From positions 160,001 to 224,000 of the forward strand of contig CAWCPV010000002.1 in the NCBI GenBank assembly GCA_963797555.1: 64,000 nucleotides of DNA, read 5' to 3'. Position numbers and translations under genes: made by a program. This DNA is from an uncultured Gammaproteobacteria bacterium. Its GTDB lineage: Bacteria; Pseudomonadota; Gammaproteobacteria; CAWCPV01. This document shows positions 1-64,000 of this stretch, one piece after another; position 1 is the first letter of the stretch; each line of letters begins with the position of its first letter. The notes under the pieces are model-generated. The model worked only from the letters and a program-made list of their open reading frames with translations, was not told where the DNA came from and searched no databases.

Positions 1-386
1 GCCGACGTTACCAGCACCGCCGCGCAGTCAGCGTGTTCCTGGAGATCGATCACCATCCGTTGATCACCGTTGGCGGAGCACACATCATCAGCGAGCTGAT
101 CGCGATTTGCGGCGGCCGCAATGCTTTAGGAACATTGACCGGCGTCGCGCCCGTGGTGGACCCGGAAGCGGTCCTGCGCGCCGATCCGGACATCATCGTT
201 GCTATGGGGCCCGGCGCCAGCGGGTGGCTGAACGAGTGGCGGCGTTGGCCGCAGCTCAGAGCCGTGCACAGCGGGCGGCTGGCAGTCGTCGCGGAGGACT
301 GGGTCGCTCGTCCCGGACCCCGTCTGGTACTGGGTGCCCAGCAGCTGTGTGGGGTGCTTGAGGAAGCGCGCCATGCCCTGAAATGA
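1..386 (+). CDS. Cobalamin/iron ABC transporter periplasmic binding protein (BtuF-like), 5' end outside window
   Basis: Frame is open from the window start; PLITVGG..IISELIAICGGRN, VDPEAVLRADPDIIVA and RPGPRL are typical of helical-backbone receptors. Confidence 0.75.
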   Translation, partial: RRYQHRRAVSVFLEIDHHPLITVGGAHIISELIAICGGRNALGTLTGVAPVVDPEAVLRADPDIIVAMGPGASGWLNEWRRWPQLRAVHSGRLAVVAEDWVARPGPRLVLGAQQLCGVLEEARHALK

Positions 387-652
387 GTGAGGGCGTTAGG
401 GAGCGCCCCAAGGATGCCTTCGGGCCGCCGGCCAGCTTCGTTCTACCCTGACCGCGCGCACGCTGTCGGAGCGCGCCGACGTGAGTGGCGCTGGGGGGGG
501 CGTGCTCTCCACGGCGGCCCCGCCTTCGTGGCCCTGTCGGCAGTCCCCGAGGCGACTCCGCGTTTGAAACACAGGCGGGCCTCACCCTTCGCGCTCTCTC
601 AGCGGTCGGTGCATGGGTGAGTCGCGTCCAAAGGTGCACCGGCCAAGGCGCA

Positions 653-709
653 TTGACAACGAGAAGAGCGCTGCGGTACAGTTTTGATATGTTTTAGAAA
701 CAGTCTAAA
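653..709 (+). promoter_or_regulatory. Sigma70-like promoter and Fur-family (Irr/PerR-like) operator upstream of rubrerythrin
   Basis: TTGACA 653-658, TACAGT 677-682 (18 bp spacer); palindrome TTTAGAA-ACA-GTCTAAA 693-709. Confidence 0.6.
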
Positions 710-751
710 CGTTTTTTCGGCGTCACCCACCCTATGCAAGAGGAGTGTCCT

Positions 752-1171
752 ATGGAACTGAAGGGTAGCAAGACCGAGGGTAGTCTGAGGGCGGCTTTCG
801 GCGGTGAGTCGCAGGCGAATCGGCGTTATCTCTATTTTGCCTCGAAGGCCGACGTTGAAGGGTACAACGACGTGTCTGCGGTGTTCCGTTCTACGGCCGA
901 GGGTGAGACGGGCCATGCGTTCGGGCATCTGGAATACCTGGAGGCCGTCGGCGACCCGGCCACGGATTTGCCCATCGGAGGCACTGCCGAGAACCTCAAG
1001 TCGGCCATTGCGGGCGAGACGCACGAGTACACCGATATGTATCCCGGCATGGCGAAGATTGCCCGAGACGAGGGGTTTCACGAGATTGCCGACTGGTTCG
1101 AGACGCTCGCCAAAGCCGAGCGCTCCCACGCCAACCGCTTCCAGAAGGCCCTGGACAACCTCGGGTCCTAA
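752..1171 (+). CDS. rbr: Rubrerythrin (short, aerobic type)
   Basis: AFGGESQANRRY, EGETGHA, GETHEYTDMYPGMA and AERSHA di-iron motifs; RBS AGGAG 741-745. Confidence 0.92.
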   Translation: MELKGSKTEGSLRAAFGGESQANRRYLYFASKADVEGYNDVSAVFRSTAEGETGHAFGHLEYLEAVGDPATDLPIGGTAENLKSAIAGETHEYTDMYPGMAKIARDEGFHEIADWFETLAKAERSHANRFQKALDNLGS

Positions 1172-1188
1172 CCGCGCGACTGCAAGCA

Positions 1189-1220
1189 GGGGCGGGGGGA
1201 GCCTCCCCCTCGCCCTTTTT
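1189..1220 (+). terminator. Intrinsic terminator-like hairpin after rbr
   Basis: GC stem GGGCGGGGGGA-gcc-TCCCCCTCGCCC followed by TTTTT. Confidence 0.55.
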
Positions 1221-1246
1221 CGTCGCCCAACGCCACAGGATCGCCC

Positions 1247-2593
1247 ATGAGCACGCCCGCTGACAGCCGCCGTGAGGGGAGCTTGGAGGCGCCCCGGCGC
1301 TCACCGCTCGACTGGAAGAGCCCCGAGTTCTATGACGAGGCACGCCTGTTCGACGAGATGAGCCGTGTATTCGAGATCTGCCACGGCTGCCGTCGCTGCT
1401 TCAGCCTCTGCAACGCATTTCCGACGTTGTTCGACGCAATCGACGATTCGCCTGCCATGGAGCTGGAAGGCGTCGAGCGGCAGGTTTACTGGCGCGTGGT
1501 GGACAACTGCTACCTCTGCGACATGTGCTTCATGACCAAGTGTCCCTACGTACCGCCACATCCGTGGAACGTGGACTTCCCCAAGCTGATGCTGCGCGGG
1601 AAAGCGATCAGGTTCAAGAGTGGGGCCGTGCCCGGGCGTGACCGAGTCATCAGCAGCACCAATGTCGTGGGCAAGCTGGCCACCATTCCGGTAGTCGCTC
1701 AGGCGGTCAACGCCGTACAGAAGAGTCGGAGCGCCCGCAAGCTGATCGAGCGAACCGTGGGTATTCACGCCGATGCCTGGCTGCCCCCCTACCGCAGCGA
1801 TATCTTGAGGCGGCGGGTTCGCGGGCGGCAGTCTCCGGCTCTTGAGCCGCGTCCAGGCACCGCCACCCGGGGTCGGGTAGTCCTGTTCCCCACCTGTTAC
1901 GGAAACTACAACGAGCCGCAACTGGGTGAGGACCTGATGGCCGTTATGGAGCACAACGGCGTTCCGGTGGACCTGACGCAGAGGCAGGCATGCTGCGGCA
2001 TGCCCAAGCTGGAGATCGGCGATCTCGACACCGTTGCGCGCTTAAAGCGGGACAGCGTCCCCGAGCTGGCGCGCTGGGTGGACCAAGGCTTCGACATCCT
2101 CGCCCCTGTTCCGTCATGCGTGCTGATGTTCAAGCAGGAGTTCCCGCTGCTGTTCCCCGACGACCCGGAGGTCGGCAGGGTATCCCGCGCCACCTTCGAC
2201 CCCTTCGAGTACCTGATGCTACGCCATCGGGACGGCCTGCTTAAGACCGATTTCAAATACCCGCTGGGCAAGGTTCTCTATCACGCGGCCTGTCACCTAC
2301 GGGTCCAGAATGTTGGCCTCAAGACCCGCGAGATCCTCGCTCTCATCCCGGACACCCAGGTGGAGGTCGTGGAGCGTTGCTCAGGGCACGACGGGACCTA
2401 TGCTGTAAAACGCGAGTTCCACGACTTCGCCATGAAGATCGGGCGGCCGGTGTTCGACCGAGTGGCGAAGAGCCAGCCGGACCACTACACCAGCGACTGC
2501 CCCATCGCTGGCCACCAGATCGAGAATGGCCTAGACGACGGCAGCCGTCCCACTCATCCGCTCACCCTGTTGCGCATGGCTTACGGACTTTGA
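1247..2593 (+). CDS. Rubrerythrin-associated Fe-S oxidoreductase (GlpC/HdrD-like CCG domains)
   Basis: CHGCRRCFSLC and CYLCDMCFMTKCP 4Fe-4S motifs; ACCGMP and CSGHDG. Confidence 0.85.
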   Translation: MSTPADSRREGSLEAPRRSPLDWKSPEFYDEARLFDEMSRVFEICHGCRRCFSLCNAFPTLFDAIDDSPAMELEGVERQVYWRVVDNCYLCDMCFMTKCPYVPPHPWNVDFPKLMLRGKAIRFKSGAVPGRDRVISSTNVVGKLATIPVVAQAVNAVQKSRSARKLIERTVGIHADAWLPPYRSDILRRRVRGRQSPALEPRPGTATRGRVVLFPTCYGNYNEPQLGEDLMAVMEHNGVPVDLTQRQACCGMPKLEIGDLDTVARLKRDSVPELARWVDQGFDILAPVPSCVLMFKQEFPLLFPDDPEVGRVSRATFDPFEYLMLRHRDGLLKTDFKYPLGKVLYHAACHLRVQNVGLKTREILALIPDTQVEVVERCSGHDGTYAVKREFHDFAMKIGRPVFDRVAKSQPDHYTSDCPIAGHQIENGLDDGSRPTHPLTLLRMAYGL

Positions 2594-2653
2594 CGGGGCC
2601 GCCCCGGCCCGGCCGTGGCACAACGCTCAGCCAGAGACGCTATGGAGATTGCC

Positions 2654-3238
2654 ATGCACAGACTGACCCGCGCAGACTTATACAGTCTGGAGGCTTACGA
2701 GGAGGCGCGCACCGATTTCCGTGCCCGCGTGATGGCTCACAAGAGGGATCGCAAGCTTGCGTTGGGACCACACATGACGTTGTACTTCGAGGACCGCCTG
2801 ACCATGCAGTACCAAGTACAGGAGATGCTTCGCGCTGAGCGCATCTTCAAGGCAAGCGAGGTCGAGGAGGAGCTGGCGGCGTACAATCCGCTCGTCCCGG
2901 ACGGGAGCAACTGGAAGGCCACGATGATGATCGAGTATGAAGACGTCGCGGAGCGCAAGCGCGCACTCGGCGAGCTGATTGGCGTCGAAGACCGGGTGTG
3001 GGTGCGGGTGGACGGGCTTGCACCGGTGTTCGCGGTAGCGGACGAAGATTTGGACCGGGAGACCGAGGAGAAGACCTCGGCGGTCCATTTCCTGCGTTTC
3101 GAGCTGACGCCGGAGATGGTCGCTATGGTCAAGGAAGGGGCTCCCGTCAGTGCTGGGGTCGACCACCCGCGCTACACACTCGTGCTCGACCCTGTGCCGT
3201 ACGAGGTGCGGTTGTCCTTGACGAACGACCTGGACTGA
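2654..3238 (+). CDS. DUF3501 family protein
   Basis: FEDRLTMQYQVQEMLRAE, YNPLVPDG and TSAVHFLRF; usual third gene of the rbr cluster. Confidence 0.85.
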   Translation: MHRLTRADLYSLEAYEEARTDFRARVMAHKRDRKLALGPHMTLYFEDRLTMQYQVQEMLRAERIFKASEVEEELAAYNPLVPDGSNWKATMMIEYEDVAERKRALGELIGVEDRVWVRVDGLAPVFAVADEDLDRETEEKTSAVHFLRFELTPEMVAMVKEGAPVSAGVDHPRYTLVLDPVPYEVRLSLTNDLD

Positions 3239-3258
3239 TCGTGACCCTGTGATCGTTC

Positions 3259-3744
3259 TTGGACTCCCACCTCGCACGCTTGGCCGAGCACGTCGGCACA
3301 GTCCTCAAGCAGCGCGGTCTCACGCTCGCCGTCGCCGAGTCTTGCACCGGCGGGGGGCTTGCACAGACGATCACGGCAGTTTCCGGCAGCTCCGAGTGGT
3401 TCGATCGTGGCTTCGTAACCTACAGCAACGACGCCAAGCGGGAGATGCTCGGGGTTCGCCGCGACACCCTGGAGGCCCATGGGGCGGTCAGTGAGCAGAC
3501 GGTCCACGAGATGGCCGAGGGGGCGCTGGGTAACAGTCATGCCCAGTTGAGCATCGCCGTGAGTGGTGTCGCTGGACCGAGCGGCGGCACCCCCGAAAAG
3601 CCCGTGGGCACGGTCTGGCTCGCATGGGCCACGGAGCAAGGAGTGAGCACGCGGCTGGCGCATTTCCCCGGCGATCGCGAAGAAGTGAGGCGCCAAGCCG
3701 TGGCAGCGGCCCTGCAGGGGGTGCTGGACATCCTTGGCCAGTGA
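3259..3744 (+). CDS. pncC: Nicotinamide mononucleotide deamidase (CinA C-terminal domain)
   Basis: AESCTGG, GFVTYSN, HGAVS and GVAGPSGG..KPVGTV. Confidence 0.9.
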   Translation: MDSHLARLAEHVGTVLKQRGLTLAVAESCTGGGLAQTITAVSGSSEWFDRGFVTYSNDAKREMLGVRRDTLEAHGAVSEQTVHEMAEGALGNSHAQLSIAVSGVAGPSGGTPEKPVGTVWLAWATEQGVSTRLAHFPGDREEVRRQAVAAALQGVLDILGQ

Positions 3745-4258
3745 CTGGCGGCGGCTCTTCCTGGCGCTGTGGCCGGATGGCGCGGTACGCAGCCGGCTGG
3801 AGTCAATTCCCGCGGGCATCGCTGCCTCGGGCCGCCGGATTTCCGGCCGCAACTTGCATCTCACCCTGGCCTTTCTCGGCAGTCTGGATCCGGCGGCCCA
3901 GCGGTTTGTCGAGGAGGCGGCGCAGACGGTCCGGGCGCGCCCCTTCACACTGGTCTTGGACGAGGTGGGGTGGTTTCGCCGCCCCCGGGTCCTGTGGGTA
4001 GGGGCGTCGCAGATCCCGGCGCAGTTGGAAGACTTGGTGGAGCAGCTCAGCGAGCGGCTCACACCCTGCGGTTACGCCCCCGATTCCCGGCCGTTCCAGG
4101 CCCACGTTACGCTGGCACGCAAGGTGGATCGGGGTCCGCTCAGACGCGAGGCGATCGCGCCCATCGAATGGCATGTCGATGGCTTCGCGCTCGTGGAGTC
4201 CGTCATGCTACCGGCCGGTGCCGACTATCGGCGGCTCAGGGTCTGGTCGGCGGCCTGA
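3734..4258 (+). CDS. thpR: RNA 2',3'-cyclic phosphodiesterase
   Basis: RLFLALWP; two HxT motifs (HLTLAFLG, HVTLAR). Confidence 0.88.
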   Translation: MASDWRRLFLALWPDGAVRSRLESIPAGIAASGRRISGRNLHLTLAFLGSLDPAAQRFVEEAAQTVRARPFTLVLDEVGWFRRPRVLWVGASQIPAQLEDLVEQLSERLTPCGYAPDSRPFQAHVTLARKVDRGPLRREAIAPIEWHVDGFALVESVMLPAGADYRRLRVWSAA

Positions 4259-4352
4259 GGCAAGCCGGCTAGGCTCGCTTGCAACGATTGTGGGATAATG
4301 ACCCCCGTTGTCGTGGGCGGAGCAAGCGGGTCTCTATTAAGGGGGGGAACGG

Positions 4353-5384
4353 ATGATGGAAGATAACAAGAGCAAGGCATTGACCGCCGCCCTGAGCCAG
4401 ATCGAAAGGAGCTTCGGAAAAGGGGCGGTCATGCGTATGGGTGACGCCGGGGTGGCTCGGGACGTGGATGTCATTTCGACGGGCTCCCTGGGGCTGGATA
4501 TCGCGCTGGGAGTTGGCGGTCTGCCGCGCGGACGTGTGGTGGAGATTTACGGGCCAGAATCCTCGGGCAAGACGACACTCACTCTGCACGTGATCGCGGA
4601 GGCCCAGCGACAGGGCGGAACGGCGGCATTCATCGATGCCGAGCACGCGCTCGACCCGACGTACGCCCAGAAACTGGGGGTCAACGTGGACGATCTGCTC
4701 GTGTCGCAGCCGGACACCGGCGAGCAGGCGCTGGAGATCGCGGACATGTTGGTGCGCTCGGGTGCCGTGGACGTCGTGGTCATCGACTCGGTGGCCGCCC
4801 TGACGCCGAAGGCCGAGATCGAGGGCGAGATGGGCGACTCCCACATGGGTCTCCAGGCGCGTCTCATGTCCCAGGCGCTACGCAAGCTTACGGCGAACAT
4901 CAAGCGGTCCAATACGCTGGTGATCTTCATCAACCAGATTCGCATGAAGATCGGCGTCATGTTCGGGAACCCCGAAACGACCACCGGCGGTAATGCACTG
5001 AAGTTCTATGCCTCCGTGCGCCTGGACATCCGCCGTACCGGGGCCATCAAGAAGGGCGATGAAGTCATCGGGAGCGAGACGCGGGTCAAGGTGGTGAAGA
5101 ACAAGCTTGCCCCGCCCTTCAAGCAGGCGGAGTTCGAGATCCTCTACCGGGAGGGAATCTCGCGCCAGGGAGAGATCGTCGATCTGGGCGTGCAGCACGG
5201 TGTCCTGGAAAAGGCTGGGGCGTGGTACAGCTATCGCGGTAACCGCATCGGTCAGGGCAAGGAGAACGCGCGCGATTTCTTGCGCGAAAACCCCGACGTG
5301 GCCCGCGAGATCGAGGAGCAACTGCGCGCTAGCCTATTGCCTGCCAAGCACGCCGAGTCTCAGGCCGCGGAGGTCGAGTCCTGA
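4353..5384 (+). CDS. recA: Recombinase A
   Basis: [33 protein letters not shown] and GGNALKFY. Confidence 0.99.
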
Positions 5385-5434
5385 GGACCACGGCCGAGTC
5401 CCCCGGCAACGTCGAGCGCGTCGCCCTGGGCCTG

Positions 5435-5839
5435 TTGGCGCGTCGCGAGCATTCACGGGAAGAGTTGGTGCGTAAGCTTTGCCGCAAGGGCTTCGACCCA
5501 GAGGCGGCGAGGCATGTAGTGGACGGTCTGGCCCAGCAGGGTTGGGTAAGCGACAGCCGTTTCGCCGAGGAGTTTGTCCGCGACCGTCTGTCGCGAGGTT
5601 TCGGGCCCCTGCGTATCCGGGCGGAACTCAAGGAGCGCGGTGTGAGCGAGGACTTGGCCGCGTCCTGGCTCGAAGAGGATGCGGTGGACTGGTATGCGCA
5701 GGCGGAGCGCACTCGATGCAAGCGTTTCGGCACCGAGTTGCCGGCGGGGTTGCGCGAGCGCGCCCGACAGGCCAGGTTCCTGCAGTATCGAGGCTTCTCC
5801 TCGGAGCAGATTCGGGCGGTGCTGGCGGGCGGTGATTGA
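5435..5839 (+). CDS. recX: Regulatory protein RecX (true start may be slightly upstream)
   Basis: [30 protein letters not shown] and FLQYRGF; directly after recA. Confidence 0.9.
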
Positions 5840-5847
5840 CTCGAGGT

Positions 5848-8451
<2,604 letters not shown>

Positions 8452-8491
8452 GCTCCGTCCCTGCCGCGTCCCGGGCGGGAGCGAGGGCCCG

Positions 8492-9745
8492 ATGGCGCTG
8501 ATCGTGCAGAAGTACGGGGGGACCTCCGTCGGCAGTATCGAACGCGTCGAGCGCGTCGCGGATCGGGTCATTCGCTGGCGCAGCAAGGGCAACGATTTGG
8601 TGGTCGTCGTGTCGGCCATGAGCGGCGAGACCAACCGCCTGCTGGCCCTGGCCAAGCAAATCGATGCGCGGCCCAATCCGCGAGAGCTGGACGTGTTGCT
8701 CGCCACCGGCGAGCAGGTGACAATCGCACTGCTCGCCATCGCCGTGGGAAAACGTGGGTGCCCAGCGCGTTCATACACCGGCGGTCAAGTACATATTCGG
8801 ACCGATAACGCTCACACCAAGGCGCGTATCACCGACATCGACTCGGCGCGAGTGATGAGAGACCTGAGGGATGGGCGCGTCGTGATCGTGGCGGGATTCC
8901 AGGGAGTGGACGACGAGGGGAATATCACCACGCTCGGCCGAGGCGGTTCCGACACCACCGCCGTCGCCTTGGCGGCAGCCCTCGGGGCCGACGAGTGCCA
9001 GATCTATACCGATGTGGACGGGGTCTATACCACCGACCCGCGTGTGGTGCCGGCGTCGCGGCGTTTGGCTTGCCTCACCTATGAGGAGATGCTGGAGATG
9101 GCGAGCCTCGGCGCAAAAGTCCTGCAGATCCGCTCGGTGGAGTTCGCCAGCAAGTACAACGTGCCGTTGCGCGTCCTCTCCTCTTTCGACGAGGGCGATG
9201 GCACATTGATCACCGCAGAGGAGCCAAGCATGGAGCAGGCGCTGATCTCCGGCATCGCCTTCAACCGTGATGAGGCCAAGCTAACCATCATGGGTGTACC
9301 GGACCAGCCCGGAGTGGCCTACCGGATTCTGGGGCCGATTGCCTCCGCGAACATCGAGGTAGACATGATCGTGCAGAACGTCGGTGCGGACGGGACGACT
9401 GACTTCACATTCACGGTGCATCGCAACGACTACGAGAAGGCAGTGGACCTGCTGCGTGCCACTGCCGCAGAGATGGGGGCACGGGATGTGTCTGGCGACA
9501 ACAGGATTGCGAAGATATCCCTGGTGGGCGTGGGTATGCGATCCCACGCGGGGATCGCCAGTGCGATGTTTCACGCGCTGGCGCAAGAGGGCATCAACAT
9601 CCGTATGATCTCCACCTCGGAGATCAAGATCTCGGTGGTTGTCGACGAGAAGTATCTGGAGCTAGGTGTGCGCACCCTGCACGACGCCTTTCATCTGGAG
9701 AAGGAGCCCGAGCGAGAGGTGGGGTTGGTCCCGGCGCACGGGTGA
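8492..9745 (+). CDS. lysC: Aspartate kinase
   Basis: MALIVQKYGGTSV, TTLGRGGSDTTA; C-terminal ACT domains. Confidence 0.96.
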   Translation: MALIVQKYGGTSVGSIERVERVADRVIRWRSKGNDLVVVVSAMSGETNRLLALAKQIDARPNPRELDVLLATGEQVTIALLAIAVGKRGCPARSYTGGQVHIRTDNAHTKARITDIDSARVMRDLRDGRVVIVAGFQGVDDEGNITTLGRGGSDTTAVALAAALGADECQIYTDVDGVYTTDPRVVPASRRLACLTYEEMLEMASLGAKVLQIRSVEFASKYNVPLRVLSSFDEGDGTLITAEEPSMEQALISGIAFNRDEAKLTIMGVPDQPGVAYRILGPIASANIEVDMIVQNVGADGTTDFTFTVHRNDYEKAVDLLRATAAEMGARDVSGDNRIAKISLVGVGMRSHAGIASAMFHALAQEGINIRMISTSEIKISVVVDEKYLELGVRTLHDAFHLEKEPEREVGLVPAHG

Positions 9746-9832
9746 GGCGCGAACAGGCCACGGACGTGGGCCAGGGAGGCGTCTTCGGTCGCGTCCCGGG
9801 TTGAACCGGCGCAGCGAACAAGGAGAGCATTG

Positions 9833-10036
9833 ATGCTGATTCTGACCAGGCGCGTGGGTGAGACGTTGATGATCGGCGATGAGGTCAGCGTTACGGTTCT
9901 GGGAGTCAAAGGGAACCAGGTCCGCATCGGCGTAAACGCACCCAGGGACGTGACCGTCCACCGTGAGGAGATCTACGAGAGGATCCGCAAGGAGCGGGCC
10001 TTGGGGGGGGACGGCGAGCTGGAGATCCCAGAATAG
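9833..10036 (+). CDS. csrA: Carbon storage regulator
   Basis: [36 protein letters not shown]. Confidence 0.97.
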
Positions 10037-10183
10037 CTCTCCCTTACCGAGCGTACTATAATGCCCAGTCTGCGGTAGAGCAGTGGTCAACCACGGCTCC
10101 CGACCAAGCTGGGAGTCCAGCCGGGCGATGCCTGTCACGGTTCGCCAGTGGTTTGCGCGGGCCGCCGCGAGATGTTGATCCCG

Positions 10184-10276
10184 GGAGAGATGGCCGAGAG
10201 GTCGAAGGCGCTCCCCTGCTAAGGGAGTATGGGGTTAAAAGCTCCATCGAGGGTTCGAATCCCTCTCTCTCCGCCA
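10184..10276 (+). tRNA. tRNA-Ser(GCT)
   Basis: Acceptor GGAGAGA/TCTCTCC, anticodon arm CTCCC-CTGCTAA-GGGAG, long variable arm, GGTTCGAATCC, 3' CCA. Confidence 0.96.
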
Positions 10277-10332
10277 GACGGCGGAGCCTAGGTCGGCAGG
10301 CGCCAGTGCCCTGGCGAACCGTCCATCCAAAC

Positions 10333-10409
10333 GCGCCCGTAGCTCAGTTGGATAGAGTACCTGGCTACGAACCAGGGGGTCGGGAGTTCGAATCTCTCCG
10401 GGCGCGCCA
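10333..10409 (+). tRNA. tRNA-Arg(ACG); island integration site
   Basis: Acceptor GCGCCCG/CGGGCGC, anticodon arm CCTGG-CTACGAA-CCAGG, GTTCGAAT, 3' CCA. Confidence 0.97.
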
Positions 10410-10499
10410 GTTTTCCAAAGGGTTAGCGATTGTCGGCCGCCAGCCTTGCGCCGTGTTCGTCCTGGAAGGATAGCGCGAAGGCGTCGGAAAACCGGCTCA

Positions 10500-11030
10500 T
10501 CAGCTTGAAGATGTTGCCGACCTCGATTGCCTTTTCCCCGCGCAGTGCCGTGTTGCCGACGGGCAGGCTCCGTTCAGATCGCCGATGATCTCCTTGTTGA
10601 GGGTGATCCGGCACTCTTCACAGACATGGATCGTGTCCTCGCCGGAGGGCGTGATCGTCTGGTATTCGTGCGAATACTTGCTGAACACGCCCCCGAGGCA
10701 TAGGTGAGGAGAGTGATCGCGCCGAGGCCGCAGCGCCGTGACGATCTCTTCATGGGTCGGGCCGAGCGTCAGATCGCGCTCGCCCGCGCCCGCGCCTTTG
10801 AGCTTGAACAGGATGTCGTCCATCTTGTCCCAGCGGCCCGTCTGCCGCCACGCATCGCCGGGCTGGAGCGCCGGCATCAGAATTTCCTGACTGGCGATCG
10901 CGTTCATCTCCTCGCGGATGATCTGCTCGATCTTCATCAGCACCCGCATCAGCGGCAGGAACGAATAAATCCCGGCCATCTGCTGCGGATAAACCCGGCC
11001 CGCAGCAGCAGGCGCGCGTTGATGCTGTCT
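10500..11030 (-). pseudogene. proS: Prolyl-tRNA synthetase fragments (internally deleted)
   Basis: QQMAGIYSFLPL, IIREEMNAI, EILMPALQP, WRQTGRW, LGPTHEE, SHEYQ..GEDTI; IEVGNIFKL in an adjacent frame. Confidence 0.8.
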
Positions 11031-11237
11031 TCCTCGGACGACGTATCGCGGACCGCTTTCGTGCACAGCCCGGACTGGCGCAGGCCCAGCGCGCCGTATT
11101 GGTTGCAGGAGGTCATCGTTCTTCAGCCGTTTCTGTTCTCAGGCAATACAACAGGAATCGCAGAAATTCTGCTGCGACGCAAGGCCAAACGATGATGGCT
11201 GAGCGACGGCCTTGCGTCCTTTAGCCGGAAAAGTAGT

Positions 11238-11519
11238 TCACGACATCCATGCCCTGATGGGAATGCCGATGATGTCGATGCCCCCCTCGCGCACGATATA
11301 GAAGATGACATGCGAGCCTTGCGCGTAGCTGTGATAGCCCTCCTTGATGTCGGGACGGGGCTTGCCGAGGGCCGGGTGCTCCGCGCGCCAGGAGAACCGC
11401 CGGTCCATGGCGCGCAAATACACATCGCGCTGGTCCTTGCCCCAGGTCTCCAGCGTGTAGCGGGCGATGTTGCGCAGATCCTGCATGGCCCGCGGCGTGA
11501 GCCGGAACGTCCCGCTCAT
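11238..11519 (-). CDS. parE: ParE/RelE family toxin
   Basis: FRLTPRAMQDLRNIARYTLETWG, GKPRPDIKEGY and HVIFY. Confidence 0.85.
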   Translation of the reverse strand: MSGTFRLTPRAMQDLRNIARYTLETWGKDQRDVYLRAMDRRFSWRAEHPALGKPRPDIKEGYHSYAQGSHVIFYIVREGGIDIIGIPIRAWMS

Positions 11520-11764
11520 CCGTCCCGGTCCGGATCCGCGAGAAGGCCCTCGATGGAGTAGTCTTTCACGAACCCCCCGCTGCGCGCCTGCGCTTCACCT
11601 TCGGCGAGGTGCGCGCGCAGGGCGGCGAGCTTGCTGTTACGCTCTTCCATGTGGCGCAGCGCGTCGCGCACGACCTCGCTCGCGGAGCCGTAACGGCCGC
11701 TCGCGACCTCGTTGCGGATGAAGACTTCCCAGTGCTCGCCCAGGCTCAGGCTGGTGGTGGCCAT
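11516..11764 (-). CDS. parD: ParD family antitoxin
   Basis: TSLSLGEHWEVFI..VASGRYGSASEVVRDALR; overlaps the toxin start. Confidence 0.88.
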   Translation of the reverse strand: MATTSLSLGEHWEVFIRNEVASGRYGSASEVVRDALRHMEERNSKLAALRAHLAEGEAQARSGGFVKDYSIEGLLADPDRDG

Positions 11765-11915
11765 GGTCAAACCTTGTTTGTTCACAAATAACAAATATGA
11801 ATATACCCCGATTCTCCCTAAAATCAAGTAAACCCGCTCTCAATGGTGGCAGACAGCCTTTCCCGGCGCATTACTTGAGGTGACAAATTGTGACCTCTCC
11901 ATTATCCGGACCCGT

Positions 11916-12503
11916 TCAGGACCGCACGAATGCAAGCAGCGCTTCGAGGTTGTGCCGGTCGGCTTCGCGCAGGGCGGCGACGTAGCTCCGGCGGGCTTCG
12001 CCGGGATCGGCCAAGTTCGCGCTGCCCCAGGTGAAACGCGGGCGGCCCAGGGACACAAGGAGCAGGTCGGTGGCGAGCCGGGCATGACGGCCATTGCCGT
12101 TCGGGTAGGCGTGAATGGAAACGAGCCGGTGATGGAAGCGGACGGCGATCTCATCGGGCTCATAGGTGCCGTGGCCGATCCAGAACCGGCAGTCATCCAC
12201 GAGCTGGCGCAGGTCCTGCGGGATGCGCCAGGCATCGACGCCGACATTCTTGCCGGTACGGCGGTACTGACCGGCCCAGCGCCAGACCCTGCCGAACATC
12301 CGCTTGTGCAGACCGTTCAGAAAACGCTCGCCCGGCACATCGCGCCTGCGCTTGAAGGCCCACTCCTCGGCCTCCAGGATGTTCGCCTGTTCGGCCGCAT
12401 TGAGTTCGCCGCGCAGGGTGATGTAGGAGGGAATCAGACCCTCCCGCTCTTCTGCGCTGAGCGGTGTCGCCGCATCGTCCTGCTCTCCGAGCGGGTCCGT
12501 CAT
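11916..12503 (-). CDS. Mobile mystery protein B (Fic domain)
   Basis: ATPL..EREGLIP, ELNAAEQANI; Fic motif HAYPNGNGRHAR. Confidence 0.88.
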   Translation of the reverse strand: MTDPLGEQDDAATPLSAEEREGLIPSYITLRGELNAAEQANILEAEEWAFKRRRDVPGERFLNGLHKRMFGRVWRWAGQYRRTGKNVGVDAWRIPQDLRQLVDDCRFWIGHGTYEPDEIAVRFHHRLVSIHAYPNGNGRHARLATDLLLVSLGRPRFTWGSANLADPGEARRSYVAALREADRHNLEALLAFVRS

Positions 12504-12967
12504 TCATCCTCCCACAGCGCAGAGCCCGACTGATCCAGCAGCCGCTTCGCCAGTTCCTTGATCTGCTCTTCTTCTTCGGCCTTGTCCACGCCTTGGGCTT
12601 CAAGCGCCATGCTGTGGCGGGTCGCGCGGAGGCGGCGCGCAGCGAGCAGGGCGGCGCGTTCTTCGGCGAGCGCTTCCAGGGGCTTTGGGGGGACCAGCGC
12701 ATAGACGAGGCGGCAGCCGAGCGCCTGGGCGGCCCGTTCCAGGGTTTCAAGGGTGATGCTGTCCGTGGCTTCCGCCTTCTCGATGGCGACGGCGCGCGGC
12801 TGGCTGACCCCGAGGCGCTTTCCAAGCTGCGCCGTCGTCATGCCCAGGGCTTCGCGGACGGCCTTGATCCAGCCGCGCGGCGGCCGTGCGAGCCCTTCCG
12901 CGTTCCGCAGCAGAGTCAGACGCTTGTCCAGTTGCCGGCGGGCTGAAGCCCGTTCCTGTGCGCGCAT
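12500..12967 (-). CDS. Mobile mystery protein A (XRE HTH)
   Basis: PPRGWIKAVREALGMTTAQLGKRLGVSQ and HSMALEAQ; coupled to protein B. Confidence 0.88.
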   Translation of the reverse strand: MRAQERASARRQLDKRLTLLRNAEGLARPPRGWIKAVREALGMTTAQLGKRLGVSQPRAVAIEKAEATDSITLETLERAAQALGCRLVYALVPPKPLEALAEERAALLAARRLRATRHSMALEAQGVDKAEEEEQIKELAKRLLDQSGSALWEDE

Positions 12968-13720
12968 GGTGATAACCTTCACATTATTTCGTACTCAGTA
13001 CACAATAACATATGCATTATATTTTTGGCTTTCCCGGCCCCTGCATTGGCCGCTTTCTTGTCTTCGCTCATACACGCGTAATGAACCTATACTTAGGCCG
13101 TACACAAGCTCTGTGCTGGCTGGCTGTTTGGCCGGTTCGATGGCCGCTTTCGAGCGGCGCGCGCTGCATCTCCAGCACCGCGCAGGCGAGCGCAAGGCGC
13201 GGGATCGCCGCCGGCCCCGCTGAGCCGTGAGCAATATTACGAGGCCATCGAGCAGCGCCTCGGGCTCGCCGGCCAGCCGCGCGCCGTGGTGTTTCATGTC
13301 AAGCCCGACAAGGACGGCACCGGGCGCGAGCATTGCCATGTCGTGTGGTCTCGGATCGACGTGGAGCGCATGAAGGCGATCCCCATGTCCCATGACCGCC
13401 GCAGGCTCTGCGATCTCGCCTGTGAGCTTGCCCACCAATACGGGCTTTCCCTGTCGCCCGGCCTTCAGGCGTGGGAGGAAAAAGCAGCGCTTCCGCAAGG
13501 ACGCGCTGGAGCCCACCCTCGGCGAAAAGGCCCAGGCCGAGCGGACCGGCATGACGCCCGAGGAGCGCCGCGCCGAGATCACGCAGCTTTATGAGCGCTG
13601 CGATAGCGGCGAAGCTTTCCGCAACGCCCTCGAAGAGCAGGGCTACATCCTCGCGCAAGGGGACCGGCGCGGCTTCGTCGTCGTCGATCAATTCGCGGGC
13701 GTCCACAGCCTGTCCCGTTA

Positions 13721-14822
13721 CTAATCCTTTCTTAAGTAAGGCCATATCAGACAGCGTAGCAGCAATGCGGATGCATGAAAAAGCCTTTGACGATTTCTGG
13801 CAGCTTCTGGAGCCGGCGCAAAGCACCGAGGAGTTTGCTCTTGAGATCCTCTTTGCTTTCCACCCGGCGCTTGGCGACGCGGGCTTTCACATGCCCCCAA
13901 ACCTGTTCGTCGGGATTGAGTTGGGGCGAGTACGGGGGGAGGAAGAACAGCTTAAGGCGCCCGTTCTGTTCGCCGATGAAGTCCTGGATCAATCGTGCCT
14001 TGTGGATGGGATGGCCATCGACGATGAGGAAGACCGGCCGGGTGGCGCCCACCAGCAGGCGCTTGAGGAATTCCTTGAACACCGCGGCGGTCACCGTCCC
14101 CTCGTGCACCATGAAGCGCAAGCCCCCGCGGGCGCTCACCGCCGAGAGCATGGCGAGCGAGAACCGCGCCCCGGTCACCGCGACCACCGGGGTCTTGCCC
14201 ATCGGCGCCCAAGTGGTGCCGGCGTGGTAGTCGGAGCGCATCCCCGACTCATCCCCAAAGTAGATGGTCGCCCCCACGCGCTTGGCCTCGGCCTGGATGG
14301 CGGGAAATTGCTCTTTCTGCCAGCGCTCGACCAGCACCGGATCGCGCTGCCAGGCACGGTAGAGCGGCTTCTGGGCAGTGAATCCCAGCACCCGCATCAC
14401 CCGCCTGACGGCGGAGTCCGAAAGGCGCTTGTTGAACCGCCGCTCGATCAACCTGCCGATGAGCGGCAGGGTCCACAGCGCAAACTCGAATCGGAACTGC
14501 TGCGGCGTGTGCTCGCGCACCGCCCCCGCCAGCCAGCGCATCTCCTCGGCGCCAAGCAGCGGCGGGCGGCCCGGGATCGGCTTGGCCAACAGCGCGTTCT
14601 GTCCCCCCGAGGCAAATGCCGAGAGCCAGCGAAACACGGTGCGAATGTTCAACCCGAAGGCCTGCGCTACGCTCTGTACCGTCTGTCCGTGACGCACCGC
14701 TTTCACGGCTTGCTGGCGCAGCACCTGCAGGCTCCTATGATCGAGCTTGCGCCCGTCCGATTCGCGCTTGCATTTCATGCCCCCATTGTACCAACATATG
14801 GCTTTACTTAAAATTGACTTAG
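13721..14822 (-). mobile_element. IS630-family insertion sequence
   Basis: Imperfect terminal IRs (CTAATCCTTTCTTAAGTAAGGCCATA vs CTAAGTCAATTTTAAGTAAAGCCATA); TA duplication at 13719-20 and 14823-24. Confidence 0.88.
13747..14778 (-). CDS. IS630 family transposase
   Basis: YFGDESG, LIVDGHPIH and FLPPYSPQLNPDEQVW DDE motifs. Confidence 0.93.
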   Translation of the reverse strand: MKCKRESDGRKLDHRSLQVLRQQAVKAVRHGQTVQSVAQAFGLNIRTVFRWLSAFASGGQNALLAKPIPGRPPLLGAEEMRWLAGAVREHTPQQFRFEFALWTLPLIGRLIERRFNKRLSDSAVRRVMRVLGFTAQKPLYRAWQRDPVLVERWQKEQFPAIQAEAKRVGATIYFGDESGMRSDYHAGTTWAPMGKTPVVAVTGARFSLAMLSAVSARGGLRFMVHEGTVTAAVFKEFLKRLLVGATRPVFLIVDGHPIHKARLIQDFIGEQNGRLKLFFLPPYSPQLNPDEQVWGHVKARVAKRRVESKEDLKSKLLGALRRLQKLPEIVKGFFMHPHCCYAV

Positions 14823-15780
14823 TATATCAAAGGCCATAGCGCGAAGGAGATTGCCAAGTAGCTCGCGCCGCTCACGCCCGACCAGTTGCCGGGGGTCGAG
14901 CAGGCCAAGGAGATGGCGCGGGCGCGGGCAAAGGCCGAGGAACAGCGCGCGGCCGCGCAGGCCGAGCTGGAGAAAAAGCAGGCTGCCCGGCGCGCCGAGC
15001 TTGCCGGGGCGGAGCAGGACCTGCTGACTCGGCAGGCGGCGGAAAAACTCGCGCTGCATGCCGCCCAGGAGAGCGAGAGCAGGGGGCTGATATTCCGCGT
15101 GCGCAGCGCCGTCGCCGATCTGGTCCGGCGCACGCCGGGCCTGCGCTCGGTGCTCGGGCCGATCCAGAAAAAGCTACATCTCGACCCGAAGGAGCGCCAC
15201 GCCCTGGAGGGCGAGGCGCTGGAGCGCCGTCACGCCCGCGAGAAGCTCGACATAGAGCGGCGGAAAAGACTGCTGACTCAGGTGGAAAAGCGCGAGCGGC
15301 AGTCCCTCGAAAAGTGGCTGCTGCGCAAGGCACACCAGGCGCGGCGCCTGGAGAACGAGGCGCAGCGCGAGCACGCCGACGCCGCCCGCGAGACGCCCGG
15401 CCGCAGCAGGCGCTATTATCGCAGCGGCGACCTCTCCCGCACCTTCGACGAGGCCGCCGCCACGCCGCAGGGCGAGGGCGGCACGGGCGGAGAGGACACG
15501 CGCGCCCCGAGCTGGAAGGCGCGGGCCGACAAGCACGCCAAAGGCCGCGACCACAAGCGCGGCAAAGGTTACGGCTACCGGCGGGATCAGGACAAGGATT
15601 TCGGCAAGGACCCGTAAGGCCCGGCGGCGGTCAATGCCCCCTGACCGGGCGGCCGGGACGGGCGTTAGCGCCTGTCCGGAAAGATAGCCTTTTAGCGAAA
15701 GTTAACGGCTTCTCAACCGCCCGGTCCGTACACTGAAAGTAGTGCCCGCAGCCTTCACCATCCGCCAAGGAGTTCGAACC

Positions 15781-16020
15781 ATGGACACTGACCTTCCCCG
15801 CCAGCTTGAGGTCCTCTCGGAACTATTCGACGCCCAGATTCGCCGTCTTCCAGACGGCACTCTCGAAGTCGTCGACGGCCCCCATGTAAGCCGCATCTCG
15901 CCCAAGGGGGGACCTGACGCAACACAACACCGACCCCGACGACCAGCCGGACCCCGGCCAGAGCTGGGTCCCGCCATCGCCGCGAGGCCCCCGGTTTTAG
16001 CAGGGCGATTCAGTGGGTGA
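15781..16020 (+). CDS. Small hypothetical protein (PDGTLEVVDGPHV motif)
   Basis: AGGAG upstream of the ATG; a diverged inverted copy lies near 27.2 kb. Confidence 0.4.
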   Translation: MDTDLPRQLEVLSELFDAQIRRLPDGTLEVVDGPHVSRISPKGGPDATQHRPRRPAGPRPELGPAIAARPPVLAGRFSG

Positions 16021-16072
16021 ACGCCGTCAGTCAACGAGCACAGCAGGCTTGGCCGGTGGCCTTTGGACGTGT

Positions 16073-16582
16073 CTAAAGCAGCCGTGCGAGGCGTCTAACA
16101 CGGCGCAGGACTTCTTCTGCCGGTAGGAACACGAACGCGTCATCGTGAAAAAGCCGGAGCGCGTTATAAAGGGTCTGGATCGGCACCACGCCGTGGACTT
16201 CCATCTCGTCTGTAACCCAGAGCACACCCCGGACTTCGCTCCCATTGCCTTCGGCGATGCGCCGCAACGGGCCGTCTCCCGTCAGCAGGATGCACCGCCC
16301 AACCTCCTCGGCCAGCGTCAGCGCAAAGCAGTCATTGAGCTTGAGCCTTGAGTGTTCATTGAAGTACCGGCCGGCGCGCTCCACTGCCGGCCCAGGCAGA
16401 CTGCGCACCTCCAGGCCGAGATCGCGCAGGGCTTGCTTTTCCGTGTCGCTCAAACATAGCCATTCATCCTCAAACAGGGTGTCAGGCATGACGAACGTGT
16501 AAGGGAGCCGCAACATGGCTTCCAGTAGACCGGCCTTCCTCAGGTCGATCATGCAGCTTGTGTCGCTAACCACTATCCGCAT
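16073..16582 (-). CDS. PIN-domain protein (DUF3368-like)
   Basis: IVVSDTSCMIDL, LNDCFALTLA, LLTGDGPLRR and EVRGVLWV. Confidence 0.8.
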   Translation of the reverse strand: MRIVVSDTSCMIDLRKAGLLEAMLRLPYTFVMPDTLFEDEWLCLSDTEKQALRDLGLEVRSLPGPAVERAGRYFNEHSRLKLNDCFALTLAEEVGRCILLTGDGPLRRIAEGNGSEVRGVLWVTDEMEVHGVVPIQTLYNALRLFHDDAFVFLPAEEVLRRVRRLARLL

Positions 16583-17657
16583 TACCTTCGGCAGGTCCTT
16601 TCAGTCCTTTTTCGATTTCTGCCAAAGGCTGCTGTAACAGTTCCCCCGCCTTGCCCGGCGTGATGAGCCCTTCCGCCAGCGCCCAGTAGCAAAGCCTTTC
16701 AAAACGGCGTGGGACCTCGTGCCTCCCTTCCTCGCCCGAAGCTTCCAGAGGCCTCGGCTCGCTCGAACGCCAGCCGCGTGCAAAAGTCTGGAAGGCATAG
16801 GCGAGAGTCGAATCATCGATGACGCCCACCTGCTTGAGCCGGACTAGAAGCGTTGCCGCGCTGACACGGTACATGCGCTTGAGCTGGACGAGTTCCTGGT
16901 AACCCAGCGCCTTTCTGCGATTGCCGACCTCGCGCACGAGATGCTCTTTGGGCACAAGAAAAGCCCCCGCAAAGACATTCGATGCCTTCTCGTGATCGAC
17001 AGGGGAGGATTTGTCAATCAGGCGGTGCGCCAGTTCGTGGGCGAGCGTGAACCGCCGCCGTTCGAGCCTGACGCGCTCGTTTACCACAATCACATGCACC
17101 CGCGTTTTGTGCCGCGGGCGGCGCACAAGACAGGTAAGGCCGGACACACGACCGGGCAGGGGAATGATCAGTACCTTGATTCCCTGGTCTTCCAGCAAAG
17201 AGGTCATATTGGGGATGGGGTCGATCCCCAGCTTCCAGTCCCTGCGCAGCTCTTGCGCCAGGATCTCGCTATCATCTTCCTGGCCGAGGAACCGGTTTCC
17301 AAGCCGGGGGACCTTCCAGGCGGCGCTGTCGAGATCCAGGATTTCCTCGACGGCGATGTAACGCTGAAGACGGTCGATGACCTCCGCCTCAACACGCGCC
17401 CTGTCGCCAGCGATCGTGCCTGCGAGTTTGCGGAACTCGACGGCTTCAAGCTCTTCGACCCGTTCGCTAAGCAAATATTCCAGCGATACGCCGAGCACCC
17501 TCGCCATATGGATCATCACCGCCGAACTCGGCATCATCTCGCCGCGCTCATATTTGCCGATGGCCTGCGCCGTCACTTCCCCGTCCAGCGCATCCGAAAG
17601 GCTACGCAGCGAGTGGCCGGCCTTTTTCCGGGCGAGCTTCAGACGATCTCCAAACAT
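16566..17657 (-). CDS. XRE HTH fused to ImmA/IrrE Zn-metallopeptidase
   Basis: MFGDRLKLARKKAGHSLRSL HTH; RRFTLAHELAH HExxH; EKASNVFAGAFLVP. Confidence 0.9.
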   Translation of the reverse strand: MFGDRLKLARKKAGHSLRSLSDALDGEVTAQAIGKYERGEMMPSSAVMIHMARVLGVSLEYLLSERVEELEAVEFRKLAGTIAGDRARVEAEVIDRLQRYIAVEEILDLDSAAWKVPRLGNRFLGQEDDSEILAQELRRDWKLGIDPIPNMTSLLEDQGIKVLIIPLPGRVSGLTCLVRRPRHKTRVHVIVVNERVRLERRRFTLAHELAHRLIDKSSPVDHEKASNVFAGAFLVPKEHLVREVGNRRKALGYQELVQLKRMYRVSAATLLVRLKQVGVIDDSTLAYAFQTFARGWRSSEPRPLEASGEEGRHEVPRRFERLCYWALAEGLITPGKAGELLQQPLAEIEKGLKGPAEGNADSG

Positions 17658-17677
17658 GCGGTTCCTTTTTGGCTTGC

Positions 17678-17715
17678 GGTTTACACTTTTAAGCCTTACA
17701 ATCAAATTGTAAACC
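17678..17715. promoter_or_regulatory. Nested palindromic operator in the divergent promoter region
   Basis: GGTTTACA (17678-85) / TGTAAACC (17708-15) plus TTACAAT-caa-ATTGTAA (17696-17712) in an AT-rich intergenic stretch. Confidence 0.55.
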
Positions 17716-17790
17716 AAAGCCTAGGTTCCGTCAAATTTGCGCCGCGCATGCCGGAGCCAGGATGATATCTTGTATAAACAGGAGGTTATC

Positions 17791-18015
17791 ATGAGCAAAC
17801 GCAACCAGCATATCGTTCCCCATGAAGGGGGGTGGGCCGTACGCGGCGCGGGTAGCCAGCGCGCCACATCCGTTTACCGCACGCAGCAAGAGGCCATCGA
17901 TGCGGGGCGCGAGATCGCCCGCAACCAGGGCACCGAACTCTTAATCCACGGTCGCGACGGTCGTATCCGGGACCGAGATTCCCACGGGAACGATCCGTTC
18001 CCGCCCAAGGGCTGA
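17791..18015 (+). CDS. DUF2188 family small protein, first gene of the CBASS operon
   Basis: HIVPHEGGWAV, TQQEAIDAGREIA, LIHGRDGRIRDRDSHGNDPFPPKG; RBS GGAGG. Confidence 0.82.
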   Translation: MSKRNQHIVPHEGGWAVRGAGSQRATSVYRTQQEAIDAGREIARNQGTELLIHGRDGRIRDRDSHGNDPFPPKG

Positions 18016-18048
18016 CCGGGGGCGCGAGCACAGAGAGAGGCTGAGCTG

Positions 18049-18921
18049 ATGGATATGATCGTTGACCAATCCGACCTTCCTCATCGGGACTTCGCCGACG
18101 CATGGGCTGCTATCAAGCTTCCCGAGTCGGTTCGTGAACGCTTGCTCGCCCAGTCCGTGCTCGCGCTTCAATTGCGCCAACAGTTTTCCTTTGAGTCGAT
18201 GCCTGTACACGGTCTCATCGTTTTGTCCGGGGTTCCGGGTACTGGCAAGACCACCCTGGCGCGTGGACTTGCGAATCAAGTCGCGGGCGCACTCAAAGGC
18301 GCAACGGCCCGCTTTATCCAGGTCGATCCCCATGCTCTGACAAGTTCCTCCCTCGGCAAGAGCCAGAAAGAGGTGACCAAGCTCTTCCATCAGATCATTC
18401 CGGAATATGCGGCGGGCGGCCCGTGCATCGTTCTCCTTGATGAAGTGGAAACTCTTGCCCCCGATCGGCAGCGGATGAGCCTGGAGGCGAACCCGATCGA
18501 CGTCCACCGCGCCACGGATGCAGCGCTTGCCGGGCTAGACTTGCTGACCCGCAAGAACCGAAACGTGTTGTTGATCGCAACGACGAATTTCCCGCAAGCC
18601 GTAGATCGCGCCCTGATGTCGCGGGCGGACTGGATCGAGGAGATCGGCCTGCCGGACGCGGCGGCCCGCACCACTATCATCACTGATGTCCTGGACCGGC
18701 TCGCTACCGTCTGGCCGCGCGTTGCCGATCTGAAACGGCAGATCGGGTCCTTCGTTGCAGCGTCGGAGGGACTCGATGGACGCCGGCTGCGCAAGGCGAT
18801 CATCTCCGCTGCGGCCGCTTCCGTTGAAACCGCCCGTGATCTGAACAGGCTCAAGGCCGAGCATATCCTCGCGACCTTGAAGGCTGTCGCCGCCGTCGGG
18901 CCGGCCGAGGAAGCGGCATGA
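18049..18921 (+). CDS. cap6: CBASS Trip13/Pch2-like AAA+ ATPase
   Basis: GVPGTGKTTLARGLA, LLDEVETLA, SLEANPIDVHRATDAALAGLD; adjacent to HORMA genes. Confidence 0.88.
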   Translation: MDMIVDQSDLPHRDFADAWAAIKLPESVRERLLAQSVLALQLRQQFSFESMPVHGLIVLSGVPGTGKTTLARGLANQVAGALKGATARFIQVDPHALTSSSLGKSQKEVTKLFHQIIPEYAAGGPCIVLLDEVETLAPDRQRMSLEANPIDVHRATDAALAGLDLLTRKNRNVLLIATTNFPQAVDRALMSRADWIEEIGLPDAAARTTIITDVLDRLATVWPRVADLKRQIGSFVAASEGLDGRRLRKAIISAAAASVETARDLNRLKAEHILATLKAVAAVGPAEEAA

Positions 18922-19385
18922 GGATACGCCGCGATATCGCCTCCATCCCGATTCGCTCGGCAAAGGAAACGTGGAGCGCCGTAGTCGCGCTCGTGACGGG
19001 CGATGGCTCGGTGGATCGGAAGCAGCTTGATGCGGCCGCCAGCATTATGGAGTCGCTGATTGCTGACGAACAACCCGCTATCGCTCCCATCGTTTTCAAG
19101 GGATGCGGCCCGCGCGTGGTCATTTACTGTCTTTATGACGAGGACGCGATGGAAGCTGGGCTTGCGCTTGACAGCCTGAACACCAATCCGACGGCGGGTA
19201 ACTGGCAGATGACGGCACCCTGCGAAGAGGGCGATGTGGATTGGATGAACAACACGCTTAAGGAAAGAGCGCCGCGGATGACCGTTCATCCTGCGCACCA
19301 GCCGCCCTCCGATGAGGGCGCGGACGAGCTGGACGCGGCGGCCAAAGTCCTTGACATCGACTGGGGGGCGCTGGGCAAATCATGA
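18918..19385 (+). CDS. cap8: CBASS HORMA3-type protein
   Basis: ETWSAVVALV, SLIADEQP..APIV..GPRVVIYCLYDEDA resembles P. aeruginosa HORMA3 (from recall). Confidence 0.78.
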   Translation: MRIRRDIASIPIRSAKETWSAVVALVTGDGSVDRKQLDAAASIMESLIADEQPAIAPIVFKGCGPRVVIYCLYDEDAMEAGLALDSLNTNPTAGNWQMTAPCEEGDVDWMNNTLKERAPRMTVHPAHQPPSDEGADELDAAAKVLDIDWGALGKS

Positions 19386-19885
19386 GCGCCGTTTCCGTTA
19401 ACGCCCACGCCCGCAGCCATACGTCCGTTTATGTGTCGGACAAGCTGCGGAACTTGCTTAAGATTCTGGTCCGCCATCATGGCCTCGACCCGCAGAAGGT
19501 CGTCGATGCCTGGTCTGACTGGGTTGATCGCGCGGCCCGCACATGGCTGGAGTCGGGCCACCTCCGCGCCATCGTGATCGAATTCTACTGGCCGGGCTCG
19601 GATTTCGCCGTCGCTCGCTGGGATTTTCCGATCCGCTATGACGGCAGCGGCGCTGACGAGATGTGGGTCGACCGGCTTTTCTTCGAAGACTCCCTTGCCA
19701 AGGCAAAACCCCCACTGTCCGGCTGCTCCTACCGCATCGTGCTCCAAACTTGGCCTGGTAAGCCGCTCGTCGCAGGTGTCGGAGACACGACCCTGCGGTC
19801 GGTCGACGGCCTCGTTGCCCGCGAGGTTGGCACGGTCATAGCCACCCCCGACATCATGGCGTCCGCGAGGTATTACCGCTCATGA
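19382..19885 (+). CDS. cap7: CBASS HORMA2-type protein
   Basis: HTSVYVSDKL, GLDP, TWLESGHL..IVIEFY and RWDFPIRY resemble P. aeruginosa HORMA2 (from recall). Confidence 0.8.
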   Translation: MSAVSVNAHARSHTSVYVSDKLRNLLKILVRHHGLDPQKVVDAWSDWVDRAARTWLESGHLRAIVIEFYWPGSDFAVARWDFPIRYDGSGADEMWVDRLFFEDSLAKAKPPLSGCSYRIVLQTWPGKPLVAGVGDTTLRSVDGLVAREVGTVIATPDIMASARYYRS

Positions 19886-20766
19886 TCACGGTTGCCGAAG
19901 CCTTCGAGAAATTCCGTCAGCGGCTTGAACTCAGCGACACAGAGCAGAAGGACGCTATTCGTCGTCACAACGACGTGCGTGACTGCATACGGGCGACATT
20001 CGATGTCGAGCGGGACTTCCTCACGGGTTCATACGCCCGGCACACCAAGACGAAGCCCCTCAAGGATGTCGATATCTTTTTTTGCCTCGGGGCAAAGGAC
20101 AGCCACTGGCGCAACAAGCCACCCCATGAGGTACTCGGCGAGTTCGAAAAGCGCCTTGCCGCTAAGTACGGTGCCGATAGTGTCGATCCAGGCCGCCGCT
20201 GTGTGACGGTGGAGTTCGAGAAGCGCAATCCGACCGCCGACGAGGAAGGCAAGGTGCTCAGCAACGATGCTGTTCCCGCGTATGAGTTGAGCAACTGTTA
20301 TGAGATTCCCGACCGCGACCTCGGGAAGTGGATCAAGACCGACCCTGACATCCACAAGGAGAAGGCCACAGCCAAGAACAAAGCGCTGGATGGCAAGTGG
20401 GTACCGCTGGTCAAGATGCTCAAACGCTGGAACCGCTCGGCGGGAAAGCCGATCTCACCGTCATTTCTGATCGAAGTCATGGCGCTTGAACTCGTCGATC
20501 CGCCGTTCACGAATTACCCGAGTGAAATTCGCCGGTTCTTCGCTGCCGCCCTTGACGGCGTCATGCAGGACTGGCCCGATCCGGCGGGCCTTGGACCGCC
20601 GGTCTCCGACCAGATGACGTCCGAAAAACGGCAGGCGGCCATCGCCGCACTACGCGCGGCGGAGGTGAAGGCAGCCCGAGCCGTCCGTCTTGAGCAGCAG
20701 GGCAAAAACGGGGAAGCGCTTGCGTTATGGCGCGAGGTCATGGGCAAGTACTTTCCGACGAGTTGA
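19882..20766 (+). CDS. CBASS cyclic oligonucleotide cyclase (CD-NTase, CdnD-like)
   Basis: FLTGSYARHTKTKPLKDVDIF (hGS..DxD), YEIPD, WIKTDP, SFLIEVMA and WPDPAGLGPPVSD. Confidence 0.92.
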   Translation: MITVAEAFEKFRQRLELSDTEQKDAIRRHNDVRDCIRATFDVERDFLTGSYARHTKTKPLKDVDIFFCLGAKDSHWRNKPPHEVLGEFEKRLAAKYGADSVDPGRRCVTVEFEKRNPTADEEGKVLSNDAVPAYELSNCYEIPDRDLGKWIKTDPDIHKEKATAKNKALDGKWVPLVKMLKRWNRSAGKPISPSFLIEVMALELVDPPFTNYPSEIRRFFAAALDGVMQDWPDPAGLGPPVSDQMTSEKRQAAIAALRAAEVKAARAVRLEQQGKNGEALALWREVMGKYFPTS

Positions 20767-22298
20767 TGCCGATGACGCGGGCAAATGTTGCGAGGAGACA
20801 GGGCGATGATTTCCAGGCAAGACTCTTTTGGCTGAAGGCGGTTGAGCTGCTGAAGCCCAAGAGTCCGGTGATCAGGGTCGCTTATGATGCCGGTCCCAAG
20901 AGCTTCGATGACATTATGGTTGAGTATGATCCGAACGCTGCGCCACCGGACCACGAGGGGAGCCCGATCTATCTCAGGCACATTCAGTGTAAGTGGCACA
21001 CGACGGCGGGCACCCTCGGGTACAAAGATCTGACCGACCCGGACTTCATCAACGCCCAGCGCTTCTCACTGCTTCAAAAGGCACATCAGGCCCAGGCCCG
21101 GCATGCGCCGGATGGGCTTGGCTGCCGATTCGAGCTTCTGACGAACTGGCGGATAAAGGCGGACGACCCTCTCTTGGAACTGGTCAGGAAGGAAAGCGAT
21201 GCGCTCGACCTTAGCAGGCTGTTTGACGGCACCACCGATCGAAGCCGGATGGGACAGGTCCGCAAGCTATGGTGCCAGCATCTTGGACTAGATTACGCCG
21301 GTTTGAATCTGGTTGCGCGCACTCTGGCGGTGGCAGAAGCGCCGGAATCGCTTGCCAGCCTACGTGAGCGGTTGGACGACAAATTTGCCGTGGTTGGTAT
21401 GAAGCGCGTCCCGGCTTGTGAGTCCGCCTTCTTGTATGATGACCTGATCGCCAAGCTTCTCGCTCAGGGGCGGGTGGAATTTGACCGAGACGGCTTCGCC
21501 GACATGGCTCGCAGGGAAGGAATTCTTGACAAGCAGGCCCGGCCTGAGCACGTCCTAGTGATCGGCGTCCGTTCCTTCATGCATCCAATCGATCCCTTGG
21601 AGGACCGCTGTGAGCGCATGCTCAACCTCGTGCCCTATTTTGATGGCCGCTATATCCGCAACGACACAGACTGGCAGGAGCGCATACTTCCCGAGCTACG
21701 AAACTTCGTACTCGATTCGGCCCGGTCAACGGACAGCCTGCGACTCATCCTGGACGCCCACGTTTCCCTTGCGTTTGCCGTCGGTGCCATCCTAAACGTC
21801 AAATCCGGCAAGCACATAGAGATTGAGCAGCGGATCGGCGGCCGCCGCTATTGGTCGATGGATGACCAGGCAGCTGATCCGGGCTGGCCCATGTTTGAAT
21901 TCGATGAGGAGGTTCTTGATGCCCATGCCGACGGGGTCGCGCTCGCTATCGGTCTGACACATGATGTATCTGGCGGAGGCCGCAGCTTTCTCAAAGCAGA
22001 GGCTCCCGGAATAGGGAGGCTCCTACATTGGCGGCCTCAAGGCGGCGCTTCCCAACAATCGGTAGCTTGCGGCCGTCACGCCTGGATGCTCGCCGAAGCG
22101 GCCGTGCAGCGGATTCGGCGTCTGCGCGAGTCCCGACCGGGAGCAGACCGGCTGCAAGTGTTCATCGCCGGCCCGAACGCCTTTACGTTCTTCCTCGGCC
22201 AGCACCAGCAGGCTCTCGGTTCGGTGGCAGTGTACGAATGGGACTTCGACGGCCAGCGAGGAGGGGGGTACAGCCTCGGGCTGTTACTCGGCCCCTAA
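20766..22298 (+). CDS. CBASS effector, Cap4-like endonuclease-SAVED protein
   Basis: GDDFQARLFW..FDDIMVEY..HIQCKWH nuclease motif; SAVED motifs LDAHVSLAFAVG and FIAGPNAFTFFLGQ; ATG overlaps the cyclase stop. Confidence 0.85.
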   Translation: MPMTRANVARRQGDDFQARLFWLKAVELLKPKSPVIRVAYDAGPKSFDDIMVEYDPNAAPPDHEGSPIYLRHIQCKWHTTAGTLGYKDLTDPDFINAQRFSLLQKAHQAQARHAPDGLGCRFELLTNWRIKADDPLLELVRKESDALDLSRLFDGTTDRSRMGQVRKLWCQHLGLDYAGLNLVARTLAVAEAPESLASLRERLDDKFAVVGMKRVPACESAFLYDDLIAKLLAQGRVEFDRDGFADMARREGILDKQARPEHVLVIGVRSFMHPIDPLEDRCERMLNLVPYFDGRYIRNDTDWQERILPELRNFVLDSARSTDSLRLILDAHVSLAFAVGAILNVKSGKHIEIEQRIGGRRYWSMDDQAADPGWPMFEFDEEVLDAHADGVALAIGLTHDVSGGGRSFLKAEAPGIGRLLHWRPQGGASQQSVACGRHAWMLAEAAVQRIRRLRESRPGADRLQVFIAGPNAFTFFLGQHQQALGSVAVYEWDFDGQRGGGYSLGLLLGP

Positions 22299-22301
22299 TA
22301 T

Positions 22302-25300
22302 TTACTCAGAACCCCGGGTTCTTGCGGTGATCATCATATACACCTTTTCTGCACGTATAGTTGCACCCATGTGCTCAAAGTAGTGTGCGGCTCGCTTCAT
22401 CCACCGCAACGCGTTCGCCACATGCCCTTCGCAGGCACGCATCTCGCCAATACGCCAGAATACCTCAGCACAATCGTAAGGACTCTCGATAGTCTGGTAA
22501 ATTGCGGCTCTTTCCGGAATCGTGTGGGTAGCAATGGCTATGGCGTGGGGGCATCTGCCTGATCTCCGACACCAGCGGGTGTGTTGAACGGCGAGGCGGG
22601 CAGGTGGGCCAGGTTGCCGGCGATGAGGTAGGCGATGGTGATGAGCGAGTGCGTGGTGCGGTAGCCCCGGGCGCGAGCCTTGGCGGCCTGGATGAGGGAG
22701 TTGATGCCCTCGGCGCGGCCGTTGGTGAGGCCCGAGTGGAACGCAGCGAGCACGCCGTCCCAATGCTCCTTGAGGGTGGTGGCGAGGCGCTTCATGGGCT
22801 GCAGGCGGCTACGCCGTGCCCAGCTATACCAGCGCCCGAGGGCGCTCTCGGCCTGCTCGAGGGTGCTGGCCGTGGCGTAGATATCGCGCAGCGCCTCCTT
22901 GAGGCGCCAGGCGCGGGCGGTCTTGAGGCGGGCGCGGGAGAGCCAGTGGAAGTCGGTGAGTTGGTCCCAGCCAGGTCCAGCGGGTGCCCCTGAGGGCGGG
23001 CTCGGTCTTGATCTCCTGGCGGCGCACCGCGTCGACCGCCTCGTTGGCGAGCTTGATCACATGGAAGGCATCGAAGCTCACCGTGGCCTGGGGCAGATGC
23101 TTGGCCACCCCGGCGCGGTAGGCGGCGGACATGTCGATGCACACCTGCTCGATGGCCTGCGGGTCGCCGCCGTGCGCCTTGAGGTCGGCGGCGAAGGCCG
23201 CCACGGTGCTCTGGTCGCGGCCCTCGCAGGCGAACAGCAGGCGTTTTCCCGTGAGGTCATGGAACAGGCTGATGTAGTGCTGTTCACGCCGGGCAGCGGT
23301 CTCGTCCAGGCCCACAGCGCTCACCTGCGAGTGGTCCTCCTGAGCACGGGCCCTGCCTACGTAGCGATCGAGCACCCCCCACAGGCGCTCATCGCCCACA
23401 CCCAGGTGCCGAGCCACGGTCGCCACCGGCATGGCCTGGCACAGCGTGACCACCAGCGCCTCCATCAGCGCCGTGAAGCCACTGTGGGCGCGCGCCCACG
23501 GCGCTTCGACCTGGGTCGTCTTGCCGCAGGCCTCGCAGCGCACCCGCGGCAGATGCGCGTGCAGGTACGCCCGTGACTTAAAGAAGCTCAGGTGCTGCCA
23601 ACTGCGCTCCCAGGTGTCGTGCACCGGCTGGCCTTGCACTCCGCAGGCCGGGCAGGCAAAGCGGCTGCCCTTGGCAAACGCCACCTCGAGGTCGATGCGC
23701 CCAGCCTCGGGGTCGAACCGCACGTCGGTGACCTCCCAAGGCGCTGTCAGGCCCAGTGCCGTGGTAAACAGATGCGTGGGCCGCACGGTGCTCCCCCCTT
23801 GGATGACGGCCTGTGGATTTGTGGACGAGTCCTGCGGAGCGGCCCGCGTCCCAAGGACCGTGTGGACAACCTCCCGGTTGCCCACACTCGCGGGCCTCTC
23901 GCCCACAACCCCACAAGCCCACAAGCCCAACCACAAGATGTTGTGATAAGCGACCAGTCAGGGCAAATGCTACTTCACCACCGCGACCCACACAATTTCC
24001 GAAAGAGCCTAAATTGCCCGCGCATCACGATATAGTTTGCGTGCCTCAGGGCAATTGCCTAACATCCGTCGGAGATCGCCCAATCCTCGAGTACAGTGAC
24101 CCTCTCCCATCCTGTCCCCAATATCGCGGCAATCCCTCAAAGCTCTACGGTATAGGGCTTCCGCGTCCGGAAATTGCTTGTGATGAAGATGCACCTCTGC
24201 GAGCCCCCAGATAGAGTGGGCTTCTCCCAACCTATCCCCGATTTCGGAGCAGATTCTCTGAGCTGATTCATAGTGCGCCTGTGCTTTATTAAGTTCCCCA
24301 TTATCAAGATGTACGTGGCCAAGACCCCTTATACAGGTTGCTTCTCCTAAACTATCTTGGTTCTCTACACACAATCTAAGGGCTTCCTGATATCGGTCTT
24401 TCGCGCCCTGGAGATCGCCTAGGTCGAGATAGACGTGGCCTAATCCCCAAATGCCGTGCGCCTCTCCTTCATCGTCATGAATTTTCCGACAAATGGTCAA
24501 AGCATCGTTATATTTCTCCTGTGCTTTATCGTATTGAGCCAGCATGCGGTAAACGTGCCCCAACCCCCTCAGACAGGTAGCCTGGCCAAGCTTGTCAGAA
24601 ATATCCGTGTAGATGATCAAAGCTTGACCATAAAACGCCCTGGATTCCCGGTACTTATCCAGCATCCGACGGGTGTTGGCCAGACCCCGGATGCAATTCG
24701 CTTGGCCCCGCTTATCATCAGCGTCGATGTAAATGTTGAGCGCTTTCTCATAGTTCGATTGCGCTTCTGGGTATTCGTCGAGTCTCCGATGCACATCAGC
24801 AAGACCGCACACGCAGGTTGCCTCATCCCGGACATCCGTCACGCCGTGGGCCGCGCCCGCGCCCTCCTGAAACCGTTGCTTAGCTTCGGAGCCCGACAGC
24901 GCGAAGGAGTAGAAAGGTACCAGAGAGGCGGTAAGGCGTGCGAAGCGGGATGCCTCGCCGCGTTCTTTTATCCGATCCATCGCTGCGTGGATATTCAGCA
25001 GTTCGACAGAGAAAAGCCGAATCGCCTCCCGTCGCGGCTGAGCCTCCTGAGCCGCAACCACCAGATCTTCGTAATGCGAGGCGTGGCGATCCTTGGCCTC
25101 GGCACGGTCGTTGGGGGTGCACCGACCGTCCCCATAGTCCCGTAACAAGTCGTGGAGGTGGTATCGGTTACTCGCCGAGTTCCACTCGACCAGACTGCGC
25201 GTCTGTAGGTCACTGAGCCGGTCCGCAGCGGAAAAGCGATCCATAGCCCAGACTGCAGCGGCGCTCGCCCGGTCAAAAGTATCCGGAAACACGGACAGGC

Positions 25301-26636
25301 TCCGCCAGATAAGCTGCAAGTCTGGGGTGAGCAGATCGTAGCTCAGGCTGAAGGATGCATTGACGAGTTCAACACGCTGGCTGCGTTCCGTGAGCCTTTG
25401 GTAATACTCTCCTGCGCTCAAATCGATGCGCACAGAGACGGCGCTTGCTGCAACGCGCAACGCCAGCGGCAGATAGCCGCAGAGCCGCGCTATAACTTCG
25501 AATGCCTTCTCTTCACGGCCACCGAGCACAGGAATCACAGTGTCCAGTCTAGGCGCAATACCAAGCAGCAGCCTATGGGCTTCCTTTGAGGGCAGCGGGT
25601 CGATATGCTTAGGATACAGCCCAGGAAGAGTGAAAGACTCGCGCGAAGTTGCGAGCAGGAGGCAACCCTTGGGTGGAATGAGGGCCTCAAGCTGTTCCGG
25701 TCCCGCAGCGTTATCGATGAGAATCAAGACCCGCTTGTCACGCAGCACGGACAGATACAGTCCTCTAAGCACCCCCTCGCTTTCGAGCACGCTAACTGTG
25801 GGGTGAAACGATCGGACCACGTGGGCTAGTGCGTCATGTGACGTTAGTGGCCTCCGGTCTGCGCCCTTGAGGTCTAAATAAATTTGGGCATCTGGATAGC
25901 CCGAACCGAGATCCTCCGCAAACTTCAGCACCAGCGCCGTCTTACCCACCCCAGCCATGCCCCATACCAGTAAGATGGTGAGATGGGGTTGTTCGACGAC
26001 CGACAGGAGTTCTTCGAGTTGCACAGTGCGTCCGGTGAAGTCGACCGGTGGCCGTGGGAGCTGGTGCAAGCTGCTCAGGCTGGGGGTGGCAATGTCCTGC
26101 AGCTTGGAGCGCAGCACGTCGACCGCCAGCCGGTCGGCGTTGGCGAAGCGGATCTCCGGGTAGCGCTCGACCTCTGCCAGGCGCGTCAGGTGAGCCTGCT
26201 GGACGGCGCGCTGTGCCTCGTCCAGCCGGTAGAGTTCGTCCCGCGGGGCGCCGTCTTGCGGCACGGCGATGATCAGCACCTTGGCGTGATACAGCGCCAG
26301 CCACGCCTCCCACTGGGTGTAGGAGAGGGGGGGTGCGTCGGGCGCCAGGAAGGGAGCCAGCACCGGCAGTTGCTTGGCGAGATTCGGATAGCGTTTCCGG
26401 AGCACCGCCACCGAGGGCGGCTGGGCCAACGCCCCGGTCATGTCGCCCACCAGGTGGATCACCGCATCACAGCGGCGGATGTATTCGTCGAGCTTGTCCA
26501 GCGTCTCGGTGCCGGTGGCGATGAAGTCCTCCTGCACCTTGACCGTGACGTTGGGGCGGTCTAGGTCACGGCGCAGGGCGTCGCGGTAGCTCGCGAACTC
26601 CGCACTCACGGTGGACAGGAAGATCTGAACTGGCAC
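22302..26636 (-). pseudogene. DUF4062 - NB-ARC (STAND) - TPR protein interrupted near its 3' end by ISL3
   Basis: QIFLSTVSAEF..DAVIHLVG; HQLPRPPVDFTGR, GMAGVGKTAL, LILIDNA, CGYLPLAL, RYHLHDLLRDY; about seven TPRs; IS removal restores DARAI-YQTIESP. Confidence 0.85.
22506..24009 (-). mobile_element. ISL3-family insertion sequence, transposase frameshifted
   Basis: IRs begin GGCTCTTTC at both ends; 8-bp TSD TAAATTGC at 22498-22505 and 24010-24017; CPACG, GLDET, CIDMS, FDAFHV and TNGRAEGINSLIQ split over two frames. Confidence 0.92.
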
Positions 26637-26814
26637 AGCCTGCTCCCTTACCTCTTTTGTCGTTCTGCAGCCCCTCACGTCGCCCCAAGACGCACTCGCA
26701 GCACCGCGGGCCGGCCCCACCATCCCGTACTCATCGCCCGTCGAGGACAACAGCATGTCGCAGTTGGCGCGTGGGCTCAATAGGCGCTGTGGCCTCTCTG
26801 TCGCGGGCTGTCGC

Positions 26815-26905
26815 CGATGAGCCGCTGATCTATCGGCTGCCCAAACCCGAGCGCGATGGCTGCACGGGGCTGTCTCTCACCCCGCTGGAACTGGCCGCAC
26901 CGTGA
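26815..26905 (+). pseudogene. Short IS91-like transposase remnant
   Basis: LIYRLPKPERDGCTGLSLTPLEL resembles the C-terminal motif of IS91-family transposases. Confidence 0.45.
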
Positions 26906-27423
26906 AGATATCGCGGATGTGTCTGATATCAGTTCCGTTGCCGCCGCGCAAATCCGTGGCTCGAATGGCTGTTGTGGGTCGAACGCGGCCCCGAGACACG
27001 CGCTCGCCGACACGGGTTCGGAGGTGGTCATTGCGAACCTGAAGGTCATCAGGATTTCCCGCTTTTCAGGGGGTGGCGTGCCAGCGCAAAGGCCCAACAG
27101 GCGTGGGGTATCGCGATGATGCCCCCTACACCCCGGACGGGGATCAGGCGGCCACCCGTCCGGCCTGTCGCCGGTGGTGTAACGGGTCCGGCTCGGGTGA
27201 CATGCGGGCCGTCCACCACTTCGATGCTGCCGTCCGGCTGCGCGCCACGCGGCTTGACGCCCGAAACTTCCGACCACATGGATTCCCAGGTGGTCGGGGA
27301 CGACCAAAAGGCATCCGACATTTTTCCGACATCGGTGCTGCACGGTTGTGCGCAGTCGTGCATTTTGGGCAACGGACGCCGTCTTATGGCGTTGTTAAAA
27401 CAATGACTTGCGTTTCCCGGCGA

Positions 27424-27470
27424 GGCTACGAACCAGGGGGTCGGGAGTTCGAATCTCTCCGGGCGCGCCA
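27424..27470 (+). repeat. att direct repeat (duplicated 3' 47 bp of tRNA-Arg)
   Basis: GGCTACGAACCAGGGGGTCGGGAGTTCGAATCTCTCCGGGCGCGCCA, identical to 10363-10409. Confidence 0.95.
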
Positions 27471-27529
27471 TACAAATCAGCCGCTTAGGCCGCTTCCGCC
27501 GGTCTTGAGCAAGACGAGTGCGGGACTTT

Positions 27530-27850
27530 TGCGGTACGCCCCCCGCAAACCAGCTCAGCGGCCTCCCTCAGGTTGGACAGTTCGGCGCTGGAGTAGTGGG
27601 TGGTGATGCCCCCCAATCTGTGCCCGCTCAAATCCTGCCGGTCTTCGATGCCACCCCCGCTGCGCGAACTCGACGCACTAAAGGTGTGCTTGAGGTCGTG
27701 AACGCGGACGTGGGGCAATTCTGCCCTAGCCCGCGCCCGCTTCCAGGCGGTGTTGTTCATCTTCCCACCGGCCGGCCTTGTTGATACGTGAAGACATGCT
27801 CGGCATGCTTTCCCCTCACATCTTCCACGACCGACCGCGCCCCGAAATGC
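27530..27850 (-). pseudogene. Tyrosine integrase C-terminal remnant
   Basis: HVFTY..MNNTAWKRAR..RVHDLKHTF..EDRQDLSGH..ITTHYS over two frames, pointing at the att repeat. Confidence 0.8.
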
Positions 27851-28069
27851 ACTCGCCTGACGCAACAAGTGACCATGCCGCGCGTAGTCTTGGAAAAACC
27901 GCAGTCCCTTATGTGTCGGAAATAAGGATCGGGCAGCGTGATGTGGCTCCGATTCTCTGAACAGAGGAATCGATTTTGTAGATGGTGAACCGCGGGTGCA
28001 GAGTTATCCACGGGGCCGCCGCCCGCCCTTCTCAGGCGGGAGGCGAGCGGCCCGGTGGGTAACTCGCGT

Positions 28070-28899
28070 TCAGGCTGCGAGCTTTTCGTCTTGCTGCCCA
28101 TAATACACGGCGTCCGGTGTCTGGTCTCCTAGCCCTTGATGCCGGCGTCGTTGATTGTAGAAAGTGAAGTACCGGCCGAGTTGGCGCTTGGCGTCCAGGA
28201 TCGACTCGTACGCCTTCAGATACACTTCTTCGTACTTCACGCTGCGCCACAGCCTCTCGACAAAAACGTTATCTATCCAGCGCCCGCGTCCGTCCATACT
28301 GATGCGGATGTCATGAGCCAGGAGCGCGCTCGTGAAATCCTTGTCGGTGAACTGGCTGCCCTGGTCGGTATTGAAGATCTCGGGGCGTCCGTGGAGCATG
28401 AGCGCCTCTTCCAGCGCCTCCATACAGAAGGAGGTGTCCATGCAGTTGGAAAGCCGCCAGGCCAGCACCCGGCGCGAGCACCAATCGATGATCGCCACCA
28501 GATAGGCAAAGCCCTTGGCCAGGGGAATGTACGTGATGTCCGTAGCCCAGACCTGGTTGGGTCGGGTGACCACTACATCACGCTAGCCAAGTAGGGCCAT
28601 ACCTTGTGGCCGGGGTGCGCATCCGAGAGCCGCGGCTTGCGGTACAACGCCTCGATTCCCATCTTGTCCCTCAATGTCTGGACGTGGCGCCGGCCGACCT
28701 CGAAGCCCTCGTCGCGCAACGCCCCGCGCATGCGCCGGCTGCCATAGAACGGGTGCTTTAGGTGCAGCTCGTCGATTGCCCGCATCAGCGCCAGATCCCG
28801 CGCCGACACCGCCACCGCCCGGTAGTACTGGGATGAGCGCGAGAGCCCCAGGAGCTGGCACTGCCGCGTCAGCGGCAATTCGGCCACCTTGTCGATCAT
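28070..28899 (-). pseudogene. IS3 transposase OrfB, broken near 28575
   Basis: HPFYGSRRM; RPNQVWATDITY, FNTDQGSQFT and DNVFVERLWRSVKYE in two ORFs. Confidence 0.85.
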
Positions 28900-29192
28900 C
28901 GCTTTGTCGCATCGCCGATGCGACCGAGCGCGACGGACAAAAAATCGTTCTCCAGCGTCAGCTGCCCGATCTTCGCCTGCATGTCCTTCACCGACGGCCC
29001 CGATTCGGACTTGCGTTCCCGCTCGAACACCTCGTCAGCGCGGCTCTGCAACTGCTGCTTCCACGCCAGGATCTGACTCTGATGAACCTGAAACTGCGCC
29101 GATAACTCCGCCAAGGTCTTGTCGCCCTTGATCGCCGCCAGTGCCACCCTTGCCTTGAATCCCGCTCCATGATTGCGCCTCTTGCCACTCAT
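28896..29192 (-). CDS. IS3 transposase OrfA
   Basis: RRNHGAGFKARVALAAI..KIGQLTLENDFL. Confidence 0.88.
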   Translation of the reverse strand: MSGKRRNHGAGFKARVALAAIKGDKTLAELSAQFQVHQSQILAWKQQLQSRADEVFERERKSESGPSVKDMQAKIGQLTLENDFLSVALGRIGDATKR

Positions 29193-29676
29193 TTGCCGCT
29201 CCTCTCAATAGCATCGCCATGATAAAGCGGTTCATCCCCTACCACTTATCCCGCCGTACAGATTTCCGGAGCCAGCTCTGCGGGAACCTGACTTCGCTGG
29301 GCTCGTGACGCATTTCGGCCATCCTGACCTCGACCCGCTGCTTTCCGGCAAGGGCGGGTTTAGCGGGTGCATCAAGCGGTTCACGAGGAGCCCATGGGCA
29401 CATGTGGGCATGGTGCTTCGGCTCGGGGTGGAACATGGTCCTGCGCTGGGAGGCCCCGATGCTCAACAAGGTCGCTGATGTGCAGCGTAGAATTGAGGTC
29501 CGCGGGGTCCAGACTGGCGGGGCTCCGTGGGCGATGAAATATAGCGGCGACGAGATCGCGATTCGCCGCCTCTGCGTTGAGATGCGCGCAGCGCAGCAGA
29601 GATCCTCTCGGGCCGTTTCGCAGCCCATCCGGCCATCGCCAACTTGCCCCGTTCACACAACGGAGGGAGGACATCC

Positions 29677-31517
29677 ATGGCTGCGGAAGAGGACGCAATT
29701 GCGGACTTAGAGCACAAGCTACGCAGCCTCGAGTCGCTCCGCAGCGAGCTCGGGGACGCGCTCTTTAACCGCAAGCGAGCGGGGCTCGAAGCCCGGTTGC
29801 GGGACCTGCGGGAAGCGCGATCCGTTCAGACGCCTCGGAGATCCAGGCGGCGGGCGGCTCCGGGGCCCCACGTGGCAGGCGATGTCGACACCGGCGGCGG
29901 CCACTTCGTCGGCGGCAACCAGTACAAGTTCGAATACAGGGACCAGCCCCCGCGCGAGCTTCTTCTTGCCTATTACCGCTGCCTCGCCCAGGACTGCGCG
30001 CGCCTGCCGCTCGGCGTTGTAGACCCCCGTTTCGTGTCCGCAGGCAGCAAAAAAGAGGAGCTGTCGCTGGCGAGCATCTACACCGACCTCGACGTGGTGG
30101 CGTTGCCGCGGGAGCAGAACGAGGCGGCGGAGCGCTGGGGACTGCGCCTTGCCCGGGGCGAAGGTGGCGAGCGCACCCCGCTGCTCTCGGCGATCGCCGA
30201 CGACCGCTTCGCCCGGCTCGCCCTCATCGGCGACCCCGGCTCCGGCAAGACCACCTTCGTCAACTACCTGACCTTTCTGCTCGCCCGTGCGGCGGCGCCA
30301 GCGCTGCCGGGCGCGCTGAAGGGCTTGATCCCGGTGCGGCTCGTGCTGCGCAACGCCGTGCGTCACATCCCCGGGGAGGCCGAGAAGGGCAGCGGCGCGA
30401 TGCTCTGGGAGGCGCTCCGCGCCGACATCGAGGGGTATCTGGGGAGGGCGGCCACCGAACGGCTGTTCCCGCACCTGCAAGACCGCCTGCTGAAGCAGCC
30501 CGGTCTTTTCCTGCTGGACGGGCTGGACGAGGTGCCCGAGGCGGAGCACCGGCGGCGCTCGCTGCTGGAGGCCATCGCCGCGCTGGCCGGGAGCCTGCCG
30601 GTAGGCTCGCGCCTGCTGCTCACGGCGCGGCCCTACGCCTATGCCGATCCCAAGTGGCATCTCCCGGGATTCGAGCTGCTCGCGCTGTCCCCCTTCAGCG
30701 CCGAACAGGTGCGGCGGTTCGTGGGCCGCTGGTACGCGGCGGTACAGCCGGTGATGGGCTGGGATGCCGCCGCGGCGCAGGATCGGGCCCGGAAGCTCGA
30801 GCAGGTGCTGCTGGTCGAGCGGCCGGAGCTGGCGGACCTCGCGTCGCGCCCGCTGCTGCTCACGCTGATCGCCACCCTGCACACGAGCTGGGGACAGCTC
30901 CCGGACGACCGCGCCGACCTCTACGAGGAATCGGTCAAGCTCTTGCTGTCGCGCTGGCAGCGCGGCCGGGAGGTGCGGGGCGAGGACGGCAAGCCGGTGC
31001 AGGAGCCCGGCATCGCCCGGGCCCTGAGCTGGACGAGTCGGTCATCCGCGGCGCCCTGGAGCTGGGCTTGGCGCCATGGCGCCTGTCGCTGCCGAGTGAG
31101 GCCCAGTGGGAGAAAGCGGCCCGGGGGCCCGAGGGCCGGCGCTGGCCCTGGGGCGACGAGTGGGCCGAGGACCGTGCCAACACCCAGGAGGCCGGTCTTC
31201 AGGAGACGAGCGCGGTGGGCCTGTTTCCCAAGGGCAAGAGCGCATATGGCCTGCTGGATCTGGCGGGTAACGTCTGGGAGTGGACCACGAGCCGGTGGGG
31301 GCGCAGGTACTCTATGCCGGACTATCGCTACCCCTACGATGCGGCGGACGGGCGTGAAGACCTGAGCGGTTCTGATCCGTGCGTGGTGCGTGGCGGTTCC
31401 TGGGGCACCGCTCGGAGGGGCGCGCGCTGCGCCTGCCGCAACAGGGGTCCCGCGGACGACTTCGACAGCGACCTGAATTTTCGTGTCGTGGTGTCCCTGG
31501 CGGATTCTGGTTTCTGA
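29677..31517 (+). pseudogene. NACHT NTPase with C-terminal FGE-sulfatase (CLec-fold) domain; frameshift and internal deletion near 31030-31070; putative DGR target
   Basis: GDPGSGKTT, FLLDGLDEVP, TARPYAY, RPLLLTLIA; second frame LPSEAQWEKAARG, DLAGNVWEW, VVRGGSW..FRVV. Confidence 0.85.
31383..31496 (+). other. Putative DGR variable region (VR)
   Basis: Lies between RGGSW and FRVV; NNC/NNT codons at positions that are AAC/AAT in FGE-type template repeats; RT stub immediately downstream. Confidence 0.55.
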
Positions 31518-31557
31518 TTTCTGGATTCTGATGCGCTCGTCTTGAGGTAGTCCCGCC

Positions 31558-31707
31558 ATGGCTGTGCGCTTCGACCGGCTCTACCACGCCGTTACCACCT
31601 TCGACAACCTGTTCCGCGCTTACCGGAACGCAGCCCGAGGCAAGCGTGGTCAGCCGCAGGGCAGGTCCAGGGTGGCGAGCCATGACCTCTCGCGGCGAGC
31701 CTGGTAA
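31558..31707 (+). pseudogene. N-terminal stub of a DGR-type reverse transcriptase (not in ORF track)
   Basis: GAGGT RBS; MAVRFDRLYHAVTTFDNLFRAYRNAARGKRGQP fits the LxxxIxxFxNLxxAYxxAxxGKR start of DGR RTs. Confidence 0.65.
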
Positions 31708-31744
31708 GGTAAGGCATCGAGGCGTTGACGGAGGTTTCCGGACG

Positions 31745-31957
31745 ATGAAATATCGGGTTCTCATCGAGCAGGACGAGGACGGGATGTTCACAGCGCAGTG
31801 CCCTGCCCTGCCGGGATGTGTGACGCAGGGGCAGACACGGACCGAGGCCATCGAGAACATCCGGGAGGCGATCGCGGGCTACCTGGAGAGCCTGAAGAAA
31901 CACGGCGAGCCAGTGCCACCCTCGGTGGACGAGGAGATCGTCGAGGTCGCCGTTTGA
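31745..31957 (+). CDS. hicB: HicB family antitoxin (short)
   Basis: YRVLIEQDEDG..CPALPGCVTQGQTRTEAIENIREAI. Confidence 0.9.
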   Translation: MKYRVLIEQDEDGMFTAQCPALPGCVTQGQTRTEAIENIREAIAGYLESLKKHGEPVPPSVDEEIVEVAV

Positions 31958-32178
31958 CGCGGCTCCCGTCACTTTCCGGGCGTGAGCTGTGCAGGGTACT
32001 GGCGAAGTTCGGTTACGAGATCGACCACCAGACGGGCAGCCACCTGATTCTGCGTAACAGAATGCCGCCTCATCGCAGGCTGACCGTGCCGAACCACAAA
32101 GAGATCTCCAAGGGGACGCTGAGGGCGATCCTTCGGCAGGCAGGTTTGTCCGTGGAGGAGCTCCTGGAGGAACTGTGA
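31954..32178 (+). CDS. hicA: HicA family toxin
   Basis: TTG start; LPSLSGRELCRVL, QTGSHLIL, TVPNHKEISKGTLRAILRQAG. Confidence 0.9.
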   Translation: MTRLPSLSGRELCRVLAKFGYEIDHQTGSHLILRNRMPPHRRLTVPNHKEISKGTLRAILRQAGLSVEELLEEL

Positions 32179-32221
32179 GCGGGCCCCCCATACGAAGGGG
32201 CGGGGCGGAGGAAGGAGTGGA

Positions 32222-33415
32222 TTGACGCAGGAGCGGATGCCGGAATCGGTCGAGACTGGCGGCGGGGCGTACGTCGGCGAGGGCGTGAGCATGGGTGGTG
32301 GGACCTTCGTCGGCCGCGATCGAGATCGTCCTCATCGCCGGGTACAGCGCCGAGCAGTTGCAGACAGTGCTGCCGCGGTTGCGCGAGGCGCTGGCGGACC
32401 CGCAAGCGGGGCTGCGGGCGGACCCGAGCGGCGAGCGCATCACCGTCACAGCACCGCAGTCGCCGACCATCACATTGTCCCAGCAGGCGGCGGCTGACCT
32501 GCTGCCCGCCGCCGCACGCGAGGGGGACGAGCCAACCTATCTTGCGGCCCTCGCGGTGAGCCCCCGCTATGGCCGGTGGGCGACGCAGTTCGTGCCGCTG
32601 GCGGGCATGCTCGCGGAGCAGGAGCGTCCACCGGGCTGGGCCGAGATCCCGCCCGAGTTCACCGAGCTCGAGGTGATCGGTGAGGGAGCCCAGCGGCAAC
32701 TGCGCCGGGTGCGCCTCGAAGACATCACCGATGCGGTGCGGCGCCACCCGGCCCTGGCGCTCTTGGGCGAGCCGGGATCGGGCAAGACGACGACGCTGCA
32801 CCGGCTGCTGTTGGACGCCGCGCGGCAGCGGCTGACGGGGCAAGGCGGACCCCTGCCCGTGCTGTTGCCGCTGGCCGAGTACCGCGACTACCCCTCGCCG
32901 CACGCCTTTCTCCTGGCCCGCTGGGCACAGTCTCTGGGCGCGCTCGACCTGGCAGCGCACCTGCGTCGGGGCGATCTGCTCCTGCTCTGCGACGCGCTCA
33001 ACGAGATGCCGTTCCGTGACAGCCGGGACTACCGGGACCGCGTCGGCGCGTGGCGCCAGTTCGTCAAGGACTGGCCCGGCAACCGCCTGGTATTCACCTG
33101 CCGCAGCCGCGACTACAGTGAGCCGCTCGGGCTGCCGCAGGTCGAGATCGAGCGCCTCGACGACCCACGCATTGAGGATTTCCTCACCCGCTACCTCGCA
33201 CCGGCGCAAGCACAGGAGAGCTGGGCAAGGCTTCGGGGCTCGCCGCTCCTGGATCTGGTACGCAATCCTTACTACCTCACGATGCTCGCGTATCTGGTGG
33301 CTCGGGGTGGCGCATGGCCCGCGAGTCGGTCGGGCCTGTTCCAGGGGTTCACCGACACGCTGTTGAAGCGGGAAGAGACCCGCGGCCACTCCGACTGGCC
33401 GGGCAAGCAGCCGCC
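32222..33415 (+). pseudogene. Second NACHT protein; frameshift near 32320 and 3' truncation
   Basis: N-terminal TGGGAYVG..GGGTFVGRD; GEPGSGKTT, LLCDALNEMP, FTCRSRDY, RNPYYLTML; ends at a mobile mystery B fragment. Confidence 0.8.
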
Positions 33416-33501
33416 CTTCGCGCAGGGCCGCGAGATAGCGCCGGCGGGCTTCGCCGGCATCGGCCAGGTTCGCGCTGCCCCAGGTGAAACGTGGGCGGCC
33501 C
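33416..33501. repeat. 86-bp diverged copy of mobile mystery B segment 11963-12048
   Basis: Ungapped manual alignment, about 79/86 identical. Confidence 0.85.
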
Positions 33502-33623
33502 GACGGAGGTGTTCCCCGCTCGTTGGGCGGCGAACGGGTTGCAGACTTTACTGCAGGAGAGGGCGCATGCAGCTATGCGGTGGAACGCACCGCAAGGGGT
33601 TTCCGCCTACCCGAGCTGAACCT

Positions 33624-36155
33624 TCACGCCCGCGCCCGCGCCGCCAGCACGAGCCGGTGGGTCGCCTTGTAGACGCTTGCCGAGAGCCGGCGCGACATCT
33701 GCTCGAGTGGCAGCCGGAGTGCGCGCGCCAGGCGAGCAGAAATCCACAACAGCTTTTCGACCGTTTCTGCGAAGCGGCGATCAGCTTCCCCCCCGGCGAG
33801 GCTTAGCAGCTCACGCGCGGAGGCGGCCACCCCTTGGTAATCGCCTTGGTGCGCCTGTGCATCCAGTAAGGCAAACAGACTGCTCCAGCTCCGCTCCTTC
33901 GCATGGTGTTCACGGGCAAACTCAATCGCCTCGTTGAGCAGGCCCAGCCGACGCAGGCACGCGACGCGCAGCCTTTGCAGGTCTTCCGGCAGGGTATGTC
34001 CGGGGAAGACCCCCGCGTAATCATCCAACAGCTGTAGGCACTGGCGAGAGTCCGGTCCGTGCCAGGCCGCCCAGGCCGATAGATAGACCGTCGCAGCGGT
34101 AGCTGCCCGCGCCAGCAGTACATCCCGGTGCTGCCGGATGTACTCCCACTCGCCGGCCCGCGCCTTGAGCCGACATGCCTCAATGAGGTAGGAGAAAACG
34201 CCTGACTCACGGTAGGCGTGGTCCAGGAAATCGAACCAAGGGCGCCACTCGCCGCTGTCCTCGAAGCGTTGGTACGCACACACCGACAGCAACCTACGCC
34301 GATGTGCGGCATCAGTCTCGTTGCGCCCCTCTTCCTCGGCCACATCCACCTGTCCGGTCGCGAGGAGCGCGTGCACCCGCCAATGTCTCCAGCCGGGCTG
34401 TGCGTCGGCTTGGACGAAGCGCGCTCGGGCCTCGTCCAGGATCGCCAACGCCTCGTTAGCCTTGCCAGCCTCGATCAAGAGCGCACAGAGCAGCCCTGCC
34501 TGGTCAAGGTAACGCTTATTCTCGGGGGTCACTGCTCGTAACGCCTGTTCCGCCCGCTCCCGGTCGAACAAGACTTGCTTTGCAAGTCCCCACAACAGCG
34601 CCAAGGGGTGACCCCAATCCAAGTCGAGCAATTCCCGGAATGATTCTTTAGCCTGGTCACCCGCCTCCAGGGTGTGGACCACACACAGAAAACACCAGAA
34701 CCGACAGCGCCACCGGGCTTGTGGGTCACCCTCCAGCTCAGCGGCTAACTGCGCCAGCTCCTCGGCGGCTCGGCTCAGCCGCGCGCGGGCCTCGTCGTCT
34801 TGTCGCAGCAACTCCAGTTGGAACGGGTGCGGCACAAGCGGATTGTTGCCATCGAGAGCAGCCGGGGCGCAGGCTCCCCAGAAGTCGGCAATCGCTCTGA
34901 ACTCCCGCACGGTGTGCCAGTGTGGTTGCGCGGTGTAAGCCTCCTCCAACAGCGCCCGGGCCCCGGCGGCATCGCCTTGCAGCAGGGCAGCCATCCCTTG
35001 CAGCCGCAAAGTTTCGGCATCCGGCTCTATCCCCGGCGGCAGGGTCTGGAGCCGAGTCACGGCCTGCTCCAGACAGCCAAGTTCCAAGAGCAACGCGCAA
35101 TGGAAGTTGAAGGCCGGCAGAGTGCGCGTCTGCTCGGTCAGCCGCAGCGCCTCGTCCATGTGGCCAGCCCGGTAGGCGAAAACCCCGCGGGCGGCGCTGT
35201 CGTCACCTTTCGGGTCCAGTTCATGCGCTTCCTCCAGCAGGGCCTTACACTGCGCTTCTACTGTCTCTGCTTGCAGCTCGTAGATGGCCAGGGTGCGCAG
35301 AATCCTAGCGCGCACGATATGGTCTAGTGCATCCCACGTCGGATAGCTGCGCAGCGCGCGCAGTTCTTCCAGGGCCGTTGTGTGCCGACCAGAGCGGTAT
35401 CGTTCGCGGATGTCATCGAGATTCTCGGCGAGATGTTGCGAGAGAGCGTCGGCAAGCTTCAGGTTCTGGTCACCGAATGCTGCCAGCATTAAATCTCGCG
35501 TCCGTTGCTCGACGCGCAGGGGTGGCTGGAAACCGGGCTCCCCGGAAGCGATACTGAGTTCCCAGTCGGGGTTGGTCGGCTGAGGCGTGGACTCAGGAGC
35601 GGAGCCGCTCCGCTCATCGCCCGGCGGCGGCAAGGACCATCGCTCACGGACATAATTCGTGATATGGCGCCGCAGCAATTCCTCGAACTGAGGCCGGCCT
35701 TTGTACGACCACCACAGCCCTTCTTTGGGAAACTCTTCACGGAACCGGAGAACACGTCCCCACTGCTCGGTCTCTGCCGGAGATTGTGGGGAGTAAGGCT
35801 TCTGATTGAAGTACACCATGATCTGTGGCCGCCCGCTCCGCTGCCATGCCTCATAGCCGCGCTGAAGCTCGTGCTTGGTACCGGATTGGGCGTGTGCGGT
35901 CGGTGTACCAAAGCGCTTCCAGAAGATTCCGATGAGGAGATCGCATTCTTCGATGCGAAGGATGGGGTCGATGAGCCCCTGTGGGCCATCTGCGTGCAAA
36001 CCGGGATAAATGTCGGTCTCCCAGCGATAGAGCTGCAAGTGCAGGCCGCGGTCGGCGGCGACGCCGCGGTTGAGATCTTCAACCACCTTCGCGACGGCGT
36101 CTCGTTCCCGCTGGACGTCGCCGGGAGATGCGACGACCACCCGCAATGCCTTCAT
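33624..36155 (-). CDS. DUF4062-like N-terminal domain plus long helical/TPR-like region, probably 3'-truncated
   Basis: VVVASPGDVQRER, RWETD, CDLLIGIFWKRFGTPT, SGTKHE, PQIMVYF; Ala/Leu-rich helical repeats. Confidence 0.7.
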   Translation of the reverse strand: MKALRVVVASPGDVQRERDAVAKVVEDLNRGVAADRGLHLQLYRWETDIYPGLHADGPQGLIDPILRIEECDLLIGIFWKRFGTPTAHAQSGTKHELQRGYEAWQRSGRPQIMVYFNQKPYSPQSPAETEQWGRVLRFREEFPKEGLWWSYKGRPQFEELLRRHITNYVRERWSLPPPGDERSGSAPESTPQPTNPDWELSIASGEPGFQPPLRVEQRTRDLMLAAFGDQNLKLADALSQHLAENLDDIRERYRSGRHTTALEELRALRSYPTWDALDHIVRARILRTLAIYELQAETVEAQCKALLEEAHELDPKGDDSAARGVFAYRAGHMDEALRLTEQTRTLPAFNFHCALLLELGCLEQAVTRLQTLPPGIEPDAETLRLQGMAALLQGDAAGARALLEEAYTAQPHWHTVREFRAIADFWGACAPAALDGNNPLVPHPFQLELLRQDDEARARLSRAAEELAQLAAELEGDPQARWRCRFWCFLCVVHTLEAGDQAKESFRELLDLDWGHPLALLWGLAKQVLFDRERAEQALRAVTPENKRYLDQAGLLCALLIEAGKANEALAILDEARARFVQADAQPGWRHWRVHALLATGQVDVAEEEGRNETDAAHRRRLLSVCAYQRFEDSGEWRPWFDFLDHAYRESGVFSYLIEACRLKARAGEWEYIRQHRDVLLARAATAATVYLSAWAAWHGPDSRQCLQLLDDYAGVFPGHTLPEDLQRLRVACLRRLGLLNEAIEFAREHHAKERSWSSLFALLDAQAHQGDYQGVAASARELLSLAGGEADRRFAETVEKLLWISARLARALRLPLEQMSRRLSASVYKATHRLVLAARARA

Positions 36156-36308
36156 GCTCCGCCCGCCCTATCGTGTTCTTGCAACGCGCAGTCGTTGGGC
36201 GTCCGTTCCGCCAACCGCTGCGCACTCATGATACGGCAGGACAGACCACAGTGTTTCAGCCATGACCCGGACGACACAGGGCTTCCTGGTTCAGCCCATT
36301 TGCCCTCT

Positions 36309-36520
36309 CTACCCTTCCGTGAAGTGGTCCGAGTCCATCCTCTTGACTGCATAGGACGCGACTGGGCTCACGCCCACGCTGTGCTCCACCATAAGCTGGG
36401 CGAGGGCCTCTCCGTCGATGAGGATGGTCCGGGTGTCGATGCCCGGATGCGCGAGGCGCAGTTTTGGGCGTCCTTGGTGAAGGTCGAGGTCAATGATAAA
36501 GACCCCCTTCTTCGCTCGAT
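36309..36520 (-). pseudogene. mrr: Mrr restriction endonuclease C-terminal remnant
   Basis: Across frameshifts: RAKKGVFI / TSTFTKDA / IDTRTILIDGEALAQLMVEHSVGV..VKRMDSDHF. Confidence 0.72.
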
Positions 36521-36718
36521 TCCTAGGCGTCTCGTTGGGACAACGTCGCAGCCGCGTGGGTTACTCGTTCCCCCTTACCTTCGACCGCGAGAAGGATATC
36601 CAACTCCCTCTCCGTCACCCCGGCTTCCTGGGCCAGCTCGGTCCATTGGCGCGCGGCTTCCTCCCGCTGGCAAGCGCGGAAACGCCCGCGGCAGGGCAGG
36701 GTAACCAACAGGAGCTTC

Positions 36719-37234
36719 ATGGCAATGGCAACTAAGCGTTCCGATGAAGCGAGCCGCACGGACCAGCGGAGTGTGTCGGTGACCGGACAGGTGAGCGTGC
36801 GCGGAGGTGGGGAATCGAGTTCTCCGCGCACTCGTAGCGTGGTGGATACCGGTGGCGGCGCTTACATCGGTGGCAATGTTACAACCGGCGGCGGGGACTT
36901 CATCGGCCGTGACCAGATCAAGACCGTCACGTCCAACCTGATGGGCCGCCAGCAGGGGATCACCGTCGAGGAGTTTCTGCGGCTGCTCGAGGAGGTGCGC
37001 GCGCTCTTGGCGCGCTCCGAAATCGAGCAGGACACCGTCGAGGTGGTCGAGGGCGACATCAAAGTCGTGGAGCAGCAGGCTGCGAAGGAAAAGCCCAATG
37101 GCACCATCATCAAGAGCAAGCTGAAGAGCGCGGAAGAGATGGTTGAGAGCGCCGGAAAAGCCACCGAGGGCATCGAGAAGCTCGTCTCGGTGCTGGTCAG
37201 GCTGGTGCAGATGGCAACCGCGCTGTTCGCGTAA
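36719..37234 (+). CDS. Small protein: Gly-rich amyloid-like N-terminal motif plus helical C-terminal domain
   Basis: AGGAG RBS; VDTGGGAYIGGNVTTGGGDFIGRDQ; amphipathic helices ending LVSVLVRLVQMATALFA. Confidence 0.75.
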   Translation: MAMATKRSDEASRTDQRSVSVTGQVSVRGGGESSSPRTRSVVDTGGGAYIGGNVTTGGGDFIGRDQIKTVTSNLMGRQQGITVEEFLRLLEEVRALLARSEIEQDTVEVVEGDIKVVEQQAAKEKPNGTIIKSKLKSAEEMVESAGKATEGIEKLVSVLVRLVQMATALFA

Positions 37235-37691
37235 TCGCTGGCATTACCGAAAGTCCCCAAAGGGTTTTCGGCACCTCGGCGCATGTCGAGACGCATACGC
37301 CTGCGGCTCGATAGCAGTAACGCAGACGCGCGGGAGGCCTGCAGGATCGAGTCGGGCGGGGCGCGTGGGCCTCTCGGAGGCAGGCCGGGTCGCTTGGAGG
37401 CGACCTGCATCGTGGCGCGGAAAGTGGGCGCGCCCCAAGGAGGGAAACCCATCGCACGGCGTCTACTGACCAGCCGCGAGGCCGGCGCCTTCGAAGCGGC
37501 AGCCGAGAGCATCGTCCCGGATCATGCCGCTCACGCGTGTTCCGTCATGACCCCGCAGTACGTCTAGCTTCCGCTGCGCCTGCACTCGCTGCGCGCGGTG
37601 GCCTGCGCGGGATTGCCCACCGGCGGTTTCGGGAATACCATTGAGCCCTACTCATCCCCCCGAGGGCCCAGCGCCAGGCTCACCATCCTCG

Positions 37692-38222
37692 ATGGCCAGT
37701 CACCTCGTCATCTCCGCGCTAGGACGTGACCATCCCGGCATTGTAGACGCGCTCAGCCAGGTAATCCTGGAGGCGGGAGCGAATATCGAGGATAGCCGCA
37801 TGACCGTGCTGGGCGGCGAATTCGCCGTGCTGATGCTGGTCTCCGGGAACTGGAATGCTGTTGCCAAGCTGGAGTCGGCCCTGCCGGGGCTCCAGGACAA
37901 GCTGGATCTCGTCATTACCAGCAAGCGTACCCAGCCGCGGGCACCGCAGCCCAGGCTGCTGCCGTATGCCGTGGAGGTCGTGACCATGGACCACCCCGGC
38001 ATCGTTCACGAGGTCGCCAGGTTCTTCTCGAGCCGCAACATCAACATCGAGGACCTGGCTACTGACAGCCACATGGCCCCGCACACGGGTACGCCCATGT
38101 TCAACCTCACGATGAAGATAAGCGTTCCCGGCGACCTCTCCATCGCTGCTCTGCGCGAAGAGTTCATGGATTTCTGCGACGATCTCAACCTGGACGCGGT
38201 GATCGAGCCAGTCAAGGGTTAG
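37692..38222 (+). CDS. gcvR: GcvR-like double-ACT protein
   Basis: LVISALGRDHPGIV, NIEDSRMTVLGGEF and DHPGIVHEV. Confidence 0.85.
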   Translation: MASHLVISALGRDHPGIVDALSQVILEAGANIEDSRMTVLGGEFAVLMLVSGNWNAVAKLESALPGLQDKLDLVITSKRTQPRAPQPRLLPYAVEVVTMDHPGIVHEVARFFSSRNINIEDLATDSHMAPHTGTPMFNLTMKISVPGDLSIAALREEFMDFCDDLNLDAVIEPVKG

Positions 38223-38382
38223 ACGTGCGGATCTTCGCGGGGGGACCCCGCCACTTGGCGCGGCACGCCGATGTCGCCGCGCGGTGCACGTGGCCGCGCG
38301 CCGCGCGGACCTGTCTCCCTGCGCAGACTCCCCCCGTGGACCACGGCTCCCCGGCGGCGTGCCTGGCCGCAAGACCCTGCCC

Positions 38383-39789
38383 ATGAGTGAAGACACCTCC
38401 GCAAAAAAGCTGTTCGTGCTCGATACCAACGTGCTGATGCACGACCCGGGCGCCGTGTTCCGCTTCCAGGAGCACGACATCTACCTGCCCATGGTGGTCC
38501 TGGAGGAGCTGGACGGCGCCAAGAAGGGGCTGTCCGAGATCGCCCGAAATGCCCGCCAGGCCAGCCGCATGTTGGACGAGCTGGTCCGTGGGGCCGATGG
38601 TGCCGGCATCGAGAGCGGCATACTGCTGCCGGCGCCGAGCCACGGTGCGGCCGCACAGTTCCGGGGCGCCGGCCGCCTCTACTTCCAGACCCAGAACCTC
38701 CCCTTCTCGCTCCCCGAGGGGCTGCCGGGCCACCGGCCGGATAATCACATGCTGGGCGTCACCCTGGCGCTCGCCAAGGCTCACCCGGAAATCACGGTGG
38801 TGCTGGTGTCCAAGGACATCAACCTGCGCATCAAGGCGGCCGCGCTGGGCATCCATGCGGAGGACTACTACAACGATCGGGTCCTGGACGACGTCAGCCT
38901 GCTGTACACCGGCATCCAGGAACTGCCCGAGGACTTCTGGGCCGCCCACAGCAAACAGATGACCTCTTGGAAGGAGGAGGGACGCACCTTTTACCGTATC
39001 GCAGGCCCGCTGGTACCCCAGTGGTACCCGGGCCAGTGTGTGTACACCGCCGACGGCCAGTTCGAAGCCGTCGTCCGCGAGCTGGAAGGCGACACCGCGC
39101 GCATCGAGCACGTCGTGGACTACCGCAGCCCCCGGCATGCCGTCTGGGGCATCCAGGCGCGCAACCGGGAGCAGAACTTCGCTCTCAACCTGCTGCTCGA
39201 CCCGGAGGTCGACTTCGTGACCCTGCTCGGGGCGGCGGGCACCGGGAAGACTCTGCTGACGCTTGCGGCCGGTCTGGTTCAGACCCTGGAACAGAACCGC
39301 TACCGGGAGATCATCATGACGCGGGTCACGGTGCCGGTGGGCGAAGACATCGGCTTCCTGCCGGGGACCGAGGAGGAGAAGATGACGCCCTGGATGGGGG
39401 CGCTCATGGACAACTTGGAGGTTCTGACGCGTTCCGAGGGCGGCGACTGGGGGCGGGCGGTGACCAACGAGCTGCTGCGCGCCCGCATCAAGGTGCGCTC
39501 GCTGAACTTCATGCGCGGCCGGACCTTCCTCAACAAATATCTCATCTTGGACGAGGCCCAGAACCTCACGTCCAAGCAAATGAAGACACTGATCACGCGC
39601 GCCGGCCCCGGGACCAAGATCATCGCCGTGGGCAACGTCGCCCAGATCGACACCCCCTATCTGACCGAGACTACCTCCGGGCTCACCTACGTGGTGGACC
39701 GCTTCAAGAGCTGGCCGCACAGCGGTCACATCACCCTCACGCGGGGCGAGCGCTCGCGGCTCGCCGACCACGCCACCGACGTGCTCTAA
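38383..39789 (+). CDS. PhoH family protein (PIN + ATPase)
   Basis: FVLDTNVLMHDP, GAAGTGKT, IGFLPG, MRGRTF and DEAQN. Confidence 0.92.
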   Translation: MSEDTSAKKLFVLDTNVLMHDPGAVFRFQEHDIYLPMVVLEELDGAKKGLSEIARNARQASRMLDELVRGADGAGIESGILLPAPSHGAAAQFRGAGRLYFQTQNLPFSLPEGLPGHRPDNHMLGVTLALAKAHPEITVVLVSKDINLRIKAAALGIHAEDYYNDRVLDDVSLLYTGIQELPEDFWAAHSKQMTSWKEEGRTFYRIAGPLVPQWYPGQCVYTADGQFEAVVRELEGDTARIEHVVDYRSPRHAVWGIQARNREQNFALNLLLDPEVDFVTLLGAAGTGKTLLTLAAGLVQTLEQNRYREIIMTRVTVPVGEDIGFLPGTEEEKMTPWMGALMDNLEVLTRSEGGDWGRAVTNELLRARIKVRSLNFMRGRTFLNKYLILDEAQNLTSKQMKTLITRAGPGTKIIAVGNVAQIDTPYLTETTSGLTYVVDRFKSWPHSGHITLTRGERSRLADHATDVL

Positions 39790-39954
39790 GGCTGCGCGCC
39801 TGGTGCTGCGCCGGAGGGTGTCGGGGCGGCGTGCGGGTTCGCTCCCCGGGCTCACGGTTTACGCGCCTTGCAATACGGTGGCCCAATTGGCTACCCTTCG
39901 GCGACCGGGGCGGCACACCTGCAGCACGCTTCGCCGCGCGAGATATCGAGAACA

Positions 39955-40683
39955 ATGAACGACGAAATTCCCAGCCAGGAGCTCGACATGCAGGGACGCG
40001 CCGAGACCTCGGCCAACGAGCCCTTCGCGGTCAAAGACTGCGCCTTACTGGTGGTGGCCACGGCGCGGCGTGCGGAGAACCTCAAGGAGCTGCGCGACAA
40101 CCTGCTCACGATCAGCGCTGACAGCATCTACAACCATTTCTGGGGCGGGCTGCTGCAGCCCAGGTTCGAGGAGCGCGAGTTCAACAACGACTTCGCCGCG
40201 TGGGTATGTCGCAGCCTGCACGATCCCACGCTTGCGGAGCGTCTCGCGGTGATCGACCCGACGGACTTCAGCGATCTGGAGGCGCTGCGCCAGGAGCTGA
40301 TCGAGGTCATCGAGGAGCGTCTGGACGAGAGCGAGCTGCTGCGCTTGAAACGGGCGGAGGAGCGTTTCGAGTTCTTGCGCTCGCAGATCGTCGTGTTCGA
40401 TACCCACCAGCGCATGGAGCGCCCGGAGGACCTTGCGCAGGTGCTGCCGCAGATCTCGCCGAGCAGCGTTTTCTACCACTTCATCGACGCGCGGCGCCGC
40501 TCCGCAGAGCACCTGGACGATTTCCGGGCCTGGCTCGCCGGCTTCGGGGAACGCTACGAGAGCTTGTCGGGCAAGCTCGCCTCCGTCGATTTCTATTTTG
40601 CCAGTCTATCGGAGCTGCGGCAGCAGGTCGCCGAGCTGCTTCGCACCCACTTCGACGGAGCCGGGGATGCCGAGCCTGCTTGA
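39955..40683 (+). CDS. DUF5752-like protein associated with TreT
   Basis: Duplicated SIYNHF / SVFYHF and NDFAAW / DDFRAW motifs; upstream of the treT-like gene. Confidence 0.65.
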   Translation: MNDEIPSQELDMQGRAETSANEPFAVKDCALLVVATARRAENLKELRDNLLTISADSIYNHFWGGLLQPRFEEREFNNDFAAWVCRSLHDPTLAERLAVIDPTDFSDLEALRQELIEVIEERLDESELLRLKRAEERFEFLRSQIVVFDTHQRMERPEDLAQVLPQISPSSVFYHFIDARRRSAEHLDDFRAWLAGFGERYESLSGKLASVDFYFASLSELRQQVAELLRTHFDGAGDAEPA

Positions 40684-41590
40684 TGCATATGCCGAGGTGG
40701 CCGGCGCAGACGCCATCAGTCACTTGCGTCAGCTCTCCGAGCGGCTGCGGGGGCTGAAGGTGGTGCACGTCAACTCCACCCGCGTGGGGGGAGGAGTGGC
40801 GGAGATCCTCGAGAAGCTGGTGCCGCTGATGGGCGAGCTGGGGATGGACGTGGTCTGGGAGGTTATCACCGGAGAGCAGGAGTTCTATCAGTGCACGAAG
40901 AACTTTCACAACGCGCTGCAGGGGCGCGCCGTGCAGATTCCGGAACGCCAGTACAAGGTCTACGAGGAGACCGGCGCCGCCAATGCAGAGCGCCTGCGCC
41001 CGCTGTTGCAGGAGGCGGATGTCGTGTTCGTGCACGATCCGCAGCCGGCGCCTCTGCTGAGCCTGTGCCCGCAGCGCAGGGGCAAATGGATCTGGCGTTG
41101 CCACATCGACGTGAGCCATCCCTACCGGCCGGTCTGGAAGTACCTGCGCAGGTATCTCGCCCACTTCGATGCCAGCGTGTTCTCCCTCGCCGCTTTCGCC
41201 CAAGCCCTCCCGCATCCGCCGGATTCCCACCGCACCATCAACGCCATCCAGCGGGCGGCGGACATGGTGCTGCAGAAATCCACCCGCGAGGGGTTTGGGC
41301 TCACGGTCACCGAGGCTCTGTGGAAGGGGAAGCCGGTCATCGGTGGAGACACAGGCGGCATCCGCCTGCAGGTCGTCGACCACCACACCGGTTTCCTGGT
41401 GAATACGCCGGAGGGTGCCGCTCTACGTATCCGCTACCTGTTGCACCATCACGAGAAGATGCGCGAGATGGGTGCGAAGGCTGTACAGTTCGTGCGTGAG
41501 AACTTCCTGCTCACCCGGCAGCTTCGAGAGTACCTCACGCTCATCGTCGCCCTGGTGCACGGGATGCGAGACCGCATCGTGCTGGAATGA
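40667..41590 (+). CDS. TreT-like GT4 trehalose synthase with in-frame internal deletion (possibly inactive)
   Basis: HVNSTRVGGGVAEIL, HDPQP, WRCHID, QKSTREGFGLTVTEALWK; only 307 aa. Confidence 0.75.
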   Translation: MPSLLDAYAEVAGADAISHLRQLSERLRGLKVVHVNSTRVGGGVAEILEKLVPLMGELGMDVVWEVITGEQEFYQCTKNFHNALQGRAVQIPERQYKVYEETGAANAERLRPLLQEADVVFVHDPQPAPLLSLCPQRRGKWIWRCHIDVSHPYRPVWKYLRRYLAHFDASVFSLAAFAQALPHPPDSHRTINAIQRAADMVLQKSTREGFGLTVTEALWKGKPVIGGDTGGIRLQVVDHHTGFLVNTPEGAALRIRYLLHHHEKMREMGAKAVQFVRENFLLTRQLREYLTLIVALVHGMRDRIVLE

Positions 41591-41662
41591 GCCGCCGGCG
41601 CCTCCGCCCCCTCTCTATAGTCTGAGGAGGACGACTTGCCAACCAAGCTACAGGAGCCAACG

Positions 41663-43585
41663 ATGAATTCCGATGTCCGTCATGGCGTCAGTCTGCTCAC
41701 CGAACACGACGTTTACCTGTTCAAGGAAGGCACCCACAGCCATCTGTTCGACAAGCTCGGTGCGCACGTCATCGAGGTCGAGGGGGTGCGAGGCACCGTG
41801 TTCGCCGTCTGGGCCCCGAACGCCCAGAGTGTATCGGTGAAAGGCGATTTCAACGGCTGGAGCAACGAGTCCCACCCGCTGAAGCCACGCGGGGACAGCT
41901 CCGGTATCTGGGAGGGCTTCGTGCCGGGGGTGGGCCGCGGGGCCCAGTATAAGTATCACCTGGAGTCGCGTTTCCACGGCTACCGAGTGGACAAAGGGGA
42001 TCCCTTCGCCGCGCGCTGGCAGGTGCCTCCGGACACCGCCTCCATGGTGTGGGAGCTGGACTACCCGTGGGGCGACGGCGGCTGGATGGGGGGCAGGCGC
42101 GGTGCCACCGCCCTGGATGCCCCCCAGGCGATGTACGAGATCCACCTGGGTTCCTGGCGCCGCGTCCCGGAAGAGGGACACCGGTCCCTCAGCTACCGCG
42201 AGCTGGCGGGGCAACTTGTCGAGTACCTGAGGCACATGAACTTCACGCACGTGGAGCTGATGCCCGTGATGGAGCACCCGTTCTTCGGCTCTTGGGGCTA
42301 CCAGGTCGTGGGTTACTTCGCGCCGACCGCGCGTTACGGCACGCCGCAGGACTTCATGTACCTGGTGGACCAGCTCCACCAGGCCGGAATCGCCGTGATC
42401 CTGGACTGGGTGCCGTCCCACTTCCCCAGCGACGAGCACGGGTTGGCCTATTTCGACGGCACCTACCTGTTCGAGCACGCCGACCCCAAGAAGGGCTTCC
42501 ATCCGGAATGGAACAGCTACATCTTCAATCACGGCCGCAATGAGGTGCGCGCGTTCCTGTTGAGCAGCGCGGTGTTCTGGCTGGAGAAATACCACGCAGA
42601 TGGTCTGCGTGTCGACGCGGTGGCCTCGATGCTCTACCTGGACTATGCGCGCGAGGCGGGGGAGTGGATCCCCAATCAGTACGGGGGCCGCGAGAACATC
42701 GATGCCGTGTCCTTCATCCGTCATCTCAACGAGGCGGTTTACCGGCACCAGCCGGACGTGCAGACCATCGCGGAGGAGTCCACGGCGTGGCCCATGGTGT
42801 CGCGGCCCCCGTACCTCGGTGGGCTGGGGTTCGGGCTGAAGTGGAACATGGGCTGGATGCACGACACGCTGGATTACTTCTCCAAAGACCCGGTGCACCG
42901 CAAATACCGCCACAACCAGCTCACCTTCAGCATCTGGTATGCGTTCTACGAGAATTTTGTGCTTCCCTTGTCTCACGACGAAGTGGTGCACGGCAAAAGC
43001 TCGTTATTGGGGAAGATGCCGGGGGACGACTGGCAGAAGTTCGCGAACCTTCGCGCCCTGTTCGGGTACATGTATGGTCACCCCGGGAAGAAGCTTCTGT
43101 TCATGGGGGGAGAATTCGGTCAGTGGGCGGAGTGGAACCACGACGCCAGCCTCGACTGGCACCTGGTGCAATACGACCTTCACCGCGGAGTGCAGCGCTG
43201 GGTGGAGGATTTGAACCGGTTCTACCGCAGCGCGCCGGCCCTGTACCAACAGGATTTCCAACTGGAGGGCTTCGAGTGGGTCGATTTCCATGACTGGGAG
43301 CAGAGCATCATCAGCTTCCTGCGTCGGGGAAGGGCCCCCGCTGACGTGGTGCTGGTGGTCTGCAACCTCACGCCGGTACCGCGCATGAACTACCGCGTGG
43401 GCGTGCCTTACGGCGGTTATTGGAAGGAGGCCCTCAACAGTGACGCCTCCCTTTACGGCGGAAGCGGGATCGGCAACTTCGGAGGGGTGGATGCCTCGCC
43501 GCTCCCGGCCCAGGGGCGCTATCACTCTGTAGCGCTGAACCTTCCGCCGTTGGGCGTGCTGTTCCTGCATCCCGAAGGCCGCTGA
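41663..43585 (+). CDS. glgB: 1,4-alpha-glucan branching enzyme
   Basis: [35 protein letters not shown] and [10 protein letters not shown]. Confidence 0.96.
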
Positions 43586-43678
43586 TGCGCCCTAGACGAC
43601 GGCGCATCCTCGAAGGCCCGGGAGCCGGCTGGCCAGGATGAAAAATCTGCGGCAGATTTCTCGAGAGGAGGTCGGACG

Positions 43679-45709
43679 ATGAGCGAAGCCTCTGTCCCGG
43701 CAGAGCTGTCCAAGGCGTTAATCCACTCCGAGCTTGACGGCAGGAGGCGGGTCGTCATCGAGGGCGTGAAGCCTGAGGTAGACGGCGGGCGGTTTCCGAT
43801 CAAGAGGGTGATGGGCGAGTCCGTAGTGGTGCAGGCCGATGTGTTCGCCGACGGCCACGACACGCTGGCGTGCCGCGTGCTGTACCGGCCCGAATCGGCT
43901 GCAGAGTGGCGTGCCGTCGCCATGAAGCCGATGGCCAACGACCGCTGGGAGGCGGTCTTTCCGGTGACGGACGGCGGACGCTATCGGTACACGGTGGAAG
44001 GATGGGTGGACGCTTTCCAGACTTGGCGCCGCGACCTGGTGAAACGACGGCAAGCGGGTCAGGACCTCACAGTGCCCTTGCTGGTGGGCGCCGACCTCAT
44101 CGAGCAGACGGCAACACGCGCACCGTCCCCCGACGGGGAGCGGCTGAACGCTTGGGCAGGGGACCTGCGGAGTGAGCGCAGCCAGGACCTGCGGTACCAC
44201 CTAGCCATGGACGAAGAGCTGGCCGTGGCCGTGGGGCGTTACCCGGATATGGATCTCATCACGCGCTACGAGCGGGAGCTGTCGGCGGTGGTGGACCGGG
44301 AGCGTGCCCGATACGGCGCCTGGTACGAGCTGTTTCCACGCTCCGGCGACCAAGGTGTCCACGCTACCTTCGAGGATTGCGAGGCGCGGCTGCGCTATGT
44401 GGCGGAGATGGGGTTCGACGTACTGTACCTGCCGCCGGTGCATCCCATCGGGCTGTCGCACCGCAAGGGCCGCAACAACAGTCCCGTTGCGGCGCCGGGA
44501 GACGTGGGCAGCCCTTGGGCCATCGGCGCCCCAGAGGGCGGCCACAAGGCGGTGCATCCGCAGCTAGGCACCCTGGAGGACTTCCGGAGCCTCGTCGAGC
44601 GCGCCCGCGAGCTGAACATCGAGATGGCCATCGACATCGCCTTCCAATGCTCCCCGGACCACCCCTACGTCAAGGAGCATCCAGAGTGGTTCCGCCTCAG
44701 GCCGGACGGCACTGTCCAGTACGCGGAGAACCCGCCGAAGAAGTACCAGGACATCTACCCCTTCGACTTCGAGACCCGGGAATGGCGTGCCCTCTGGGAC
44801 GAGCTGCGGGACGTGGTGCTGTTCTGGATCGGCCACGGGGTAAGGATCTTCCGGGTGGACAACCCCCACACCAAGCCCTTCGCGTTCTGGGAATGGCTTA
44901 TCGCAGAGGTCAAGGCGCGTCATCCGGAGGCTCTGTTTCTGGCCGAGGCATTCACCCGGCCCAAGATCATGCATCGCCTGGCCAAGCTCGGCTTCACCCA
45001 GTCCTACACATACTTCACTTGGCGCAACACCAAGTGGGACCTCACGCAGTACTTCACAGAGCTGGCGCAGGGCGAAGGGCGGGAGTACCTGCGGCCCAGT
45101 CTGTGGCCGAACACGCCGGATATCCTCAACGAGTACCTGCAGTTCGGCGGACGCCCCGCGTTCGTCGTGCGGCTCGTGCTGGCGGCCACCCTGGGTGCGA
45201 GCTACGGCATTTACGGCCCCGCTTTCGAGCTGATGGAGGCGCAGCCACGGGAGGCCGGCAGCGAGGAGTATCTCGACTCGGAGAAGTACCAGCTCGGGCA
45301 GTGGGACATCGACCGCGAGGACAGCCTGCGCGACCTGATCACGCGCGTCAACCGCATCCGCCATGACAACCCCGCGCTGCACGGAGACTGGAGCCTGCGT
45401 TTCCACGCGGTGGACAACGATCAGCTCATCGCCTACAGCAAGCGGGCGGAGGAGGAGAACGACGCGGTGCTGGTGGTGGTGAATCTGGACCCTTACCACA
45501 CCCAGGCGGGATGGCTGGAACTGCCGCTCCAGGAGTTCGGGCTCGATCCCCGCCAGCCGTACCAGATGCACGACCTGCTGAGCGGCGCGCGCTATATCTG
45601 GCACGGGGCGCGGAATTACGTGGAGCTGGATCCCCAGAGCTATCCCGCGCACATCTTCCGTCTGCGCCGCCGGGTGCGCACCGAGCGCGATTTCGAGTAC
45701 TACCTCTGA
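43679..45709 (+). CDS. glgE: Alpha-1,4-glucan:maltose-1-phosphate maltosyltransferase
   Basis: WYELFPRS, YAENPPKKYQDIY, FRVDNPHTKP and LAEAFTRP. Confidence 0.95.
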   Translation: MSEASVPAELSKALIHSELDGRRRVVIEGVKPEVDGGRFPIKRVMGESVVVQADVFADGHDTLACRVLYRPESAAEWRAVAMKPMANDRWEAVFPVTDGGRYRYTVEGWVDAFQTWRRDLVKRRQAGQDLTVPLLVGADLIEQTATRAPSPDGERLNAWAGDLRSERSQDLRYHLAMDEELAVAVGRYPDMDLITRYERELSAVVDRERARYGAWYELFPRSGDQGVHATFEDCEARLRYVAEMGFDVLYLPPVHPIGLSHRKGRNNSPVAAPGDVGSPWAIGAPEGGHKAVHPQLGTLEDFRSLVERARELNIEMAIDIAFQCSPDHPYVKEHPEWFRLRPDGTVQYAENPPKKYQDIYPFDFETREWRALWDELRDVVLFWIGHGVRIFRVDNPHTKPFAFWEWLIAEVKARHPEALFLAEAFTRPKIMHRLAKLGFTQSYTYFTWRNTKWDLTQYFTELAQGEGREYLRPSLWPNTPDILNEYLQFGGRPAFVVRLVLAATLGASYGIYGPAFELMEAQPREAGSEEYLDSEKYQLGQWDIDREDSLRDLITRVNRIRHDNPALHGDWSLRFHAVDNDQLIAYSKRAEEENDAVLVVVNLDPYHTQAGWLELPLQEFGLDPRQPYQMHDLLSGARYIWHGARNYVELDPQSYPAHIFRLRRRVRTERDFEYYL

Positions 45710-45722
45710 GGAGCTTGCCGAT

Positions 45723-48700
45723 ATGGGCCACCACACGACGGGCACCGCACTCGCGGACGACCCGCTCTGGTACAAGGACGCCATCATCTACGAGGTCCAC
45801 GTCAAGGCGTTTTACGACAGCAACAACGACGGTATCGGCGACTTCCCGGGGCTGATCGAGAGACTGGACTACCTCCAGGATCTCGGGGTCAATACCATCT
45901 GGCTGCTTCCCTTCTACCCGTCGCCGATGAAGGACGACGGCTACGATATCTCCGACTACCGCAACATCCACCCCGACTACGGCACCCGCAAGGATTTCCG
46001 AACTTTCGTGCGGGAGGCGCACCGCAGGGGCCTGCGGGTGATCACCGAGCTGGTGGTGAACCACACCTCCGATCAGCACCCCTGGTTCCAGGCGGCGCGG
46101 CGGGCGCCCGCCGGCTCGGCGAAGCGCGACTACTATGTCTGGAGCGACACCGACAAGAGGTTCCCCGAGACGCGTGTCATCTTCACCGACAGCGAGACCT
46201 CGAACTGGGCCTGGGACCCGATCGCGCGGGCTTACTACTGGCACCGTTTCTTCTCGCACCAGCCGGACCTGAATTACGACAACCCGCAGGTGGTGAAGGC
46301 GGTGATCAGGCTCATGCGCTTTTGGCTGGACATTGGGGTGGACGGGGTGCGCCTGGACGCCATCCCTTACTTGTGTGTGCAGGAGGGTACCACCAACGAG
46401 AACCTGCCCGCGACCCACGCAGTGATCAGGCAGATGCGCGCCGTCGTGGATGCCCACTACAAGAACCGCATGTTCCTCGCGGAGGCCAACCAGTGGCCCG
46501 AGGACGTGGCGGAGTATTTCGGCGACGGGGATGAGTGTCACATGGCCTACCACTTCCCGCTGATGCCGCGCATGTACATGGCGGTGGCCCAGGAGGACCG
46601 GCACCCCATGACCGAGATCATGCGCCAGACGCCGGATATTCCCAGCACCTGCCAGTGGGCCATCTTCCTGCGCAACCACGACGAGCTGACCCTGGAGATG
46701 GTGACCTCCCGGGAGCGGGACTACATGTACCAGCACTTCGCCAGCGACCCGCGGATGCGCCTGAACCTGGGGATAAGGCGGCGTCTGGCCCCCCTCATGG
46801 ACAACGAACCAGACAAGATCAAGCTGGTGAACAGCCTGCTCATGTCCATGCCGGGATCACCCATCATCTACTACGGCGACGAAGTTGGCATGGGGGACAA
46901 CTTTTACCTGGGCGACCGCAACGGCGTGCGTACCCCGATGCAGTGGAGCCCGGACCGCAATGCCGGCTTCTCCAAGACCGATCCGCAGCGCCTCTACCTG
47001 CCCCCTATCATGGATCCCGTCTACGGCTACCAGGCCGTCAATGTCGAGGCTCAGAGCCGGGACCGCGCCTCGCTGCTCAACTGGACCAAGAGGCTGGTGG
47101 CGGTGCGCAAGGCTCACAAGGCCTTCGGCCGAGGCACCCTGGAGTTCCTGCGCCCCGGCAACCGTAGGGTGCTCGCCTATGTGCGGGAGTACGAAAACGA
47201 ATCCATTCTGTGCGTCGCCAACCTGTCCCGCTCGGCTCAGCCGGTGGAGCTGGGGCTGTCGAAGTTCAGGGGACGGGTGCCGGTGGAGCTGATGGGGCGC
47301 ACGACCTTCCCGCCGGTCGGTGACCTGCCCTATCTGCTGACACTTCCCGGCTACAGCTTCTACTGGTTCCACCTAGCCACCGACGCCGACGTGCCCTCCT
47401 GGCACGAGGAGCGCCTCGCTCCACTGGAGCTGCCGGTACTGGTACTGTTCAGCGGCTGGCGCAGCTTCTTCCCGGCGGACTTCGAGCACGCGCGGCGCGC
47501 GATGGCGGAGCGCCTGCGCGCCCAACTGGAGCTGGAAGTTCTGCCGGCCTTTCTCAAGGCGCAGCGCTGGTTCGCCGCCAAGGGCCAGACCATTGAAGAG
47601 ATCGGTCTTGGCGCCCAGGCCGAGCTGGACGGCAAACGCGCAAACTGGCTGCTCGCTGAGATACGGGTCCAGGCCACAGGGATCGCTCCGCAAACCTATT
47701 TCGTGCCCATGTCGCTGACCTGGGAGGGCGACGAGGATCGTATCCGTTCCCTGCTCTACTGCACTCTGGCCCGGGTACGCCAGCGGGCAGGTGTCGGTGT
47801 GCTGTGCGACGCATTCAGCGATGCGTCGTTCTGCCACGTGCTTGTCAAGGCCATGGGAGAGAGCCGGGAGATCCCCTTTGGGGATGGGCGGCTGAGGTTC
47901 TCCTCCACCGCCGCCTTCGCCGAGCTGGCCGGCGATCTGTCGGCGGAGCTGAGCGTGCGCCGGCCGGATGCCGAGGGCAGCAATACCACGCTGATCCTGG
48001 GCGAGCGGCTGTTCCTCAAGGGCTACCGGCGGCTGCAGGAAGGCGTCAACCCGGAGCTGGAGCTGGGACGCTTCCTGACCGAGGCCTCTCCATACCACCA
48101 CATCGTCCCCGTCGCCGGCGCCCTGGAGCATCAAGGTGCCGACGGCAAGTCCGTCACGCTGGCATTGCTGCAGGGTTACTTGGAAAGCCAGGGCGACGGC
48201 TGGTCCTACACGCTCCACTATCTGGAGCGGTTCCTGGAGGCCAGCCTGGTGCGCCATCCGGAGCAAAGCAGCGAGGAGACGCAGTCCGAGCACGCGCCCT
48301 ACCTGGTCATGATGCGCACCCTGGGCGTGCGCACCGGCGAGCTGCATCGCGCGCTCGCGGCCGCCACAGGCGACCCGGCCTTCGATCCGGAGCCGGTGCG
48401 CCCGGAAGACCTGGCCGCATGGACGGAGCGGGTGCGCAGTGATACTGTCCTCTCCCTGGGTGGCCTGGAGCGCCGGCTGCCCGACTTGCCGGCGCGCGTG
48501 CACTCGGTTGCCCACCGTCTGCTCGCGCTGCGCGATGACATCTTGCAGCGCATCGACGGTCTGCTGCCGGATGAGGTCGACGCCGTGAAGACGCGCCACC
48601 ATGGCGACTATCACCTCGGGCAGGTGCTGGTGGTCCAGAACGACTTCGTGATCATCGACTTCGAAGGCGAGCCGGCACGGCCGCTGGAGGAGCGCCGCCG

Positions 48701-49109
48701 CAAGCACTCGCCGTTGCGCGATGTGGCCGGTATGCTGCGGTCCTTCGACTACGCAGCGTTTGCCGCCCTGCAGCGCCTGACTGCGGAACGGGAGGATTAT
48801 CTGCCGGTGCTGGAGCCTCTGGCGCGCGGGTGGCGGCGCGCGGTCACCGGTGCCTTCCTGGCCGGCTACGTGGAGGGCGTGCAAGACTGTCTGTGCCGCC
48901 CGGCCGACGAGGCGCATACGCGTGCCCTCATCGACCTGTTCGTGCTGGAGAAGGCTCTGTACGAGCTGCGCTACGAGCTGGATAACCGGCCCGATTGGAT
49001 AGGTATCCCGGTCCACGGCGTCATGGGTGTGCTGGAGGAGCCGACGCCTCTGTTGGATGGGGCCACCCCGCTCTCGGCAACGCCCGCGCCCGAGTCTGGC
49101 GCGGCCTGA
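45723..49109 (+). CDS. treS: Trehalose synthase / maltokinase fusion
   Basis: WYKDAIIYE, RLDAIPY, FLRNHDELTLE; C-terminal HGDYHLGQVL, IDFEGEP and LEKALYE. Confidence 0.94.
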   Translation: MGHHTTGTALADDPLWYKDAIIYEVHVKAFYDSNNDGIGDFPGLIERLDYLQDLGVNTIWLLPFYPSPMKDDGYDISDYRNIHPDYGTRKDFRTFVREAHRRGLRVITELVVNHTSDQHPWFQAARRAPAGSAKRDYYVWSDTDKRFPETRVIFTDSETSNWAWDPIARAYYWHRFFSHQPDLNYDNPQVVKAVIRLMRFWLDIGVDGVRLDAIPYLCVQEGTTNENLPATHAVIRQMRAVVDAHYKNRMFLAEANQWPEDVAEYFGDGDECHMAYHFPLMPRMYMAVAQEDRHPMTEIMRQTPDIPSTCQWAIFLRNHDELTLEMVTSRERDYMYQHFASDPRMRLNLGIRRRLAPLMDNEPDKIKLVNSLLMSMPGSPIIYYGDEVGMGDNFYLGDRNGVRTPMQWSPDRNAGFSKTDPQRLYLPPIMDPVYGYQAVNVEAQSRDRASLLNWTKRLVAVRKAHKAFGRGTLEFLRPGNRRVLAYVREYENESILCVANLSRSAQPVELGLSKFRGRVPVELMGRTTFPPVGDLPYLLTLPGYSFYWFHLATDADVPSWHEERLAPLELPVLVLFSGWRSFFPADFEHARRAMAERLRAQLELEVLPAFLKAQRWFAAKGQTIEEIGLGAQAELDGKRANWLLAEIRVQATGIAPQTYFVPMSLTWEGDEDRIRSLLYCTLARVRQRAGVGVLCDAFSDASFCHVLVKAMGESREIPFGDGRLRFSSTAAFAELAGDLSAELSVRRPDAEGSNTTLILGERLFLKGYRRLQEGVNPELELGRFLTEASPYHHIVPVAGALEHQGADGKSVTLALLQGYLESQGDGWSYTLHYLERFLEASLVRHPEQSSEETQSEHAPYLVMMRTLGVRTGELHRALAAATGDPAFDPEPVRPEDLAAWTERVRSDTVLSLGGLERRLPDLPARVHSVAHRLLALRDDILQRIDGLLPDEVDAVKTRHHGDYHLGQVLVVQNDFVIIDFEGEPARPLEERRRKHSPLRDVAGMLRSFDYAAFAALQRLTAEREDYLPVLEPLARGWRRAVTGAFLAGYVEGVQDCLCRPADEAHTRALIDLFVLEKALYELRYELDNRPDWIGIPVHGVMGVLEEPTPLLDGATPLSATPAPESGAA

Positions 49110-49234
49110 TGTCCCATGCACCAGCACCACGCATGCCGCCGGCCGCTCCTGCAGCGAGCCGCTGACCTGGACCAGCGGGCGTCAGCCTACCTCGCCACGG
49201 TGCGCGGCATCGACTTCGAGGTCATCCCGCGGCC

Positions 49235-51397
49235 ATGAGCCGACAGTGCGTACCGGTCTGGCCCGGTCACCCCTACCCCTTGGGTGCAACGTGGGACGGC
49301 GAAGGCGTGAACTTCGCCCTGTTCTCGGAGCATGCCGAGAAAGTCGAGTTGTGCCTGCTCGACCCCAAGAGCCGCCGCGAGGTGGAGCGCATCCCGGTGA
49401 CGGAACGGACCGACCAGGTCTGGCACTGCTATCTGCCGGAGGCCCGGCCAGGTCTCCTCTATGGATACCGCGTCTACGGACCTTACAAGCCCGAGGAGGG
49501 TCACCGCTACAACCCCCACAAGCTATTGCTCGATCCCTATGCCAAGGCCATCCATGGGACTCTGCGCTGGAGTGATGCCCACTTCGGTTACCGGGTGGGG
49601 GGCCGGCGGGAGGACCTCTCCTTCGACCCTCGCGACAATGCCGCCGGAATGCCGAAATGCATGGTGATCGACCCGGCCTTCACCTGGGGAGACGATCGTC
49701 CGCCGCGCCACTCCTGGCACGACACCATCATCTACGAGCTGCACGTCAAGGGCTTTACGACGCTGCACCCGCAGGTCCCCCCGCACCTGCGCGGCACCTT
49801 TGCCGGCATCGCCTCGGCACCGGTCATCGAGCACCTGCAGCGGCTCGGGGTGACGGCGGTGGAGCTGATGCCGGTCCACGCCTTCATCGACGACCGCCAC
49901 TTGGTGGCCCGCGGGCTGCGCAACTACTGGGGATACAATTCCATCGGCTACTTCGCGCCGGAGAACCGCTATTCGGCCACGGGGTTGGTGAGCGAGTTCA
50001 AGACCATGGTCAAGCGCCTCCACTCGGCAGGGGTGGAGGTCATCTTGGACGTGGTGTACAACCACACGGCCGAGGGCAACCACCTGGGACCTACGCTGTC
50101 GTTTCGCGGCATCGACAACAGCGCTTACTATCGACCGAACGCCGATAGCCCCCGTTACTACCAGGATTACACCGGCTGCGGCAACACCTTGAACATGATG
50201 CACCCGCGGGTGCTGCAGCTCATCATGGACAGCCTGCGCTACTGGGTGTTGGAGATGCACGTGGACGGCTTTCGTTTCGACCTGGCCTCCGCGCTGGCGC
50301 GGGAGCTGCATGCGGTCGACCGCCTCGGCGCGTTTTTCGACATCATTCACCAGGACCCGGTCATCTCTCAGGTGAAGCTCATTGCCGAGCCCTGGGACTT
50401 GGGAGAGGGCGGCTATCAGGTCGGGAACTTCCCGGTAGGTTGGACGGAGTGGAACGCCAAGTATCGGGATACCGTGCGCGCCTACTGGCGCGGCGACGAA
50501 GGGCAGCTCGGGGAGCTGGCGTCTCGCTTGACCGGGTCGAGCGACCTTTACGGGAGCAACGGGCGCAGTCCACATGCCAGCATCAACTTCGTCACCTCCC
50601 ATGACGGATTTACGCTCCAGGACTTGGTGAGCTACAACGACAAGCACAACGAGGCGAACGCAGAGGACAACCGGGACGGCGAGCGCCACAACCTGAGCTG
50701 GAATTGCGGTGTGGAGGGGCCTTCGCCTGACGCCGCTATCCGTGCGCTGCGCGCCCGGCAGAAGCGCAATTTCATCGCTACGCTGCTGCTGTCCCAGGGC
50801 GTCCCGATGCTGGTCGGCGGCGACGAGTTTGGCAGAACCCAACATGGCAACAACAATGCGTACTGCCAGGATAACGAGATGAGTTGGGTCCGCTGGGACC
50901 TGAGTCCGGAGGACCAGGATTTCTTGGCCTTTGTCCAGTATCTGGCGGGTGTGCGTAAGGCCCACCCGATGTTCCGCCGGCGACGCTTCTTTCAGGGGCG
51001 GCCGATGGAAGGCACGGGGTACAAGGACGTCACCTGGTTCAGCCCCGAGGGCCGGGAGATGACCGAGCAAGACTGGCATCAACCGTTCGCGCGCTGCCTG
51101 GGCCTGGCTCTGGCCGGCAAGGCGGCGGACGAGGTTGACGCGCACGGCCGGCCCATGGTGGACGACAACTTCCTGGTCCTGCTCAACGCCCACCATGAAG
51201 CCATGGCGTTCGTGCTGCCGCCGTGCTCCGTGGACGCGCGCTGGGAGGTGCTGGTGGACACCAGCCGCAGCGCGGACCTCGACGTCCACGGCCACTTCGG
51301 CGCCAAGGAATCATACTCGTTGAAGCCGCGCAGCATGGCGCTGCTCATCGAGCGGCATACTGCGCAGGCGGCGGGGCCACCGCCGGAGGAGCCGTGA
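49235..51397 (+). CDS. glgX: Glycogen debranching enzyme
   Basis: PLGATWDGEGVNFALFS, NYWGYN, DVVYNHTAEG, GFRFDLA and NNNAYCQDN. Confidence 0.95.
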   Translation: MSRQCVPVWPGHPYPLGATWDGEGVNFALFSEHAEKVELCLLDPKSRREVERIPVTERTDQVWHCYLPEARPGLLYGYRVYGPYKPEEGHRYNPHKLLLDPYAKAIHGTLRWSDAHFGYRVGGRREDLSFDPRDNAAGMPKCMVIDPAFTWGDDRPPRHSWHDTIIYELHVKGFTTLHPQVPPHLRGTFAGIASAPVIEHLQRLGVTAVELMPVHAFIDDRHLVARGLRNYWGYNSIGYFAPENRYSATGLVSEFKTMVKRLHSAGVEVILDVVYNHTAEGNHLGPTLSFRGIDNSAYYRPNADSPRYYQDYTGCGNTLNMMHPRVLQLIMDSLRYWVLEMHVDGFRFDLASALARELHAVDRLGAFFDIIHQDPVISQVKLIAEPWDLGEGGYQVGNFPVGWTEWNAKYRDTVRAYWRGDEGQLGELASRLTGSSDLYGSNGRSPHASINFVTSHDGFTLQDLVSYNDKHNEANAEDNRDGERHNLSWNCGVEGPSPDAAIRALRARQKRNFIATLLLSQGVPMLVGGDEFGRTQHGNNNAYCQDNEMSWVRWDLSPEDQDFLAFVQYLAGVRKAHPMFRRRRFFQGRPMEGTGYKDVTWFSPEGREMTEQDWHQPFARCLGLALAGKAADEVDAHGRPMVDDNFLVLLNAHHEAMAFVLPPCSVDARWEVLVDTSRSADLDVHGHFGAKESYSLKPRSMALLIERHTAQAAGPPPEEP

Positions 51398-53277
51398 AGC
51401 GCAGCCACGCCATGCCCTTCGGGGCGGCCCCGTTAGCCGGAGGGGGTGTGCGCTTCCGGCTGTGGGCACCCGCCCAGAGAGCAGTACAGCTCTGCCTGGA
51501 GGGACCGGGGGGCGACGTCATCCTTCCCATGCAGACGGGGCCCGGTGGCTGGTTCGAGCTCGTCAGCGACAGCGCGCATGCGGGCAGCCGCTATCGTTTC
51601 CTGCTGGACGGTGGCATGCGCGTCCCCGACCCCGCCTCGCGCTTCCAGCCCGAGGACGTGCACGGTCCCAGCGAGGTGATCGACCCGCGAGCCTGGGAAT
51701 GGAGCGACGGCGGTTGGCACGGACGCCCTTGGGAGGAGTCGGTCATCTATGAGCTGCACGTAGGCGCCTTCACGCCGCTAGGCACCTTCGCCGCTGTCGA
51801 GGGTCACTTGGACTATCTGAAGGATCTCGGCATCACCGCGGTCGAGCTGATGCCGGTGGCGGACTTCCCTGGGCGGCGGAACTGGGGGTACGACGGCGTC
51901 CTGCCGTTCGCCCCGGACAGTTGTTACGGGCGTCCCGAGAGCCTCAAGGCCCTGGTCCAGGCGGCCCACGCCCGGGGGCTCATGGTCCTTCTGGACGTCG
52001 TCTACAATCACTTCGGGCCCGAGGGCAATTACCTGCACCTTTACGCCCCCCCGTTCTTCACCGAGCGCCACCACACCCCGTGGGGGGCAGCCGTCAACTT
52101 CGATGGCGAGGGCAGCCGCCAAGTCCGCGACTTCTTCATACACAATGCCTTGTACTGGCTGGAAGAGTACCACTTCGATGGCCTGCGCCTCGACGCAGTC
52201 CACGCCATCGTCGATGACTCCGTGCCAGACATCCTGGAGGAGTTGGCGGACGCGGTTCACACCGGACCGGGGGCGCAGCGGCACGTGCACCTCGTGCTGG
52301 AAAACGATCACAATGCCGCCCATTACCTACGGCGGGAGAGCGACGGCCGGCCGCGCTGGTACTCCGCCCAGTGGAACGACGACATCCACCATGCCGCCCA
52401 CGTGCTCGCGACCGGCGAGACCGGCGGGTACTACCGGGATTATGGCGACGATCCAGTCCGGCACCTCGGTCGTTGCCTGACCGAGGGCTTCGCGTATCAG
52501 GGCGAGCCGTCTTCCTATCGGCGCGGCGCGCCCCGCGGGGAGCCCAGCCGCTATCTGCCGCCGACGGCATTCGTGGCATTTCTGCAGAATCACGACCAGG
52601 TCGGCAACCGGGCATTTGGGGAGCGCATCACCCGGCTAACGTCCCCGGAGGCCCTGCGGGCACTGTCCGCCATCATGCTCCTCGCCCCCTCGCCCCCGTT
52701 GCTGTTCATGGGCCAGGAGTTCGGTGCGGTTCAACCGTTTCCGTTCTTCTGCAATCTCGGTCCGGATCTGGCAACTGCGGTGAGCGAAGGGCGGCGCAAT
52801 GAGTTTGCCCGATTTCCTGAGTTCAGCGACCCCGAGGTCCGCGCACGCATCCCGGATGCGGGCGCCGAGAGTACATTCGCCGCGGCCGTCCTGGACTGGA
52901 GCAGTCTGCATCGCCCACCCCACAGCGACTGGGTTGCCCTGCACCGCGAACTGCTGGCGCTTCGGCGCGCCCAAATCGTGCCCCGGGTAGCCCGGACCGG
53001 ACGAGCACCCGAGACCGGCTACCGTACGTTCGGCGGGCGCGGCTTGGTGGCGCACTGGGTGCTGTCCGAGGGAGAGCGCCTGGTGCTCGTCGCCAACCTC
53101 GGAGACTCAGCCATCACTGCCACCGGCGCGTCGGTGGGGGTGCTTCTATACGGTACCCACCCCGATCTCTTTGATTGGCTGGGGCAAGGCCGGCTGCCCG
53201 CCTGGTGCGCGGCTTGGCACCTCGAGAGGAGCGGCTCCGCGCCTGAGGGGACCCTCCCGGCAGCCAAATTCCGGTGA
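51394..53277 (+). CDS. treZ: Malto-oligosyltrehalose trehalohydrolase
   Basis: FRLWAP, WGYDGV, DVVYNHFGPEGNY, LRLDAVHAI and QNHDQVGNR; GTG start. Confidence 0.94.
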   Translation: MKRSHAMPFGAAPLAGGGVRFRLWAPAQRAVQLCLEGPGGDVILPMQTGPGGWFELVSDSAHAGSRYRFLLDGGMRVPDPASRFQPEDVHGPSEVIDPRAWEWSDGGWHGRPWEESVIYELHVGAFTPLGTFAAVEGHLDYLKDLGITAVELMPVADFPGRRNWGYDGVLPFAPDSCYGRPESLKALVQAAHARGLMVLLDVVYNHFGPEGNYLHLYAPPFFTERHHTPWGAAVNFDGEGSRQVRDFFIHNALYWLEEYHFDGLRLDAVHAIVDDSVPDILEELADAVHTGPGAQRHVHLVLENDHNAAHYLRRESDGRPRWYSAQWNDDIHHAAHVLATGETGGYYRDYGDDPVRHLGRCLTEGFAYQGEPSSYRRGAPRGEPSRYLPPTAFVAFLQNHDQVGNRAFGERITRLTSPEALRALSAIMLLAPSPPLLFMGQEFGAVQPFPFFCNLGPDLATAVSEGRRNEFARFPEFSDPEVRARIPDAGAESTFAAAVLDWSSLHRPPHSDWVALHRELLALRRAQIVPRVARTGRAPETGYRTFGGRGLVAHWVLSEGERLVLVANLGDSAITATGASVGVLLYGTHPDLFDWLGQGRLPAWCAAWHLERSGSAPEGTLPAAKFR

Positions 53278-56200
53278 GCGCCCACGAGCGGCTGCTCCGG
53301 CTCGCTGGGCTCTGCGGCATCGAGGCGGAGTATCAGGATGTCTGGGGTGAAACACGGCGCGTCCCCAAAGCCACCCTGCGCGCCTTGCTCAAGGCGATGG
53401 GCATCGCTGTCGCCACCGATGCCGCGGTCGGAGCCGCGCTGGCCGAGAGGGAGGGCCGGGCACGCTGCCGCCTCACGCCCGCGGTCGTCGTGGCTCGGGA
53501 GCGGCAGCCCGAGCTGTGGGTGCCGGTGTGCCTGCCCAAGGCCGCTGCCGGCCAGGCGTTCCGGTGCACGCTGCGGGAGGAGGGGGGACGGGAGCATGCG
53601 TTCAGCTTCTGCGGCGCCGGCCTCCCCGCGGAAGAGGAGTACGAGGTGGGCGGCAATCCCTATGTACGCTACCGCCTGTCGCTTCCCATACGCCCCCCGC
53701 TCGGGTATCACCGCCTGGAGGTGCGCGCCGAAGGCGGCGACCGCAGCGCCATCACGCAGTTCGTCTTGACTCCTGAGACATGCTACTTGCCCGAAGCGGT
53801 GCGGGCGGACAAGCGGGTCTGGGGCCCTGCTATCCAGCTCTATGCCCTGCGCTCTCGCCGCAACTGGGGCGTGGGGGATTTCGGAGACGTTCATAGCCTG
53901 GTGGACTGCTGTGTCGGGATGGGGGCGGATATCGTGGGCTTGAGCCCGCTGCACGCGCTATTTCCACACAACCCGTCCCATGCCAGCCCTTACGGCCCCT
54001 CCAGCCGCCTGTTTTTGAACGTCCTGTACCTGGATGTGGAAGCCGTCCCCGAATTCGCCGAATGCGATGCCGCTGCCCAGCTAGTGCGCTCGCGGGAGTT
54101 CCAACAGCACCTGCAAGTCTTGCGCAACCAAGAGCTGGTGGATTGGCCCGGCGTCGCGGCGGCCAAGCTGCGCGTCCTGGAGATCCTGTACCGCTGTTTC
54201 CGGGACCGGCAACTGTCGGCAGATTTGCCCCGCGGACGCACCTTCCGCGCCTACCAGGCTGAGGGTGGCACGCCCCTCCACCAGCACGCTGTTTTCGATG
54301 CGCTGCAGGAGCATCTGCACCGGGACGACCCCCGCATCTGGGGCTGGCCGGCATGGCCCGAGGAATTTCGGGACCCGGGAGCCCCAGCCGTGAGCCAGTT
54401 CGCCGCCATCCATTGCGAGCGGGTCGAATTCTACCAGTATCTGCAATGGCTCGTGGACGGCCAATTGGCGGCCGTGGGCGGCCGCTCGATGGAGCACGGC
54501 CTGGGCGTCGGCCTTTACTTCGATCTCGCTCTCAGCGTGGACCCCGGCGGGTCCGAAGCCTGGTCGCACCAGGGGCTGTATGCGCCGGACGTGACCATCG
54601 GGGCGCCCCCCGACGGGTTCAACCTCAACGGTCAGAATTGGGGCTTGCTGGCACCGACCCCCGAACGCCTCGTCGAGTCGGCCTATCAGCCGTTCATCCG
54701 CATCCTACGGCGCAACATGCGACAAGCGGGGGCGATACGGCTCGACCACGTCATGAGCCTGATGCGGCTCTTTTGGATTCCGGCAGGCGCGAGTCCGGCC
54801 GATGGTGCCTACGTGCGCTATCCGTTGCGGGACCTGCTCGGGATCCTGGCCTTGGAGAGCCAGCGTAGTCGCTGTCTGGTGGTAGGCGAAGACCTGGGCA
54901 CGGTGCCCGACACGCTCCGCGAGACCCTCGCCGCGGCAGGAGTGCTCTCTTGCCGCGTTCTTTACTTCGAGAAAAACCCTTCAGGCCGGTACAAGCCGCC
55001 CGGAGACTATCCTCCCGAGGCGCTGGTCGCCGTCACGACCCACGACCTTCCCACGTTGGCGGGGTTCTGGCAGGGACGTGACTTGGCGATACGGCGCGAG
55101 CTGGGTCTATTCCCCACCGAGGAGGTGCGTGAGCAGCAGATCCTGTCCAGGGCGACGGATCGTGCGGCGTTGTTGCTGGCCCTGGAGCGGGAGGGGCTGC
55201 TGCCGGATGGGATGAGTGCCGACCCGGCGTCGCTGCCGGAGATGACGCCGGCCCTTGTGCGCGCGGTACATCTCTTCATCGCGCGCAGCCCCGCGAAAAT
55301 CCTCACGGTCCAGTTGGAAAACGTCCTCGGACAGGCGCGTCAGGCGAACCTGCCGGGCACCAGCGATGAGTACCCAAACTGGCGCGGCAAGCTCGACATC
55401 TATCTCGAGGACCTGTTGACCGACCTCCGGGTGCGTAAGCTCAGCGACGACCTCAGGAGTGTCCGTGGAACAGTTCGTGCGGCTGCGGTGGCTCCCGCTG
55501 GACCGACGGCGCCGCTCCCCGCCCGCATCCCGCGCGCCACCTACCGGCTACAGTTCAATTGGGCGTTCACCTTCGGGCACGCGGCGGACCTCGTGCCGTA
55601 CCTGGAGGCGCTCGGAATCAGTCACTGCTATGCGTCCCCTTATCTGCGTGCCCGCCCGGGCAGCCCCCACGGTTACGATATCATCGACCACACCTCTCTG
55701 AACCCCGAGATCGGCAGCACCGAGGACTACACGCTTTTCGTGAGCACCCTGCACCGGTGTGGCATGGGGCAGATTCTGGATGTGGTGCCGAACCATATGG
55801 GCGTCGGAGGCAGTGACAACGCCTGGTGGCTGGGAGTCCTGGAGAACGGTCCCGCGTCCGTTTACGCACAGTTCTTCGACATCGACTGGGAGGCAGCCAA
55901 GCCGGAGTTGCGGGGCAAGGTCCTGCTGCCGACGCTCGGTGATCACTACGGAGCAGTTATCGAAAAGGGCGAACTGCAGCTACGCTTCGACGCCACGCGC
56001 GGCGAGCTCAGCGTGTTCTACTACGAGCATCGTTTTCCCATCGACCCCGTGACCTATCCCCAGGTCCTGGGTCACCGCATCGAGCGATTGGTTCTGGCCC
56101 TCGGGCCAGAAAGCCCCCCGCTATTGGAGTTCCAGAGCCTGGTGACGGCCTTCGAGCAGTTGCCGCCACGACGCGACACCCGTCCGCAGAGGGTCATGGA

Positions 56201-58448
56201 GCGGGACCGCGATAAAGAGATCCGTAAACAACATCTGGTCAGACTTTGCGACGCCAGTTCCGATATTCGGCGTTTCATTGAAGGCAGCGTCAGGGAGTTC
56301 AACGGTCAGGCCGGCGAACCGGCTAGCTTCGACCTGCTGCACCATCTGCTGGAAGCGCAGGCCTATCGGCTGGCCTACTGGCGTGTCGCTTCGGACGAGA
56401 TCAACTACCGACGCTTTTTCAACGTCAACGACCTAGCCGGACTCAGGATCGAGAACGAGCAGGTGTTCGAGGCCACCCACAGCCTGCTGCGGGATCTCGT
56501 CGCGCATGGTGACCTCGACGGCCTGCGCATCGACCACCCGGACGGGCTGCAAAACCCCTTGCAATACTACCAGCGCCTGGCGCGCTATGCGGTTCAGCCG
56601 CTGGTCACGCCCCTCGGGGCGGACGCTGGAGGTGATTCGAAGGGCTCCAGGCCCGGCGCCCTCTACGTGGTGGTCGAGAAGATCCTGGCCAGTTACGAGC
56701 ACCTTCCGGAGGAGTGGCCGGTCCACGGAACTACCGGGTACGAATTCGCCAATCAGGTCAACGGGGTGCTGATCTACGCCGGATCGGAGCAGCAGATGGA
56801 CCAAACGTACGCCCAGTTCACTGGGCAACGGTTGGACTTCGACGATCTGCTGTACGAACGCAAAAAGCTGATCATGAAGGTGGCACTTGCGAGCGAGCTG
56901 AACGTGCTGGCGAACCAGTTGGAGCGTATCTCGGAGGAGGATCGCCACACCCGCGACTATACCCTCATCGGGTTGCGCGATGCGTTAATAGAAGTCGTCG
57001 CTTGCTTTCCCGTTTACCGAACCTATGTGAGTGCAGACCAGATCAGCGCAGACGACCGGCGTTATGTGGAGTGGGCGGTGGCCCGAGCCAAGAACCGCAA
57101 TCCTGCGGTGGACGTCACGATTTTCGACTTCATCCGCAGCGCCTTGCTCCCTGAGCCGGCGACGGTGCAAAGCGAGGCCGCACGAGGGGAACTGGCAGCG
57201 TTCGCCATGAAATTCCAACAGTACACGTCGCCGGTAATGGCCAAAGGGCTCGAGGACACGTCCTTCTACATTTACAACCGCCTCGTGTCCCTGAACGAGG
57301 TCGGGGGCGATCCGCGGCGTTACGGGATATCGACGGCGGCATTTCACCGGGGCAACCAGGACCGGCTGCGCCGCTGGCCTCACACCATGCTGGGGACCTC
57401 GACTCATGACAGCAAGCGCAGCGAGGACGTGCGTGCCCGCATAGATGTGCTGAGCGAGATTCCCGCCGAGTGGCGGAGACAGCTCTCCCGATGGGCGCGC
57501 CTCAATCGTCGCAGGAAACGCATCGCCGAGGGCCGGCCCGCGCCGTCGCGCAATGACGAGTATCTGCTTTACCAGACGCTGGTCGGTGCTTGGCCGGTCG
57601 AGCCACTCGATACGCCCGCGCTGGAAGACTTTCGCGAACGCATCGCCGCTTATATGCTGAAGGCGGTGCGCGAGGCCAAAATCCATACCAGTTGGGTGAA
57701 TCCTCATCAGGAATACGAGGAGGCGCTGTTGCATTTCGTGCGCAGCCTCCTGTCCGGTCCGGACAAGAATCCGTTTCTTGCGGCATTCGAACCGTTCCAG
57801 CGACGCGTATCGCGTTTCGGCATGTTCAACAGCCTCAGCCAGGTGCTGCTCAAGTTGACCTCCCCCGGCGTGCCGGATATCTACCAGGGCAACGAGCTGT
57901 GGGACTTCAGTCTGGTGGACCCGGACAACCGCCGTCCCGTGGACTACGTGCGCCGCAGGGAGATGCTGGAAGGGCTGCGCCAGCTCGCCTCCGGCCCTCG
58001 AGAAGAGCGAACGGCTGCCGCGCGTGATCTCTCTCAGACCCTGGAGGACGGTCGTTCCAAGCTATACCTGACGTGGCAGGTTCTCAGCCTGCGCAGGGAA
58101 TGGGCAGAGCTGTTCGAGCAGGGTGATTATGTGCCCCTGTCCAGCGATGGTGTCCACGCCGACCACTTGTGTGCGTTCGCGCGCACGCACGGGGGTCGGG
58201 GCGTAGTCACCGTGGTCCCACGCTGGTGCGCCAGGCTGAGCGAACAATCCAAGAGCGCGATGCCCTTGGGGTCCATATGGGGCGATACGTACATCGAGGC
58301 CCCCGCGTTCGCGGGCGCTGCACACTACGAGAACGTGTTTACGGGCGAGACCGTTGCAGTGCAGACCCACAACGAGCGCTCGCTGTTATCGGCAGGAGAC
58401 GTCCTCGCAAACTTCCCCGTGGCGCTGCTGCGCATTAGCGCAGGCTAA
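53274..58448 (+). CDS. treY: 4-alpha-glucanotransferase (MalQ) / malto-oligosyltrehalose synthase (TreY) fusion
   Basis: GH77: SPYGPSSR, RLDHVMSL, GEDLGTVP, TTHDLPT; TreY: PRATYRLQF, DVVPNHMG, LRIDHPDGL, STHDSKRSEDVR. Confidence 0.92.
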   Translation: MSAHERLLRLAGLCGIEAEYQDVWGETRRVPKATLRALLKAMGIAVATDAAVGAALAEREGRARCRLTPAVVVARERQPELWVPVCLPKAAAGQAFRCTLREEGGREHAFSFCGAGLPAEEEYEVGGNPYVRYRLSLPIRPPLGYHRLEVRAEGGDRSAITQFVLTPETCYLPEAVRADKRVWGPAIQLYALRSRRNWGVGDFGDVHSLVDCCVGMGADIVGLSPLHALFPHNPSHASPYGPSSRLFLNVLYLDVEAVPEFAECDAAAQLVRSREFQQHLQVLRNQELVDWPGVAAAKLRVLEILYRCFRDRQLSADLPRGRTFRAYQAEGGTPLHQHAVFDALQEHLHRDDPRIWGWPAWPEEFRDPGAPAVSQFAAIHCERVEFYQYLQWLVDGQLAAVGGRSMEHGLGVGLYFDLALSVDPGGSEAWSHQGLYAPDVTIGAPPDGFNLNGQNWGLLAPTPERLVESAYQPFIRILRRNMRQAGAIRLDHVMSLMRLFWIPAGASPADGAYVRYPLRDLLGILALESQRSRCLVVGEDLGTVPDTLRETLAAAGVLSCRVLYFEKNPSGRYKPPGDYPPEALVAVTTHDLPTLAGFWQGRDLAIRRELGLFPTEEVREQQILSRATDRAALLLALEREGLLPDGMSADPASLPEMTPALVRAVHLFIARSPAKILTVQLENVLGQARQANLPGTSDEYPNWRGKLDIYLEDLLTDLRVRKLSDDLRSVRGTVRAAAVAPAGPTAPLPARIPRATYRLQFNWAFTFGHAADLVPYLEALGISHCYASPYLRARPGSPHGYDIIDHTSLNPEIGSTEDYTLFVSTLHRCGMGQILDVVPNHMGVGGSDNAWWLGVLENGPASVYAQFFDIDWEAAKPELRGKVLLPTLGDHYGAVIEKGELQLRFDATRGELSVFYYEHRFPIDPVTYPQVLGHRIERLVLALGPESPPLLEFQSLVTAFEQLPPRRDTRPQRVMERDRDKEIRKQHLVRLCDASSDIRRFIEGSVREFNGQAGEPASFDLLHHLLEAQAYRLAYWRVASDEINYRRFFNVNDLAGLRIENEQVFEATHSLLRDLVAHGDLDGLRIDHPDGLQNPLQYYQRLARYAVQPLVTPLGADAGGDSKGSRPGALYVVVEKILASYEHLPEEWPVHGTTGYEFANQVNGVLIYAGSEQQMDQTYAQFTGQRLDFDDLLYERKKLIMKVALASELNVLANQLERISEEDRHTRDYTLIGLRDALIEVVACFPVYRTYVSADQISADDRRYVEWAVARAKNRNPAVDVTIFDFIRSALLPEPATVQSEAARGELAAFAMKFQQYTSPVMAKGLEDTSFYIYNRLVSLNEVGGDPRRYGISTAAFHRGNQDRLRRWPHTMLGTSTHDSKRSEDVRARIDVLSEIPAEWRRQLSRWARLNRRRKRIAEGRPAPSRNDEYLLYQTLVGAWPVEPLDTPALEDFRERIAAYMLKAVREAKIHTSWVNPHQEYEEALLHFVRSLLSGPDKNPFLAAFEPFQRRVSRFGMFNSLSQVLLKLTSPGVPDIYQGNELWDFSLVDPDNRRPVDYVRRREMLEGLRQLASGPREERTAAARDLSQTLEDGRSKLYLTWQVLSLRREWAELFEQGDYVPLSSDGVHADHLCAFARTHGGRGVVTVVPRWCARLSEQSKSAMPLGSIWGDTYIEAPAFAGAAHYENVFTGETVAVQTHNERSLLSAGDVLANFPVALLRISAG

Positions 58449-58539
58449 GGAAATTGCACCGAGGGCAGGAGAGAGGCGCACCCCTAGCGCGAGGTGCGCC
58501 GTGCGCTTCGCGTCAACTTGATTGGCAGCATCTCGAACA

Positions 58540-59338
58540 AGACCGGGCGCGTCTGTTCTCGCTCATCAGTCACAATTCCTCTCGTCAGCCACGAGATCAT
58601 CGAAGCTCGATCTTGTTCCACTTGCTAGTTCCCGGGGGAAAGTGGCAGACCGAAATGGCAAGCTGCATCTCGTTGGCCAGACGCTGCAGCTCGCGCTTCC
58701 AAAGCCGCAGCCGATAACCGTTGCTGCCGCCCCCGTCAGCGGTGATCAATAATTGAGCGTGGGGATACCTCGCGTAGCCCATCGAGTGCCACCAAGACCG
58801 GCAGTATCATGATCGACGCCCAGGCTCATTGCTCGCGAGTCAAAGCGCCTGGTAGGTTTTCACCCGCTGACTGAGGTGCTCAAACTGGGCGTCGCGATCC
58901 GCCTGGCTCGCGCCTTCCAACATCTTCTAATTGATTTGCAAGGCTGTGACCCAACTCGTGCAGCAATTCGGCCACCAGCGTCGGATTACTTCGGTGCCCC
59001 ATGCGCCTGAGCTCATCGGAGAGCTTGCGAACGCTCTTGCTGGTCCAACGCAAGGGCGATTCGAAATGCCGGTCCCGCCAAGCCTCTGAGGGTTGGGTGC
59101 TTGTCCACGGCTCGCTTGCGCCCGCCGCCCGGCTTGCGGATGCGTCTTGGCGGCCTCCTGGCTGTTTTAGCCCTTCACATCTTGGCGCAACGGCACTGCG
59201 CGAAATACCTGTCTGTCGAGCAACGAGCGATATCCCGCCGTAACCGCTCACCTCTGCCGCGGCAACGAGTCGCCGCAAGCGTTCGTACAGAAAAGGCGCC
59301 AACGCCAAGAAGTGTCTCCCCACCAGCGCAGCATCCAT
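58540..59338 (-). pseudogene. ISAzo13-family transposase remnant
   Basis: LLITADGGGSNG, VCHFPPGTSKWNKIE and ESPLRWTSKSVRKL in broken frames. Confidence 0.8.
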
Positions 59339-59362
59339 GCCCCGCAGCGCAGCATCCAGGCG

Positions 59363-60448
59363 CTAGTGTAGTGCTTCATTCTGTTTAGAACTTAAACGTG
59401 CGTTGGCGCGGATGACCTTCTGCAGGATGTCCTTAGCCTTGGCGGTCCAGATGAAGGGTTTGGGATTGGCGTTGTGGGCATCGACATAGCGGTTGATGGC
59501 ATGGATCAACTCGGGGACGCTTCGAAACACGCCACGGCGCAACCGATCCACAGTCAGGTCGCGGAAGAATCGCTCGACCATGTTCGACCAGGATGCTGAG
59601 GTGGGCGTGAAATGGATGTGGAAACGCGGGTGTTTTCCCAGCCATTTCTGAACGTTGGGATGTTTGTGGGTGGCGTAGTTGTCGCAGACCAAGTGCAGTT
59701 CCTTGTCCTTGGGCGTCTCGCGGTCGATTTGGCGCAGGAAGGTGAGCCACTCCGTGTGGCGATGGTGCGGCTCGCAGCGGGCAATCACGGAACCCTCCAA
59801 GGTGTTCAGGGCAGCAAACAGTGTCGTGGTGCCATGGCGCTTGTAGTCATGGGTCATGGTCGCAGCCCGCCCCTTCTTCAGCGGCAGGCCAGGTTGGGTA
59901 CGATCCAGCGCCTGAACCTGACTCTTCTCGTCGCAGCACAACACCAAAGCATGCTCCGGGGGGGACAGATACAGCCCGACGATGTCCTCCAACTTCTCGG
60001 TGAATTTCGGGTCGCGCGATACCTTGAAGGATTCGACACGATGCGGCTTCAGCCCATGGGCATGCCACACGCGCAGCACCGTGGTGTCGCTCACTCCCAT
60101 TTCCTTAGCCAGGGTCCGCGTACTCCACTGTGTCGCTGCTAAGGGCTGGGTCTGAGTCGTGCGTCGCACGATCTCGGCGGCATCCACCTTGGGCTGACGA
60201 CCTCCGCGCGGCAGGTCACACTCGATGGCCGCCAGCCCGCCTTGCGCATAGCGCTCCCGCCAACGCCCAACCTGCACACGCCCAATCTTGAGTTCCGCCG
60301 CGATGGCCTTGTTCTCCATGCCCACCGCCGCCAACAGCACAATGCGCGCTCGGCGGGCCAGCCTCACACTCGTGGTGTTCGAACGCGACACACGCCTCAG
60401 GCTCCGCTGTTCTTCCGCGCTCAGTCGGACCATCGGGGCTACTCGCAT
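59363..60448 (-). CDS. IS630 family transposase
   Basis: CCDEKSQVQAL, HDYKRHGTTTLFAAL, DNYATHK and FTPTSASW..VERFF. Confidence 0.93.
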   Translation of the reverse strand: MRVAPMVRLSAEEQRSLRRVSRSNTTSVRLARRARIVLLAAVGMENKAIAAELKIGRVQVGRWRERYAQGGLAAIECDLPRGGRQPKVDAAEIVRRTTQTQPLAATQWSTRTLAKEMGVSDTTVLRVWHAHGLKPHRVESFKVSRDPKFTEKLEDIVGLYLSPPEHALVLCCDEKSQVQALDRTQPGLPLKKGRAATMTHDYKRHGTTTLFAALNTLEGSVIARCEPHHRHTEWLTFLRQIDRETPKDKELHLVCDNYATHKHPNVQKWLGKHPRFHIHFTPTSASWSNMVERFFRDLTVDRLRRGVFRSVPELIHAINRYVDAHNANPKPFIWTAKAKDILQKVIRANARLSSKQNEALH

Positions 60449-60528
60449 CAGTGCTCTCCTGTCTTGGCTTCATAGCCCTGGACAGCGATAGATCATATAT
60501 GTTCCGTTAATTACCAAGCACTACACTA
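59364..60528 (-). mobile_element. IS630-family insertion sequence
   Basis: Inverted ends CTAGTGTAGTGCTT at 59363 and 60529; intact transposase inside. Confidence 0.88.
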
Positions 60529-60557
60529 GGTTGATACAGTTATTTCACGACAGTCTC

Positions 60558-60872
60558 TCAGCTCAGGTCGCTCAGCGATCTCCCGCTGGCCAGCCATTCC
60601 TTCACCCAGTTGGGCTGACGGCCCTGGCCGGCCCAGGTCTTGCTCGCATCGTGGGGATGGCGGTATTTCACGGGCTTTTGGTCAGTCCCCTTTCCCTTCG
60701 ACGACCTGGGTGCGCGGAGTAGCTCGCTCAGGGTAAACCCGCGCTCCTCCGCATACTTCTTGATCTGGTCCAGCGTCTTTTTCTTGTTGGCCTTGCGGCG
60801 CCTCTCGATCTCCGTGTTGGCATCCTTCACCAGTCCACGCAGCTCCTCGATGTTCAGCTTGGACAAATCCAT
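60558..60872 (-). CDS. H-NS family nucleoid protein
   Basis: N-terminal coiled coil; VKYRHP..TWAGQGRQPNW DNA-binding motif. Confidence 0.88.
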   Translation of the reverse strand: MDLSKLNIEELRGLVKDANTEIERRRKANKKKTLDQIKKYAEERGFTLSELLRAPRSSKGKGTDQKPVKYRHPHDASKTWAGQGRQPNWVKEWLASGRSLSDLS

Positions 60873-61083
60873 GGCAGCTCCTCGTTTGTGGCTTATCGCT
60901 CAAGAAAGAATAGCGCAACAACGGACATCATTGTAAGTGTCGACAAACAATTTTCAAATAGGCGGCAGAGGTTGGGGTCAAGTCGGGAATTGCCCGCCTG
61001 ATCTAGGGGTCCGGCGGCTACGGGACAATGCAGTGTTGTACAGTGAGAGCCTGTGAATTTATCGATCTCGGCGTTTCTGGTGA

Positions 61084-61224
61084 GAGCTTGTGAATAAATC
61101 TGCTGCGCGTCCCGATAGCCGCGTTGCGCGGTGCTCGCTCCTCGCCTATCTACTTGATATGTCTCGTCGCTGCGCTCCGTGCGCCATGCTCTCGGGCCGC
61201 TCGCGACGATTTCTTCACAAGCTC
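61084..61224. repeat. MITE-like element
   Basis: TIRs GAGCTTGTGAATAAATC / GATTTCTTCACAAGCTC, flanking TGA duplication, internal hairpin. Confidence 0.6.
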
Positions 61225-61339
61225 TGAGGCAAGATCGCCGCCCATAGCCGAGGTGGGCTGGGGGCACGTGGCTTGAGGTAACACCGAGCACCGCCTGGAT
61301 TGTCAGCCGAACAGGTCCCCTGACGACAGCGTCTCATCG

Positions 61340-61970
61340 CGGGGCTTGGGTGGCCGGCCAGCCTTGCCGCGGCTCGCCTTGCGTCCGAGTGCCGCTTCTA
61401 CTTGCAGCCGGAAGCGCTCGCCGCCGAGCGCGAGTTTTCGTTGGTGGCCAACCGGATCTCATCGACTGTCTCCGGATCGAGCTCGCTGCGGACTAGCAGC
61501 CGATACGCTTCACGGCGTGCGGTCTCCGAACGGCCAAGCGCGAGGTACTGGGCGTGCGGTACCACACACTCGGACGTTTTGCCTTCGGCGTTCGCTCGGT
61601 AGCTCGACAGCGGTAATGGCGCGGATCACTGACCCTCTGCGCCCGCACGGGATTCAGTTCGATGTAGCGGTAACAGGCCAGCACATAGTTCTCTTACTGC
61701 GCTACGCAGGATCGAAAGCGGCCCTCCCACAGCGTCCCGCTGCGCCCTTAGGTGCGATTAACGTACTGCACATAGCGCTGGCCCAGATGCTTCATCAACA
61801 GCGAAGCGCTGTCGGCTTTCTGCGGCGTGAGCAACAAGTGGACATGGTTGGTCATCAGTACGTAAGCGTGGACCGCGCAGGCGAACTTCGTTGCATTCTC
61901 GGCCAAGTGCTCCAAGTAGAGCATGTAGTCCTCGTCGCCGAGGCCGAGAACCTCTGAACGGCAGCGCATG
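61340..61970 (-). pseudogene. Y1 (HUH, RAYT/IS200-like) transposase remnant
   Basis: HAYVLMTNHVHLL, LGQRYVQYVN and LACYRYIELNPVRA in broken frames. Confidence 0.8.
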
Positions 61971-62087
61971 CCCCGCCGGTGCGGTCCAAGTGGGTCATTC
62001 AAGGATTGGGGGCCACTTCAAACGTCCTGCCCTGTGGATGCGGAGGCGTTGGACTCGGTAAAGTGCATGACCATGCATGAAAGTCCG

Positions 62088-63100
62088 CTAACGCGTCGGG
62101 CCCCATTCGAGAGTGAAATGGCGGGGGAAGGGGGTTTCCAGTCCGTCGAGGCGCGTGTCGATCTGACCTGCACTGCCGGCCGCACGGCGCAGGCCAGGGA
62201 GCGCTAGCAGCGGCATCAGCATGGCGGGCAGCAGCGCGTGGTTGATGCGGTCGCCAAAACAAAGATGCACGCCGCGTCCCCAAAGCAGATATTGGCCCCA
62301 CGGCCGGTCGGTGCGCCATTTGTGCGGGTGCTGCACCGCTGCCTCGTCGTGCATCGATGACAGATTGGCGGCCAGCACCATGGTGTTCTTGGCGATGGCC
62401 GTGCCGCCCAGCGTACAATCGGCGACTGCGCGGCGGTAGATCACCGGGTTGACAGGGTTGAAGCGCAGCGCCTCCCAGATATGTCCGGCGACGAGTGTTT
62501 CGTTGCCCGCTTGCGCCGCAGCGGTGGCGCTGGCGAGGGCTCTCGGGCGGCGGAACAGTTCGTCGAGCGCGAAGCACGCGGCCTTTGACAGGGTGGGAAT
62601 GGCGCCGATCACGATACCGATCATGTTGCTGCGGATGCCGTCGCCCTGAAAGGCGACTTCGCCCGCGTCGCGCGCCGCGACCGCGCGAGCGATCAGCGTG
62701 TCTGGGGTAGGGGCGAGAACGGCCGCGTCGAGCGCTTCGCGGGTTTCGGCTGCGGCGGTCAATGCGGCGGCCTCGGCGGCGGCCTCCGCTGTCAGGTCGC
62801 TGAACAGATAGTGGAACATCGCCGTGGCCCAGGGGATCAGGTCGTCGACGGACGCCGTGTGCAGCCCGAAGTAGCGCTGCACCATCAGCGCGGGGATGCG
62901 GGCGGTCAGTCGCGACGGCAGGTCGATGCGGGCGCCGGCAACGGTGCCGGCATCAATGCCGGTTGGCGCGCCGGTGATCGCACTGACAGCTTCGGCCCGG
63001 ACCATCGGCAACACGATGCGCGCCAGGGCGACCGTGGTTGGCCGAGCCTGCCAGAAATCTCGGAACGGTCCCTCGGCGTCGGCCGCAAGCTTGCGAGATT
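62088..63100 (-). pseudogene. Cytochrome P450, probably 5'-truncated
   Basis: VIGAIPT I-helix, WEALRFNP (ExxR) and LWGRGVHLCFG heme motif. Confidence 0.72.
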
Positions 63101-63163
63101 CGCTTGTGCTTCCGGGGCGTGGTCCTATAGGTTCTCTTGAAGACAAAAGGCAGAGGCGGCGTG

Positions 63164-64000
63164 ATGACCGTGGACCTGGCTGTGGGGCAAGGGATCAAGG
63201 ATCGCCGGGACACCCCCGAGCGGGTGCTCCCCGAGCTTGGGGTCGGGCGGTATCGCCTGGCATTTCGAGCCGCCGAAGAGGTGATGCTGCCGGCCTATGC
63301 CGGCTCCGCCTGGCGCGGGGCCTTCGGGCACGCCCTGAAGCGCACAGTGTGTGTGACGCGCGAGCGGCGGTGCGAGGACTGCCTGCTCTACGGCTCCTGC
63401 ATTTACCCCTATGTGTTCGAGACCCCGCCTTCGCCGGGCGTCGCGAAGATGCGCCGATACACTGCGGCCCCTCATCCTTTTGTGCTGGCGCCCATGGATG
63501 GCGATGCGACGGGGCGGACCCTCGGTGTCGGCACTCCGCTCGCGCTCGGGCTCACCCTGTTCGGCCGGGCCAACGCCTACCTTCCGTACTTCGTGCACGC
63601 TTTACAGCGCGCGGGCGAAGAGGGGTTGGGCAAGGGGCGAGGCCGTCTCGCCCTGGCCGCGGTGGAGCAGGAGGCGGCGTGCGGCTCGGCAGACTGGCGC
63701 ACGGTCTATGAACCGGAGGAGCGCCTGCGGCCGTTCGGCGCACAGACACCCCCCGTCCCTCTGCCCCCTCGGGGCGTGTTGACCCTTACCTTCGCCACGC
63801 CTTTGCGCCTCAGGCGAGAGGGGCACAACGTCCCTTCCCAAGACTTGCGATTTTCTGACCTCTTCGGCAGCCTGCTGCGCCGCATCTCGATGCTGACCTA
63901 CTTTCACACCGATACACCGCTGGAGACGGACTTCGCGGGGTTGGTTCGGGAAGCGACGCGGGTGCCGCTGACGGAGGCCGATGTGCGGTGGCGCGAGTGG
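63164..64000 (+). CDS. cas6: CRISPR pre-crRNA endoribonuclease Cas6, runs off the window end (not in ORF track)
   Basis: LPAYAGSAWRGAFGHALKRTVC..CEDCLL..CIYPYVFE, PHPFVL, FATPLRL, SLLRRISML. Confidence 0.85.
   Translation, partial: MTVDLAVGQGIKDRRDTPERVLPELGVGRYRLAFRAAEEVMLPAYAGSAWRGAFGHALKRTVCVTRERRCEDCLLYGSCIYPYVFETPPSPGVAKMRRYTAAPHPFVLAPMDGDATGRTLGVGTPLALGLTLFGRANAYLPYFVHALQRAGEEGLGKGRGRLALAAVEQEAACGSADWRTVYEPEERLRPFGAQTPPVPLPPRGVLTLTFATPLRLRREGHNVPSQDLRFSDLFGSLLRRISMLTYFHTDTPLETDFAGLVREATRVPLTEADVRWREW

Follow-up and report, generated by a model that had tools for sequence, protein, structure and literature searches.

A glycine-rich repeat shared by NACHT-FGS sensors and separately encoded partners: a candidate coupling module in an apparently defunct bacterial conflict system

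It is established for fungi and mammals, and more recently for a single antiphage system of E. coli, that immune receptors can be coupled to effectors by short motifs that self-associate. Among bacterial systems, the available portions of two reports describe bacterial amyloid signalling sequences (BASS): BASS1–10 as pairs of NLR and effector genes (Dyrka et al. 2020, bioRxiv 10.1101/2020.01.06.895854) and BASS11 as the Bab/Agp antiphage system (Ibarlosa et al. 2024, bioRxiv 10.1101/2024.11.07.622273). The EAD principle, and the EAD-NTPase-FGS counter-invader systems linked to DGRs, are set out in the accessible parts of Kaur et al. (2020, PMC7159879; 2021, PMC8195603). Here we analyzed a window of 64,000 nt from an uncultured Gammaproteobacteria bacterium (GCA_963797555.1 CAWCPV010000002.1:160001-224000), in which the region 29677–37234 holds two NACHT genes and a small gene sharing a short repeat. 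The coupling principle is known; this motif and its layout were not found described in the literature searched, and a full-text search with the motif strings did not find the repeat.

A shared repeat in a damaged sensor locus

The repeat is glycine-rich, 12 residues long, and follows the consensus V-x-T-GGG-x-[YF]-[VI]-G. It comes in two forms, TGGGAY[IV]GG and TGGG[DT]F[VI]GRD, and two repeats align in register at T, GGG, the aromatic residue, V/I and G. The conserved stretch is a two-fold repeat of ~22 residues, with T, GGG, V and F invariant and GRD nearly invariant. The initial annotation had proposed that three genes share this element, and all three stretches are present at the positions listed in Table 1. 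In a six-frame translation of the 5,345,739-base genome, the strict pattern [VIL]x[TSMLVA]GGGx[YF][VI]G gave five matches, all inside the three genes; a looser core pattern gave 20, and none of the 15 outside these genes carried the V-x-T prefix. The DNA pattern ACNGGNGGNGGNNNNTWYRTNGGN matched four times in the window against 0.00 expected, a count that none of 100 shuffles reached. A shorter pattern matched seven times in the genome, five of them in this region, with three matches for the reversed control. These counts rule out a chance origin of the shared repeat. None of the Pfam EAD models covers it, and an NCBIfam search returned no match for either the repeat or the 171-residue protein.

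Table 1. Features of the region, in window coordinates
Feature	Coordinates	Strand	Evidence and remarks
NACHT1, 5' part	29677–31026	+	N-terminal coiled coil, repeats, NACHT NTPase; Pfam NACHT 7.9e-13; homology to full-length relatives stops at ~31026
NACHT1 repeat stretch	29869–29922		HVAGDVDTGGGHFVGGNQ
NACHT1, 3' remnant (other frame)	31029–31517	+	Last ~150 residues of FGE-sulfatase (FGS, C-type-lectin-like) sensor domain
HicB antitoxin and HicA toxin	31646–32178	+	HicB 31646–31957, HicA to 32178; Pfam HicB_lk_antitox 8.9e-11, HicA_toxin 2.6e-20
NACHT2, start	32222–32322	+	Double repeat; tblastn with L020 946-residue protein, residues 5–33, frame 2
NACHT2 repeat stretch	32246–32320		SVETGGGAYVGEGVSMGGGTFVGRD
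NACHT2, body (next frame)	32322–33413	+	NACHT NTPase; Pfam NACHT 1.6e-10
DUF4062 (TIR-like) and TPR-like protein, 843 residues	33624–36155	-	Without repeat; Pfam DUF4062 3.7e-4; PADLOC PDC-S60 1.7e-33
Partner protein, 171 residues	36719–37234	+	Intact; variable N-terminus, double repeat, four-helix bundle at residues 83–169 (36965–37225)
Partner repeat stretch	36839–36916		VVDTGGGAYIGGNVTTGGGDFIGRDQ

Both sensor genes are damaged. The 5' part of NACHT1 shares 48–59% identity with proteins of four other loci (L002, L018, L033 and L057; tblastn). Aligned by tblastn, a 909-residue relative from L002 covers 29884–31026 with its residues 1–381 and 31080–31514, in a different frame, with its residues 765–909; ~370–380 internal codons are missing. 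The remnant retains a Pfam FGE-sulfatase match (3.8e-26, frame 30654–31517). In an N-terminal alignment with orthologues, NACHT1 has lost the first repeat and its GRD has become GGN, leaving one decayed and one kept copy. NACHT2 breaks frame immediately past ...FVGRD, at ~32322. Its body shares 64% identity with residues 33–396 of the L020 protein (L020_10111_946; tblastn), and homology stops near residue 396 of that protein's 946 (~33413), the gene being 3'-truncated with the helical and FGS sensor part absent. Neither gene is an intact single-chain NACHT-FGS, one carrying an internal deletion and the other lacking FGS. Their NACHT-FGS ancestry is clear at the sequence level, from the NACHT and FGE-sulfatase matches and 48–64% identity to intact relatives. 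The three genes had been described as otherwise unrelated, which does not apply to NACHT1 and NACHT2, members of one motif-NACHT-FGS family. The accompanying proposal that both receptors are broken and the small gene is intact agrees with tblastn using full-length relatives. The lesions are read from the assembly sequence and may stem from assembly error. Taken as read, the locus appears to be a relic in a defence island, in which both sensors are pseudogenes, the partner gene alone is intact, and the system is dead.

Other genes lie among these. The HicB/HicA pair is located between the two NACHT genes and outside the motif system. The 843-residue DUF4062-TPR gene stands where the missing 3' end of NACHT2 would be expected and is probably a separate defence gene; as a homologue of the TM-TPR partner conserved in other loci it was discarded, the two having no BLAST similarity. 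Elsewhere, DUF4062/TIR-like domains are fused to the repeat (L037, L040 and L006). A promoter and terminator scan of 36100–37700 found nothing, and a literature search on PDC-M14 and PDC-S60 found no description.

Spread, architecture and adjacency of the repeat

A profile of the repeat was searched against 1.84 billion representatives. At a threshold of E <= 0.001 it recovered 1,031 cluster representatives, of which 52 remained at E <= 1e-10. The 78 loci fetched (L-numbers) comprise 63 from Chloroflexota and 13 from proteobacteria, with taxa taken from database records; since the repeat itself served as bait, the counts of architectures carry a sampling bias. Five other genomes contained 3–6 matches each, with none for the reversed control, and in all five these formed one or two clusters, each spanning <8.5 kb; the only exception was a solitary match in G045. 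We discarded the idea that the repeat is a linker used generically by many unrelated proteins, given that it occurs nowhere else in the six genomes.

On the sensor side, the repeat stands at the N-terminus of NACHT-FGS, nSTAND1 and NB-ARC NTPases, most of which end in an FGS sensor. Partner proteins place it between a caspase, CHAT, TIR or TCAD9-kinase domain and TCAD2. Further arrangements include EAD7 or caspase with a repeat at the C-terminal end, and EAD9 followed by repeat and NACHT. A split form occurs in L020, where a 143-residue protein of two transmembrane segments (2-TM) plus repeat is encoded directly upstream of a motif-NACHT-FGS gene; the fused form, 2-TM plus repeat plus NACHT-FGS, is found in L010, L027, L030, L033 and L077. 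For half of the small motif proteins (19/38), a NACHT-FGS gene lies no more than 8 kb away, and for 16 of these the distance is at most 925 bp; the genes are mostly collinear. In L005, L007, L010 and L022 a small motif-plus-bundle protein is the sole motif partner beside the NACHT-FGS gene. In 7/38 loci, a TPR gene with 4–5 transmembrane segments (4–5-TM) lies directly upstream of the small motif protein. Genes for bAvd and RT-like proteins recur in the repeat loci. Repeats of the same locus are slightly more alike than those of different loci (8.03 versus 7.06 of 15 positions; permutation p ~0.026, 32 within-locus pairs). The co-occurrence of receptors and partners that the initial annotation named as a check is thereby observed, both in these distances and in the clustering in 5/5 genomes; in the window, the three motif genes lie within 7 kb. 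Genome specificity together with adjacency likewise upholds the view that the repeat specifically links STAND/NLR N-termini to partners encoded by separate genes.

Receptor and partner genes bearing the repeat stand side by side across many genomes, so the most likely role of the repeat is to dock the partner to its receptor. With somewhat better than even confidence, we take the repeat for a portable module of homotypic coupling in conflict (anti-invader) systems built on STAND NTPases, of the EAD/BASS kind and possibly amyloid-like, the window then holding a defunct NACHT-FGS system. One copy would sit on the N-terminus of a sensor composed of NACHT and an FGS ligand-binding domain, and further copies on separately encoded partners. 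Ligand binding by the FGS domain would lead to oligomerization of the NTPase, and the oligomer would gather the disordered N-terminal repeats. These could then capture the repeat of the partner, possibly ordering into stacked β structure as in BASS/HET-s, and the partner's cargo would thereby be concentrated. Specificity, architectures, adjacency and gene damage are observed, and the helical fold is modelled; we infer binding between repeat copies, any β or amyloid state, and the output.

Several observations count against this reading. The three window copies agree pairwise at 4, 7 and 7 of 15 positions against a background of 7.06, a similarity not above that of random pairs. For 14/38 of the small motif proteins, no NACHT-FGS gene lies within 8 kb and there is no TM-TPR gene nearby either; several of these lie on short contigs, and L001, L017 and L041 have ~5–10 kb on both sides. 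In L006, L027, L037 and L077, the repeat lies within a single chain between an N-terminal domain and the NTPase, an arrangement that also fits a linker.

The repeat might instead be a conserved flexible hinge or a processing site, cleaved for example by a caspase-like (Arg/Lys-specific) protease after the invariant Arg of GRD so that a flanking domain is set free. Its position is always at a domain boundary, it is predicted to be disordered, and it stays between domains in fused forms; GRD is nearly invariant, caspase-family genes occur in 14/78 loci, and the present genome has nine caspase-domain matches. This explanation nevertheless seems improbable to us: ~22 conserved residues are far above the need of a protease site or hinge, split and fused pairs carry the repeat on both halves, and no caspase gene is present in the window. 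In addition, repeats at the extreme C-terminus (20 of the top 150 representatives; also L020, L035, L045, L060 and L062) would leave nothing to release.

The 171-residue partner and its helical bundle

The partner gene has AGGAG 5 nt upstream of its start and an alternative start at 36725. In the AF2 model, the bundle helices reach pLDDT ~88, and residues 1–79 stay below 50, with the repeat disordered in the monomer. A relative from L007 with a longer repeat tract gives a similar picture, the bundle being confident and the tract disordered, with no β-solenoid. The complex prediction for the NACHT1 N-terminus and the 171-residue protein scored 0.00 and weighs neither way.

Pfam contains no family for the protein. 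Its bundle is distantly similar to TCAD2 (PF19971, ternary complex associated domain 2), and this link is weak, which also counts against the coupling reading. With larger alignments, hhalign returned a probability of 71% (E 3.7e-5, 58 columns), and with small alignments 3.5%. At E <= 10, Pfam TCAD2 matched neither the protein nor any of six close relatives, and the genome as a whole contained no TCAD2 match. The small protein of L022 reaches the model at 1.8e-11, and a TCAD2-type similarity appears in the ESM Atlas at rank 12 (0.89). The matches listed in a literature search on TCAD2 concern plant CAD genes and give no function for this domain. Bundle and TCAD2 occupy the same slot, after the repeat and after caspase or TIR, and longer relatives with the same bundle are built as caspase or TIR, repeat and bundle (P0016–18 at 5e-21 to 7e-16; P0019 at 5e-10). 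Since caspase and TIR domains precede it there, the bundle fills an accessory rather than an effector slot. Being shared with effector-bearing relatives, it is therefore read as an accessory or docking module, for example towards the 4–5-TM TPR protein, and not as a killing device; the 171-residue protein is read as an effector-less partner composed of the repeat and a distantly TCAD2-like four-helix bundle.

The initial annotation had instead assigned the killing step to this protein. In the full amyloid model, the NACHTs template the 171-residue protein, whose helical C-terminus inserts into and permeabilizes the membrane as a mirror image of the HET-S/Bell executioner. Its points of departure are the shared repeat, the adjacency of the genes and the predicted disorder of the repeat in the monomer. 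The partner side moreover carries two pseudo-repeats in register and the NLR side often one, an arrangement that the available text describes for HRAM, BASS1 and BASS6 (bioRxiv 10.1101/2020.01.06.895854). A membrane protein (4–5 TM plus TPR) adjoins in 7/38 loci, and the last helix of the window protein is its most hydrophobic stretch, with a best 18-residue window of 1.59. HeLo, MLKL and Bell domains are four-helix bundles in general shape, and the predicted bundle shares this overall form. Across 19 sequences, however, no conserved hydrophobic helix was found in the bundle: the last 18 residues average a Kyte-Doolittle value of 0.66 and contain 1–5 charged residues in 19/19, and a Bell/HeLo-type N-terminal hydrophobic helix was absent as well. 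Pfam gave no HeLo-type match for the protein, and Foldseek against the PDB returned 0 matches at E <= 0.001, the best (E 0.15) being generic helical bundles. The bundle, or TCAD2 in its slot, also follows caspase, TIR, CHAT and kinase-like effectors, as expected of an accessory module, and the same systems offer a better membrane candidate in the 2-TM domain plus repeat. The proposed attack on the membrane thus finds no backing in slot, hydrophobicity or structural matches, and we consider the full model unlikely.

The protein could also be an adaptor-only regulator (cf. CARD-only and PYD-only proteins) that caps or competes for the sensor repeat and tunes or blocks signalling. It consists of a repeat and an accessory bundle with no effector domain, effector-bearing relatives carry the same two modules, and its gene is intact beside dead sensors. 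Yet a small protein of this type is often the sole partner (L005, L007, L010 and L022), and a purely regulatory role would leave those sensors without output. We also know of no experimental precedent for adaptor-only regulators in bacteria, and we give this option very little weight.

One further aspect of the initial annotation, the reversed topology, is borne out and applies generally: the repeat precedes the helical bundle in the 171-residue protein and in 58 of the top 150 representatives.

Significance and comparison with known systems

If the repeat couples receptors to partners in the manner of known motifs, it would add a widespread motif family of at least 1,031 cluster representatives, whose hosts are mostly Chloroflexota and proteobacteria of activated sludge and sulfur habitats. 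It would also add a new domain order, the repeat before the helical domain. Earlier BASS screens took only the C-termini of Bell proteins, so a motif preceding a helical domain escaped them. Under the coupling reading, the uncharacterized TCAD2-type bundle gains a concrete, testable role, and the repeat is tied to NACHT sensors with FGS domains in loci that also carry DGR genes. A bolder reading, which we hold only tentatively, is that the repeat constitutes a new cross-phylum signalling family of β-solenoid/amyloid type with a 12-residue rung. Used by NACHT, NB-ARC and nSTAND1 sensors, many with a DGR-diversifiable FGS, it would template mirror-image HET-S/Bell partners (motif, then TCAD2-type bundle), and the 171-residue form would relay to the 4–5-TM TPR protein or be an adaptor-only regulator.

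As far as the accessible portions of the BASS reports describe those systems, the present one resembles them in its short G- and V/I-rich motif, located on a NACHT/NB-ARC N-terminus and on a small protein encoded by a mostly collinear neighbour, in the pseudo-repeats on the partner side, and in hosts that are largely filamentous or aggregate-forming. The same portions indicate several differences. The repeat is N-terminal to a TCAD2-like helical domain, whereas the BASS motif is C-terminal to a Bell domain, and the residues named in the BASS11 text (T85, I87-G88-S89-V90, Q92, D99 and N100) do not map onto it. The sequence of the repeat varies very little from phylum to phylum, whereas BASS pairs are described as diverging by lineage; this is a further point against the coupling reading. 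The separation from BASS families follows text descriptions rather than logos, and the repeat may equal a named BASS family. An amyloid state of the present repeat is conjectural.

The layout is similar to that of EAD systems, as portrayed in the available parts of the two papers. The N-terminus of the core NTPase carries one copy, and caspase, TIR and other effectors, often encoded by neighbouring genes, carry others; the sensor is a C-terminal FGS domain, with linkage to DGR reverse transcriptase and bAvd, as in EAD-STAND NTPase-FGS systems, and a genome has several sensor paralogues. Neighbouring copies may likewise be slightly more alike. EADs are there described as folded domains of ~60 residues or more (α or α+β), unlike the glycine-rich, predicted disordered repeat of 12–24 residues, which lacks a Pfam EAD model and is found in chains that also contain EAD7 or EAD9.

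Relative to fungal HET-S/NWD2 (HRAM), the domain order is reversed, the repeat unit spans 12 rather than ~21 residues, and sequence and models give no sign of a membrane-inserting helix or prion behaviour. Shared with that system are the single repeat on the NLR N-terminus and two in-register pseudo-repeats on the partner, a motif that is disordered before activation, and the coexistence of all-in-one and split architectures. The 171-residue protein falls below the Pfam TCAD2 model and is similar to it profile-to-profile alone; like TCAD2, its bundle directly follows the repeat, spans ~90–100 residues and has caspase or TIR domains as N-terminal partners, with a TM-TPR gene upstream in both sub-families. 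PADLOC profiles of the candidate PDC-M14B match its residues 72–161 at 4.4e-8.

A glycine-rich repeat in a decayed NACHT locus

NACHT1, NACHT2 and the gene for the 171-aa protein carry a common glycine-rich repeat (the motif) in the positions at which the initial annotation had placed it (see table). When the entire 5,345,739-base assembly was translated in all six frames, the strict motif pattern matched five times, in none but these three genes; a less strict core pattern added 15 places in the genome, none of which (0/15) carried the V-x-T prefix. A back-translated DNA pattern matched four times in the window (0.00 expected), a count reached by 0 of 100 shuffles, and a shorter DNA pattern gave seven genome matches, five of them in the region of these genes (reversed control, three). 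The window's own motif pairs are alike at 4, 7 and 7 of 15 positions. The common motif is real, and chance is not its cause.

Both large ORFs contain a Pfam NACHT domain (7.9e-13 and 1.6e-10), with an FGE-sulfatase (FGS, C-type-lectin-like) sensor domain at the end of the first, in another frame (3.8e-26), and a HicB/HicA pair between the two NACHT genes. Gene damage was assessed by running tblastn against the assembled sequence, the queries being complete, motif-bearing relatives encoded in other genomes. Two separate segments of a 909-aa protein from a Thiodictyon MAG align to NACHT1, residues 1–381 (59% identity) and, in a different frame, residues 765–909, and three further relatives reveal an identical break. 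Because these segments align and the rest does not, NACHT1 as assembled is judged to lack ~370–380 codons. Its motif is decayed as well when set against orthologues: one repeat, the first, is gone, and the other no longer has its GRD. NACHT2, 64% identical to a 946-aa Anaerolineales protein over residues 33–396, shifts frame at ~32322, immediately past the motif, and stops at ~33413 in the assembly; therefore ~550 codons, sensor domain included, are absent. The 171-aa gene is intact, with AGGAG preceding its start. The earlier description of two broken receptors beside a whole small gene was thus confirmed, as a deletion in NACHT1 and a frameshift with 3' loss in NACHT2, and the window locus is a decayed remnant.

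Coordinates of features in the window, on contig C3 of the same genome and in related loci (L-numbers) of other genomes
Feature	Location	Strand	Details
CBASS-like operon	window 18049-22298	+	AAA ATPase (290 aa), SMODS nucleotidyltransferase (294 aa), SAVED-domain protein (523 aa)
923-aa protein	window 24009-26780	-	DUF4062 + NB-ARC/STAND + TPR
Phage-integrase C-terminal fragment + IS3-family transposase (orfA/orfB)	window 27485-29192	-	immediately upstream of NACHT1
NACHT1 motif	window 29869-29922	+	HVAGDVDTGGGHFVGGNQ
NACHT1, relative's residues 1-381	window 29884-31026		tblastn
NACHT1, relative's residues 765-909	window 31080-31514		tblastn, different frame
NACHT2 motif	window 32246-32320	+	SVETGGGAYVGEGVSMGGGTFVGRD
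843-aa DUF4062 + TPR-like gene	in place of missing NACHT2 part	opposite	like PADLOC candidate PDC-S60, 1.7e-33
171-aa ORF	window 36719-37234	+	
171-aa ORF motif	window 36839-36916	+	VVDTGGGAYIGGNVTTGGGDFIGRDQ
Second cluster	C3 ~44600-54200		includes L084, 45762-48962
TM-TPR gene	L002 7700-9967		
TM-TPR gene	L006 5949-8246		
TM-TPR gene	L008 7806-9983		
TM-TPR gene	L012 7660-9879		
TM-TPR gene	L015 7182-9458		
TM-TPR gene	L031 4796-7312		
TM-TPR gene	L034 6945-9587		
2-TM domain + motif	L020 9653-10084		separate 143-aa protein
2-TM domain fused to motif-NACHT-FGS	L010:106, L027:4730, L030:9758, L033:6053, L077:9440		

The stretch at 16–37 kb of the window is a defence island with mobile-element debris, running in order from an HTH-M78 regulator through the AAA, SMODS and SAVED genes, an ISL3 transposase, the 923-aa DUF4062-STAND-TPR protein, an integrase fragment and an IS3 element to the motif genes, past which lie housekeeping sequences (an ACT-domain protein, then more long intact ORFs). 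The integrase/IS3 debris upstream of NACHT1 is consistent with locus rearrangement. Fragments 75–80% identical to the N-terminus of the 923-aa protein occur on contig C14. The second cluster, outside the window on contig C3, contains two further NACHT-FGS paralogues whose motif copies have degenerated; in one, an in-frame TGA stands immediately ahead of the motif, and both change frame near the FGS domain. These paralogues adjoin a DGR-type reverse transcriptase and an Avd-like gene, and the cluster also includes a caspase gene, truncated, as well as a duplicated N-terminal NACHT fragment; a second small-protein-like fragment there is broken and consists of TM, motif and bundle start. Many FGS copies are spread over the genome (contigs including C3, C4, C5, C6, C7, C13, C14 and C20), along with nine caspase-domain matches, some of which on C14 are apparently caspase frames adjoining FGS matches.

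Sensors and partners in motif-bearing loci

Two motif-derived peptide patterns, scanned over one genome per species, yielded 135 stretches, 92 confirmed relatives and 78 distinct loci, assigned by record titles to Chloroflexota (63), proteobacteria (13, including Competibacteraceae, Thiodictyon and Accumulibacter), Nitrospiraceae (1) and Uhrbacteria (1). The core pattern is present in 99 ORFs of these loci, including a handful of short, spurious ones. Since the motif itself served as bait, architecture counts describe motif-bearing loci and not an unbiased sample. In five whole genomes (5.5–7.8 Mb), the DNA pattern gave 3, 4, 4, 6 and 4 matches (reversed control, 0), falling in one or two clusters of <8.5 kb except for one lone match in genome G045. 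With a double-repeat profile of 37 positions, 1,031 of 1.84 billion cluster representatives scored at E <= 0.001 and 52 reached E <= 1e-10. The best 150 of the 1,031, sorted with custom HMMs and regexes, comprised 58 with motif and helical tail (26 of the window type, 32 TCAD2, a Pfam domain), 20 with the motif at the C-end, 4 long Walker-A proteins with an N-terminal motif, 10 not matched by the regexes and 58 unclassified, fragments being frequent among the last. In several loci (L007, L026, L047, L063, L068 and others), the two core repeats run on into longer G/D/V-rich short repeats, e.g. GDEVRGDKILGDRITVGDISG, so tract length differs between relatives.

On the sensor side, the motif lies 100–160 residues ahead of Walker A in proteins of 850–1,300 aa, and those scanned were NACHT + FGS every time (8/8 by domain scan, and by tblastn too); other motif NTPases carry nSTAND1, NB-ARC, or EAD9 + motif + NACHT. 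Partners occur as a Peptidase_C14 caspase, CHAT, TIR or TCAD9/APH-like kinase followed by motif and TCAD2; as EAD7 or caspase proteins that end in the motif; and as small proteins of motif + TCAD2 alone (L022, TCAD2 1.8e-11). In one locus, a 2-TM domain (consensus ...PPLLTF..NS.LIQ.L..., with the motif after it) is encoded by a gene of its own that immediately precedes motif-NACHT-FGS; in five others it is part of the motif-NACHT-FGS protein.

The proposed co-occurrence of receptor and partner was recovered in these motif-baited loci: of 38 small motif proteins, 19 are encoded no more than 8 kb from a NACHT-FGS gene, and for 16 of these the distance is at most 925 bp. A conserved 725–880-aa protein with 4–5 N-terminal TM segments and C-terminal TPRs (TM-TPR) is encoded 0–39 bp upstream of 7/38, in both Proteobacteria and Chloroflexota, and 14/38 have neither gene. 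The TM-TPR protein has no motif of its own, and this genome lacks it; in L008, L012, L031 and L034 it is present with no NLR nearby. DGR linkage recurs as bAvd (7e-15) and RT-like families in 6–7 motif loci.

The 171-aa protein and the role of the repeat

The 171-aa protein matches no Pfam family, has about a dozen relatives of equal length and was detected in one of 40 same-class relatives (G039). Its tail recurs in longer proteins, behind caspase and motif in P0016–P0018 (5e-21 to 7e-16) and behind TIR and motif in P0019 (5e-10). AlphaFold2 predicted a confident four-helix bundle for residues 83–169 (pLDDT ~88) and pLDDT <50 for residues 1–79, motif included; the model of another family member, whose repeat tract is longer, likewise had a confident bundle and a disordered motif. 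Foldseek against the PDB retrieved generic bundles only (best E 0.15; 0 at E <= 0.001). The tail gave no Pfam TCAD2 match even at E <= 10, and custom HMMs divided 72 tails into 38 TCAD2, 24 window family and 10 neither. Alignments of window-family and TCAD2 tails matched at an hhalign probability of 71% (E 3.7e-5; 3.5% with earlier small alignments), a TCAD2 cluster ranked 12th in the ESM Atlas with a score of 0.89, and PADLOC PDC-M14B profiles match residues 72–161 of the 171-aa protein (4.4e-8). Both tail types occupy the same slot, and both are found downstream of the TM-TPR gene.

The initial annotation, in which NACHTs nucleate a small protein whose amphipathic helical C-terminus attacks the membrane, was partly supported. 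The last helix is indeed amphipathic, but it is not transmembrane-like (mean KD 0.66, with 1–5 charged residues in 19/19 sequences); this counts against the rival in which the locus is a full amyloid-executioner system. The 2-TM domain is a better membrane-acting candidate than the four-helix bundle. The 171-aa protein would instead be an effector-less partner, its bundle acting as an accessory or docking module and not a pore former; a rival account makes it an adaptor-only regulator.

Motif likeness is slightly higher within loci than between them (8.03 vs 7.06 of 15 positions, permutation p ~0.026). We commit to an adaptor reading, in which the repeat would be a homotypic coupling module bringing partner proteins to oligomerised STAND sensors; its rival treats the repeat, disordered in the predicted monomer, as a hinge or protease site. 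The two repeat types are similar in register (T, GGG, aromatic, V/I, G, then N or D), and in-register repeats with monomer disorder are expected of a stacking beta-arch motif. Known beta-helices include twelve-residue rungs. Taken together, register, predicted disorder and rung length make amyloid-like templating by the repeat a plausible hypothesis.

Relation to known coupling systems

The locus is decayed, and its value lies in the motif family that it points to. In its logic, the motif system agrees with three published frameworks: the EAD principle and EAD-NTPase-FGS systems with DGR linkage (PMC7159879, PMC8195603), and BASS pairs (bioRxiv 10.1101/2020.01.06.895854; Bab/Agp, bioRxiv 10.1101/2024.11.07.622273). 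The motif may coincide with a named BASS family. The motif system differs from these frameworks in its motif sequence, in the position of the motif ahead of the helical domain, in its TCAD2-type partner domain and in its uniformity across phyla. It would be a variant of a known coupling principle, probably new in motif and layout.

Follow-up and report, generated by a model that had tools for sequence, protein, structure and literature searches.

Does the NACHT-FGE locus in this window (the whole 64-kb stretch of contig C2 that was analyzed) encode a sensor that is still being diversified by a diversity-generating retroelement (DGR), or is it the wreck of such a system? The sequence-only reading had proposed a DGR relic carrying a diversifying immune receptor that feeds an amyloid relay. 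According to our comparisons, the locus is very probably what decay has left of a DGR cassette with two targets. The ancestral cassette would have had the order of (i) target 1, with an N-terminal adaptor region, a NACHT NTPase, and an FGE/CLec domain bearing the first variable repeat (VR1); (ii) the reverse transcriptase (RT); (iii) Avd; (iv) the template repeat (TR); and (v) target 2, with a NACHT NTPase and an FGE/CLec domain bearing VR2. The surviving parts are the NACHT half of target 1, an out-of-frame FGE end, a VR with its IMH-like end and a CTG-heptad array, the first 32 to 44 RT codons, and the NACHT core of target 2.

The 5′ part of target gene 1 (29674–31026, plus strand; 451 open codons) contains an N-terminal coiled-coil/DTGGG region and a NACHT NTPase (Pfam NACHT, E 7.9e-13), and it aligns to residues 211–607 of the target of an intact homologous cassette (L043) with 53.5% identity. 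It is followed by the C-terminal part of an FGE-sulfatase/CLec domain (31077–31517, plus strand; Pfam FGE-sulfatase, E 3.8e-26), which aligns with residues 998–1134 of the L043 target and amounts to the last third to half of the domain. The sequence-only reading had taken this domain as the C-terminus of the NACHT protein; its FGE/CLec identity held up, but the NACHT is read in the frame of 29644 and the FGE in the frame of 30654. Comparison with homologous loci placed the break at 31027–31076 (plus strand), where the reading frame changes and the two sides of a deletion of ~1.1 kb meet. The NACHT-to-FGE flank distance is 51 nt here versus 586–1345 nt (median 1165) in 92 homologous loci. What has been lost relative to L043, about 390 aa, comprises the region behind the NACHT and the N-terminal half of FGE. 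Because the two frames differ and only C-terminal FGE is present, target 1 is judged from its sequence not to be an intact NACHT-FGE fusion. The NACHT part is still open over all its codons, and therefore either the decay is recent or the NACHT part is still used.

The region N-terminal to the NACHT/P-loop (before about residue 168) had no Pfam match at E ≤ 1. A glycine-rich motif containing DTGGG occurs in this region (29887), in a small ORF (36845), and in the C3 targets described below; the small ORF had no Pfam match at E ≤ 0.001. The motif shared between 29887 and 36845 is all that was seen of the proposed amyloid relay, a link that stays conjectural.

The VR (31377–31496, plus strand) lies at the 3′ end of the FGE part. 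The codons for RGGSW (31389–31403, read directly) are followed by GGC ACC GCT CGG AGG GGC ... TGC ... AAC AGG GGT ... GAC GAC TTC GAC AGC GAC, and the ORF closes with TGA at 31515–31517; these features are present as the earlier reading had described them, and so are the codons of NNC/NNT form, the TTCTG repeats that span the stop, and the ORF of 49 aa that begins 40 nt further on. The VR is 80%, 78%, and 77% identical to the three repeats (1 TR and 2 VRs) of a paralogous DGR on contig C3, and its once-diversified codons span 31404–31478. At the AAC/AAT/TAC codons of the C3 TR, the window VR has GGC ACC GCT GGC TGC AAC GGT GAC GAC AGC GAC. Mismatches to that TR fall on 17 of 27 TR adenines and on 15 of 103 other bases (Fisher p 1.5e-6), a test that is partly circular, as TR adenines mark codons that vary in any homologue; the same adenine bias was seen against 11 TRs. 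The VR ends in an IMH-like sequence (31488–31504, plus strand; GTGGTGTCC CTGGCGGA) that is common to both C3 VRs, whereas the C3 TR has ...TCC ATAGCCGT there.

A genome-wide search for a copy of the VR differing only at adenines had been suggested as a check. The search did recover a related, adenine-specific TR on C3, but in a separate comparison the window VR differs from this closest TR at 15 of 25 adenines and also at 13 of 95 non-adenine positions. Because of these 13 positions, several of which lie directly beside the IMH, the C3 TR is, by alignment, the nearest TR and yet not the template of the window VR. TR-like copies were absent from contig C2, window included, and none other than the C3 TR was found in the assembly. 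A match at C20:87520 (79% over 48 nt) was rejected as a TR; it is an FGE-type C-terminus without AAC codons.

The RT-like ORF of 49 aa (31558–31707, plus strand) starts with an ATG 40 nt 3′ of the FGE stop. Homology is clear for residues 1–32 (31558–31653) and possible to about residue 44, its end not being sharply defined, so that of an RT of ~360–374 aa only this N-terminal piece is left. The best genome-wide tblastn match is the N-terminus of the C3 DGR RT (E 8.9e-6), and the stub is 65.6% identical over 32 aa to residues 1–32 of the intact 374-aa L043 RT. Five of the 7 non-self tblastn matches at E ≤ 0.1 are the N-termini of the 5 RTs in the genome that accompany adenine-specific TR/VR pairs, and none falls on the genome's other 13 RT loci; neither Pfam nor NCBIfam gave a match. 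These alignments identify the stub as a remnant of a DGR-type RT, unlike the other (non-DGR) RTs of the genome. The central claim of the earlier reading, a relic DGR in which a VR at the CLec/FGE end is followed by an RT stub, is thus borne out: the paralogous C3 TR aligns with the VR, and the stub resembles the N-termini of the DGR RTs that occupy the syntenic position, both in this genome and in related loci.

Beyond the stub, the core of the cassette is gone. Contig C2 has no match to RVT_1 or bAvd; across the whole 64-kb window, RT residues 1–32 are the only RT sequence, and tblastn with the C3 Avd found no Avd. The absence of a TR, an avd gene, and an RT core, already remarked from the sequence of the window, is confirmed and extends to the contig. 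In the rest of the genome, bAvd (PF22296) is present at all 5 DGR loci, with 3 further places below the cut-off on C3 and C6. The place expected for the RT core, Avd, and TR is taken by two adjacent genes, a hicB-like antitoxin gene (31746–31957, plus strand; Pfam HicB_lk_antitox, E 8.9e-11) and a hicA-like toxin gene (31954–32178, plus strand; Pfam HicA_toxin, E 2.6e-20), the latter with a putative TTG start overlapping the hicB stop; by domain content, they make up a HicAB pair. Small collinear tblastx pieces between 31800–32300 and the C3 RT/Avd region were judged to be compositional noise because Pfam assigns this stretch to hicB and hicA.

Target gene 2 follows (32295–33412, plus strand) as the remnant of a NACHT NTPase (Pfam NACHT, E 1.6e-10) paralogous to the C3 target 2, with 69% nucleotide identity to C3:47200–46287 over 944 nt. 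It lacks its N-terminus and everything beyond the NTPase module, FGE and VR included, and its translation becomes junk past about residue 372; both target remnants nevertheless keep the expected order and orientation. The truncation point is marked by the 3′ end of a Fic-family gene fragment (33416–33501, minus strand), which is 92% identical to window positions 11963–12048 inside a Fic-domain ORF. An IS3-like insertion sequence (28073–29283, minus strand), with ORFs matching HTH_Tnp_1, HTH_21, and rve in Pfam, precedes the NACHT gene by about 390 nt; its end (29205–29283) is multi-copy, with 6 further copies of the 75–80-nt end in the genome. Rfam gave no match at E ≤ 0.1 in 27000–37500, and a promoter and terminator scan of 31300–32400 gave nothing above shuffled sequences.

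The DGR on contig C3 (C3:52400–44585, minus strand) displays the arrangement that is assumed for the ancestor of the window locus. Its order is NACHT-FGE(VR), RT, Avd, TR, and NACHT-FGE(VR), the RT, of DGR type, and the bAvd gene (Pfam E 2.1e-18) both lying between the 2 targets. The TR (C3:47783–47664) is rich in AAC codons, and upstream of the IMH the VRs at 44741–44585 and 49603–49447 differ from it at 14 and 12 adenines, respectively, and at no other base. Unlike the window locus, the C3 paralogue thus looks like a live DGR: it has lost neither RT nor Avd, TR, or VRs, and its VR differences are confined to adenines. Despite this pristine TR/VR pattern, at least 6 frame changes occur in about 8 kb, and the RT is read in 3 frames. 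Its target 1 is a distant paralogue, with 37% identity to the L043 target 1 compared with 53.5% for that of the window. With 5 DGR loci that have adenine-specific TR/VR pairs, besides the window wreck, this genome of a lone lineage invests heavily in DGRs. None of 40 genomes of the same class matched in a DNA search, so that the genome is without close kin in the collection searched.

Related loci outside this genome supply the intact counterpart. Forty-eight related genome loci were found and 34 analyzed; a stub-like RT N-terminus lies 3′ of the NACHT-FGE stop in 13 of the 34, and 10 carry TR/VR pairs that are adenine-specific. Intact cassettes accompany orthologue-like NACHT-FGE genes in Anaerolineae and other metagenome-assembled genomes (among them L043, L050, L048, and L067), whose NACHT part is 46–62% identical to that of the window. 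In these cassettes, the RT starts 60–250 nt past the target stop with the N-terminal pattern of the window stub, the TR lies 1.5–1.7 kb further on, and the second target follows. Unlike the window, they possess RTs of 357–374 aa, the range of the intact RTs of the related loci, together with Avd, a TR, and full FGE domains; the L043 target covers Pfam FGE positions 3–254 and carries an N-terminal DUF4062, unlike the target of the window. A metagenome scan with the NACHT part returned 79 loci with a best identity of 63% but no allele from the same species that carries an intact cassette.

Directly behind the IMH-like end lies a CTG-heptad array (31505–31532, plus strand) of 4 TTCTGRW copies, in which TTCTG recurs with a period of 7 and which includes the stop codon. 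Nowhere else in the window does this pattern occur, and none of 100 shuffled sequences contained it. The IMH-like end is identical in the C3 VRs, which are followed by the same kind of array; in this end and in the repeat behind it, the window agrees with both C3 VRs but not with the C3 TR. In the related loci, the array stands 3′ of 15 of 15 verified VRs versus 0 of 9 TRs, and it was found at 76 of 99 distinct 3′ ends of the NACHT-FGE family, the TTCTGRW repeats often being followed by a G-run. A strict genome-wide search for a TTCTG array with 7-nt spacing returned the window copy only; because the C3 arrays have mixed 7/8-nt spacing, this search revealed no further orphan VRs. All 3 frames are closed within 50 nt at 32 of the 99 family 3′ ends versus 9 of 495 controls. 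A three-frame stop was nevertheless rejected as the sole function of the array; although enriched, it accounts for just one third.

To our knowledge, the way in which cellular DGRs recognize remote targets is still unexplained. One tentative idea, which we regard as possible rather than likely, is that the IMH-like end and the heptad array serve this DGR clade as its homing address on the VR side. If so, the array would mark every addressable target, orphan and remote ones included, and even the window relic, in which the array is intact, would stay visible to a matching TR and RT acting in trans. The array, which came to light as a conserved, VR-specific feature in the comparison with about 100 relatives, is a candidate signal for target recognition in this clade that can be put to the test.

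Such action in trans could make the window VR a live remote target, diversified by the C3 DGR or by a TR and RT in unassembled sequence. The IMH-like end and the array are intact and, over GTGGTGTCCCTGGCGGATTCTG, do not differ from their counterparts in the C3 VRs, 4 other DGRs in the genome have open RT frames, and the genome is incomplete (84.6%, in 20 contigs, without rpoB and rpoC), so that a cognate TR could sit in the missing part; trans diversification of incomplete loci has also been reported for the degenerate loci of Thiohalocapsa PB-PSB1 (PMC10907252). Against homing from C3, GGG>AAT, CGG>CGT, and GTG>GTC are among the non-adenine differences; they lie no more than about 25 nt from the IMH, where any such event would have overwritten the sequence. 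Moreover, the assembly contains no second TR-like copy, and the C3 RT is itself split over 3 frames. The host gene is frame-shifted and has lost half of its FGE fold, and therefore diversification would serve no protein. We consider a live remote target highly improbable.

The deletion and truncations might instead reflect an assembler that jumped between paralogous NACHT-FGE/DGR loci while the real locus is intact. The fragmented assembly with its several paralogous DGR loci would permit this, and the frame changes beside the pristine TR/VR pattern on C3 could point to local consensus errors. However, secA, uvrA, and gyrA (all 3 of the long housekeeping genes found) are each a single open frame, as are the other DGR and intron-type RTs of the genome, and therefore the assembly is not generally error-ridden. 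The junction partners, hicBA and the Fic fragment, are not paralogous to any DGR, the stretch with hicBA has no second copy in the genome, and comparable RT remnants occur in 4 unrelated assemblies (L026, L029, L030, and L132). An artefact is thus unlikely, if a shade less so than a live remote target. A locus with no retroelement history, in which an ordinary FGE C-terminus with chance NNC codons precedes a chance 49-aa ORF, is close to negligible. The stub has no Pfam or NCBIfam match and high-GC DNA is full of spurious ORFs, but the tblastn match to an RT located 3′ of a verified VR, the identity to the L043 RT start at the same position, and the VR end and heptad array in common with verified VRs all speak against chance.

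The decayed two-target cassette therefore remains our preferred reading. While it worked, as may be extrapolated from its family, the RT would have copied the TR RNA with errors at adenines, the cDNA would have taken the place of the VR, which sits at the tip of the CLec fold, and the ligand-binding surface of an NLR-like sensor would thereby have been redrawn. The cassette is now broken at 4 sites: (i) the deletion and frame change in target 1; (ii) a stop in the RT after about 32–44 codons; (iii) the loss of Avd and the TR, with hicBA in their place; and (iv) the cut of target 2 by the Fic fragment. The hicBA pair, the Fic fragment, and the IS3-like element occupy or flank the breakpoints. 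Since the RT core, Avd, TR, and the start, FGE, and VR of target 2 are gone, the window VR is a fossil record of past adenine mutagenesis and not a currently diversifying receptor; with target 1 internally deleted and frame-shifted, the working, diversifying receptor proposed earlier has to be given up. The DGR reading itself was essentially right as judged from sequence, given a stub of DGR type and an adenine-specific TR in the genome, and the locus is a wreck of a known kind. What it displays is the death of a cassette, by internal deletion of the sensor, loss of the RT core, Avd, and TR, and replacement by a toxin–antitoxin pair and mobile debris.

DGR-diversified STAND NTPase-CLec sensors and degenerate loci in multicellular bacteria have been described by Doré et al. 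2024 (PMC10907252), where DGR 3 and DGR 6 of Thiohalocapsa PB-PSB1 (RT clade 5D) are termed "degenerate". As in those loci, a central NACHT/STAND NTPase characterizes the targets, here recognizable in the remnants of both, and a C-terminal FGE/CLec domain carries the VR, here left in target 1 only; several DGR loci exist per genome, the RT or TR is missing or parts are pseudogenized, and mobile elements lie at the breakpoints. Unlike what is set out there, a hicBA pair, rather than MITE-like arrays, stands in for the lost core, the damage extends to the target gene, and there is no sign of trans-diversification. The idea of DGR-diversified STAND-CLec sensors is therefore not new, and the locus alone means little, being one more degenerate member of a described class, the DGR-diversified NLR-like sensors of multicellular bacteria. 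The VR-specific heptad array is mildly new in that the published DGR work searched, seen in part, yielded no description of it. The prototype DGR of Bordetella phage BPP-1 (Wu et al. 2018, PMC5758913) resembles the family of the window in that a gene for a CLec fold carries the VR at its 3′ end, an IMH in the VR contrasts with an IMH* in the TR, and mutagenesis by RT and Avd is adenine-specific. In BPP-1, the IMH is followed by a GC-rich inverted repeat, whereas the window and its whole family have the direct CTG-heptad array instead; as a homing address, the array would be the direct-repeat counterpart of that inverted repeat. The target also differs, being a phage tail fibre in BPP-1 and a cellular NLR-like NTPase here.

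The sequence after the RGGSW codons of target 1 (31389–31403) reads GGC ACC GCT ... GGC ... TGC ... GGT ... GAC GAC TTC GAC AGC GAC, and the TGA stop (31515–31517) is followed by an RT-like 49-aa ORF, the stub (ATG at 31558, end at 31707); this sequence, its NNC/NNT codons, the stop, and the ORF are all present as the sequence-only reading had described them. That reading had also placed an FGE domain at the C-terminus of the NACHT protein. Pfam recovered both NACHT in the upstream ORF (E 7.9e-13) and FGE-sulfatase in the C-terminal ORF (E 3.8e-26), but the two do not share a single frame: NACHT is read in the frame of 29644, FGE in that of 30654. Alignment with L043, a homologous locus with an intact cassette whose target includes the domains DUF4062, NACHT, and a full FGE (Pfam positions 3–254), revealed that the window keeps target residues 211–607 (29863–31026) and, in another frame, residues 998–1134 (31077–31502), and that approximately 390 residues are absent. 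The NACHT and FGE parts are separated by 51 nt in the window versus 586–1345 nt (median 1165) in the 92 homologous loci holding both flanking parts, among which only 1 has a spacing below 900 nt. In the assembly (5.35 Mb, 20 contigs, 84.6% complete), the three long housekeeping genes checked, secA, uvrA, and gyrA, each occupied one open frame; therefore, the assembly is not generally indel-ridden. The uvrA-like frame was 1928 aa long with two matches to its model, and the rpoB and rpoC models found nothing in the whole assembly.

Sequence comparison identifies the stub as the head of a DGR RT. It had no match in Pfam or NCBIfam; tblastn against the whole genome gave 7 non-self matches at E ≤ 0.1, the best of which (E 8.9e-6) was the N-terminus of the DGR RT on contig C3, in agreement with the proposal that the ORF begins like a DGR RT. 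Four further matches were located directly upstream of RVT_1 matches (C14:228k, C14:8k, C4:376k, and C6:62k). Pairs of template repeat (TR) and variable repeat (VR) with adenine-specific differences occurred at these five RT loci and at 0 of 13 other RT loci tested. bAvd is present at each of the five and was not found on C2, the contig of the window (C2:160001–224000), by a contig-wide profile search, nor was Avd found in the 64-kb window; three sub-cut-off bAvd matches lie elsewhere on C3 and C6. The N-termini of the other RTs of the genome have a ...GAPGVDG... pattern, unlike the ...AARGKRG... of the stub. The L043 RT, which starts with MPKRFNHLYDEVTSFENLYVAYRKAARGKRGQAPVATFEF..., resembles the stub and aligns to the window only at residues 1–32 (65.6% identity, E 7e-8). 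The four loci outside C3 (C14:227.7–229.2k, C14:5.8–9.6k, C4:374.9–377.4k, and C6:61.1–62.9k) are four more DGRs, each with an RT in an open frame, bAvd, and TR/VR pairs that differ adenine-specifically; with C3, the genome has 8 VRs.

The window VR (31377–31496) matches 3 places on C3, with identities of 80%, 78%, and 77%. One of them, C3:47783–47664, is on alignment an AAC-rich TR encoding 35 residues; the other two differ from it upstream of the VR end element (IMH) at 14 and 12 adenines and 0 other bases, and one has a 1-nt insertion. On the minus strand, this complete-looking DGR (C3:44585–52400; L002, L003, L004, L022, and L024) is composed of a NACHT-FGE target 1 with VR, RT, bAvd (Pfam E 2.1e-18), TR, and a second NTPase-FGE target with VR. 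Its RT is spread over three frames and each target over two, with at least 6 frame changes in approximately 8 kb, explained either by decay that is very recent or by errors in the local consensus.

The adenine-specific TR sought genome-wide exists, but it differs from the window VR beyond adenines. Mismatches occupy 17 of 27 adenines versus 15 of 103 other bases (Fisher p 1.5e-6). The C3 TR is the closest of the eleven TRs compared, and the bias holds against the ten others, from related loci (58–68% of adenines versus 15–29% of other sites). Adenine bias alone is no proof, because TR adenines fall in codons that are variable in any homologue. The non-adenine differences are mostly at third-codon positions, and several are at most approximately 25 nt from the IMH; these differences indicate that the C3 TR is a paralogue and not the template of the window VR, with no homing into the latter.

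Searches with the NACHT part revealed 48 loci on genome contigs (28–62% identity, mostly Anaerolineae MAGs) and 79 on metagenome contigs (at most 63% identity). Among the 34 of the 48 genome loci with enough sequence for analysis, 13 have a stub-like RT N-terminus 60–250 nt past the NACHT-FGE stop, and 10 have adenine-specific TR/VR pairs; the intact RTs (357–374 aa) have the same kind of start as the stub. In 62 loci with at least 1.5 kb beyond the FGE end, the RT was near-full in 13, an N-terminal remnant only in 4, and absent from that position in 45, counts that are not independent because some loci are one contig present in two collections. The remnant-only loci (L026, L029, L030, and L132) have RT pieces of 38–115 aa (L026:11058–11680; L029:11159–11284; L030:2828–3583; L132/L063). 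L026 keeps Avd, TR, and two adenine-specific VRs behind a 47-aa RT remnant.

The window stub is followed by hicB (31746–31957), hicA (31954–32178), and a second NACHT gene (32295 onward) with 69% DNA identity to C3 target 2. This gene does not have the N-terminus of the C3 target 2 protein, and its homology ends at approximately 33412, where a Fic 3′-end fragment starts. The fragment, an 86-nt copy (33416–33501, minus strand) at the truncation point, is 92% identical to 11963–12048 of the window, where a Fic-domain gene lies (11919–12503, minus strand). An IS3-like element is located at 28073–29283. Two NLR-like genes on the minus strand (24012–26780 and 33627–36155) flank the locus: a 923-aa DUF4062, NB-ARC/AAA, and TPR gene and an 843-aa ORF, whose DUF4062 match of 21.1 bits is under the Pfam cut-off of 24.7 bits. 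The region is a defence/conflict island. A glycine-rich DTGGG motif, which probably corresponds to the “amyloid relay” or adaptor motif proposed earlier, occurs at 29887 in the NACHT1 N-terminus (DTGGGHFVGGNQYKF) and at 36845 in a small ORF (36527–37231) that holds DTGGGAYIGGNVTTGGGDFIGRDQI...EEFLRLLEE and had no match in Pfam. The motif also exists in the C3 targets, and a similar pairing lies upstream of the C3 locus beside an ORF that is putatively caspase-like by eye.

The TTCTG repeats reported across the target 1 stop were confirmed as four copies with a period of 7 (31505–31532), a pattern with a single occurrence in the window and none in 100 shuffles. The VR end GTGGTGTCCCTGGCGGATTCTG is common to the window VR and both C3 VRs; the C3 TR has ...TCCATAGCCG.... 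In related loci, at least 3 CTG words occur in the 65 nt after 15 of 15 VRs, and at most 2 in 9 of 9 TRs. Family-wide, 4 or more CTG words in 80 nt occur at 76 of 99 distinct FGE 3′ ends versus 20 of 495 random 80-mers; 32 of the 99 ends have every reading frame closed within 50 nt, versus 9 of 495 controls. We infer that the heptad array (TTCTGRW) is a candidate VR-side recognition element. Behind the VRs of the four non-C3 DGRs lie short tandem repeats with different units. No description of the array was found in the passages searched of Wu 2018, Doré 2024, and Vallota-Eastman 2020; the family-wide array is the one lead that merits bench testing.

The window locus fails 3 of the 4 defining features of a working DGR. 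Therefore, we class it as a relic and not a functional member: the relic part of the sequence-only reading stands, with a C3 paralogue and a stub that matches DGR RTs, and its working diversifying receptor does not. This kind of locus is already known. According to Doré et al. 2024 (PMC10907252), the DGRs of multicellular bacteria diversify a pair of STAND/NACHT-CLec targets at each locus; the same study describes multiple DGR loci per genome, trans diversification, RT or TR loss driven by transposons and MITEs, and “degenerate” loci with parts missing or pseudogenised. Kaur et al. 2020 (PMC7159879) connect FGS domains diversified by DGRs with the conflict systems found in multicellular prokaryotes. 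The window locus is a further example, and a dead one.
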